From positions 1 through 32,000 of the forward strand of contig CAWGRP010000004.1 of assembly GCA_963825005.1 (NCBI GenBank): a stretch of DNA of 32,000 bases, written 5' to 3'. Source of the DNA: an uncultured delta proteobacterium (lineage in GTDB: Bacteria; Desulfobacterota; Syntrophorhabdia; Syntrophorhabdales; WCHB1-27). Of this stretch, positions 1-32,000 are shown one piece after another. Position numbers and translations under genes: made by a program. The notes below the pieces were generated by a model, which worked only from the letters and a program-made list of their open reading frames with translations, was not told the origin of the DNA and did no database searches. How positions within the stretch are numbered: position 1 is the stretch's first letter; each line of letters opens with the position of its first letter.

Positions 1-105
1 ATCAATTCTTAACATTCTCTTAATGGCAATGTGGTACGTAAAAAGGTACAGTATTTGAAATCTCCTTCTCCACGCTTACGGATGAGGGTTCTACCGGGAG
101 GCATA

Positions 106-2130
106 ATGAAAAAGGGTTCGTCAAAGCAGGCGTCCGCACTTATTCTCATTTTCTTCTCTTCCATTATTTTTCTGTCATGCGGTTATAACAGCTCGGACAT
201 TAAAGCGGACGCGGACGGCGCCGGCAAGAGGATGGGAAGAAAAGTAGTCATTTTCGTGTGGGATGGTCTTCGGCCTGATAGCGTCAATCCTTCAAGCACG
301 CCCAACCTCTGGAAGCTCGCGCAAGGAGGTGTATTCTTTCGGAGCAACCACGCCACGTTTCCCACATTCACCATGATGAATTCGTCGTCCTTCAACGCAG
401 GCAGTTACCCGGATAAGACAGGATTTTATGGCAATACGATGTATCGGCCAGGCGCGTCAGGGAAGAACGCGAGCGGCTCAACAGTCGACTACAACCAGCC
501 TGTAATGGTTGAAGACTGGAACATCATCGAAAGCCTTAACTCGTATTACAACGGACAGCTCTTTCTGGTGAAAAGGCTTCTTCAGGCCGCACAGGAGAAG
601 GGCCTCACCACTGCGATCGTGGGAAAGTCCGGTGCAGCCTTTATGTTCGATCTCGATAAGAAAGGCTATGGAATCGATGAAAACACAGTATTCCCTCAAT
701 CGCTTGCCGCTGAACTTCAGAATGCGGGCTTCGTCCTTCCCAGAAACACACCGACGATGTGGCCTGATCTGAAGCTCGCGAGCTCGAATGGCAACCCGAC
801 GAACCGGCCGGCGCCATCTATATTGTCAGACGGCGTCACGCCTGATCCGACAACCGGAGTAACGTCGCCCAATGCAAACGCAAACCGTTACATGATGGAT
901 GTCTATCTCAAGCACATACTTGCAACCCACAAGCCTGATCTTTCGGTCATATGGTTAAGGGACCCCGATGCCACGGAGCACAGTTACGGTGTTGGATCCA
1001 AGGCATATGCCGACGCGCTCGGCAGTATGGATACGATGCTGGGCCAGCTCATCGCAACGCTTAACGACCTTAAGATCGACGACGTAACAGATATCATCGT
1101 TGTCTCCGACCACGGCCACAGCAATGTTTCCGGCGATCTTTCTCTGTTTCCGCTCCGCTCGATTTCTGACAAAGCTGTCAGAGAGGTTGATCCCGTAAAC
1201 GGCTTCTCGGTTTCCGGAGATGTCAGACTGGCGCAACTCCTCGCGGACAATGGCGTGGTGAGCAACGTATACGATGGAGGCAGATCAAAATATGACCCGG
1301 TGCTCTGCGGCATCATGGCAGGCGGGGCAAAGGCCTATCCTGATCAGATGGACACCGACGGAACCGTAACCGGAAAGGCGGGCAGCACGTATACGACAAG
1401 GAGTTTCGTGGTTCCAGCCACGCTTCCTTCCGACGCGGTCGTCATCGCTGCAAACGGAGGAAGCGACTATCTCTACGTGCCATCGAAGAACGGAAGCATT
1501 GTCAAGAAAATCGTCGCATTCCTTCAGCAACGCGAGGAGTTTGGCGCGATATTCGTTGACGACAAGTACGGTGCAACCGCGGGCACGTTTCCGCTCAGCG
1601 CTGTACGTCTCGAAAACACGAGCGGAAGAAATCCTGACATTGTCGTCAGCTACAACTACGACGAGAATGCAGTCATCCAGGGAATCAGGGGCACCGAATA
1701 CGAAAGCATGATGACTAATCGGGGTATGCATGGTTCTTTCAGCCCGATCGATGTGAACAACACCATGATTACCTTCGGGCCTGACTTCAAGAAAGGTGTC
1801 ATAAACAACACGCCATCCGGGAATACTGACGTTGCTCCCACTGTTGCTTTCCTTCTGGGTCTCAACCTTCCCGATACGGATGGACGCGTTTTGCATGAAT
1901 CGTTCCTGAAGTCCTCCGTAACCGTTTCGGTAAAGAACGCACGCACCGTGACGCGCTCCTCGACCGCGTCGGGGCTTGCCATCTACCTTCCGACGGCCGT
2001 GAAAAATTCGCCGGCGAATAGCGCTAGAGGAAAATCCGCCTACTTCATCAATCTCTCGACATCGACGACTGCGGACTCGACAGGGAAATCGGTCACCTAT
2101 TTTGACTACGCGCAAGCAATCAGAGAGTGA
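106..2130 (+). CDS. AlkP-superfamily type I phosphodiesterase/nucleotide pyrophosphatase-like protein, exported (possible lipoprotein)
   Basis: Taken from ORF 31..2130. The preferred start is ATG 106, preceded by GGGAGG. The N-terminal signal is MKKGSSKQASALILIFFSSIIFLSC. Motifs VIFVWDGLRPD, ATFPTFTMMNSSS (Thr nucleophile context), DATEHSYG and VVSDHGH are typical of the PF01663-type metal-dependent phosphodiesterase fold. Confidence 0.8.
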   Translation: MKKGSSKQASALILIFFSSIIFLSCGYNSSDIKADADGAGKRMGRKVVIFVWDGLRPDSVNPSSTPNLWKLAQGGVFFRSNHATFPTFTMMNSSSFNAGSYPDKTGFYGNTMYRPGASGKNASGSTVDYNQPVMVEDWNIIESLNSYYNGQLFLVKRLLQAAQEKGLTTAIVGKSGAAFMFDLDKKGYGIDENTVFPQSLAAELQNAGFVLPRNTPTMWPDLKLASSNGNPTNRPAPSILSDGVTPDPTTGVTSPNANANRYMMDVYLKHILATHKPDLSVIWLRDPDATEHSYGVGSKAYADALGSMDTMLGQLIATLNDLKIDDVTDIIVVSDHGHSNVSGDLSLFPLRSISDKAVREVDPVNGFSVSGDVRLAQLLADNGVVSNVYDGGRSKYDPVLCGIMAGGAKAYPDQMDTDGTVTGKAGSTYTTRSFVVPATLPSDAVVIAANGGSDYLYVPSKNGSIVKKIVAFLQQREEFGAIFVDDKYGATAGTFPLSAVRLENTSGRNPDIVVSYNYDENAVIQGIRGTEYESMMTNRGMHGSFSPIDVNNTMITFGPDFKKGVINNTPSGNTDVAPTVAFLLGLNLPDTDGRVLHESFLKSSVTVSVKNARTVTRSSTASGLAIYLPTAVKNSPANSARGKSAYFINLSTSTTADSTGKSVTYFDYAQAIRE

Positions 2131-2140
2131 AAGCGACTTT

Positions 2141-2776
2141 ATGAGAGTCTCATACAGACGAACCGTGAAACAGCGTACGCATATCGCTATACGCCTTTTG
2201 CTTTTGTTACTGTTCGTGGCGGCCGCGCATACGACGTACGCTTCCAATCCGCGATGGGCATTGCAGGTTGAAGGGGAGTATTATGGAAAGGAGGCGGTAG
2301 TCTTTTCGCTTCTCATGACGCAGACTCGTTTCGTTAAGTCCTACAGCAACGGGATTACGATCACGGGCGTCAAGACGGCAAACGGCCCGGTCTACTATTT
2401 TATTAAGAGTGATGGGAAGCTCATCGTCAAAGTCAGCCAGGATAACCTGTACCGGATCGGCGAAATGACAAACTGGGAGATGATGACGAAACTGACACGA
2501 TTTGGCGACGGCGCCGGTCTCGTGAGCGAAAACAAGAGCGATACGGAGAATGCGTGCAGATGGTATAGGGCTGAAAAAGAAGAGGTCAGGCTTTGCATGC
2601 ATGAGCGCTTCAAGCTCCCGGTTTACGTAGAAAGCAAAGGCAAAATAGTCGCCCACATCAAAAAGATGAATTATACGAAAGCACCGGTTGATCCGAAAAA
2701 AATTATCGACCGCTATGTGAAGGAAGGTTACCGGTTTGTGGATGCAGACGAGGATATCTCGCCCGATACGGATTAG
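2141..2776 (+). CDS. Exported hypothetical protein
   Basis: Taken from ORF 2102..2776. Internal ATG 2141 gives MRVSYRRTVKQRTHIAIRLLLLLLFVAAAHTTYA, a signal-peptide-like N-terminus. It sits directly downstream of the phosphodiesterase gene. I recognise no family motif. Confidence 0.5.
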   Translation: MRVSYRRTVKQRTHIAIRLLLLLLFVAAAHTTYASNPRWALQVEGEYYGKEAVVFSLLMTQTRFVKSYSNGITITGVKTANGPVYYFIKSDGKLIVKVSQDNLYRIGEMTNWEMMTKLTRFGDGAGLVSENKSDTENACRWYRAEKEEVRLCMHERFKLPVYVESKGKIVAHIKKMNYTKAPVDPKKIIDRYVKEGYRFVDADEDISPDTD

Positions 2777-3150
2777 GCGCCAATAGCCCTTAAAAAACGG
2801 GATTAGTGATAACGCATTTCACAAAGATTTAATGCGGCCTTCACAGGTTCGTAACATAGTGCGGGTATACTGGAATCATGTGCAAAGATCGGATAGTACA
2901 TCAGCTGCTCTATTTGATTTCCTTCCTGGTCTGCTTTGTCGTCATCGAAGCATTTACCCACGTGCTGAAGATCTGCGTGTTGTGCGGATATTTTAAGCGC
3001 GGCGAAGATTATCCCCATTCCGTGAACTCACATCCCTGTGAGATATCAACCCACCGAATTATCTGAACATTAACCGACACTGCATTAGTTCTTAACACTC
3101 AGCCCCGATAATTATAACAAAACGAAAACACCAAAAAAAGAGGAGTACGC

Positions 3151-3930
3151 ATGAATTGTTGGATGAGAAGACTTGCAAAACAGCACCGTATGATGAGGAG
3201 ACGCTATCCGAAGGAGCAGTTGATTGTTGTTTTTGACATAGATGACACGATTCTCGATCTCCGTCATATGATCCTGAACGTGCTCACATCTTTTGACAGG
3301 CGCCACGATACGAACCATTTTCGAGGTCTCTCCCTGCAGGATATAGTTGTCAGTGAAACGGAGATCCAGCGAATGATGACAGAAACGCGGATACCCGAAC
3401 GTGATAAGCGAAAGATCACGCAATGGTTTACCGAGCAAGCATGGTCGAGCCCGGTAATATCGCGCGCCCACCGGCCTTTCCCGGGCGTATTGGATGTGAT
3501 ACGCTGGCTTGAGTCGCAGGAGAATACCTGTGTGGGGCTTAATACGGGAAGGCCGGAGAGCATCAGAAAGGAAACGCTCCTATCGCTCAACAGGATCGGG
3601 CAGGCCCATGGTGTCCGCTTTCATAATGATCTGCTGTTCATGAGCCCTTACGGTTGGGGCGAGCGCATTGTTGAGTCGAAGGTGCAGGGCATCAGCCATT
3701 TTAAGGAGCGCGGTTTTCGTATCGCGGCATTCGTGGACAACGAACCGGAGAACCTGCGTGCCGTGGCCGAATTCGACCGAACGGGAGAAATCCTGCTGCT
3801 TCACGCAGATACGGTGTATAGCTCGGGCAAAGAAATGATTCCCGAACGCGCGGTGAGCGGCGCGGTATACGACATTTCCAGGCTGCTCCTCAGCAGTGCA
3901 GGGAAAAATGAGCTGGGGGAAGCAGCCTGA
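3151..3930 (+). CDS. HAD-superfamily hydrolase-like protein
   Basis: A strong RBS (AGAGGAG) precedes ATG 3151. HAD motif I is VVFDIDDTILD (DxDxT). GLNTGRPE is a motif II-like Thr, and AAFVDNEPEN is an acidic motif IV-like segment. Confidence 0.6.
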   Translation: MNCWMRRLAKQHRMMRRRYPKEQLIVVFDIDDTILDLRHMILNVLTSFDRRHDTNHFRGLSLQDIVVSETEIQRMMTETRIPERDKRKITQWFTEQAWSSPVISRAHRPFPGVLDVIRWLESQENTCVGLNTGRPESIRKETLLSLNRIGQAHGVRFHNDLLFMSPYGWGERIVESKVQGISHFKERGFRIAAFVDNEPENLRAVAEFDRTGEILLLHADTVYSSGKEMIPERAVSGAVYDISRLLLSSAGKNELGEAA

Positions 3931-3955
3931 TGTTCGAATTCATTAGGAATGAACG

Positions 3956-4192
3956 TTAGCGCTCCTCCCTGCCGTACTCGGTCCCTCCATGTTGTTTACC
4001 GCGCGAAGGTCCGCCACTTTCGCTGGTATCTTTCCAGCCGTCGCTTCGCGGCGAGCAACATCTGAAATGGTTTCCGAAGTGGCCTCCGAAGAACATCCTC
4101 ATGCAGAAGAACATCATGACTAAACAGACGAGGAACATGATCGGGAAAATCCACCACATCCATGCAAATGGTGCGTTACACCAGAACCACAT
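3956..4192 (-). CDS. Small Cys/His-rich membrane protein (78 aa), function unknown
   Basis: Internal start of ORF 3956..4351. ATG 4192 is preceded by AAAGGAGGAAAGG. The product starts MWFWCNAPFAWMWWIFPIMFLVCLVMMFFCMRMFFGGHFGNHFRCC, one or two hydrophobic helices followed by a charged tail. The longer ORF would overlap the upstream VKOR gene. Confidence 0.5.
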   Translation of the reverse strand: MWFWCNAPFAWMWWIFPIMFLVCLVMMFFCMRMFFGGHFGNHFRCCSPRSDGWKDTSESGGPSRGKQHGGTEYGREER

Positions 4193-4292
4193 AGCCTTTC
4201 CTCCTTTTCGCGAATCGACGATCTGAGATGAACGGTCGGGTCGTCGGTTTAACTGTGTAGACGAGATCAGCGCCCAAAAGGATACAGGTGCT

Positions 4293-4790
4293 TCATAAGA
4301 ATGATGATCCAAAACGCATCTTCGCCTCTTCTCCATTCGTGATCGGCTCATGACCTCCGGAGAGCGCCTTAAAGTGCGCGATTGCGGAGAGGAATAGAAG
4401 AACCGTTAAGATGGCCGATATCAGACAGTAAATGCAAAAGGCGCGGATCACGGTAATATCGAGATACATGAAGCCTATTGAACCGCACACCCCTATCGCA
4501 GTGTAGAGAAGAGAGGCCAGGCGCAAACCGCGCCGGGACGAGCAGAACACGAGAAGTGCCGCGAGTACGAGCATGATCAGATAGAAGAAGACTCCAAAGT
4601 ACCCTATCGGCACGCCCCCAATGCGCCCGTCCGGACTGTAGGCGACGGTATTACAACCGTCGATCGGAGGGGGACACCACAGCAACTGACCCATGTAGAT
4701 CATGTACACGTCGTAAAGCGCGATGCTCATGCCGATAAGTGCGTAGACGAACATCAGATACGGGTGGAAGATAGTTCTTTCTGTTTCCAT
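4293..4790 (-). CDS. Vitamin K epoxide reductase (VKOR) family membrane thiol oxidoreductase
   Basis: The product is a 165-aa polytopic membrane protein. It has the loop Cys pair CPPPIDGC followed by NTVAYSPDGRIGGVPIGYFG, and a CxxC (FCIYC) at the start of a later helix. This is the characteristic VKOR/DsbB-analogue arrangement. Confidence 0.7.
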   Translation of the reverse strand: METERTIFHPYLMFVYALIGMSIALYDVYMIYMGQLLWCPPPIDGCNTVAYSPDGRIGGVPIGYFGVFFYLIMLVLAALLVFCSSRRGLRLASLLYTAIGVCGSIGFMYLDITVIRAFCIYCLISAILTVLLFLSAIAHFKALSGGHEPITNGEEAKMRFGSSFL

Positions 4791-4813
4791 TGCAGGTACC
4801 TCCTTTGGTTGAT

Positions 4814-4835
4814 TTATGTGAATATATATTCACAT
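4814..4835. promoter_or_regulatory. Perfect 22-bp palindrome, candidate TetR operator upstream of the VKOR gene
   Basis: The sequence TATGTGAATATATATTCACATA is perfectly self-complementary. It lies between the tetR stop (4852) and the VKOR start (4790). It shares the half-site TGTGAATA with the site at 5449..5470. Confidence 0.55.
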
Positions 4836-4851
4836 ATGTGGCAAAAAAAAA

Positions 4852-5442
4852 TCAGCACACGAGCCTCACAAAATTGCTCCACAGCTTACCCGCCTCTACT
4901 CTAATATCGAAGGATTCGGCCCCGATAGTCCAACGGAGCGCTGTCGATTGGATTAAGCCGAGAAAAGTCAGGGCTGTCTCCCTTGGGGACAGCCCCTTCC
5001 GGAAGTCCCCCTCATCGATACCCGCCGCAATGATGCCCGCCAGTGTCTCTACGTAGTCCCGCAGTCGTAAGGATATCTTCTCTCCCAATTTTCTATTGCC
5101 AAGGCGCAGGTCTTCCGAAAAAATCAGACGTGGCATCCCAGGGTTTTTCTCGATCATTGTCATATGGGAAAAGAAGATGGTCTCCAATTTCTCCAGAGGA
5201 CTTCTGCTTCTCGCCGCAATGCCTGCTGCTTTTTCCATGACGGCCGCCCCTATGAAGTCCGCAAGCGCAGCATAGACGTCGTCTTTACTTCCAAAATGTC
5301 TATAAATGTTAGCTTCACTCATCCCCGCCGTTTTAGCGATGGCTGTAATAGTGAGAGCCTTGGCCCCGCCCTTTCCCAATACTTTTAGGGCCGCCTGGAC
5401 GATTTCCTCTTTTCTTATGTGCGTGCTCTTTTTTTCTGTCAT
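4852..5442 (-). CDS. TetR/AcrR family transcriptional regulator
   Basis: The N-terminal HTH is IVQAALKVLGKGGAKALTITAIAKTAGMSEANIYRHFGSKDDV. The length of 196 aa is typical of the family. Confidence 0.9.
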   Translation of the reverse strand: MTEKKSTHIRKEEIVQAALKVLGKGGAKALTITAIAKTAGMSEANIYRHFGSKDDVYAALADFIGAAVMEKAAGIAARSRSPLEKLETIFFSHMTMIEKNPGMPRLIFSEDLRLGNRKLGEKISLRLRDYVETLAGIIAAGIDEGDFRKGLSPRETALTFLGLIQSTALRWTIGAESFDIRVEAGKLWSNFVRLVC

Positions 5443-5448
5443 GCTGCT

Positions 5449-5470
5449 AATGTGAATATCTATTTACATT
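5449..5470. promoter_or_regulatory. Imperfect palindrome, candidate TetR auto-operator
   Basis: AATGTGAATA-TC-TATTTACATT lies 7 nt upstream of the tetR start. It has the same 8-2-8 architecture and half-site as 4814..4835, with one mismatch between arms. Confidence 0.5.
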
Positions 5471-5647
5471 AAACCAGAGATCGTTTTCCATGTCAAGCAA
5501 AAAGTTCAAGGCAAAGAAGTTGCGCTCTCATGGGCAGATAAGGATGATGCAATATTTCGAGTGACAACGGTTGGCCCGCGCTTTCCCTGCCGGTCGTGAT
5601 GTATCGGTACAGGCAGCTCACCATCATGGCGGTCTGGCAGTCCTGGT

Positions 5648-7010
5648 TCAGCTTGCCACTGAGAGCACTCTTTCTAAATGCTGTACCGCCATCTGAACCG
5701 GATCCCACGGAGAACTGAGAGGCGGAGTATAGCTCAGATCATACGCGCAAAATTCGCGGACCGTCGCTCCATGAAACAGCGCTGTCGCAAAGATGTCGAT
5801 CCGCTTTGATACCTCGGTGCCGTAAGTACCGATCATCTGGGCACCCAGGAGCCTTCCCGTGGTTCTGTCCGCTGTTACACGGATGTACAGCTTATGGGCG
5901 GGCGGATAATACACCTTGTGGTCCCACGTCTCGAGGTCCGCGGTCACGGGAGTGAATCCTGCACCCCATGCCTCTTTTTCGTTCAGGCCTGTCCGTGCGA
6001 CCACCTTGTCGAAGACCTTCACCGATTGAGTGCCAAAAGCACCGTCGAATTCCGCCAAACCGCCGAGAGCGTTTTCACCGGCGATCCTGCCCTGCTTGTG
6101 GGCGACAGTACCGAGGGGGAGATAGGTATTCTTTCGGAGGATTCCGTGCCAGGTTTCTGCGCAGTCACCCGCCGCATAGACATCGGGTATGGTCGTTTCC
6201 ATCCTGCGATTCACCTGGAGCGCCCCTCTTACCCCCGTCTCGATGCCGATGGAGCGGCCAAGGGCCGTGTTCGGTACGCTGCCTACCGCCACCAGTACCA
6301 TGTCCGCGGAGAGGCTGAAGCCGTCGGTACCCTGGACGACCAGTTGATCTCCTCTCGGCTCCATGGACTCGACACCGATCCCCGTGCGGACCAATCACTC
6401 CGGACCCGGTGAGGGTCTCTTTGATACGCTCGCTGAAATCAGCATCGATCGAGGTCATCACCGATTCGGTGTATTCGACGACGGTTACCTCGACTCCCCG
6501 GCCCGTGAGGGCTTCGCACATCTCCATGCCGATGTAGCCGCCGCCCACGATGACCGCGCTCTTCGGGAGCCGGTGGTTCAGGAACTGCTCTATCGCAAAA
6601 CTGTCCGGCAGCGTGCGCAAAAGGAAGACTCCGGGATTATCCAGGCCGGCCATGCGGGGCCTCTGCGAGAGGGCGCCGGTACCTATCACAAGTTTGTCAT
6701 ATTCGAGGCGGGTCTCTGCGTTTGATTCGTCCGCAACGATCACCTGTTTCATCTTCGTATCGATGGAGGTTGCGGTACAACGAAGCATGAGCTTGATTCC
6801 CTGTCGCTCGATGTCCTCCCTTGTTCGATGAGCCAGATTCCTCCAGTCTGTCACCTCGTGGCTGATGTAGTAAGGCAAGCCGCAGATGCTGAAATTGGGG
6901 AATTCGTCGGCGACGATCACCGTGGGGACAATGTCCGGGTCCAGCTCCTTTGCCCGCAGGGCCGCACTGATGCCCGCATCGCTTCCACCAATAATCACGA
7001 GATTCTTCAT
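5648..7010 (-). pseudogene. Pyridine nucleotide-disulfide oxidoreductase (NADH oxidase / CoA-disulfide reductase type), frameshifted
   Basis: ORFs 6165..7121 and 5648..6394 are the N- and C-terminal halves of one protein of about 453 aa. Motifs are MKNLVIIGGSDAGISAA (FAD-binding), the single redox Cys context FPNFSICGLPYY, and VIVGGGYIGMEMCEA (NAD-binding). The frame changes near 6395 (ETLTGSGV / LVRTGIGVESM). ATG 7010 is preceded by AAGGAG. Confidence 0.85.
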
Positions 7011-7283
7011 TTGATTCTCCTTTATCGATTGCCTAATCTCTTGCGGGTTCCCGGCCCTATTGCAGGTCCGCAGGAGTCGTCCGACCATACCGTTTCGTGG
7101 TCGGCTCCGGCCGAACCGCACTTCAACTTCTTATAAGAAAACATAACAGCAATCTGTTAAGAGCCGGTTAAGAGGCGGAGCAGACCGCCGACATCCGGGA
7201 TGAGCCATCCGTTGCCGAGCGTGCGGGGGTGAGGAGCGGCGCATTGGACCGGGCTCAAGGCCACTTGTACCGCACCTCGTCTT

Positions 7284-10200
7284 CTATCTCTTGATGAGCT
7301 TCACCTTTGTATCATAGAAGGAAACGCTGCCGCCCACCGGATCTAGCATACAGGTATTCTTGAGATAAGGATCCACCCACATGGCCGCGTTGGCGTGCAC
7401 GCCCGTTGCCCTCCTAGGGTCACCCTTCACGACGATCCCGTCGATTGTCACGTCTGTCGCGCCCGTTGCCCAGTGACCATGGCCCAGCGTAAAGGTGATC
7501 ACACCGGGCATGATCGTTTCCGTGACCTGTGCCTTGCCGATCATCGGCTTTACCGTGCCGTTCTTGAGGTCCCAGACGCCCTCCCGATTGGTGGCCGACA
7601 CGACTTTCATACGATCGCCCTCTCGTATCCCCAGCTTATTTGCATCGAGCGGATTGATGATGATGGCGTTCTCGGGGAGCAGCGTGAGGAGCCAATAGTT
7701 GGGGATGGTTCGCGATTTGGTCATCGTGATATCTTTCTGGGTTATCAGGTGCAGGGGGTAGCCTTCTTCCAACCCTGCGTCTTTCGGCGAGGTCCCGAGA
7801 GCGGTCACCACGGGGAGGTACGTGGCGTACCCCGCGTTTGATTTACCGGTGAAGGAGTTCTTCGTCCCCACGGTCTTCTCCTGATAGATGTTGATGGCCC
7901 GCCCGTACTTGTTGACCACCTGGTCACCCTTGTAGATGTCCTTGTAGTCCTGGAACCTGCCACCCCTGTTGAGTACGTAGATGACCTTCCGCCAGTTCGG
8001 CCCTGCAATGCGCTCCCAACGCTTCGCGTCGAAGATTGTCGGGGGGAGATGCTGCCTCGCATCCAGGAAGAGCTTGACTTCCCGGTCGTCGGCATCGGGC
8101 ACGGGTGAGCCGTCCGTGGCAACATTGGCCACCATCCGGATGTAGAAATCATCCTGCCTGGTGAACGGCTGGCCTGGGCCGAACCCATCCTTGCCGAAGC
8201 CCGGCATCCCGAGCTTTTCCGCGAAGGCCAGAAGCACCGACTCGAAGCAGCAGGGCATCTCCTCGCCGAAGACCTTCACCGTCTCCGCAAGGGGGGCGAT
8301 GACGGGCTGCCTGACCGGCTGGACCTTTGAGGGCATGTTGGGATGGGACCCATGGAACTCCCAGCGCTCGAGATAGCTCTCGCTCGGGAAAATGTAGTCG
8401 GCATACATGGTGGTCGTGCCGACGAGGATGTCGGTCGTGAAATAGAGGGGAACCTTTTCGAGGTTGGTCAGGATCTCGATGTTGGTCTGGCCGGCAGGCA
8501 ACGCATAGGCCGGTGTGCCCATGTAGCTGAAGACCGCCTTAACCGGGTACGGGTAGGCGTCGCCCATGGACGGCATGATCTCCTCATAGACGTCGCTGGC
8601 CAGGGGGTACCAGTTCCTTTTTGCGGGATATCCCTGAAAGAGCGTGCTGTCCTCGTATTTCACGTCATGCCGGATAAGGCTTATGCCGAACTTGGAGAGT
8701 CTTGTCGGGGGCGAGCTTGCCGAGATCGAAGGGCTGCCCCTCCTTCCCGCCGGTAATGTTATAGGTGGACGCCGCTATCATGCCGCCCTTCCAGTCGAAG
8801 TTCCCGAGCAGGAGATTAAGCGTCATCGCGGCGGTCACGTTGTAGAAGCCGTTGGTGTGCTGGGCTACGCCCCTGTGGACATCGACCGCGGCCCTTTTCC
8901 CGTAGCTCGTCAGTTCCTTCGCCGTAAGCTCCAGGTCTTTCACGGGGATCCCGCATATGTTCGACCACTCGTCCATCGTATGCGCGTTGGCCGATTCGAG
9001 AAGGATCTGGAGGCCGCTCTTCACCCTGATGCCCTTGATCTCCGTATCGACGAAGAGGTCGCCGGTCACCGCGTTCTTCTCATCGTTGGGGTCGACCGCC
9101 ACAGGTTTGCCGTCCTTCATGGCCACGAGGTACTCGAAGGCGTACTCCTTGCCCGCCTTGTCCTTGCGTTTCTCGATCTCCGCTATGCCGATCTCATGAG
9201 CTCTTACGAATTTGCCCGGCTTCCCTTCCTTGTCGATGGCGACAAGCAAGACGGCGTTGGTCCAGGTGGGCTCACCTGCCGCCTTCGCGGCTGCCTTATT
9301 GGCGTTTGCCAGGTATTTTGCGTCGTACTTCTTGTCCCTCAGCATCGCCTGGATGAGCGCCATGAAGAAAGCGGCGTCGGTTCCCGGTTTGATCGCCATG
9401 TACCGGTAGGCCTTGGCCGCAGCCTTGTTGAACCTCGGGTCGACGACCACGAGTTTTGTTTTTCCCTGGGTGATGTTCGGCATGATCCGGCGTTGCGGTT
9501 GGGCGGCCCGTAGTTCGCGTCGAACAGGTTGGATCCCACGCAAAGGATGTAGGCGGAGTTCTCCGTATCTGCCTGCCAGTAGAACTTGGGGCCTCCGGTG
9601 AACTTGTTGATTCTCGTACTGCTCGCTCATCGCCTTGCAGGTGAAGTAGAGGGAGCCCTGACAAACGGTCGTGTGGCCGTGGGTGTTGACGGTGCCGAAA
9701 TAGTCGTTGAAGAAGCGGTTGCCGAATTCGGCCCGGCCCGCCTTCAGCCTGCCCCACCAGTAGACCATCTGGTTATTCTTGGGGCCGAGGTCCGGATGGT
9801 CGGGATCGATCAGGTAGTGGAGGTTCTCGGCATGCTTCGTCTTGAACTCCTCCACCGCCTTTTTCTTATCCTTGGCGGAGAGAATGGCGGTTGCGTCCGC
9901 AGCCATCGCGCTCGCTATTTTTCTGTCACGCAGCACGTAGATATCCTTCAGGCCGGTGACCGTTCTGTTTTCCTCGCCAGGCACGTGGGCGAAGAGCAGG
10001 CCGCCATTAACAATCTCGTTGATGGCCTGGTCGAAGGGGACGGTCTGCCACTTGTTCTCACCCCTCTTGCCGGCCCTCTTGAGCACTTTTGTGATCCGGT
10101 ACGGATCGTAGGCCGTCTGGATACCGGCCTGGCCTTTCGGGCAGATCGCGCATATCGACCGTGTTCAGGTCGAAGGGTGACGTCTGATAAGGCGAATTGG

Positions 10201-10501
10201 GGAGGGCGACAAAGGGGTTATACGGGTTGCCGTCTATCTTCAGCGCAACGGCGCTACCGTTTTTTCTGAAGAACTTCACCTTGATGCCGCATCCCGTGTT
10301 GCACTGGAGGCACGACGTGTAGAGTATATTCTCGGCCTTGATGAGCTCGTATTCCTCTTCCGGCGTCAGCGTCCCCGCCTCCGCCCTGCGCAGCAGGTCC
10401 GCGGCCCACGCGGCCTCTGATGCCAGGAGCGTGCCGCCGAGGACGGCCGAACATTTGATGAAATCCCTCCTGGTTAGACCTTTGTCATTTTTTTCCGCCA
10501 T
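7284..10501 (-). pseudogene. Tat-exported molybdopterin oxidoreductase catalytic subunit, tetrathionate reductase TtrA-like, with four frame changes
   Basis: The Tat signal is MAEKNDKGLTRRDFIKCSAVLGG, and the N-terminal FeS Cys motif is CLQCNTGCGIKV. Segments KRAGKRGENKWQTVPFDQAINEIV, YADYIFPSESYLERWEF and VLNRGGRF resemble Salmonella TtrA as I recall it. The coding sequence is spread over ORFs 10058..10870, 8665..10086, 9339..9539 and 7284..8663. Frame switches occur near 10155-10165, about 9610, about 9487, and at the G5 run 8707..8711. Confidence 0.85.
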
Positions 10502-10518
10502 GTCCTCTGTCCCCTTAT

Positions 10519-11370
10519 CTACGAAAGTATGTAAAAGACTCTGGGCTTTGTCGGAGCGGCATCCGCAAAGAGCGGCGTCGTGCCGGGATACCCCACCTTT
10601 TGTGCGATCTCGACCGCGCTTTTGCCCTGGAGGTCCACAAAGGTGAGCTTCTGTTCGCCCTTTCCCTTGACCGATGTCAGGACTTTCACCTTGTGCGCCT
10701 TTATCGTCTTGTGCAGGAGGCTCTCCTCGTCCTCCAGGTCCCCGAAGATATTTGCCCTGGACGGACAGGTGCTCGTGCACATCGGTACCATGCCCTGCTT
10801 GATCCTGTGCATGCAGAAATGGCATTTCCTGGCCACCCCGACCGGCAGTTCGTTCTTGGCGCGGGGCCATTTCTTGCCGTATTCCCAGCTCGGGGCTTTC
10901 TCGTACTCCTCGATCTTGGGGGTACCCTCCGTATAGAAGGCTCCCGCGTCGAGGTTTCTCGCCTTATAGGGACAGGCGAGCACGCAACGGCCGCAGCCGA
11001 TGCACTGTTCGTAGTTGATCATCACGATACCGGCGCTCAGGCCTTTCGTGCTTTTCCAGGTGGCCTTGCCCTCACCTTTGTTCGGGCACGCGGCGACGCA
11101 GGCAGGGTTATCGCACTGGTTGCAGAGTCTCGGCGTGAATCTCCTTTTCACGGCGGGGAATGTGCCGAACTCCTCCTCGTAGACCGGTCTGTAGACAATG
11201 CCGGGCGGGCTCTTCTGCTCCGCGACGCATCCGGCAGTGCAGGCCTTGCAGGACGTGCATCTCCTGAGGTCGATGAGCATGGCCCATCGAGGGTTGGGCG
11301 TATTTAATGCCCTTCTGATATCCTCCTGGACCACGACCAATTCATCTCTGCCTTCATACATAGGACTCAC
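10519..11370 (-). CDS. 4Fe-4S ferredoxin-type electron-transfer subunit, TtrB/DmsB/PsrB-like
   Basis: Four Cys clusters are present: CTSCKACTAGC, CNQCDNPACVAACP, CIGCGRCVLACP and CHFCMHR...CTSTCP. The segment WAMLIDLRRC matches the family N-terminus. The gene ends 17 nt before the TtrA-like start. Confidence 0.9.
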   Translation of the reverse strand: MSPMYEGRDELVVVQEDIRRALNTPNPRWAMLIDLRRCTSCKACTAGCVAEQKSPPGIVYRPVYEEEFGTFPAVKRRFTPRLCNQCDNPACVAACPNKGEGKATWKSTKGLSAGIVMINYEQCIGCGRCVLACPYKARNLDAGAFYTEGTPKIEEYEKAPSWEYGKKWPRAKNELPVGVARKCHFCMHRIKQGMVPMCTSTCPSRANIFGDLEDEESLLHKTIKAHKVKVLTSVKGKGEQKLTFVDLQGKSAVEIAQKVGYPGTTPLFADAAPTKPRVFYILS

Positions 11371-11648
11371 CCCCCAGCTATTTCAAACGACTCTTGATAC
11401 CATGTGAAATTTGCTTTTAGTATGTCGGCCCGATGTTACACTGGTATGAAGAAGCGGTTAATTCTTTGTCAAGAACCGTTGTGACGGACTCGGGGCAGCT
11501 TTATCCTTTCCGCGATCTTGACATGGAAGCCGGAATGCTCAACATTAGGGCTCGATTTCAAGAAGGTGAACAAAGGCCCACCGACACGGAAAAAGGCTTG
11601 GTGGAACAACATTGGGCCACAGGAAAAAGGATCTTCGTCTTCACGACG

Positions 11649-12731
11649 TTACGGCGTCTCCACTCCCGCTACCTGACAGTATTGAGCTGAAAAATACCGC
11701 CTCTGAAAATAGAGTGCCACATTCACCAGGCCGATGAGCGCGGGCACTTCGACCAGCGGGCCGATGACCGCTGCAAAAGCCTGTCCCGAATTGATGCCGA
11801 AGACCGAGACGGCCACAGCGATGGCGAGTTCAAAGTTGTTGCTTGCCGCGGTAAAGGAGAGGGTTGCGCTTTTTTCATAATCCGCCCCGAACTTTTTACC
11901 CATGTAAAAAGAGGCAAGGAACATTATCACAAAGTAGATGAGGAGCGGTATCGCGATCCTCACCACGTCGAGAGGCAGCTTGACGATGTACTCGCCTTTC
12001 AGGGTAAACATGACGATGATGGTGAAGAGGAGGGCGATAAGAGTGATGGGGCTTATCTTCGGCACGTAGACCGTGTCGAACCATGTCCGGCCCTTGAGCT
12101 TGATGAGGCCGAACCGACTTATGATACCGGCGATAAAAGGGATGCCAAGGTAGATGAAGACGCTTTCCGCGATCTGACCGATGCTCACCTGCACGATCGT
12201 GCCTTTCAGGCCAAAGAGCGGTGGAAAGACGGTGATGAAGATGTACGCGTAGACTGAATAGAGGAGGACCTGGAATATAGAGTTAAACGCCACAAGGCCG
12301 GCCGCATACTCCCGGTCTCCGCAGGCCAGATCGTTCCAGACGATCACCATGGCGATGCAGCGGGCGAGGCCGATCATAATCAGGCCGTACATGTAGTCAG
12401 GATATCCCCCGAGGAAAATGATGGCAAGGAAGAACATGAGAAAGGGGCCGATCACCCAGTTCTGAACGAGGGAGAGCGCAAGGACTTTCTTGTTCCTGAA
12501 TGCCTCACCCATCTCCTCGTACTTCACCTTGGCAAGCGGTGGGTACATCATGAGGATGAGGCCGATGGCGATGGGGATATTGGTGGTGCCGGACTGAAAG
12601 AGATTGATGAAGTTATTGATAGCAGGGTAAAGATACCCGAGCCCCACCCCGAAGAACATGGCAAGAAAGATCCACAAGGTAAGGAAACGGTCGAGGAAAG
12701 AGAGTTTTTTCGATATACCTTCGGTCATCAC
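11649..12731 (-). CDS. acr3: Arsenite efflux transporter, ACR3 family
   Basis: The product is a 360-aa polytopic protein. [13 protein letters not shown] and [22 protein letters not shown] are the hallmark ACR3/BART N-terminal motifs. It is the last gene of the ars cluster. Confidence 0.9.
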
Positions 12732-12774
12732 AGACTCCTCTTCAGCTTTGGCACTGGTGTCGACCTTTCAAGAG

Positions 12775-13137
12775 TTAGTTTGTCGCACAGCAGCGATTGA
12801 TCGGGATGACGTCGCCTCTGCTCTTGCAGAACTCCCCAAGCCGCCTCCGGTCCTGCTTCATCGTTGTCTCAGGGATCCGTTCCAGCACGGACAGCAGGAG
12901 GAACCTCTTGAAGAGATCAGCGTCATCCAGCCTGTAATGCATCCACTTCCCTTCTTTGCGGTCTTTCAGGAGTCCTGCTGACTTGAGCACGCCGAGATGA
13001 AAGGATACCTTCGGCTGGCTCATGTCGAATGCGGCGACGATCTCGCAGACGCAGAGTTCGCCGTGCTCAAGAAGCTTGAGAATTCTGAGCCGCGTTTCGT
13101 CGGAGAGGGCTTTCAATATGGTCACCATTTCTTTCAT
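12775..13137 (-). CDS. arsR: ArsR/SmtB family metalloregulatory repressor
   Basis: LKALSDETRLRILKLL, the ELCVCEI metal-binding Cys pair and MSQPKVSFHLGVLKSAGLL form the wHTH. The start overlaps the arsC stop (ATGA). Confidence 0.9.
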   Translation of the reverse strand: MKEMVTILKALSDETRLRILKLLEHGELCVCEIVAAFDMSQPKVSFHLGVLKSAGLLKDRKEGKWMHYRLDDADLFKRFLLLSVLERIPETTMKQDRRRLGEFCKSRGDVIPINRCCATN

Positions 13138-13587
13138 CGGCTGCCTCCGCTCGATTGCTCGTCAATAAGCTCTTCGACCTTTCCCTTGATCTGATCCCGT
13201 ATCTTTCTTGTCTTCGCCAGCTTTTCTTCATGGGTTCCTGTAAGGCTAGCCGGATTCTCGAAAGGCCACTGAAGACGCGTCACGCGACCGGGGAAAATGG
13301 GGCATCGTTCAGCCGAGGATTCGTCACAAACCGTTATTACGTAGTCGTACAGCCTGCCCTCCTTGTAGAGGCTGAAAACAGACTTGGCCTGATTAGCAGA
13401 AATATCGATGCCCACCTCCTTCATGACCTCTATCGCAAGAGGGTTCGAGGGGTCCCGGTTCAAGGCCGGCGCTCTCCGCTTCAAAGAGGTCTCCGGCCAT
13501 CTTGTTCAAGAACGCCTCGGCCATCTGGCTTCTCGCGGTATTGTGGACGCACACGAACAACACCCGATATTTTTCCTCGCTACTCAT
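13134..13587 (-). pseudogene. arsC: Arsenate reductase, LMW-PTP / thioredoxin-coupled type, frameshifted
   Basis: ATG 13587 is preceded by GGAGG. The P-loop is [17 protein letters not shown] (Cx5R), and the downstream Cys pair is VCDESSAERCP. The N-terminus is in the frame of ORF 13393..14388 and the C-terminus in ORF 13134..13484. The switch is near 13446-13452 (AGLEPGPL / [12 protein letters not shown]). The span is 454 nt, which fits a 1-nt insertion. Confidence 0.85.
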
Positions 13588-14388
13588 TTGCACCCCTCCA
13601 CATAGACGCTCACGACATAATCCTAATCGATTCATTCTTCTTTGAGGCTTGCCCAGAACCGCTTTGCCCAAGGGATCCTCGGTATCGGGACCAGGGCAGC
13701 ACGCACCGGAGGGTTTAACGGTGACTTTCGTGCTGCCAAGGCCGGACGCTTCTGCGAGCTTCTGGTATTCATCCATGCTAACGGCGCCGGCGATGCAGCC
13801 GACGTAGGCCTCCACGCTCTCTCGGACATCCTGGGGCAGATCTTTGAGCAGCGCCATATCGGAAATCGCCACTCTGCCCCCTGGCTTTAACACACGGTAG
13901 ATCTCCTTGAAGACTCTGCGCTTGTCTGCCGACAGGTTGACGACGCAGTTACTGATGACCACGTCCACGGAGCTGTCGGCGACGGGCAGGTTCTCGATCT
14001 CGCCGAGCCTGAACTCCACGTTTGAAATCCCGCTCTTCTTCGCGTTCTCCCGGGCTTTTTCGAGCATAGCGGGTGTCATGTCGACACCGATCACCCTGCC
14101 CGAGGAGCCTACCTTTGAAGCCGCCAGGAAGCAATCGAACCCTGCCCCGGAGCCCAAATCGAGCACGATCTCACCTTCACTGAGACTTGCCAGAGCAGTC
14201 GGATTGCCACAGCTTAAGCCCAGGTTGGCGTCATCAGGTATTGCAGCAAGCTCGACCTCCGAATAGCCGATCGATTTGGCAAACTGCTTGTTGTTGTCAG
14301 GGCCGCAACTGGTGCAGCAGCTTTTTCCCTTCTCGGCAATGCCGCTGTATGCTTCCCGCACGTTTTTCCTGATCTCCAGCTCGTCCAT
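13588..14388 (-). CDS. arsM: Arsenite S-adenosylmethionine methyltransferase (3' end uncertain; no in-frame stop before arsC)
   Basis: N-terminus [20 protein letters not shown], then [10 protein letters not shown] and the SAM motif [11 protein letters not shown], then [24 protein letters not shown] and VGCIAGA. These follow the ArsM consensus closely. Confidence 0.85.
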
Positions 14389-14410
14389 AGCTCCTCCTTC
14401 GGTGACATAT

Positions 14411-14459
14411 ATATCAATTGATATTGATATATGATATGCATTACAAGCTTATATGTCAA
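14411..14459 (-). promoter_or_regulatory. ars operon sigma-70-type promoter with palindromic operator
   Basis: Read on the minus strand, the promoter is TTGACA (14459..14454), a 17-nt spacer, then TATCAT (14436..14431). The perfect 14-bp palindrome ATATCAATTGATAT (14411..14424) follows immediately, flanked by further TGATAT repeats, and the arsM ATG at 14388 follows an AGGAGG RBS. Confidence 0.55.
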
Positions 14460-14749
14460 TACTTGTTGCGCTAATCTTATAAACACAAATTGTTATAGCC
14501 AGATACCCAAGGTACGGAGCGATACTCATCCCGATCATCCTTGCTGTTGAAAATGCTCTCTGGAAAGTATGTACCGTCTGATCTTTGACAATGGATTTCA
14601 AACGTGAATCATGTTACTAAAAATGCGTGCGATAGGCTCTATCAGATTTTCTAGCTCTTGCGAACTGAGGAGGTAATCATATGGCACATTTTAAAGCGGG
14701 ATGAGTCGACTGAGGCGAGGACTACACACCGCCGGCAGTTAGCTGGCGC

Positions 14750-14989
14750 ATGCTGAAATTTCCTGACGATACGCAATGCAGCCTGTTCGGTCTGGATGAG
14801 ATACTGGCCGAACTTTACGATGAGGGCAGGAAGGCTAGTGACGAGACCGCGCACGAGATCATTGCAAGGTTGGAGGCTATGAAGAACTATATCCCTTCCT
14901 CAGACAGTGTTCGCAGAGAATATGCTTATCTCCTGCTGAAGGAGTATAGGAAGTACGTTAAGCAAAAAGCCGACGACAGTACGAGGTAG
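14750..14989 (+). CDS. Small hypothetical protein (79 aa)
   Basis: ORF only, with no convincing RBS. It is a helical, charged sequence (DEILAELYDEGRKASDETAHEIIARLEAMKNYIPSS) directly upstream of the CDF gene. Confidence 0.4.
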   Translation: MLKFPDDTQCSLFGLDEILAELYDEGRKASDETAHEIIARLEAMKNYIPSSDSVRREYAYLLLKEYRKYVKQKADDSTR

Positions 14990-15005
14990 AGCGCGCCTCC
15001 GATAC

Positions 15006-15842
15006 ATGGCAGTCGGCAAGGAGCTCGGGCTGGAAGCCGTGCAGATCATGCAGAAAACGATCTTTAGCATACCAAAGATGGACTGTCCTTCAGAAGAGCG
15101 AATGATACGGATGAAACTGGACGGACTGAAGACAATCCAATCCCTGCGGTTTGACCTGCCGGGGCGTACGCTGGAGGTGTACCATACGGGTGGCTACGAT
15201 AACCTGCTCGAAGCCCTTGAAACCCTGCGGCTCAACGCAAAGGTCATTTCATCTGAACCAGTCGATGTGGTGAGCACAGGGGAGGTTTGTCGTCAGGAAA
15301 GCCGCGTTCTCCGGCAGGTTCTTGCCATCAACTTCTTCTTTTTTGCACTTGAGATGCTCACCGGTTTCATCGCCGGCTCAATGGGTCTTGTAGCTGACAG
15401 CCTGGATATGCTGGCCGATAGCATTGTCTATGTTCTTTCGCTGTTCGCTGTCGGAGGGACGGCCTCACGTAAGAAGAAAATTGCCGGAGCAGCCGGCTAT
15501 TTTCAACTGACTCTGGCCCTTTTAGGATTCGCGGAGGTTATCAGACGTTTTGTGGAACGCGGTGAGACGCCGGACTTTCATCTGATGATCGTCATTTCTC
15601 TGCTCGCTCTGGTAGGTAATTCGATCTGTCTCTATCTCCTTCAGAAGTCTCAAAGCCGGGAAGCCCATATGCAAGCGAGCATGATTTTCACGTCTACCGA
15701 TGTTATCGTGAACCTCGGCGTAATCACGGCGGGTGTTCTCGTGTACCTGACAGCTTCGAAATTGCCTGACCTGGCAGTAGGAACAATCGTATTCATACTC
15801 GTCGGAAGAGGTGCGTATAGAATCCTGCAATTGCGCAAATAG
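15006..15842 (+). CDS. Cation diffusion facilitator (CDF) metal exporter with N-terminal HMA-like domain
   Basis: The N-terminal ~70 aa form a ferredoxin-like metal-binding module (IPKMDCPSEERMIRMKL...LEVYH). The CDF membrane core follows, with FFFFALEMLTGFIAGSMGLVADSLDMLADS. The start is uncertain; ATG 15048 is an alternative. Confidence 0.75.
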   Translation: MAVGKELGLEAVQIMQKTIFSIPKMDCPSEERMIRMKLDGLKTIQSLRFDLPGRTLEVYHTGGYDNLLEALETLRLNAKVISSEPVDVVSTGEVCRQESRVLRQVLAINFFFFALEMLTGFIAGSMGLVADSLDMLADSIVYVLSLFAVGGTASRKKKIAGAAGYFQLTLALLGFAEVIRRFVERGETPDFHLMIVISLLALVGNSICLYLLQKSQSREAHMQASMIFTSTDVIVNLGVITAGVLVYLTASKLPDLAVGTIVFILVGRGAYRILQLRK

Positions 15843-15871
15843 ACCGTGATCTTTTCTAAGCAATCATCCGC

Positions 15872-16312
15872 TCAGCACTCTATAACCTGGCCGCCTAACT
15901 TCTTCCTGAGCTGACGGACGGGCTGCTCTTTGAGAAGCGGAAAAAGCCTTCTCTTTTCTTTGGGCAAGAAAATTACATCATACCCTTTCTTTGCCTCGGT
16001 CATCACGGTCGATACCACATCTTCCGTTTCTACCGGGCAGATTGCGAGGGAGACGCCGGTGTTGAGCGCCTTCTTGCGGAGTTCCTCTGCCTCTGCGCTC
16101 GCGCGAGCGAGCACCTGATCGCGAATGTAGAGTAGAAACTGCGCCTTACTGGGACGGGTTGCTACCAGGTCGTTGTGACCGTAGTGGTAAAGATCGGAAG
16201 TAAGGATCTGAAGCGCAACTATTTTTTTCGACGAAGCCCGGGCAAGGCGGAAAGCGGCCTCCACCGCGTCGTCACAGTCGGCGCCGGTCAAAACGAGGAG
16301 AATAGTATTCAT
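15872..16312 (-). CDS. Universal stress protein (UspA) family
   Basis: MNTILLVLTGADCDDAVEAAFRLA is a typical Usp N-terminus and ~146 aa a typical length. The track ORF begins at an alternative TTG (16327) that overlaps the stop of the upstream small ORF. Confidence 0.65.
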   Translation of the reverse strand: MNTILLVLTGADCDDAVEAAFRLARASSKKIVALQILTSDLYHYGHNDLVATRPSKAQFLLYIRDQVLARASAEAEELRKKALNTGVSLAICPVETEDVVSTVMTEAKKGYDVIFLPKEKRRLFPLLKEQPVRQLRKKLGGQVIEC

Positions 16313-16323
16313 AGGGCCGATCT

Positions 16324-16497
16324 TCAATATAACCCCATTACCTGCAAAAACCAGAGGACAAGCACGGCTCCGACACCCAGGACAATGGCGATGTACTCGT
16401 CCAGTCGGTGGCGCAACTGTTTTGCCGCTGACTCTGCTTCGACCTTCTTCAAATCGGCTACGTCCGGACTTTCTCTATTTTCCCTATTTTCAGCCAT
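16324..16497 (-). CDS. Small C-terminally anchored membrane protein (57 aa), not in the supplied ORF track
   Basis: I translated this by hand: MAENRENRESPDVADLKKVEAESAAKQLRHRLDEYIAIVLGVGAVLVLWFLQVMGLY. It has a charged N-terminal half and a single C-terminal TM helix. Its stop overlaps the TTG of the Usp ORF. It lies 40 nt downstream of the YeiH-family gene. Confidence 0.4.
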   Translation of the reverse strand: MAENRENRESPDVADLKKVEAESAAKQLRHRLDEYIAIVLGVGAVLVLWFLQVMGLY

Positions 16498-16537
16498 AGT
16501 AGATCTCCTGTCGCTTCAGGCCCCCGGGCCGCCTGTC

Positions 16538-17704
16538 CTATTTAAATACACCGAATTTTATCAAGATCAGGATCAACCCCACGCATATGCCGACTCTCAG
16601 GCATCCCGCTACATAGCCGATCAGAATGCCCTTCGGTCCGGCCTTTCTCAGATCGCCCAGCTTGGTCTGTAGCCCCAGACCGACAAAACAAAGGGTAAAG
16701 AACCAGTTCATCACCTTTTCCATGGCCTCGTTCGCCGGCTGCGGCCACAGGTGAAGGCAATTGCCGATCCATACGATAAGAAAGCCGAATACGAAGAGGG
16801 GGAACTTGTCTTTGAGAATCTGCCACGTATCAATCTTTGATGAGCGAAATTCCTGCGTCAGGGTCATGAAATAGATGAAAAGAACCCCGGCGGGAATGAG
16901 AACAACCCTCCCTATGTTAGAAAAACCTGCCACCTTGCCCGCCTCGAAACTGTAGTTGAATCCTGTAGCAATCACCTGGTTGGAATTGGGAACCCCCGCT
17001 GCGCACAGGATGCCGAACGTATAGCTTGATAGCTGGAGGAGTCTGCCGAAAAAAGGAAGCATAAAAAGGCAAAAGAGGCCGAAGGTGACCGAGACTGCAA
17101 TCGCGTACGCCACCTCCTCACTCTTGGCCCGCACCATTGGCGCTACCGCAACACAGGCCGAAACGCCGCACATGGAAAAAGCGGCTGAAAGAAGAGCGGT
17201 AAGGCTGTCTCCGAGCTTGAAGTAGCGGCCCATGAAAATAAAGACGAGCGCGCCTCCAAAGACCATCACTATCATCAGCAGGATACTGACGGCGCCCAGT
17301 TTGACCACGTCGCTTAGCATGTATTGAGATCCCAGCATGATGATGCCCACGTTCATAAAGACACCGCTGTATGTCAGGCCCGATTCCCACGACCTGGGAA
17401 CACCGACCACGTTCCGGATAAGTATGCCTACGACAAGGCCGATGACCACGTAGTTGAAGTGGAGCAGATCGACAAAAAGCCCCTTGCCGTAAATTGGAGG
17501 CAGCACCGCGTCGATGTATGCCAGCAGGTTCTGGATAGTGAAAGGAAAGTCGACCCCTGGCAATCCGCAAAGAACGGCAATGATTATCATCGCGAGAAGC
17601 CCCGGCCAGCTCGCCTTAAAGCTCGGGAGCGAACTCCATATTGTCGGCTTTCGAACCAGAGCCGCTTCGCTCAAGGCTTTTTCATATGTCGCATCTTGTG
17701 CCAT
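16538..17704 (-). CDS. YeiH/UPF0324 family membrane protein (putative sulfate-exporter family transporter)
   Basis: The product is a 388-aa polytopic protein. SAAFSMCGVSACVAVAPMV matches the family's conserved sICGxSAi segment. AAGGAG precedes ATG 17704. Confidence 0.7.
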   Translation of the reverse strand: MAQDATYEKALSEAALVRKPTIWSSLPSFKASWPGLLAMIIIAVLCGLPGVDFPFTIQNLLAYIDAVLPPIYGKGLFVDLLHFNYVVIGLVVGILIRNVVGVPRSWESGLTYSGVFMNVGIIMLGSQYMLSDVVKLGAVSILLMIVMVFGGALVFIFMGRYFKLGDSLTALLSAAFSMCGVSACVAVAPMVRAKSEEVAYAIAVSVTFGLFCLFMLPFFGRLLQLSSYTFGILCAAGVPNSNQVIATGFNYSFEAGKVAGFSNIGRVVLIPAGVLFIYFMTLTQEFRSSKIDTWQILKDKFPLFVFGFLIVWIGNCLHLWPQPANEAMEKVMNWFFTLCFVGLGLQTKLGDLRKAGPKGILIGYVAGCLRVGICVGLILILIKFGVFK

Positions 17705-17918
17705 GTCTCATGTCTCCTTATCGGGGAACTGCTACCCTCATATCGCCACCCCCAACCGTTACACCTGGCCCGCCCAAGCCCGCCCGGGAGGCGACGAAGT
17801 CCGGATGCAGAACGAGGCGGACGCGAGACGAGAACCGGAGGCGTGCTGCAATGCACGTCGAGGATTCGCGACGAAGCGGTCAACGAAGTTATGCGCCGGA
17901 ATCCGTCGCCTCCCCTTG

Positions 17919-20789
17919 TCACTTCAACCGCCATACTTCCCTGTATGCCAGCCTCTTAAGCAGCGTCTTGCGCAGGAAGTGTTCGGTGGTGCCGTTGACG
18001 CCGACCATCACGTCAACATTGTTTCGCGGATACTCCGCAAGGTTGGGTGTCCGCTTGCCCGCCTTATCTTCTATGTGCCAGGCCTGGATACGCTCGCCGT
18101 CGAAGTCATCGATGACGATCTTGAAATATCCTTCCGGGCCGGTATAGGTTCTGTTCTTCGCATCGAGGATAATCGGTTCGGGATTGTCGAGAATAAACTC
18201 ATTCAGCATGTAGCAGTGGCCGCAAACATCGGGCCGCATCACGTAGCGCGGATCATCAGCCCACGGCTTATCACGCTCAAGTTTCTGCACACCCGTCCAC
18301 GCATAGAGCGTCACCGTACCGCCCGCGAAATCACACGGAAGGTCAAGCTCTACATGGACGTCCTTGTACTGCATCATCACCTTCTGCTGGGACGGGCTGT
18401 ATTGAGGCAGCGTGTCGTAAACTTTCTGGTCAACGGGACCCAGTTGCTTGTCGGCCACCGTCTTTCCTTCACCGTCGATCAGAAGGAGACGCGCCGTCTT
18501 CCGGCCCGCATCGACACTTGCGACCCTGAGCTTGTAGTCGCCGAGCGCAGTCTCTTGCCCGGCTTTCAGCTCTATCTTCTCCGGTTCTTCATACGAGATG
18601 GTAAACGAGTCCATACCCGGACTGCCCATCTCCGCTATCTCCACAACGTCGGGACTCACCCACCGGGGGATCACGTAAGTCGCCCCCTCGGCGTAGACGT
18701 CGGGCAAAGAGTACTTCTGGCTCGCAAACGACTTATCGCCGTAGATCGGCTCATACTCTGAAAGTCCCGGCCCCAGGAGAATGTCGGCCCCGAATGCATT
18801 GCCGGAGTACTTGATGATGCGCATGGTTGCAACAGGCCTTCCCCAGAGCCATCGCGAGCCAAGAAAGCGGACCGCCTTACTCCCATCCCCAAGGGGAATA
18901 TCCTGCCAGAACAGGGGATTCCCGTCCCCCATCGGGAGCAGCTTCCAATAATCAATAGCCGCATGCTTTCTGACGACGAGGTAACTTTCCGTGCTCAGCA
19001 GATACGCCCTTTTCCCGAGGATGTATAAGGATTCGCCTGCAAGAGGCCGGACGTTCCTGTCGAGGCGCGACGTGTAGTACAAGCCGGCGGGAGGTATGAT
19101 GATCTTTCCCTTGTGATAGTCAACGTAGCTGCCCCGTATGACGAGGGCCTCCGCGGAGGTCAGCTTTTCTCCCTTGCGGTTCTCCACGAATTTACGCACA
19201 AGACCTCTTAGCTTGGGAACGAACGCGCAGTCCGGGTCGGGCGCGAACCACTTGGCCGACGCGATCGCGGGTGGATACGAAGTGAACTTCGATTTGACCA
19301 CCGGCACCCCGTACGTGGGGTCCGCAAGCCGTGTCAGAAATGTATCCTCCATCACCGATACAACAAGCTCACTCATACCGATAAAGAAGTCTGCGTTCTC
19401 TCTCCCTTCTTTCCACAGGATAAGGTTGTCGGTGCGTCTGAAGAACGCATCCCGCACATATGAGTTCTTCACCACATCGCTTTCGATCTTTCCAGCCACT
19501 ACCTTGAAATAGGGCCTGTCCCAGAAATCGGAGATCTTGATCGGCCCTGCGTAAGTCTCTTTATCGTTGGTCAGCTCGAACGCATCCTTGTTTTCCAGCA
19601 CCACGCGCTTCAACATACCGGTCATGGAATCGGGCTCGAGCCGGACCAGGTATCGTTTGTCCCTCGGCCAGGGCTCTCCGTCCTTCAGCTTCACGAGGTT
19701 GTGATAAATCATGAAAGAGACGGTACCGTTTGTCCAGCCCAGCGGCACGTCGTTTGCCCATGGCGCAAAATCAGAACCCTTGTACCAGGAGGGATCGACC
19801 ACGAGCTCTATGTGCAAATCAAGGTCGAAATCGGTGAGCGACATTCGCTCCTGGTCAGTCACCTTGTACTCCTGCTGCGTCACCGGCACGAGAAGCTTGG
19901 ATGCCAGCACCTTTTGGCCTGTCCAGTTGCGTACCTCCACCAGAATCCCGTTCTCCTTACGGAATGCATAAATTCTCTTGCTCCACCACCAGCGGTAGCT
20001 CTCCTGCCGGACCCCAACCACATACGGCCTGTCCAGCGAGAAGACCGCCTCCTTGATAACCGGATACTTCACCTCCGAGAAGAGCGCATCCTCATGTGTC
20101 ATCTTTTTTGTGGTCAGTCTCGTCGCCCCGTACTGGTATGAACTGGTGAGAAAGAAAGGTTCCTGCTGAGGGTTGACGCCTTCTTTCAAGTTCAGGTCCC
20201 GTGCCTTTGCCGGCTCAGGAAAAGAAGAAGAGACCGGCATTTCAGTCTGCCACCCGCCCGAGGGCGCGATCACGGCAAGCTCTCCGTAGGGCTTCCCGTA
20301 ATGATCCGTCGCGTAGTCGAACCAGAGGCGATATCCTGAATCATCGAGGAGGACCTTTCCCCTCTTCTTGACCGCAACGTCCGTCTTCGTTACCTGGGCA
20401 GTTCTGAGCGACAACAAGTAAGAGGTCTCTCCGAGAATCAGGAAGGGATCCCTTCGCAGAGGCTTCGCGTCCTGTGACGTGGACGACGCGTAGAAGAGGC
20501 CGCCGGCCGGAACAGAGACCTTGCTGTCTTTCACCTGGCTACCCCTGAGCACCACGCACTCCGCAAGCTCCTTTTCCTGGCCGTAATGATTCCTATGGGT
20601 CGTGTTGAGGAGGCCTCCGAGTTTGGGGATGTACGTCGCATCGTCAGCCGGGGGAAGGCCGTGTGGAGACTCTGTGCCCCATGCGTTGCCTCCCGCAAGG
20701 AGACCAATGATGAGTACCGCGGGAATAAGCAGGAGCGGGAGTATCCCTCGGTCGTACCGTTTAAGCAAACAAGCGATAAGGCTCAGCAT
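17919..20789 (-). CDS. Exported 956-aa protein of unknown function, composed of two tandem ~470-aa repeats
   Basis: This is an uninterrupted 2.87-kb ORF. A GGAGGGAAGG RBS precedes the start, which overlaps the upstream stop (ATGCTGA). The N-terminal signal/anchor is RGILPLLLIPAVLIIGLLAGGNAWG. The internal repeat is visible by eye; see findings. Confidence 0.85.
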   Translation of the reverse strand: MLSLIACLLKRYDRGILPLLLIPAVLIIGLLAGGNAWGTESPHGLPPADDATYIPKLGGLLNTTHRNHYGQEKELAECVVLRGSQVKDSKVSVPAGGLFYASSTSQDAKPLRRDPFLILGETSYLLSLRTAQVTKTDVAVKKRGKVLLDDSGYRLWFDYATDHYGKPYGELAVIAPSGGWQTEMPVSSSFPEPAKARDLNLKEGVNPQQEPFFLTSSYQYGATRLTTKKMTHEDALFSEVKYPVIKEAVFSLDRPYVVGVRQESYRWWWSKRIYAFRKENGILVEVRNWTGQKVLASKLLVPVTQQEYKVTDQERMSLTDFDLDLHIELVVDPSWYKGSDFAPWANDVPLGWTNGTVSFMIYHNLVKLKDGEPWPRDKRYLVRLEPDSMTGMLKRVVLENKDAFELTNDKETYAGPIKISDFWDRPYFKVVAGKIESDVVKNSYVRDAFFRRTDNLILWKEGRENADFFIGMSELVVSVMEDTFLTRLADPTYGVPVVKSKFTSYPPAIASAKWFAPDPDCAFVPKLRGLVRKFVENRKGEKLTSAEALVIRGSYVDYHKGKIIIPPAGLYYTSRLDRNVRPLAGESLYILGKRAYLLSTESYLVVRKHAAIDYWKLLPMGDGNPLFWQDIPLGDGSKAVRFLGSRWLWGRPVATMRIIKYSGNAFGADILLGPGLSEYEPIYGDKSFASQKYSLPDVYAEGATYVIPRWVSPDVVEIAEMGSPGMDSFTISYEEPEKIELKAGQETALGDYKLRVASVDAGRKTARLLLIDGEGKTVADKQLGPVDQKVYDTLPQYSPSQQKVMMQYKDVHVELDLPCDFAGGTVTLYAWTGVQKLERDKPWADDPRYVMRPDVCGHCYMLNEFILDNPEPIILDAKNRTYTGPEGYFKIVIDDFDGERIQAWHIEDKAGKRTPNLAEYPRNNVDVMVGVNGTTEHFLRKTLLKRLAYREVWRLK

Positions 20790-21103
20790 GTACAGTCCTT
20801 CCCTCCAATGCCTTCCAAAATAAAGAACGGCTTGATTTTCTTGAGCAGCGTCCGGTCCATGCCCGGCACCTGCAGCAACTCCTCGACCGTCTGAAAATCG
20901 CCGTTGTCTTTGCGGTACTTTACAATATTCTTTGCGAGTTCCGGTGTCATCAGGGGCACATTCTTCGTCAGATCGTCGGCGCTTGCCTTGTTGATGTTGA
21001 CAGTCTTTCCTTTAAGTTTCTCCTCCGCCGCCCAGGCGCTGATCGAAAGCACGAGAAAAAGACCGGCCAGCACCAAAACGAAAGCTACTCTCTTCTTTGT
21101 CAT
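20783..21103 (-). CDS. Exported ComEA-like helix-hairpin-helix protein (copy c)
   Basis: Signal peptide MTKKRVAFVLVLAGLFLVLSISAWA, then VNINKASADDL...LAKNIVKYRKDNGDFQTVEELLQVPGMDRTLLKKI, which follows the ComEA/HHH_3 consensus. The C-terminus is GGKDCTC. Start ATG 21103 has the better spacing to AAGGAGG; the track start is 21112. Confidence 0.8.
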   Translation of the reverse strand: MTKKRVAFVLVLAGLFLVLSISAWAAEEKLKGKTVNINKASADDLTKNVPLMTPELAKNIVKYRKDNGDFQTVEELLQVPGMDRTLLKKIKPFFILEGIGGKDCTC

Positions 21104-21118
21104 GACAGCCATCCTCCT

Positions 21119-22040
21119 TTACCACGTCCTCTGCAGTAGTACATATGCCGCGTTGTTTACATGCGCTTGGCCCGCGAATATCAGGACCAGCCGCAAGAGA
21201 AAGCCGCCCACCAGTAGCGCATAGAGGGCGACTGAAAATCGCATTCGATTTATAGCTCCTTTTCTCAAGACAAGAGCCATCAGGAACCAGCATGCCTAAA
21301 CCGAGGACGCCCGCCCACCATACCACGCCGTTCCCGCCTGTCACGAGATGGAGAAGGTCGCCACGCGATGGGCTGAAAAATGAAAACAATAGAAAGAGCA
21401 AGGTGAAGAGCAGATGAACAGGCAGCAATATCCGATAGCCCGATCGGAGCCAGAGCATAGGCTGCTCCATTGCCTCGGCAGGAGCAGCGCGGAGCGCTAT
21501 CACGCCGCCTGCCGCGAACCCCGTTGTCATCGCCGAGAAGCAGAAGAGGCCGGGTAGGGCCACATTTCTCCAAAGCGGAAGCGCCGAGGCGGAAAGGAGG
21601 ACGCCGGTATAGACGGATACCGCCAGGGCGACCGGCATCCCCGCAACTCCCAGTGCGCTGCGATAACTCTTCTTTCGCCATACGCTCCACCCCCCGATCA
21701 TTGGCAGACGAGCTTTCTGCGGTTCGGGGAGCCAGAAGAGTGCGTGTACAATGGAGATGGCGCCAAACAGGCTGAGGAGCCAAACGCCGAATGACATGGG
21801 AGAATCGGCGTTGAAGACGCGTAACGTGAACCAGAAGCGTGTCTTGTACATCAAGTCGAGAATGAGCATGGCGAGGCCGAAGGCGACTGAAAGCGGCGCA
21901 AGAAAGGCCGCGCTTCGAGAGCATACCTCGAATCCCTGCCCCTTCTTCCTGCTCGCCAGGACAGCGAGACAGAAGCTGCCGGCCCCCAGGCCCGCGAAGA
22001 AGAGGTCGAGCGCTACAGGAAGACCCCATGTCTCAACCAT
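21119..22040 (-). pseudogene. NrfD/PsrC-type integral membrane quinol-interacting subunit, frameshifted near its 3' end
   Basis: MVETWGLPVALDLFFAGLGAGSF is the NrfD-family N-terminus, and several TM helices follow. The start overlaps the psrB-like stop by 8 nt. The frame changes near 21281; the alternative frame gives LMALVLRKGAINRMRFSVALYALLVGGFLLRLVLIFAGQ...QRTW and stops at 21119. Confidence 0.8.
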
Positions 22041-22692
22041 CTGTTCCCTCCTCGGGGCCAAGCCTCTTCCAGAGCCATGCGAGCACGAGTGCTCCTGGAA
22101 TGAGACCGCCAAGCCACTTCCACGGCTGAAACGCGCGTACCGTATTGAGTGGCACGGGCTCAGGCAGTTGATAATCTCCGGGCGCGCCCTGAAGAGCATA
22201 GATCATATGGAGCCGTTCCTTTCTGCCGTAGGCAGGCGCATCCGGCCCTTTCCCATCGGGGTAGTAGGTGAGAGCATCGGTAGGGCACTTTGCGACACAG
22301 GCCGGCTCCTTACCCACGTCGATGCGCTGAATGCAGAAGCTGCACTTTCTCATTGTATGCTGGCTCGGGCTTTTTTTTGGAACCTGAAACGGGCAGGACT
22401 CTATGCAGTACCCGCAGCCGATGCATTTCGTTCTCAGGTGCTCCACGACGCTGTCATCCCTGCGGCGCAGGGCTCCGGCCGGGCATGCCGACACGCAGGA
22501 CGGGTCGTTGCAGTGAAAACAGGCGGTGGATGCAGACCATTCCTGCGCCTCGGGAAGATGGCCCGTCACGTGGCTCTTCACCCAGCGGAGTTGAATGCCG
22601 GGAGGGGCATCGTTTTCCAGTTGGCAGCCCACCTCGCAGGAGTGGCACCGGATGCACTTCTTTCCATCAAATAAAATCAGCCGCTCAGTCAT
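22033..22692 (-). CDS. 4Fe-4S ferredoxin-type subunit, PsrB/HybA-like, with a C-terminal hydrophobic helix
   Basis: Cys clusters are CIRCHSCEVGC, CFHCNDPSCVSACP, CIGCGYCIESCP and CSFCIQR...CVAKCP. The C-terminus WKWLGGLIPGALVLAWLWKRL looks like a TM anchor. Confidence 0.9.
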   Translation of the reverse strand: MTERLILFDGKKCIRCHSCEVGCQLENDAPPGIQLRWVKSHVTGHLPEAQEWSASTACFHCNDPSCVSACPAGALRRRDDSVVEHLRTKCIGCGYCIESCPFQVPKKSPSQHTMRKCSFCIQRIDVGKEPACVAKCPTDALTYYPDGKGPDAPAYGRKERLHMIYALQGAPGDYQLPEPVPLNTVRAFQPWKWLGGLIPGALVLAWLWKRLGPEEGTDG

Positions 22693-22764
22693 AGCTTGCT
22701 CAGTGTTTGGTGTTCAGCGTTCAGTCAACTGTTCACCGATTACCCTGATCGCTGTTCACGTTCT

Positions 22765-24918
22765 TCACGCTTTCACCAGCCTGCAACCGAATCCGTTGAA
22801 CTGGGCTGATACCTTGTCCCAGTTGGAAGGGATGATCGTGTTGATTGAAGTGCCCGCGTTTCCCGCAAAAGGGCTCGCCTTGGCCGGATGAGAAGGTGTC
22901 CAGACGAGTCCAGGCAGAATCATCTCACTCAGGGCAATCCTGACTTTGATCTTTCCCAATTCGGTTTCAAGATGGGCCCACTCGCCATCCTTCAGGCCCA
23001 GGCTTTTGACGGTATCAGGATGCACCTGCACGTAATTTCCTTTTGAAAACTGCGCCATGTATGCCGACCAGTTGGTGTAGGTGTGCTGCCAGTGCTGCAC
23101 CACTTTGCCCTGGAGGAAGATGAGAGGAAACGGCTTCGACTCTCCCGCATCCCCAAGCGGGCTCCCTTCCGGCTCCGACCACGCAATGGGTCCCAGCGCC
23201 GGGGAGCGAAGCTCCACTTTTCCATCTTCCGTGAGAAAGCGGTCATTCGGATAAAGCGTACCGTGCGTGCCAGGATGAGCCTCCGATGGACAGGGCCAGC
23301 TGATCCCGGTCGGCTCTTTCTTCAAACGCTCCAGTGTCAACCCGGACCAGGTCGGGGAGTGTTTCCTCACCATTTCAAAAATATCTTCTGGACTCTTCAG
23401 ATCCGGAAATTTTTCTCCGTTGATCTTTTTGCCGAGGTCAGCGTAAAAGCGCCAGTCTTCTGTCGTCTCTCCCGGGATGGGCACAGCCTGGTTGCGCCAG
23501 ACAATCTGTCGCTGCGCCCCGTACTGGGAACCTGAACTCTCGAACGGCATGGTGCCGGGGATAATGAGATGAGCGAGAGACGCCTCGTCGTCCATGAAGA
23601 AACCCCGGTAAACAACGAGGTCCACATTGCCGATCGCCTTTCGTACCCGGTTGGCATCGGGATAACGGCGGTAGCTGGAGTTCAAAAGCAGCACGTTCAC
23701 CCGTTTCTGTTCCATGGCAAAGAGAACTTTACGGAAACTGAGCGCGGCCGGCATGTCCTGGGCCCGGAAAGAATCCTCGAACGCTTCGATGCCTCCCGGT
23801 TTGCCGCCCTGGACATTCATGATCCCCTTTCCGGGACCGCTCAGATTGGCCGTCAGCGCCTGCAGGGCAATGATCGCACGCGCGCTCTGGATCGAATTGG
23901 TGTAGCGCGATATGGAGCCGCCGAGCCAAACCATCGTCTTCTTACTTGCGGCCAGGCGTGTGGCCAGTTCCACCACCTTCTCGGCCGGTATCCACGTGAT
24001 CTTCGCCACCATCTCCGGCGTGTAAAGCTCGGTTGCTTCAGCGAGTTCCTTGAACCCATTCACGTGTTGGGCAACGTAATTACGGTCATGCATGTTCTCT
24101 CTTATCATGAAGCGGATCAGTCCGAGCGCGAGAGCGCCATCGGTGCCCGGCCGCCCCATGAGCTGCTCGTCGCAGTGATTGCTGGTCGGTGTCCTGCGCG
24201 GATCCAGATAGATCACACGGACACCCTTGGCCCGGGCCTGATCGATCCAGCGTATGTAAGGCGGATACATCTCAGCAATATTTGCCCCGAACAGGACAAG
24301 CACTTCCGTATTCATCGCTTCGTCAAGCGTGGTTGTGGAAACAGGACTGCCGAGGCAGATGCGCAAGGCCGTCGCCGAACTCCCTATGCAGGTGTCTCCC
24401 GGCGAGCATATATCAGGGAACCCTGCTGCCCACAGTGCCATCTCCGCGGCGATCTCGCTCTCGTGTGATTCCCAGAGAGGCGCAAAGAGCGTTACCCGGT
24501 GCGCGTAGTCATCGGGGAATTCTTCCTTCACCTTTATGACCCGCTCTGCCACGGTATTGAGCGCTTCTGCGTAGGAGATACGCTTCCAGTTTGTCCCCTC
24601 GCGTTTCAGTGGATAAAGGATCCGGTGAGGACTGTAGGTGAGCTCCACCAGCGCCTGTCCCTTGGGGCACATCGTCCCGTCGGTCCAGGTATTGCCCGGG
24701 TTGCCATACGCGTTGACGACCCGGTCATTCCTGACCTGCACAAGCGTGGTACATCGCACCTGACAGAACTGGCAGCAGCTCATCACCTCGCGGTCGATCT
24801 GCGCCGGCGGCTCTGCGGCTGCCCCCGTCGTTATGCCGGGCGCGCTGAGAGCACCGGCTGCCAGTGCGCCGGCCTTCAGGAAATTCCGGCGGGTGATGCT
24901 CATCTGCCGTTTTTTCAT
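22765..24918 (-). CDS. Tat-exported molybdopterin oxidoreductase catalytic subunit, polysulfide/thiosulfate reductase (PsrA/PhsA)-like
   Basis: The Tat signal is MSITRRNFLKAGALAAGALSA. The FeS motif is CCQFCQVRCTTLV...MCPKG. The candidate Mo-ligand Cys context is PGDTCIGSS. The ORF is an intact 717 aa and is followed by FeS and NrfD-type genes. Confidence 0.9.
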   Translation of the reverse strand: MKKRQMSITRRNFLKAGALAAGALSAPGITTGAAAEPPAQIDREVMSCCQFCQVRCTTLVQVRNDRVVNAYGNPGNTWTDGTMCPKGQALVELTYSPHRILYPLKREGTNWKRISYAEALNTVAERVIKVKEEFPDDYAHRVTLFAPLWESHESEIAAEMALWAAGFPDICSPGDTCIGSSATALRICLGSPVSTTTLDEAMNTEVLVLFGANIAEMYPPYIRWIDQARAKGVRVIYLDPRRTPTSNHCDEQLMGRPGTDGALALGLIRFMIRENMHDRNYVAQHVNGFKELAEATELYTPEMVAKITWIPAEKVVELATRLAASKKTMVWLGGSISRYTNSIQSARAIIALQALTANLSGPGKGIMNVQGGKPGGIEAFEDSFRAQDMPAALSFRKVLFAMEQKRVNVLLLNSSYRRYPDANRVRKAIGNVDLVVYRGFFMDDEASLAHLIIPGTMPFESSGSQYGAQRQIVWRNQAVPIPGETTEDWRFYADLGKKINGEKFPDLKSPEDIFEMVRKHSPTWSGLTLERLKKEPTGISWPCPSEAHPGTHGTLYPNDRFLTEDGKVELRSPALGPIAWSEPEGSPLGDAGESKPFPLIFLQGKVVQHWQHTYTNWSAYMAQFSKGNYVQVHPDTVKSLGLKDGEWAHLETELGKIKVRIALSEMILPGLVWTPSHPAKASPFAGNAGTSINTIIPSNWDKVSAQFNGFGCRLVKA

Positions 24919-24952
24919 GATCTACAGCCCTGACTCCAAATCGACACTCCCC

Positions 24953-27061
24953 CTATGCCTTCTTCGCGTGCGGAGAATCGGGCTCAAAAAGTTCATACAT
25001 GATGCGGCCTTCAAAATTGGGCGGCGGCACCAGGCCGTACATATGCATAATGGTGGGCATCACGTTCATCATGTGGCCACCCTTCGAAACATCGTTGTTC
25101 TTTTTTATGCCGGGACCAACCGCTATGAACGAGGTAAGCGCGTTGCCATGGTACCCGGTAAAATGTCTGCGCGGATTGTCCCATATCTGTCCGTCACGGC
25201 CGAAAGCGCCAAAATTAATCTGGTAAAGTCCGTCATTCTTCTTGCCCGGCACCTTGATTCCCGATGCATCACGAAAGCCGCAGAACTGCACGTCACCGGC
25301 ATACCAGCCGTAATCGCCCTTGTATATATTCTCAACCCGGTCTGCAATCTGTGTGTACTGCTGTCCTTCAGGGTCTTTGAGCTTCTTCAATTCGGCGATG
25401 ATTAAGTCGCGCAGCTTTTCATACTCGTTGTACTCCACGATGCCGTTCGGTTCGCGCCCCTTGAGGTTGATGAATATGCCCGGGTTCCAGGAAGTGTATG
25501 CCTTGGTCCTTGACCAGTCGATGTCATCGTTATCATACGTCCGCTTCTTGCCCTCCACCTCAGGCTTGACGTTGAGGAGCCCCAGTTTCATCAGCCATGA
25601 ATTGGGCTCGAAGTCCTTCTTCGTCGGTCCCCATGCGTGATCGGATATCATCATGAAGCACGTATCTTTGGGTAGTTCTTTCAGTATCCTTGCCAGCTCC
25701 TTGTCAACGTATTGTGTGAATTCCAGCATCAGCTTGCCGTTGCCGTATTTCTCTTCGTACTCCTCCGACCAGTCGGGATTGCCTTCAATGCGGGTCATGT
25801 TGTGGTTGAGGCGGTCATACGGCATATTGGAGAACCAGAAGAAGTCCCACGGCTTATTCTTCATCAGCCAAAGCACAATGTTATTCTGTTCGCGAGTTGC
25901 ATCGTAGCAGTCCTCGATTAGCGTCTCCTCTTCCTGGACGTAAGCGATAAACGCCGTATAATCGTATTCGAAAGGTACGTTCGGTGTCCGATAGTAGCCC
26001 ACCGCATCATATACCTCCTTCTGGAGTGAGGGCGGGTAGGTCCACCGATCGGTCGGCACGACAGGCCCGTCGAAGAACTGGTCAATCGGCTCGTGCCGTT
26101 CCGGCGCCGTGGGGTCTTGCAGAAGACGGTAACGATACAACTGCAGGGCGCCATCATCCGTATTAATCAGCTCCGGCTTCCAGCGGACGATAGCCCGCCT
26201 CCCATTCGGAAATTCAATGGGGACATACTTTGACCACTCACCCTCTTTCAGGGTCAGCTTGAGATCGCTGTATGCGATGGTTACCGTGTTGCCGGGATTG
26301 AGCGTTAGTTCAAGGGGAACTTGCTGGTCCTTACGGCGGATCGCGGTGGACACCTTACCACCCGAGAAAGTCACCTTGGTTTTCAAGGGGCCTGCGGCTC
26401 TGTGTTTCTCCTGGGTGTAATAGACGTGACCCATGTTGAATGGCTGATCGCCCAACCCTGGCGCGCCCTTGCCGGACAGCATGAAGCCATCCTTCAGCCG
26501 TTCCGGTGGCCAGGACATTGCCGTGCCGCAGAGGCCGACTTTCACGCCTCCCTCAGCCAGCATGAAAGGCACAGTTGGGGCGTGCAACCTGAAGAACCGG
26601 TTGATGCCCGAAGTCTGGAAGGCAGTCCGGTCATAGATCTGCCACGGATGCGATCCGAAGAAATTATTCTGGCCCGGACCTACTCCTGTATTGTAGGCAG
26701 CCCATGCGTCGACAGACATGCCGCGGAAAATATTTTCGAACTCCCCGTAACTGCCTTGCGTCAAGAGCTTCTTGAACGTGGGGAGTTTGCCCTGTTTAGA
26801 CCATTCAATTATTTTTTCCATGCTGCATGAGTCAAGGCCCATCAGCAGAATTTTCGGCTTCTTACCGGCCTTCGATCCCTTGCCCGTTCTCTCCTTGGCC
26901 GGGGCAGCACTCGACGCCTTTGCCGCGAGTCCGGCCACTGCGGTTCCCAGAATGCCGCCGGCCAGTTTTTTTAACGCACTGCGCCGGGACAGACCTTTAT
27001 TTTCGTCTATCGTGCTGTCATCCGCGCTATCATCGATGTTGTCATTGATGGTATCATCCAT
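24953..27061 (-). CDS. Tat-exported AlkP-superfamily phosphohydrolase/phosphomutase-like protein (COG3379-like)
   Basis: An acidic N-terminus is followed by the Tat motif LSRRSALKKLAGGILGTAVAGLAA. KILLMGLDSCSMEKIIEWSKQGKLPTFKKLLTQGSYG and MMISDHAWGP follow the COG3379 / type I phosphodiesterase pattern. The RBS is AAGGAGG. Confidence 0.75.
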   Translation of the reverse strand: MDDTINDNIDDSADDSTIDENKGLSRRSALKKLAGGILGTAVAGLAAKASSAAPAKERTGKGSKAGKKPKILLMGLDSCSMEKIIEWSKQGKLPTFKKLLTQGSYGEFENIFRGMSVDAWAAYNTGVGPGQNNFFGSHPWQIYDRTAFQTSGINRFFRLHAPTVPFMLAEGGVKVGLCGTAMSWPPERLKDGFMLSGKGAPGLGDQPFNMGHVYYTQEKHRAAGPLKTKVTFSGGKVSTAIRRKDQQVPLELTLNPGNTVTIAYSDLKLTLKEGEWSKYVPIEFPNGRRAIVRWKPELINTDDGALQLYRYRLLQDPTAPERHEPIDQFFDGPVVPTDRWTYPPSLQKEVYDAVGYYRTPNVPFEYDYTAFIAYVQEEETLIEDCYDATREQNNIVLWLMKNKPWDFFWFSNMPYDRLNHNMTRIEGNPDWSEEYEEKYGNGKLMLEFTQYVDKELARILKELPKDTCFMMISDHAWGPTKKDFEPNSWLMKLGLLNVKPEVEGKKRTYDNDDIDWSRTKAYTSWNPGIFINLKGREPNGIVEYNEYEKLRDLIIAELKKLKDPEGQQYTQIADRVENIYKGDYGWYAGDVQFCGFRDASGIKVPGKKNDGLYQINFGAFGRDGQIWDNPRRHFTGYHGNALTSFIAVGPGIKKNNDVSKGGHMMNVMPTIMHMYGLVPPPNFEGRIMYELFEPDSPHAKKA

Positions 27062-27141
27062 ACTACGCCCTCCTTATATGAGAAGCCCCGTGGGCTGATG
27101 TTCAATATTGGACCGGCTGGACTGTGACAAAACTGTACCTG

Positions 27142-27504
27142 CTAGCACTTGGACGGTTTGAGACTCGGCTCATCATCGTCGTCCCCATCACTCTTGGCTG
27201 GGGGCAGAAGTATGTCTCCCTTTGAATCAACCTGCAGCGACATCTTCTTGAGAATCTCCTGCGTCATGCCAGGCACCTTCAAGAGGTCATCAGTTTTTTT
27301 GAAGGCGCCGTTCTTGGTGCGGTAATCGACGATCGCCTTGGCGAGGACCGCCGTGACTCCGGGAACCTTGGCGAGCCGAGTCGCACTCGCTTTGTTCAGG
27401 CTCGTCTTTCCTCCTGCTTGAGCTTCCGCCGTAGCGGTATATCCCATCAGGAACAGGGCCGCCACCAGGATAAGTGCCAACAGACGATATGTTCTCGTAG
27501 GCAT
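27142..27504 (-). CDS. Exported ComEA-like helix-hairpin-helix protein (copy b)
   Basis: Signal peptide MPTRTYRLLALILVAALFLMGYTATAEA, then SLNKASATRLAKVPGVTAVLAKAIVDYRTKNGAFKKTDDLLKVPGMTQEILKKM. The acidic tail is DGDDDDEPSLKPSKC. The RBS is AAGGAGGAG. Confidence 0.8.
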   Translation of the reverse strand: MPTRTYRLLALILVAALFLMGYTATAEAQAGGKTSLNKASATRLAKVPGVTAVLAKAIVDYRTKNGAFKKTDDLLKVPGMTQEILKKMSLQVDSKGDILLPPAKSDGDDDDEPSLKPSKC

Positions 27505-27615
27505 CTTTTCTCCTCCTTCTTAATCGTGATGGCGCACGGCGGGCAACAGGTCCTCATCCGCCATGTGCCGTCACACGCATTTCATACACGCCTATAGTCC
27601 ATCAGTTTATCTTCA

Positions 27616-27945
27616 TTAGTACCTTGGCAGCTTGGCCTCATCATCGTCGCCGCCGCTTTTCGCAGGCCCGAAAGCCAGGGCCGGCGCCACTGCATCGACC
27701 TTCTCCTTCGTCATGCCGGGTACCTTCATCAGGTCATCAGCAGACTTGAATGAACCCGATTTCGTGCGTGTCTCAACCATAGCCTTTGCCATGTCGCCGG
27801 AGATTCCCGGGACCTTTCCCAGTTGGTCCGCAGTCGCTGCGTTTACGTTCACCTTCGCCGGTCCTTGCGCGCACACGGCTGCTGCCAGGATAAAAGCAAA
27901 ACCCAGGCAAACAACAAACCCTGCAACTAATGTCTTCTTAATCAT
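27616..27945 (-). CDS. Exported ComEA-like helix-hairpin-helix protein (copy a)
   Basis: Signal peptide MIKKTLVAGFVVCLGFAFILAAAVCA, then VNVNAATADQLGKVPGISGDMAKAMVETRTKSGSFKSADDLMKVPGMTKEKVDAV. The acidic tail is GGDDDEAKLPRY. The RBS is AAAGGAGGA. Confidence 0.8.
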   Translation of the reverse strand: MIKKTLVAGFVVCLGFAFILAAAVCAQGPAKVNVNAATADQLGKVPGISGDMAKAMVETRTKSGSFKSADDLMKVPGMTKEKVDAVAPALAFGPAKSGGDDDEAKLPRY

Positions 27946-28134
27946 CTCTCTGTCCTCCTTTTGTGTTTAGTTTGACACGTTAAATCCTGCGTTTTTCTCT
28001 GCTGTCTATTATCAGTCAACCAGAAACACGTACCGTATTAGGCCGGAACCGGGGAAGTCCTGGGCGATCTAAAATCAGCGTCCGAGCGCTCCCCCAGCTC
28101 CGCGAGGCCTGCGATACGATCTATATGTACATAC

Positions 28135-29496
28135 TTACTTCGCCATTTTCCAGATGGCCGGGCAGTCACCGCTCAAGGGTTCTGCCTTGCTCAGGTCTTT
28201 GCCGGCCAGCCCCGGATAATCCTTTCCATACTTGTAAGACCGATGAATCATGTTGGCGGCAAGATCCTCCCTCGCCGATACGCTGTGTTTCGCGTCGTCA
28301 TAGAAGCAGTTAATCTTGTCCCCTGGAAAAACAGGGTTAACCCATTCCCAGACCACTTGCGGCTTCGGGTCATGCGTAACCTCGAAGACGTGACCATGAT
28401 TGCTCGATGTCACCAGGATATTGCCGTTGGGAAGCTTCTGCGCCGACCCCTGGTACGTAGTATAGAAACTGTTTCCGATGACCGGCTCAAACTGCCAGAC
28501 AATCTTACCCGTCTTCGGATCCATCTCTACAACGCGGGAACGGTTTTTTTCCGGCCGTTTCCAGCCGTTGTCAAATATCTGAAAATTGCCGTTTTCAAGC
28601 CGCGTTACATGGTGAGGACCGAAGAGAATCTGATCTCCGTCGTCCACGAAGCCGGGTTTTTTGCCTTTGCCGTAGGTAGTCGGATTGCCCCAGCGATACT
28701 CGATCGCGCCCGTCTTGTGATTGATAAGGAAGAATTCGCCGAAATTTCGGGAATTGACGAGGATCTGATCGGTCGCAGGGATATAGTCGAGCGTGTTGAA
28801 ATGCGTCCAGTCAGGCACGTGCATATATCCGCTTGCTTTGGGCAGCTGGTAGTTGACGTTCAGTTTCTTCGGCCCCTTTCCTATGTGGTCCCAGGCATGC
28901 CACTCCCATACTACCTTCTTGTCCCTGTTGACCTCCTTCACGTAATCCGGCCAGAGGCCCGTATATTTCATTCCTTCGAATTCGAATTCCTTAGGCATGG
29001 TCTTCGGGTTACGCCCTTTCTTGATCGCTTCGGCAGCGCTCTTGTATTCCCAGCCCAGCACAAGAATATTCCCGTTCGGCATGATGTTGAAGCAGTGGTG
29101 CTGAACCATGGTCGGGGTATACTCCTTGTATTCCCAGACAACGTTTCCATCCCAATCGATTTCCTGAATTAGACCGGCGGTGCCACCGAACTTGACAGGC
29201 GCCTTGTCGGGGTCCGGCCTTCCGGCCCGCAGAAGATTCCCATTCGGCAGGAGCATCGCGAAAAGCCCCGGCATATACGGGCTCTTCCATGTATGGACGA
29301 CGTTTCCCTCCATATCGATGAGATAGGTGGTCGTGCTCAAACTGGGAGCAAACAACATGTAACCATCGTATGCCTTTTCCTTGTTGTATCTGATTAGTCC
29401 GGTTGGCCCGTAGAGCAGCTCATAGGCCCCTGCTGAAATTACTGAAACCGCGATAAACGTCATAACGGCTAACGCACACAAACATTTTTTGGACAT
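28135..29496 (-). CDS. Exported arylsulfotransferase (ASST)-like beta-propeller protein
   Basis: Internal start ATG 29496 is preceded by GAGGGGGAAGG. The signal peptide is MSKKCLCALAVMTFIAVSVISAGA. Blade-like motifs repeat: LPNGNLL, MPNGNILV, LENGNFQIFDNG and LPNGNILVTSS, each followed by VVWEY, VVWEWHAWDH, IVWQFE or VVWEW. This pattern is typical of proteins annotated as aryl-sulfate sulfotransferase family. Confidence 0.6.
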   Translation of the reverse strand: MSKKCLCALAVMTFIAVSVISAGAYELLYGPTGLIRYNKEKAYDGYMLFAPSLSTTTYLIDMEGNVVHTWKSPYMPGLFAMLLPNGNLLRAGRPDPDKAPVKFGGTAGLIQEIDWDGNVVWEYKEYTPTMVQHHCFNIMPNGNILVLGWEYKSAAEAIKKGRNPKTMPKEFEFEGMKYTGLWPDYVKEVNRDKKVVWEWHAWDHIGKGPKKLNVNYQLPKASGYMHVPDWTHFNTLDYIPATDQILVNSRNFGEFFLINHKTGAIEYRWGNPTTYGKGKKPGFVDDGDQILFGPHHVTRLENGNFQIFDNGWKRPEKNRSRVVEMDPKTGKIVWQFEPVIGNSFYTTYQGSAQKLPNGNILVTSSNHGHVFEVTHDPKPQVVWEWVNPVFPGDKINCFYDDAKHSVSAREDLAANMIHRSYKYGKDYPGLAGKDLSKAEPLSGDCPAIWKMAK

Positions 29497-29722
29497 GCCT
29501 TCCCCCTCGTAAGAAGTTTTTATATTGAAGTGCCACACGGCCCTTCCACCAACTCTTTTCCCACCCCCTCTCAGCGTATAACTTGTTGCGCTAAACCAAG
29601 AAGCCCTATGCACGCAGCGTGCGTCTCTGTGAAGCGCGTTACAGTCTTCTCGACCGTCTGATACGTAGTAATCAAGCCGTAGGAAAATTATTACAGACGA
29701 TCGGAGAGATCCTGCTGATTAC

Positions 29723-29740
29723 ATGCGAACCCCATGCCAG
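29723..29740 (-). promoter_or_regulatory. Sigma-54 (-24/-12) promoter
   Basis: The minus strand reads CTGGCATGGGGTTCGCAT. Against the consensus YTGGCACGrNNNTTGCW, the GG and GC doublets have the exact spacing. The site is in the 433-nt gap between the sigma-54 activator gene and the ASST-like gene. Confidence 0.6.
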
Positions 29741-29844
29741 CGTAAAGAGTCTCAGGATATTTTGTAATCGCCTGAAATTAAAGGCAAGTAGCTGCCCCGT
29801 GACCAGACGAGGAGAAGCCGGAAAGCAAGAAATGTAAAGCCTCC

Positions 29845-29875
29845 TGCACAGATGTGCCTGTAGCTGCACAGATGG
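29845..29875. promoter_or_regulatory. Direct repeats, candidate enhancer (UAS) for the adjacent sigma-54 activator
   Basis: CTGCACAGATG occurs at 29845..29855 and again at 29865..29875, a 20-nt period. The first copy forms the inverted repeat GCACA-GA-TGTGC. The repeats centre roughly 120 nt upstream of the -24/-12 element. Confidence 0.45.
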
Positions 29876-29929
29876 TGATCGAGCTAATGGCCGCACAAAA
29901 CTGACTCTCTCCGTGGAAGATCTGCAGTT

Positions 29930-31291
29930 CTACATCTCCAGGCCGTACTGCGCCATCTTATCGTAAAAGGCGCGGCGGCTGATGCCGAGGAGGCGTGCGG
30001 CCATACTGCGGTTATTATCCGCAGCCTTCAGGGCTTTGACGATTGCTTTCTTCTCCGCCTCTTCAACCACCTGCCTCAAAGGCAGTGGCGTTCCATCCAC
30101 CCCACCGCTGGTCTCTTTCGCGGGACCTCGTTCAATGCTGAGGCAGTCGAGCGTGAGCGCCTCATCTTCGGCAAGAAGAACCGCTCGCTCCAGGATGTTG
30201 GCCAGTTCCCTGATGTTTCCCTTCCAGGGCCAGCTGTACATCGCCTCCAGCACGTTAGGTTTGATCGTGCTGATCTTCTTCTTGTATGCCTTGCAGAACT
30301 TGTTTAAGAAATGATCGATGAGGAGAGGAATGTCTTCCAGTCGCTCTCTCAAAGGAGGCAGGTGGAGAGGAACCACGGCCAGGCGATAGTACAGGTCATC
30401 ACGAAACATTTCCTCTTCTATCATTGGACGTAGATCACGGTTCGTCGCTGATATGAAACGCACGTCAATCTGGATTGTCTGATTTCCTCCAACGGGTTTT
30501 ATCTCTCTTTCCTGGATTGCCCGGAGCAGTTTCACCTGGGTGGAAAGTTTGATATTGGAGATCTCATCCAGGAATACAGTTCCCCCCTGGGCCTCCTCAA
30601 GCAGGCCTCTTTTGGCCCTTATGGCCCCGGTGAATGCGCCTTTGACATGACCGAAGAGCTCGCTCTCCAAAAGTGTTTCCGTCAACGCGCCGCAGTCGAT
30701 CGGCACAAAGGGATGGTCCTCCCGGGAGCTGTTCGCGTGAATCATCCGGGCCAGCAGCTCTTTGCCTGTTCCGCTTTCCCCTTCGATCAACACGGAGGCT
30801 TGCGAGTCGGATATCTTTTCAACCTTTCGCAGGAGTTCGTGCATCGCCCTGCTTGACCCAACGACCATCTTTGGGAACTCTCCGTTCTCTTCCTGAATGC
30901 GCAACGTATCCAGCTTCCGATGCAATTTTCCATATTCGAGTGCCCTGCGGAACAGGATCTCCGCCTCCTGCATCTTGAACGGTTTGGTGATATAGTGAAA
31001 AGCGCCGAGCTTTATAGCCTGCACTGCCGTCTCGATGGTTCCCACGCCGGTGATGATGATAAAAGGCAAGGTGGAATCGGAAGCTCTGACCCGTTCGAGA
31101 AGCTCGAGGCCGCTGAGGTCATCCATGGCCATGTCTGACAGGACAAGGTCAAACATGGTTTCTTCGATCGCCTTCCAGCCTTCCTCGCCGGACCCGGCAG
31201 TTGTCACGTCATAGCCAAGCCGGTTCAAGAATCGGGCAAGAACCTGCCTCATCTCCGGCTCATCTTCCACGATGAGAATTTTCTCAGCCAT
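29930..31291 (-). CDS. Sigma-54-dependent response regulator (NtrC family: REC + AAA+ + Fis-type HTH)
   Basis: REC domain: ILIVEDEPEMRQVL...DLVLSDMAMDD. Walker A: GESGTGKE. GAFTGA is present (GHVKGAFTGA). C-terminal HTH: NRSMAARLLGISRRAFYDKM. Confidence 0.95.
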   Translation of the reverse strand: MAEKILIVEDEPEMRQVLARFLNRLGYDVTTAGSGEEGWKAIEETMFDLVLSDMAMDDLSGLELLERVRASDSTLPFIIITGVGTIETAVQAIKLGAFHYITKPFKMQEAEILFRRALEYGKLHRKLDTLRIQEENGEFPKMVVGSSRAMHELLRKVEKISDSQASVLIEGESGTGKELLARMIHANSSREDHPFVPIDCGALTETLLESELFGHVKGAFTGAIRAKRGLLEEAQGGTVFLDEISNIKLSTQVKLLRAIQEREIKPVGGNQTIQIDVRFISATNRDLRPMIEEEMFRDDLYYRLAVVPLHLPPLRERLEDIPLLIDHFLNKFCKAYKKKISTIKPNVLEAMYSWPWKGNIRELANILERAVLLAEDEALTLDCLSIERGPAKETSGGVDGTPLPLRQVVEEAEKKAIVKALKAADNNRSMAARLLGISRRAFYDKMAQYGLEM

Positions 31292-32000
31292 GCTTTCTTG
31301 TTTCCACGCCAGCCTCTTTCATCGGCTCCGTCGAAGACTCACCGAGAGGGAGATCGATGAAAATGGTCGTCCCTTCTCCCATCTTCGATTCTACACGCAC
31401 GGACCCATTATGCTTCTCGATGATACGCTTCGAGATCGAGAGGCCGAGCCCGAAGCCCTTGTTCTTTCTTGCTGTGTAGAAGGGGTTAAATATTTTTGGC
31501 AAATCCTTTTCAGGTATGCCCATACCGGTATCAGCTATTCGGAGACAAACATTCTGGCTGCCGTTCTGCCTTTCCCTGGAAACCTGTATCCGGATGGTAC
31601 CTTTGTCCGAAATCGCCTGGATTGAATTGAGGATCAGGTTGACAAAGACCTGCTGCATCTGGTTGTCATCCCCCTCAAACATCACCGGCTCTGCAGGAAA
31701 CGCCTTCTCCACGCGAATCCCTTTCTGTCTTAATTGTTGTTTGCAGAGAGATAAGGACTCCTCAACCAGAGAAGATAAGTCAATAGGCGCATGTGCCGGC
31801 GGCCGTGGCCGTGTAAAGGTCAAGAGATCATCGATGAACTTTCCCGCCCGAACCGCATTCCGTTCGATCGCTTCCAGGCCCTCTTTGGCGCTTTCCTGGC
31901 ACAATTGCAGCTGGAGAAGTTCCTCTGTGTTGGCCAGTATGATACCCAGGGGATTGTTGATCTCATGGGCGATTCCCGCGGCCATCTCGCCCATGATCGC
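31284..32000 (-). CDS. Sensor histidine kinase, C-terminal part (5' end beyond the window)
   Basis: H-box: AAGIAHEINNPLG. N/G boxes: QVFVNLILNSIQA, DTGMGIP and GFGLGLSISKRII. The ORF is open to the window edge. Its stop overlaps the response-regulator start by 8 nt. Confidence 0.9.
   Translation of the reverse strand, partial: AIMGEMAAGIAHEINNPLGIILANTEELLQLQLCQESAKEGLEAIERNAVRAGKFIDDLLTFTRPRPPAHAPIDLSSLVEESLSLCKQQLRQKGIRVEKAFPAEPVMFEGDDNQMQQVFVNLILNSIQAISDKGTIRIQVSRERQNGSQNVCLRIADTGMGIPEKDLPKIFNPFYTARKNKGFGLGLSISKRIIEKHNGSVRVESKMGEGTTIFIDLPLGESSTEPMKEAGVETRKHG

Follow-up and report, generated by a model that had tools for sequence, protein, structure and literature searches.

A cluster of 12 co-directional minus-strand genes, running from 29496 to 15872 as a ~14 kb operon, was delimited in the window (the whole 32 000 nt stretch analysed, from an uncultured delta proteobacterium; GCA_963825005.1 CAWGRP010000004.1:1-32000). 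The evidence supports a real, periplasmic functional unit of undescribed composition; the cluster recurs in all 80 species-level loci compared (at least 80 species), which belong to four phyla. Tentatively, and judged from its sequence features, it may be a SoxY-like swinging-arm sulfuryl relay, in which an ASST-like sulfotransferase would load the terminal Cys or Tyr of small HhH carriers, a redox module would free sulfite and a YeiH-family protein would transport it.

Operon layout and promoter

The features of the locus are collected in Table 1. The first-pass annotation had recognized nine tightly spaced, co-directional minus-strand genes. All nine genes and their positions were confirmed, as was the spacing (intergenic gaps of 189, 111, 80, 34, 72 and 15 nt; overlaps of 8 and 7 nt), but the unit goes on through the genes for YeiH, a 57-aa protein and a USP-like protein. 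An export signal had been ascribed to every soluble product; this applies to all but one of them, with Tat motifs in the AlkP-like protein (SRRSALK) and MoA (TRRNFLK), the sole exception to a Sec or Tat signal being FeSB. Because FeSB has no signal and carries a C-terminal TM helix, it is presumably co-exported with MoA. The USP-like protein, encoded beyond the nine-gene run, has no signal peptide. The NrfD gene contains an apparent ±1 frameshift near 21285, and the true C-terminus of its product lies in another frame, up to the stop codon at 21121-21119. Arsenic-resistance genes were observed 2–4 kb downstream of the cluster in the window.

The −24/−12 element is located ~230 nt upstream of the ASST start and downstream of the genes for the NtrC-type protein and HK. 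Taken alone, the match does not exceed chance (36 sites in the window with ≤2 mismatches versus 29 expected). Equivalent sites are enriched upstream of cluster genes elsewhere (36 observed versus 7.3 expected, p ~2e-15), where they precede ASST, BIG, x162 and MoA genes. The direct repeats of CATCTGTGCAG, 20 nt apart and ~105–135 nt upstream of the −24 element, are a candidate activator-binding site (UAS). Translation of the NtrC-type gene showed a receiver region, an AAA+ region that contains GESGTGKE and a C-terminus resembling HTH_8, and a domain scan of the ortholog in locus L003 gave Response_reg, Sigma54_activat and HTH_8. Orthologs of this protein occur in 43/80 loci, and HK precedes NtrC in 30 related loci. 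The sigma-54-type control proposed earlier is supported. Intrinsic terminators, which between the genes would count against a single unit, were not found above chance inside the cluster.

Table 1. Features of the cluster and its upstream region, in window coordinates.
Feature	Coordinates	Strand	Evidence
Sensor histidine kinase (HK), C-terminal part only, runs off window end	31284..32000	-	HisKA + HATPase_c domains
NtrC-type sigma-54 enhancer-binding response regulator	29930..31291	-	Translation read; domains of L003 ortholog
Two direct copies of CATCTGTGCAG, candidate activator-binding site (UAS)	29844..29874	-	Sequence read
Sigma-54-type -24/-12 promoter element, TGGCATggggtTCGCA / TGGCATggggtTCGC	29725..29739	-	Sequence read, mismatch count
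Secreted ASST-like six-bladed-propeller sulfotransferase, 453 aa from ATG 29496	28135..29496	-	PF05935 98 bits, PF14269 54 bits
Secreted HhH protein, Tyr-terminal class, end ...DDDEAKLPRY	27616..27945	-	HHH_3 64 bits
Secreted HhH protein (HhH2), PSKC-terminal class, acidic tail, end ...DDDDEPSLKPSKC	27142..27504	-	HHH_3 66 bits
Tat-exported AlkP-superfamily-like protein, 702 aa, accessory	24953..27061	-	Weak Sulfatase match; PF01663 in orthologs
MoA, Tat-exported Mo/W-bisPGD oxidoreductase catalytic subunit	22765..24918	-	Molybdop_Fe4S4, Molybdopterin, Molydop_binding domains
FeSB, four-cluster ferredoxin subunit, C-terminal TM helix	22033..22692	-	Fer4_11 72 bits; TM helix from translation
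NrfD-type quinol-interacting membrane subunit, apparent frameshift	21119..22040	-	PF03916 110 bits
Secreted HhH protein, CxC-terminal class, end ...EGIGGKDCTC, likely start ATG 21103	20783..21112	-	HHH_3 74 bits
BIG, 956-aa secreted all-beta protein, tandem duplication, CGHC at residues 856-859	17919..20789	-	>245 homologs
YeiH-family inner-membrane transporter	16538..17704	-	PF03601 181 bits
57-aa single-TM protein (s57), Tyr-terminal (...MGLY)	16324..16497	-	Conservation in loci
USP-like protein (U151), 151 aa, ~146 aa from likely ATG 16312, Cys-terminal (...VIEC)	15872..16327	-	Conservation in loci

Conservation across genomes and the BIG protein

The comparison covered 80 species-level loci from Desulfobacterota, Acidobacteriota, Tectomicrobia and Methylomirabilota, and the hosts are overwhelmingly sulfate-reducing lineages or syntrophic relatives. 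The BIG–YeiH pair was counted in 79 loci, HhH in 73, ASST in 62, the Mo module in ~31 and the cytochrome module in ~30, tetrahaem cytochrome and Ig-like DUF1573 partners being present in ~30 loci. Gene order differs among the loci, yet the pairings are kept. The 57-aa protein is retained in 38–40 loci and the USP-like protein, an ortholog of which gave a weak Usp match, in 37–39; TonB-type receptors adjoin some clusters. Conservation in 80 loci disposes of the objection that the neighbourhood might not recur. No characterized system was found to match the 956-aa or HhH proteins, and a literature search found no publication on the cluster, in agreement with the earlier claim of a composition without a described pathway.

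The 956-aa protein (BIG), wrongly called an orphan before, has >245 homologs (56–87% identity) that form a highly conserved family, and is the most conserved protein of the cluster, with a mean column identity of 67% across phyla. No Pfam match was obtained. Its halves match each other at E 1e-33 (internal tandem duplication), CGHC is present in 115/115 homologs and YeiH follows BIG in 79/80 loci. The best Foldseek match of the AF2 model (pLDDT 70) was 3u2g, a DUF1608 S-layer domain (E 1.4e-6). With the Methanosarcina S-layer protein MA0829 (tandem DUF1608; Foldseek probability 1.0, E 1.4e-6, but TM-score only 0.31), BIG shares duplicated all-beta modules behind a signal peptide; unlike MA0829, it has modules of ~450 aa each closed by a conserved amphipathic helix, an invariant CGHC, extreme sequence conservation, bacterial diderm hosts and an obligate pairing with a transporter. 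One distant relative gave a weak PF07752 match and another carries PGF-CTERM.

These resemblances, together with the tetrahaem cytochrome and DUF1573 partners and the presence of PsbU, a structural HhH protein, among the fold neighbours of the HhH proteins, would suit a surface structure for extracellular electron exchange, with BIG as an S-layer-like lattice and HhH adaptors docking cytochromes or the molybdoenzyme. Such a structure is improbable: BIG is far more conserved than usual S-layer proteins and has a Sec signal only, in diderm hosts, ASST and YeiH are given no role, and the redox partners are missing from the gut Mailhella loci, where no redox module was found within 10 kb.

Carrier-like HhH proteins and associated enzymes

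Cluster HhH proteins end, in 121 of 122 cases, in CxC (68), PSKC (47) or Tyr (6). The endings go with particular neighbours: of the 47 PSKC proteins, 38 are encoded immediately behind an ASST gene, all 27 CTC tails lie beside the Mo module and all 25 CNC tails beside the tetrahaem cytochrome, and one genome (that of L030) carries both tail–module pairs. For HhH2, the PSKC ending was found in 69/79 database homologs; in 30 aligned homologs the last four residues, P-S-K-C, are invariant while most of the fold varies. The AF2 model of this protein has a folded core, and its tail (residues 101–120, pLDDT ~47) is predicted to be disordered, like the SoxY arm. A terminal Tyr or Cys is also kept in x162 (20/21), s57 (36/37, Tyr), U151 (28/35, Cys) and a subset of ASSTs; it is absent from the control families, cytochrome and DUF1573.

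The three window proteins had been described as ComEA-like. Their HHH_3 matches (64, 66 and 74 bits) stand, and they share with ComEA secretion and a ~65-residue (HhH)2 domain, the core being 34–39% identical to ComEA domains of known structure (best structural neighbours 8dss_B and 2duy). They are probably not DNA-uptake proteins: TIGR01259 scores are 49–55 versus a cut-off of 152, all hairpins read G-h-[T/N/D/S] and lack the second glycine of the canonical GhG, and, unlike ComEA, they bear an additional tail, predicted to be disordered, whose terminal Cys, CxC or Tyr is invariant, and have no competence gene context. The same observations weigh against the earlier suggestion that ComEA-like binders and an NPP-like enzyme capture and hydrolyse extracellular DNA or phosphodiesters next to a fortuitous reductase. 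The identity to ComEA and the AlkP/NPP-superfamily protein within the operon favour it, but the AlkP-like gene is present in only 8/80 loci, the invariant Cys/Tyr termini vary in step with the presence of ASST or the redox module, no competence, ComEC, nuclease or pilus genes were found among the conserved neighbours, and the reductase is orthologous across loci. MoA orthologs were found only in these clusters, contrary to an unrelated, simply co-transcribed enzyme. Nucleic acid capture is thus scarcely credible. As for the AlkP-like call itself, orthologs in L003 and L085 carry PF01663; the window protein gave only a sub-threshold Sulfatase match, and its sequence contains the motifs GLD, SDH and GYH.

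The ASST-like call was confirmed (PF05935, 98 bits). The catalytic residues of EcASST are H252, H356-x-N358, R374 and H436 (PMC13426309), and their counterparts (HH133/134, H232xN234, R250, and H295 at 100%) are kept with EcASST spacing in 113 cluster ASSTs. The cluster proteins fall in the same Pfam family as the PAPS-independent enzymes EcASST, DhAST and Cpz4, are likewise periplasmic and retain equivalents of the His/His-x-Asn/Arg/His catalytic set (PMC13426309); unlike these enzymes, they are shorter (453 aa), apparently propeller only, without a conserved Cys or Dsb partner, and linked to carrier-like proteins and respiration genes. They are too divergent for a phmmer match to EcASST (3ELQ), the sole PDB match being Cpz4 (E 3e-5). 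Up to five diversified paralogs, each with its own sigma-54 promoter, occur in single loci. ASSTs sulfate phenols and Tyr peptides in reversible group transfers, and their physiological role in general is unknown (PMC13426309).

In a thiol-disulfide (or persulfide/polysulfide) relay without sulfuryl chemistry, the CxC proteins and BIG, with its CGHC, would receive quinol electrons by way of MoABC or the cytochrome and either reduce or isomerize envelope disulfides or carry sulfane sulfur, as Sud does for Psr, with the ASSTs as clients or bystanders. Sud, the Psr partner in Wolinella, is a periplasmic protein from which the enzyme receives covalently bound sulfur. The CxC tails do match redox modules, the CGHC is invariant and E. 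coli ASST has a dedicated DsbL/DsbI pair (PMC10932419). The cluster ASSTs, however, have no conserved cysteine, so that a dedicated disulfide system is unneeded; furthermore, ASST is present in 62/80 loci and has PSKC carriers as its specific partners, a thiol relay offers no function for the terminal Tyr motifs, and the invariant association with a sulfite-associated transporter goes unaccounted for. This alternative is regarded as distinctly unlikely.

The FS0 Cys motif of MoA shows no variation, nor does Cys177; Ile or Val occupies the place of the FDH His, and mostly Gln that of the FDH Arg. By these residues MoA is a competent enzyme with a Cys ligand and not a formate dehydrogenase. The description of the module as Psr-type holds for its subunit architecture: as in PsrABC and PhsABC, a Cys-ligated Mo-bisPGD subunit exported by Tat is joined by a four-cluster ferredoxin and a quinol subunit of the NrfD type. 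It does not hold for the catalytic subunit, which lies outside the Psr/Phs sequence group (PhsA 214 bits versus a cut-off of 694; PsrA 2vpw 131 bits versus 232 for FdhF-type), is closer to FdhF/Nap-type enzymes, without the FDH His and Arg, and is always embedded in a BIG–YeiH–HhH–ASST cluster. In ~11 loci NrfD is missing, and MoA is separated by an HhH gene from an FeS protein of a different kind.

ABC-type molybdoenzymes also reduce selenate and arsenate, terminal Cys and CxC are typical soft-metal ligands and arsenic-resistance genes lie 2–4 kb downstream in the window, so the cluster might handle As, Sb, Se, Te or Hg, the Cys-tailed proteins binding the element and the molybdoenzyme reducing its oxyanion. 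A role of this kind is very improbable, however: conservation of the ars genes beside the cluster does not extend to other loci, scores with ArrA, YnfE and other models are far below the respective cut-offs, and ASST, the terminal Tyr motifs and YeiH are left unexplained.

A possible sulfuryl relay

Of the earlier suggestions, a sulfur or sulfate-ester module is the direction favoured by the intact ASST catalytic set and the invariably linked YeiH, which is tied experimentally to sulfite (PMC12880088). We infer the following chemistry, substrate and direction of flow. Aryl or other organic sulfate esters would reach the periplasm, where in some genomes a nearby TonB-type outer-membrane receptor could import them. 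ASST would take the sulfuryl group on its catalytic histidine and hand it on to the HhH carriers, whose terminal Tyr-OH or Cys-SH would become Tyr-O-sulfate or S-sulfocysteine on a flexible acidic tail. The sulfonate would be freed reductively as sulfite, directly or by thiol exchange with a CxC-tailed HhH protein, using electrons from the quinol-linked MoA–FeSB–NrfD complex or, in other genomes, the tetrahaem cytochrome. YeiH, with BIG, the 57-aa protein and the USP-like protein, would move sulfite (or sulfate) across the inner membrane, where it would feed dissimilatory or assimilatory reduction, and HK and the NtrC-type activator would turn the operon on via the sigma-54 promoter.

The relay is proposed because nearly all HhH proteins have the three endings and these match particular modules, because pairings within the cluster outlast changes in gene order among the 80 loci, because x162, s57, U151 and some ASSTs keep a terminal Tyr or Cys as well, because the HhH tail is predicted to be disordered and because the hosts are mostly sulfate-reducing or syntrophic. 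It also draws on MoA as a competent, Cys-ligated, non-FDH enzyme, the reduction of S–S and S–SO3 bonds being established for periplasmic ABC-type molybdoenzymes of the Psr/Phs/Ttr kind. Further grounds are the conserved catalytic residues of ASSTs, which sulfate phenols and Tyr peptides (PMC13426309), the tie of YeiH to sulfite (PMC12880088; 10.64898/2026.04.22.720190) and the Sox precedent for sulfur on a carrier cysteine (PMC5336275). The YeiH family includes the main sulfite-resistance determinant of Salmonella and a proposed sulfite exporter of Bordetella (PMC12880088; bioRxiv 10.64898/2026.04.22.720190); as it is described as a resistance factor and exporter, import of periplasmic sulfite is an assumption.

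Several points count against the relay. The HhH core, 34–39% identical to real ComEA, might bind polyanions or DNA, BIG, the most conserved protein, is given no explained role, and a redox module is lacking within 10 kb in the gut Mailhella loci. We know of no precedent for transfer from an ASST to Cys, and menaquinol is a weak donor for sulfate ester reduction.

The pathway could also run in the opposite direction. YeiH-exported sulfite would then be captured on the CxC/Cys carriers by disulfide sulfitolysis and then oxidized, or ASST would transfer it to water or to phenolic acceptors, with electrons flowing via the Mo module or cytochrome to the quinone pool; this would serve to detoxify sulfite, to gain energy or to sulfate toxic phenols. 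The very reducing sulfate/sulfite couple would make quinone reduction favourable, and CxC and CGHC can form disulfides. The YeiH family is described in sulfite resistance and export (PMC12880088; 10.64898/2026.04.22.720190) and ASST reactions are reversible (PMC13426309). We nevertheless consider oxidative operation unlikely: up to five ASST paralogs with their own sigma-54 promoters fit the scavenging of diverse donors better, cytoplasmic sulfite consumption is already present in sulfate reducers and the TonB-type receptors beside some clusters suggest substrate uptake.

In the Sox pathway (SoxYZ, SoxAX, SoxB, SoxCD) sulfur intermediates are held on a carrier cysteine, and the dimetal hydrolase SoxB and the molybdoenzyme SoxCD act on the carrier (PMC5336275). 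The sulfuryl relay would share with it the periplasmic location, a small carrier with a cysteine on a flexible C-terminal arm, and separate enzymes that load, hydrolyse and redox-convert the carrier-bound sulfur oxyanion (PMC5336275); the counterparts would be the PSKC/CxC/Tyr tails, ASST in the loading role, MoA and, in some loci, the AlkP-like hydrolase. No component is homologous, however. The cluster carriers are helical HhH proteins ending in PSKC, C[T/N]C or Y, whereas SoxY is Ig-like and has GGCGG; the loader is a His-dependent sulfotransferase rather than a haem enzyme; MoA is of the bis-PGD (DMSO reductase) family rather than the sulfite-oxidase family; and the hosts are anaerobic sulfate reducers and syntrophs, in which the direction is likely to be reductive. 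If the relay operates as proposed, it would provide a route by which sulfate groups are stripped from organic sulfate esters and feed respiration.

Extent, conservation and control of the cluster

The genes of the cluster and their occurrence elsewhere are listed in the table. The nine minus-strand genes described in the first-pass annotation were found by translation and gene mapping at the positions claimed, with the gaps and overlaps also as reported, and most of its domain assignments were borne out by HMM searches. The extent of the cluster was revised: the YeiH-family, 57-aa and USP-like genes are conserved in other loci and the unit in the window therefore runs on through 15872-17704. 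A plus-strand cation-diffusion-facilitator transporter gene (15006-15842) converges on the USP-like gene (U151) and forms the downstream boundary.

Genes of the cluster in the window and of its neighbourhood elsewhere, with the number of loci (of 80) in which each was found
Feature	Position	Strand	Basis or remark	Loci (of 80)
ASST-like	28135-29496	minus	PF05935, 98.4 bits (threshold 24.2)	62
Three secreted HHH_3 proteins (HhH1, HhH2, HhH3)	27616-27945, 27142-27504, 20783-21112	minus	domain search	73
AlkP-like 702-aa Tat-signal protein	24953-27061	minus	Sulfatase match below threshold	8
Tat-exported molybdopterin oxidoreductase (MoA)	22765-24918	minus	Pfam and Tat motif TRRNFLK	31
Four-cluster ferredoxin (FeSB)	22033-22692	minus	Pfam
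NrfD	21119-22040	minus	Pfam
BIG, 956 aa	17919-20789	minus	without family match	80
YeiH-family transporter	16538-17704	minus	PF03601; directly 3' of BIG in the loci counted	79
57-aa membrane protein	16324-16497	minus	conserved in other loci	38
USP-like protein (U151)	15872-16327	minus	conserved in other loci	37
NtrC				43
Tetrahaem cytochrome				30
DUF1573 protein			together with cytochrome	28

The NrfD frame is broken near 21285 and continues in another frame. Frameshifts also appear to divide three further genes of the window: one for a pyridine-nucleotide disulfide oxidoreductase (5648-7121), one for a second molybdopterin oxidoreductase (7284-10086) and one for an ArsM-like methyltransferase, which runs into an LMW-phosphatase/ArsC-like gene (13134-14388). 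The four split genes suggest either assembly error, as long-read indels, or gene decay in the MAG. The second molybdoenzyme region (7284-11370, minus) comprises split Molybdopterin/Molydop_binding ORFs and its own 283-aa four-cluster ferredoxin. A minus-strand arsenic-resistance set (11649-14388; Acr3-type SBF transporter, ArsR, LMW-phosphatase-type ArsC and ArsM-like SAM methyltransferase) lies directly downstream of the cluster and was not conserved as its neighbour in other loci. A VKOR-family (DsbB-like) membrane protein (3956-4790, minus), encoded beside an unassigned 131-aa ORF and ~11 kb from the cluster, may represent a disulfide-forming system.

For the 956-aa protein (BIG), initially described as an orphan, database searches gave more than 245 homologs with identities of 56-87%. 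One genome per species was scanned, giving 80 loci, in which genes were labelled by BLAST of six-frame ORFs with the window proteins; greedy ORF maps of GC-rich loci, being unreliable, were drawn on only where backed by BLAST or Pfam labels. The neighbourhood, proposed for such a survey in the first-pass annotation, recurs in several phyla. The hosts are Syntrophales, Syntrophorhabdales, Desulfatiglandales, Desulfobacterales, Desulfovibrionaceae (including gut Mailhella), Acidobacteriota, Tectomicrobia and Methylomirabilota; cultured hosts include Desulfosarcina variabilis, Pseudodesulfovibrio karagichevae and strain NaphS2. Two short contigs carrying BIG, YeiH, the 57-aa protein and U151, from a Thermoplasmata archaeon MAG (L068) and a Spirochaetota MAG (L076), are 58-66% identical to the Desulfobacterota type and are probably binning errors, not true hosts. 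The window cluster is collinear with that of a Syntrophorhabdales peat MAG at ~75% nucleotide identity. Several genomes encode TonB-dependent or CarboxypepD_reg-type outer-membrane receptors beside the cluster (L001:1164-3740, L002:1-1423 and L085:1-3788), a hint that a bulky substrate is actively taken up.

Genes for an NtrC-type activator and a histidine kinase lie upstream of the cluster, and a GG-N10-GC -24/-12 element (TGGCATggggtTCGCA, 29739-29725) is located between them and the first cluster gene, as had been proposed. Taken alone this match was not above chance within the window. In other genomes similar elements precede cluster genes about five times as often as expected (36 observed versus 7.3 expected, p ~2e-15), and from the recurrent element and the adjacent NtrC-type gene the operon is predicted to be of the sigma-54-dependent type. 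The NtrC-type activator may bind at two direct CATCTGTGCAG repeats (29844-29874, minus), which are spaced 20 nt apart and precede the -24 element by ~105-135 nt. Terminators between the cluster genes, named in the first-pass annotation as a sign of independent units, were sought, and no intrinsic terminator above chance was predicted inside the cluster. Stable minus-strand stem-loops without U-tracts follow the ASST gene (27985-28134; -54.5 kcal/mol, z -2.4) and the first HhH gene (27505-27615; z -1.9); these larger-gap structures are weakly unusual and could be mRNA-stabilising or processing elements setting carrier-to-enzyme ratios. No Rfam family was matched in the long leader or elsewhere in the window.

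C-terminal residues of the HhH proteins

The key new observation is the conservation of the C-termini, whose last residues are the defining feature of the small HhH proteins. A census of 122 proteins from 77 non-redundant loci gave 68 ending in CxC, 47 with an acidic tail and PSKC, six ending in Tyr and one aberrant. The window contains one protein per class, ending in KLPRY (HhH1), SLKPSKC (HhH2) and GKDCTC (HhH3). Of the 47 PSKC proteins, 38 are encoded directly behind an ASST gene, and in an independent search 69 of 79 database homologs of the window protein ended in PSKC; among the PSKC homologs the last four residues are invariant and most of the fold is variable. In the AlphaFold model the HhH core was confidently predicted and the tail had low confidence (pLDDT ~47).

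CxC proteins always adjoin BIG/YeiH or a redox module, and the middle residue tracks the type of module without exception: all 27 CTC proteins lie by the molybdoenzyme and all 25 CNC proteins by the cytochrome. The Thermodesulfobacteriota single-cell genome (SAG) locus L030 has both modules, its cytochrome-side HhH protein ending in DDCNC and its molybdoenzyme-side protein in DECTC. Conserved termini were also found in x162, a secreted cluster family (Tyr in 20/21; e.g. L001:7659-8147), in the 57-aa protein (Tyr in 36/37) and in the USP-like protein (Cys in 28/35). A subset of the ASSTs (28/108) ends in MK[S/A]Y, resembling the Tyr-class HhH proteins, and the cytochrome and DUF1573 proteins have no conserved terminal residue. 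No HhH domain was found fused to an ASST or a cytochrome. A PDZ protein by the Desulfosarcina cluster was considered as a binder of C-terminal tails and was rejected as not conserved.

An extracellular nucleic-acid or phosphodiester capture module, one of two readings offered originally, would use the HhH proteins as DNA binders. In fold they are closest to ComEA, Tex and PsbU, and HhH3 alone passes the repeat-region model TIGR00426 (59.2 versus 53.1 bits). Against the comEA model TIGR01259 the three proteins score 48.7, 51.6 and 54.8 bits versus a cut-off of 152.35. The canonical HhH hairpin consensus is GhG; all 119 hairpins scored here were G-h-[T/N/D/S/K] and none was G-h-G. No competence genes were found among the conserved neighbours of the 80 loci, in a survey without a dedicated ComEC search. 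The cluster proteins share the fold of ComEA and depart from it in model cut-off, hairpin consensus and gene context, which makes DNA capture unlikely. The source databases name components of the cluster ComEA, formate dehydrogenase or hypothetical, labels that are probably misleading.

Enzymes, BIG and the transporter

The redox subunits have the Psr/Phs architecture (Tat-exported Mo-bisPGD protein, four-cluster ferredoxin and NrfD-type membrane subunit). The description as Psr-type stood for the subunit architecture but not for the sequence family: MoA scores 213.8 bits against PhsA (PRK15488; cut-off 694) and 130.6 against PsrA (2vpw) versus 232 for the FdhF type. Its best scores are to FdhF-type formate dehydrogenases (TIGR01591, 308 versus a cut-off of 666), and the Mo/W-bisPGD superfamily domains PF04879, PF00384 and PF01568 are present. 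In 29 orthologs C49, C52 and C56 (FS0), C84 and C177 (metal ligand) are invariant. The formate dehydrogenase dyad is broken, with Cys177 kept and Ile/Val in place of His in 29/29, and Gln stands in for the active-site Arg in 21/29. By these residues MoA is a predicted Cys-ligated enzyme with Psr-like subunit architecture and not a formate dehydrogenase.

It had been suggested that the reductase was unrelated and simply co-transcribed. MoA orthologs (48-77% identity) occur in three gene orders, always within these clusters, one of them in a decayed remnant, and the reductase is therefore not a passenger. The decayed cluster (L084:10001-16059) consists of MoA, FeSB, NrfD and HhH genes followed by BIG fragments of 70, 79 and 451 aa, without YeiH.

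Counterparts of EcASST H252, H356, N358, R374 and H436 are kept in 113 cluster homologs of the ASST, as HH133/134, H232-x-N234, R250 (N+16 as in EcASST) and H295 (100%), the residues being placed on EcASST (PMC13426309) by motif and spacing and not by structural alignment. The cluster ASST may lack the N-terminal beta-sandwich domain of EcASST: it is shorter (453 versus ~600 aa), its Pfam match begins at profile position 58, and phmmer of the cluster ASST against 3ELQ gave no match. The cluster ASSTs have no conserved cysteine, and a dedicated Dsb system for them was rejected on this ground. The Geobacter ASST-Dsb cluster, Sutterella ASST neighbourhoods and the ORM2 benzene cluster were also considered and found to be unrelated.

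The AlkP-like protein scores 16.3 bits against Sulfatase (cut-off 25), its L003 and L085 orthologs are recorded as PF01663, and the metal-ligand-like motifs GLD, SDH and GYH were read off its sequence. The window also encodes a 699-aa type I phosphodiesterase/NPP protein (31-2130, plus; PF01663, 128 bits). A close paralogy between the two genes was rejected, the relation being remote (E 0.006).

BIG is an internal tandem duplication whose halves align at E 1e-33. In the predicted model it is nearly all beta-strand, with a conserved amphipathic helix closing each half. Its CGHC motif is kept in 115/115 homologs and the mean column identity is unusually high (67%). BIG has no Pfam match, and a PDB sequence search with its profile returned noise alone (uL6 at E ~0.2). 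The best Foldseek neighbour of the model was 3u2g, the DUF1608 domain of a Methanosarcina S-layer protein (E 1.4e-6, probability 1.0, TM-score 0.31); a distant single-module relative (P0155) matches PF07752 weakly (18 bits versus a cut-off of 30).

YeiH is the main sulfite-resistance determinant in Salmonella (PMC12880088), and a YeiH-family protein of Bordetella pertussis has been proposed as a sulfite exporter (bioRxiv 10.64898/2026.04.22.720190). The cluster protein matches PF03601 at 181.5 bits (threshold 24.5) and falls below the TIGR00698 cut-off (114 versus 232.6), so that it is a divergent member of the YeiH family; the cluster ASSTs are members of the ASST family.

Proposed sulfuryl relay and its significance

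A terminal Cys on a flexible arm is the hallmark of sulfur carriers such as SoxY. The cluster carriers resemble SoxY in having a reactive-type Cys on a flexible C-terminal arm (invariant PSKC/CxC) and differ in being helical HhH proteins without the Ig-like fold, GGCGG motif or SoxZ; the relation is therefore analogy and not membership. In the Sox pathway a loader, a dimetal hydrolase and a molybdoenzyme act on what SoxY carries (PMC5336275). The cluster would work most like Sox, as a carrier-arm pathway, and like Psr/Phs with Sud, in which an ABC-type periplasmic molybdoenzyme is fed by a sulfur carrier. Judged by defining sequence features, which fail in both comparisons, it appears to be a member of neither.

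The other original reading, a sulfur or sulfate-ester module, lies closer to the evidence than DNA capture, its chemistry being suggested by analogy. We tentatively propose a sulfuryl relay on the carrier tails, as a reading somewhat more likely to fail than to hold. The ASSTs would shift sulfuryl groups from aryl sulfate esters to terminal Tyr or Cys, sulfite would be released reductively by the CxC proteins with the matched redox module, and YeiH with BIG and the small partners would carry sulfite over the membrane. Where present, the AlkP-like protein could hydrolyse carrier-bound or ester sulfate.

The relay fits the hosts, which are mainly sulfate reducers, and the occurrence in some loci of several diversified ASST paralogs that each have a sigma-54 promoter of their own. 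TonB-type receptors near some clusters and the habitats (peat, groundwater, sediment and gut), which are rich in organic sulfate esters, also fit. Against it stand the Mailhella loci without a nearby redox module; a hidden module beside these clusters was sought and rejected, the flanking genes being housekeeping. The flow could also be reversed, exported sulfite being oxidised or esterified, or the tails might belong to a relay of thiol-disulfide or persulfide type instead.

The observations alone constitute an undescribed system: a cross-phylum cluster, a new and highly conserved BIG family obligately paired with YeiH, and new HhH subfamilies with partner-matched tails. Full-text literature searches turned up no account of this gene combination, in agreement with the first-pass view that no pathway of this composition had been described. 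The cluster is widespread, conserved across phyla and apparently new to the literature, and cultured strains allow a direct test of its function. By analogy, an HhH domain with terminal Cys, CxC or Tyr and a tail matched to its redox partner would be a new kind of carrier protein.

The hosts are important for the human gut (Mailhella, Desulfovibrio) and for the cycling of sulfur and carbon in peat, groundwater and sediments. Much of the organic sulfur of soils and peat is present as ester sulfates, and the gut is rich in phenyl and cresyl sulfates. If the relay were true, sulfate reducers could use ester sulfates directly as electron acceptors or as a source of sulfur, which would bear on sulfide production in the gut and on the cryptic sulfur cycle in wetlands low in sulfate. 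What ASSTs do physiologically has been stated as unknown (PMC13426309), and a testable role is offered here for these PAPS-independent aryl sulfotransferases. An organosulfate respiration in sulfate-reducing and related anaerobes is a bolder and rather improbable extension. It would be a previously unrecognised respiratory or assimilatory route, from the sulfuryl of environmental or host aryl sulfate esters through Tyr/Cys arms and periplasmic sulfite (by a dedicated molybdoenzyme or cytochrome) to YeiH-BIG import. If true, ATP-dependent sulfate activation would be bypassed and ASSTs would gain their long-missing physiological role.

Follow-up and report, generated by a model that had tools for sequence, protein, structure and literature searches.

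The locus raises the question of what a large exported protein of 956 amino acids, here called big956, does beside the genes of a molybdoenzyme, of arylsulfate sulfotransferase (ASST) homologues and of a YeiH-family transporter. The window, i.e. the whole stretch of 32,000 nucleotides that was analysed, contains the gene together with the neighbours listed in Table 1.

Table 1. Features of big956 and of the surrounding gene cluster in the window
Feature	Position	Strand	Basis and remarks
151-aa Usp-like small conserved protein	15872-16327	(-)	downstream of YeiH
57-aa small conserved protein	16324-16497	(-)	downstream of YeiH
YeiH-family (PF03601) transporter	16538..17704	(-)	Pfam, 181.5 bits (cut-off 24.5); directly downstream of big956
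big956, two-module exported 956-aa protein	17919..20789	(-)	ORF with ATG start; stop codon 17919-17921
big956 module 2, residues 506-956	17922..19274	(-)	residues ~693-893 correspond to PF07752 model positions 68-257
Motif C856-G-H-C859 in module 2	18213..18224	(-)	codons tgc ggc cac tgc
big956 module 1, residues ~40-505	19275..20672	(-)	ends in conserved helix ..MEDTFLTRLADP
big956 putative Sec-type signal peptide, residues 1-38	20676..20789	(-)	cleavage predicted after ..NAWG, by inspection
Secreted HHH_3 protein, Cys-x-Cys-COOH class	20783..21112	(-)	Pfam; ends ..EGIGGKDCTC; translationally coupled to big956
NrfD/PsrC-type membrane subunit	21012..22199	(-)	Pfam NrfD, E 1.6e-31
4Fe-4S electron-transfer subunit	22033..22692	(-)	Pfam/NCBIfam scan
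TAT-exported Mo/W-bisPGD catalytic subunit	22765..24918	(-)	Fdh/Nap/Psr-Phs branch
702-aa protein with TAT-type signal	24953..27061	(-)	faint similarity to sulfatase/alkaline-phosphatase superfamily only
Secreted HHH_3 protein, PSKC-COOH class	27142..27504	(-)	acidic tail; ends ..DDDDEPSLKPSKC
Secreted HHH_3 protein, C-terminal Tyr class	27616..27945	(-)	acidic tail; ends ..DDDEAKLPRY
ASST homologue	28135..29613	(-)	Pfam PF05935 (98 bits), PF14269
Sigma-54-dependent response regulator	29930..31291	(-)
Histidine kinase fragment	31284-31994

Tandem modules, export and gene cluster

BLASTP of residues 1-480 against 481-956 gave a single collinear alignment (47-473 with 517-932, 25% identity, E 7e-31), and a profile-profile comparison of the two halves by hhalign (76 homologues) reached a probability of 100% (E 4.9e-41, 412 aligned columns). 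big956 is thus the product of an ancient tandem duplication of a single all-beta module about 450 amino acids long, and the AF2 model of the full-length protein is likewise all-beta (pLDDT 84.5, pTM 0.80). The initial annotation had proposed two tandem modules of about 470 amino acids from three pairings seen by eye (residues 53-128 with 523-600, 367-387 with 836-856, and YAGPIK... with YTGPEGYF...), all of which are in register in both alignments. The module is a true evolutionary unit, because it is also found alone in other proteins.

Neither a Pfam nor an NCBIfam family was detected in the full protein at E <= 0.01, a PDB sequence match was not obtained, and modules 1 and 2 scanned singly against NCBIfam matched nothing at E <= 1. 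The homologues number more than 245, all of them unnamed and without a Pfam or NCBIfam match. The designation as an orphan thus holds for the annotation of big956, but not for its homologues. They occur in at least four phyla (Desulfobacterota, Acidobacteriota, Methylomirabilota and Tectomicrobia), and species-representative genomes contain 77 distinct related loci with 43-88% identity. Over these loci the median identity of big956 is 57%, equal to that of the Mo subunit, and that of YeiH is 46%. Conservation is highest in the linker between the modules and in the C-terminal helix (residues 931-956), the latter being the most conserved segment with a mean identity of 86%.

The N-termini of big956 and of 25 sampled homologues, judged by inspection only, exhibit a basic n-region, a hydrophobic core and an AxA-like site, and the mature start ..EENPRGLPP is conserved among the homologues. 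These features fit a Sec export signal, and the earlier description of the protein as exported agrees with them. At its C-terminal end big956 has a basic amphipathic helix and no TM segment. Nearly all hosts belong to diderm bacterial lineages (one locus labelled Anaerovoracaceae is probably mis-binned), and big956 would therefore be periplasmic and not located at the surface. The product is most likely a soluble, Sec-exported periplasmic protein of about 104 kDa.

In 69 of 69 loci, big956 is followed directly and in the same orientation by the gene for the YeiH transporter, and the two genes make up the invariant core of a regulated cluster for periplasmic proteins. big956 had been placed at the end of the cluster, but YeiH and two small genes still follow it on the same strand. 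On the other side, the ATG of big956 and the stop codon of the HHH gene upstream of it overlap (acATGcTGA). Among the loci with 8-kb flanks (n=42), HHH genes are present in all 42, ASST genes in 40 and a Mo subunit or a cytochrome c in 35; for the other 7 no redox module was seen within 8 kb. One to five ASST homologues are encoded per cluster. The electron-input module consists either of Mo-bisPGD, FeS and NrfD subunits or of a multihaem cytochrome c and a DUF1573 protein, and the operon is under sigma-54 or GntR regulation. In about 120 of 130 HHH ORFs the last residues are CxC or PSKC. Genes of the CxC class adjoin the redox genes, and those of the PSKC and Tyr classes come after ASST genes. 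The 702-aa protein with the TAT-type signal is present in 9 related loci. As to the gene models in the window, the true start of the ASST homologue is probably the methionine of MSKKCLC.. near 29497, and start codon and C-terminal end of the NrfD-type subunit are uncertain because its ORF overlaps both neighbours. ArsM-like and Acr3 arsenic genes are located 2-5 kb away in the window. The cluster is found mainly in bacteria of sulfate-reducer lineages (Desulfobacterota) and appears to be undescribed; a literature search yielded no paper on it.

The adjacency to YeiH in all 69 loci could mean that big956 is a non-catalytic partner of the transporter, i.e. a large periplasmic lid capturing an anion or aryl conjugate and delivering it to YeiH. 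Its two homologous lobes could clamp a ligand, and the conserved basic helix at the C-terminus could rest on the membrane or on YeiH. However, single-module relatives work without YeiH, and the selenocysteine (Sec) which some relatives carry at a conserved Cys position (see below) favours chemistry over binding. Furthermore, transporters of the CPA/AT clan are not known to work with binding proteins. We consider such a function quite unlikely.

Relation to the DUF1608 domain

In Foldseek searches 3U2G, the DUF1608 S-layer domain of Methanosarcina acetivorans MA0829, was the top and sole significant PDB match for the full-length model of big956 (E 2.1e-6, probability 1.00) as well as for a separate model of module 2 (E 3.2e-7, probability 1.00). 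The runner-up of the module-2 model had an E-value of 1.8e-3 and a probability of 0.12. Global TM-scores between the models and 3U2G are just 0.13-0.32 and sequence identity is 11-12%. In HMM scans of the full protein and of the modules, big956 remained below every PF07752 and TIGR01567 threshold. The link between module 2 and PF07752 at sequence level is a transitive one via single-module relatives: the module-2 HMM matches the relative P0156 at E 7e-43, residues 203-403 of P0156 correspond to positions 68-257 of the 259 positions of PF07752 with 18.1 bits (below the 30-bit cut-off), and its close homologues P0327 and P0345 bear precomputed PF07752 matches. At the level of the fold only, the bacterial big956 module appears distantly related to the archaeal DUF1608 S-layer domain. 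The resemblance to the S-layer duplication domain of methanogens, suspected in the initial annotation, is thus supported by the fold and by the transitive bridge, but not by the family thresholds. The segment singled out there (residues ~752-783) falls within the region that maps to PF07752, and a confident profile match to a well-characterised family was not obtained.

This fold relation raises the possibility that big956 is a structural protein without chemistry of its own, i.e. a periplasmic or surface scaffold or an S-layer-like lattice with two DUF1608-like domains, as had been suggested before. Besides the match of both models to 3U2G, a signal peptide followed by two tandem modules is also the layout of MA0829. 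In single-module proteobacterial relatives the module follows a signal peptide and is joined by an Ala/Pro-rich tether to a C-terminal TM anchor, an arrangement resembling that of archaeal S-layer proteins; the conserved linker and C-terminal helix of big956 could serve as assembly interfaces. Nevertheless, big956 itself has no membrane anchor and is always paired with the YeiH gene. It belongs to a sigma-54- or GntR-regulated operon, with translational coupling to the gene of a small carrier-like protein. Its conservation of 43-88% across phyla, as high as that of the Mo catalytic subunit, appears atypical for fast-evolving wall proteins. Moreover, many polar residues are invariant, and its C-x-x-C corresponds to U-x-x-C in relatives. 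big956 does not look like an S-layer or wall protein, and given its conservation, the regulated operon, the YeiH pairing and the Sec/Cys residue, a scaffold is the weaker reading and distinctly improbable.

The C856-x-x-C859 position

A catalytic motif had not been recognised in the protein before, and the C-G-H-C of module 2, invariant in 76 of 76 aligned sequences, had thereby been missed. The position equivalent to C856 is not occupied by Cys in module 1 (..LEPDSMTGML..). C856 aligns gap-free to an in-frame TGA (Sec) of single-module relatives and C859 to their conserved Cys. The ORF of these relatives reads ..RPDT-TGA-x-x-C.. and, past the TGA, remains homologous in frame to residues 866-939 (E 2e-21). 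Of 24 truncated cluster representatives, 22 stop at ..PDT or ..PET. The codon is TGA in 39 of 39 motif-bearing loci, comprising at least 8 distinct sequences, and TAA or TAG in none of them. At the sequence level, this alignment demonstrates the equivalence of Sec and Cys at C856, for which big956 itself uses the Cys codon TGC. Because Sec stands at this position in the relatives, C856 is in all likelihood an active-site residue, which points to redox or nucleophilic chemistry.

A candidate SECIS hairpin is located about 16 nt past the UGA. With a structure derived from one of the sequences, 69.6% of the cells were paired compared to 33-46% with the partner slid, and covariation was 0.31 compared to 0.11-0.16, a value reached by 0 of 500 shuffles. 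RNAalifold gave no consensus structure for the Sec-type relatives, and 60-nt MFE folds were not significant. In a 2026 selenoproteome review, a word search for S-layer and DUF1608 gave no matching entry.

The gene order of the cluster recurs with the Sec-type module: in human-gut loci, genes for a Mo subunit, an FeS subunit and cytochrome b are followed by one for an HHH protein ending ..ECSC and then by the Sec-type module, which is adjoined by a gene of the UGSC family (PF24696). Other single-module relatives are placed among sulfur-trafficking genes. They are flanked to one side by TusA, DsrE and a membrane CxxC protein and to the other by MetE-like and SelA-like genes, and one of them is fused to this membrane protein.

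Sec and Cys can also act as metal ligands, as e.g. in formate dehydrogenase and [NiFeSe] hydrogenase, and many Cys-type relatives possess C-P-x-G-H and a conserved W-H-x-E/D in place of the second Cys; for both reasons a metal site may occur at the C856 position. In this reading, the Cys/Sec, His and Glu of the C-terminal beta-sandwich would constitute a mononuclear metal or metalloid site (e.g. Cu, As, Se), which accepts electrons from the molybdoenzyme or cytochrome or hands the metalloid over. C-(P)-x-G-H and the downstream W-H-x-E/D are conserved superfamily-wide, the position following the motif is taken by either Met or Gln (CGHCYM/CGHCYQ), and the HHH CxC termini resemble metallochaperone motifs. 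The nearby ArsM-like and Acr3 genes in the window would fit, and so would relatives in the selenate respirer Selenihalanaerobacter and beside the SelA-like genes. On the other hand, the Sec-type members lack the His of the motif and read U-S/A-T/S-C, the classical UxxC signature of redox sites. Sulfidic periplasms are unlikely to contain free Cu, and the context of ASST and YeiH (sulfite) would be left unexplained. A metal site of this kind is therefore in our opinion unlikely.

CGHC is also the motif of protein disulfide-isomerase. big956 might thus be a dedicated periplasmic thiol-disulfide oxidoreductase or isomerase maturing the ASST paralogues or the HHH proteins, and the presence of ASST in 40 of 42 loci is in line with such a function. 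A precedent exists in DsbL/DsbI of uropathogenic E. coli, whose genes accompany assT; the ASST of E. coli CFT073 requires its own Dsb pair from the same operon (review PMC13426309). However, the module also occurs in clusters without ASST, namely the Mo/FeS/cytochrome b/HHH loci from the gut and the TusA/DsrE loci, and the invariant pairing with YeiH is not accounted for. In addition, a 104-kDa two-module beta protein would be an odd Dsb: both AF2 models are all-beta sandwiches and not thioredoxin folds, and a thioredoxin-like fold is absent among the Foldseek matches listed. Of all functions considered here, this one seems the most improbable.

Possible role and known systems

Our tentative view, with a rough probability of 40%, is that big956 serves the processing of sulfur oxyanions in the periplasm as a thiol-based core, either catalytic or for docking. 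The working site would be C856-x-x-C859 of module 2, and module 1, having lost the C-x-x-C site, would probably just dock partners. big956 could take a sulfur-oxyanion group, at the sulfuryl or sulfite level, from the HHH proteins or pass it to them. The latter might function as swinging-arm-like carriers, whose flexible C-terminal ends provide a reactive residue (Cys-x-Cys, PSKC or Tyr). Redox turnover would proceed via the molybdoenzyme or cytochrome, and YeiH would mediate exchange of sulfite or a related anion with the cytoplasm. The YeiH family has been linked to sulfite: YeiH is needed for sulfite resistance in Salmonella (PMC12880088), and its Bordetella homologue is a proposed sulfite exporter (bioRxiv 10.64898/2026.04.22.720190). 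Both a sulfur-oxyanion substrate and a physical coupling of big956 to YeiH and the carriers are presumed here. As the ASST homologues are remote from characterised enzymes (best PDB match E 3.6e-5), sulfuryl transfer is itself something that we infer.

A more specific and rather doubtful version is a hitherto undescribed carrier-based periplasmic pathway leading from sulfate esters to sulfite without ATP. ASST homologues would shift the sulfuryl group of an aryl sulfate to the Tyr or Cys that the HHH carriers present on their C-terminal arms. C856-x-x-C859 would then form an S-sulfocysteine and resolve it to sulfite, i.e. chemistry like that of PAPS reductase in a DUF1608-like fold, for which relatives would use Sec. 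Re-reduction of the disulfide might involve the CxC carrier together with either cytochrome c or the Psr/Phs-like molybdoenzyme, and YeiH would hand the sulfite to a cytoplasmic dissimilatory sulfite reductase. If this holds true, it would amount to an "aryl-sulfate respiration" bypassing sulfate activation in Desulfobacterota and Acidobacteriota of peat, groundwater and gut. Characterised YeiH proteins, however, are implicated in export, and this scheme needs import.

A chemical analogy to the preferred reading of big956 as a thiol-based core is offered by CysH, the assimilatory PAPS/APS reductase, in which a Cys attacks activated sulfate to form S-sulfocysteine and a second thiol resolves it with release of sulfite. 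The likeness is one of chemistry only, since CysH is cytoplasmic, has an unrelated fold, acts on a nucleotide-activated substrate and receives its electrons from thioredoxin. SoxYZ and DsrC are swinging-arm sulfur carriers bearing Cys on a flexible C-terminal arm (SoxY ..GGCGG) and serving a dedicated set of enzymes, and in polysulfide delivery to PsrABC, Sud passes Cys-bound sulfur to this Psr-type molybdoenzyme. The small HHH proteins of the cluster, ending ..GGxxCTC or ..PSKC, similarly have Cys at or near the C-terminus. In contrast to those carriers, these putative ones have an HHH_3 fold (PF12836, ComEA/PsbU-like), and Sox, Dsr and rhodanese domains are missing from the cluster.

The N-terminal domain of DsbD is a periplasmic immunoglobulin-like beta domain which relays reducing equivalents between partners by a redox-active Cys pair. 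big956 is also a periplasmic beta protein with a Cys pair, but there is no detectable homology, motif and spacing are different, and the cluster lacks a DsbD-type membrane core. With UxxC selenoproteins such as the UGSC family the relatives of the module share U-x-x-C at the conserved Cys position; the UGSC family has another fold, though, big956 possesses Cys (TGC), and no NCBIfam model matches the modules. The DUF1608 proteins such as MA0829, finally, share with big956 the all-beta multi-sandwich domains and an N-terminal signal with two tandem copies per polypeptide. The big956 modules are each about 170 residues longer, and whereas DUF1608 proteins are archaeal, big956 is bacterial, periplasmic, without a C-terminal TM anchor and highly conserved with a C-x-x-C/U-x-x-C site. 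Its gene belongs to a regulated operon of redox and transporter genes and is not that of a major wall protein.

Duplication, fold and spread of the 956-aa protein

The two halves of the 956-aa protein (here big956) aligned collinearly in BLASTP (residues 47-473 with 517-932, 25% identity, E 7e-31), and a profile-profile comparison based on 76 homologues matched residues 40-505 to 506-956 with a probability of 100% (E 4.9e-41, 412 columns aligned). The two tandem modules described in the initial annotation are a real duplication, and all residue pairings listed there are in register. A conserved helix closes each module (..MEDTFLTRLADP in module 1, ..TEHFLRKTLLKRLAYRE in module 2). Both modules are present in every full-length family member, indicating that the duplication is older than the family. 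On inspection, the N-termini of big956 and 25 sampled homologues resemble cleavable Sec signal peptides followed by a conserved mature start (..EENPRGLPP), which suggests that the protein (mature form about 104 kDa, pI about 7.2) is exported.

The whole protein was modelled with confidence by AlphaFold2 and is all-beta (pLDDT 84.5, pTM 0.80); module 2 was also modelled separately (pLDDT 78.2, pTM 0.76). For both models the top and only significant PDB match in Foldseek was 3U2G (E 2.1e-6 and 3.2e-7, respectively, probability 1.00 each), which is the DUF1608 domain at the C-terminus of MA0829, an S-layer protein of Methanosarcina acetivorans. The next match of the module-2 model had an E value of 1.8e-3 and a probability of 0.12. 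Global TM-scores against 3U2G were poor (0.13-0.32); the similarity is therefore a local one at the 3Di level, with differences in subdomain packing and insertions. A single-module relative (P0156) matches module 2 with E 7e-43 and PF07752 with 18.1 bits, which is below threshold, over 200 collinear residues, and two of its close homologues carry precomputed PF07752 matches. The PF07752-like part corresponds to about residues 693-893 of module 2. Big956 itself did not qualify for PF07752 or TIGR01567, no NCBIfam model matched the window modules or the Cys-type relatives, and profile searches of PDB sequences with the family (alignment A1) and the single-module relatives (A2) gave nothing relevant. 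The S-layer likeness suspected earlier probably holds as a remote fold relation, since the Foldseek match has independent sequence support, and does not extend to Pfam or TIGR membership.

Big956 could accordingly be a purely structural, S-layer-like scaffold, as had been proposed. Its median identity across loci (57%) equals that of the catalytic Mo/W-bisPGD subunit (Mo subunit) encoded in the same cluster and exceeds that of the neighbouring YeiH-family protein (46%); the C-terminal helix (86%) and the inter-module linker (83%) are most conserved. Judged from these identities, big956 is conserved like an enzyme or a subunit with close interactions and unlike a fast-evolving wall protein, which makes the scaffold decidedly unlikely.

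The protein had also been called an orphan. This applies to its annotation only: big956 has no match in Pfam, NCBIfam or PDB sequences, and its homologues, at least 245 in a large protein collection, are all "hypothetical" and without a Pfam domain. The best 120 of these share 56-87% identity with it. Sampling one genome per species gave 77 distinct loci, the closest (85% identity) in a Syntrophorhabdales MAG from peat. Within the Desulfobacterota the hosts include Syntrophales/Syntrophorhabdales, Desulfatiglans, strain NaphS2, Desulfosarcina variabilis, Pseudodesulfovibrio and Desulfomicrobium as well as the gut genera Mailhella and Desulfovibrio; further loci belong to Acidobacteriota, Methylomirabilota and Tectomicrobia. 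Thus, a large unnamed protein family from at least four phyla is defined, with Desulfosarcina variabilis, NaphS2, Pseudodesulfovibrio karagichevae and Mailhella massiliensis as cultivable strains. One contig labelled Anaerovoracaceae (Firmicutes; locus L022) has the gene order of the Desulfatiglandales loci L024 and L002, with coordinates differing by only tens of bases, and is probably mis-binned or mislabelled rather than a Firmicute occurrence. Repeating the homologue search with a mixed module alignment (A4) yielded nothing further, as members of the two-module family saturated it.

The C856-x-x-C859 motif and in-frame TGA codons in relatives

Among the many invariant polar residues of the family alignment is a C856-G-H-C859 motif, overlooked when the initial annotation recognised no catalytic motif. 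It occurs in module 2 only, the equivalent position of module 1 reading ..DSMTG.., and both cysteines are encoded by TGC in big956. A haem-binding function was rejected, as CGHCY is not CXXCH, and so was an Fe-S cluster, as export would be by Sec and not TAT.

An exhaustive HMM search yielded 171 relatives, many of them single-module proteins of 375-560 aa. About two dozen cluster representatives stop at ..RPDT or ..RPET, one residue before the C856 position, and at least sixteen small ORFs begin just past it. At the DNA level the frame runs through a TGA (..ARPDT-TGA-STCS..) into a sequence clearly homologous to residues 866-939 of big956 (E 2e-21). Gene callers split such genes into a protein of ~380 aa ending in ..PDT and an ORF of ~90-150 aa. 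The motif occurs 39 times in metagenome loci, each time with TGA, never with TAA or TAG, and each time followed by x-x-C; at least 8 distinct sequences comprise U-S-T-C, U-A-T-C, U-A-S-C and U-N-S-C. There are no gaps between the flanking anchors RPD and L-x-N..P-I-x-L-D, so that U corresponds to C856 and the next Cys to C859. Because U-x-x-C aligns gaplessly with C-x-x-C and the codon is always TGA, these relatives are very probably selenoproteins and C856 is very probably a catalytic or redox residue.

A candidate hairpin ~16 nt downstream of the UGA (alignment A6, columns 23-73) shows compensatory changes, with 69.6% of cells paired compared to 33-46% in slid controls. Its covariation score was reached by 0 of 500 shuffles, for a structure specified manually from one of the sequences. 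RNAalifold gave no consensus and 60-nt MFE folds were not significant; as a bacterial SECIS the hairpin is only suggestive. In a 2026 review covering the selenoprotein families of prokaryotes, searching the text for S-layer or DUF1608 gave no matching entry, and the U-x-x-C relatives apparently are an uncatalogued selenoprotein subfamily whose genes are systematically split.

Alternatively, the conserved Cys/His pattern might form a metal or metalloid site; selenocysteine, too, is able to ligate metals. We regard this as unlikely compared to a thiol-based function.

In the proteobacterial single-module relatives (Paracoccus versutus, [Pseudomonas] carboxydohydrogena, Xanthobacter and others) a signal peptide precedes a single module with C-P-x-G-H, from which an Ala/Pro-rich tether leads to a TM anchor at the C-terminus. 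Their genes are flanked on one side by TusA, DsrE and a small membrane protein that has CxxC within a TM helix and is fused to the module in one relative (P0296), and on the other by MetE-like(+TusA), SelA-like and flavoprotein genes. In Selenihalanaerobacter shriftii a 12-haem cytochrome follows the module, and at one TGA-containing locus (L094) the context comprises sensor and regulator genes only. Several other single-module relatives are on contigs of insufficient length to be informative on their neighbours. Human-gut loci with Sec-type modules have the order response regulator, histidine kinase, Mo subunit (44% identical to that of the window), FeS subunit, cytochrome b, a small secreted HHH_3 protein (HHH) ending in ..EGAECSC, module and UGSC-family protein; Mo enzyme, membrane subunit, HHH(CxC) and module follow each other in this order in the window, too. 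The UGSC family (PF24696), directly downstream of the module, is a known selenoprotein family, represented at L098 by a Cys form (..GDCRAC..). Proteins of sulfur (or selenium) trafficking and periplasmic modules for electron transfer thus recur as partners of the module relatives.

Features of the window and of loci of relatives (L plus number)
Feature	Sequence	Coordinates	Strand	Remark
big956	window	17919-20789	-	956 aa
HHH gene	window	20783-21112	-	HHH_3, ComEA/PsbU-like
HHH gene	window	27142-27504	-	HHH_3, ComEA/PsbU-like
HHH gene	window	27616-27945	-	HHH_3, ComEA/PsbU-like
702-aa protein	window	24953-27061	-	TAT-type signal
TGGCATGGGGTTCGCA	window	29724-29739	-	GG-N10-GC spacing
Second molybdopterin oxidoreductase	window	7284-10086	-	two adjacent ORFs, different frames
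First part	window	8665-10086	-	Molybdopterin domain
Second part	window	7284-8663	-	Molydop_binding domain
Pyridine nucleotide-disulfide oxidoreductase	window	5648-7121	-	overlapping ORFs 6165-7121 and 5648-6394, different frames
Arsenic-type genes	window	11649-14388	-	1.5-4 kb past last cluster gene
Acr3/SBF-family carrier	window	11649-12731	-
ArsM-like SAM methyltransferase	window	13393-14388	-	ends in low-molecular-weight phosphatase/ArsC-like fragment
CDF cation-efflux gene	window	15006-15842	+
VKOR-family gene	window	4293-4790	-	13 kb from cluster
In-frame TGA	L081	2072-2074
In-frame TGA	L082	1286-1288
In-frame TGA	L093	6291
In-frame TGA	L094	9177
In-frame TGA	L095	9120
In-frame TGA	L098	9141
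In-frame TGA	L125	7758
In-frame TGA	L130	9090
In-frame TGA	L136	1704
Candidate hairpin (example)	L082	1302-1352
UGSC-family protein	L098	9542-10264
TusA/DsrE-type cluster	L087	6861-13554
TusA/DsrE-type cluster	L089	7263-14297
TusA/DsrE-type cluster	L155	6690-10891
TusA/DsrE-type cluster	L084

Gene neighbourhood in the window and in related loci

On the minus strand the window cluster reads histidine kinase, sigma-54 response regulator, arylsulfate sulfotransferase homologue (ASST), HHH, HHH, the 702-aa protein, Mo subunit, FeS subunit, NrfD, HHH, big956, YeiH, a 57-aa protein and a Usp-like protein. The third HHH gene and big956 overlap at the stop codon of the former and the start of the latter (acATGcTGA), with GGAGG upstream. 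Window proteins were compared with all loci by tblastn. Directly downstream of big956 and on the same strand, a PF03601/YeiH-family gene was found in all 69 loci extending far enough. Big956 might therefore be a binding or gating partner of YeiH, which we consider quite unlikely; the selenocysteine that relatives very probably have in place of C856 speaks for chemistry more than for binding.

The other neighbours were counted in those 42 loci whose flanks reach 8 kb or more in both directions. HHH_3 proteins are encoded in all 42, one to five ASST homologues in 40, an electron module (Mo-bisPGD/FeS(/NrfD) enzyme or small multihaem cytochrome c plus DUF1573 protein) in 35 and a sigma-54 or GntR regulator in 34. 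Through the family, ASSTs and YeiH are linked in one conserved cluster with a set of carrier-like proteins and with a molybdoenzyme or cytochromes. The E. coli ASST has a dedicated DsbL/DsbI pair; what bacterial PAPS-independent aryl sulfotransferases do in the cell, and on which natural substrates, is described as poorly understood (PMC13426309). Big956 might also be a dedicated Dsb-like maturase for the ASSTs, which we hold to be very unlikely.

Two kinds of ending account for about 120 of the 130 HHH ORFs in the loci: Cys-x-Cys-COOH (..EGIGGxxCTC, ..CNC) and, where an acidic tail precedes it, (A/S)PSKC-COOH. In a minor class the last residue is Tyr (..LPRY, ..MNAY). HHH genes of the CxC type accompany the redox genes and are located between NrfD and big956, between the Mo and FeS subunits, or ahead of the cytochrome c; those of the PSKC and Tyr types come after ASST genes. 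Each class is represented once in the window. It is plausible that the C-terminal Tyr would serve as phenolic acceptor for the aryl sulfotransferase. A 768-aa ORF after the HHH gene of L066 was dismissed as a spurious antisense ORF of low complexity without Cys.

The best matches of the Mo subunit are generic Fdh/Nap/Phs members; an ArrA-type enzyme was rejected (41 bits). The 702-aa protein (signal ..SRRSALKKLAGG..) has only faint sulfatase/metalloenzyme similarity and is not a paralogue of the phosphodiesterase-like ORF 31-2130. It was found in 9 related loci with 67-88% identity, always upstream of the Mo subunit, to which it is directly adjacent or from which a single ASST gene separates it. 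At its 3' end the NrfD ORF shares ~100 nt with the HHH gene (21012-21112), and at its 5' end ~165 nt with the FeS gene (22033-22199). Since the Pfam match covers only residues 57-306 of 395, the true start and end of this ORF are uncertain.

Promoter and terminator scans of the window gave counts no higher than shuffled controls. One site with the spacing of a sigma-54 promoter, a type of match found window-wide at chance frequency, is well placed in the intergenic stretch that separates the sigma-54 activator gene from the ASST gene, downstream of the former and upstream of the latter. Outside the cluster, the window contains arsenic-type genes, a gene for a DsbB-like periplasmic disulfide-forming quinone reductase of the VKOR family and two oxidoreductase genes interrupted by changes of frame (see table). 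The molybdopterin oxidoreductase might be split by a frameshift or a sequencing error, or might be a pseudogene.

A possible role in periplasmic sulfur chemistry

In Salmonella, resistance to sulfite stress is determined chiefly by YeiH (PMC12880088), a protein tied to sulfite only recently, and a YeiH homologue was proposed as the sulfite exporter of Bordetella pertussis (bioRxiv 10.64898/2026.04.22.720190). We tentatively propose, with a probability of roughly 40%, that big956 serves a periplasmic sulfur-oxyanion pathway as its thiol-based core, acting in catalysis or in docking. Module 2 would be the active copy and module 1 a degenerate one with a docking role, and YeiH would move sulfite or a related anion. 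Candidate pathways are the reduction of sulfate esters to sulfite, the capture or oxidation of exported sulfite, and the handling of persulfide or selenium. An ATP-independent "aryl-sulfate respiration", in which carrier-bound sulfuryl groups undergo PAPS-reductase-like chemistry at C856/C859, appears clearly improbable.

We classify big956 as a DUF1608-like fold in a new bacterial role, proposed to be redox-active and transporter-coupled, which would extend this "S-layer" fold to bacteria and to a non-structural, thiol-active function. Neither the family nor its cluster was described in the literature searched, and the cluster appears to be undescribed. Directly testable targets are C856/C859 and, in the HHH proteins, the terminal Cys or Tyr; these bear on the use of organic sulfate esters or the handling of sulfite by anaerobes of peat, groundwater and the human gut.

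In SoxY (..GGCGG) and DsrC the reactive residue is located on a flexible C-terminal arm. With their reactive C-terminal ends the HHH proteins may be likened to these two, and look like swinging-arm carrier proteins.
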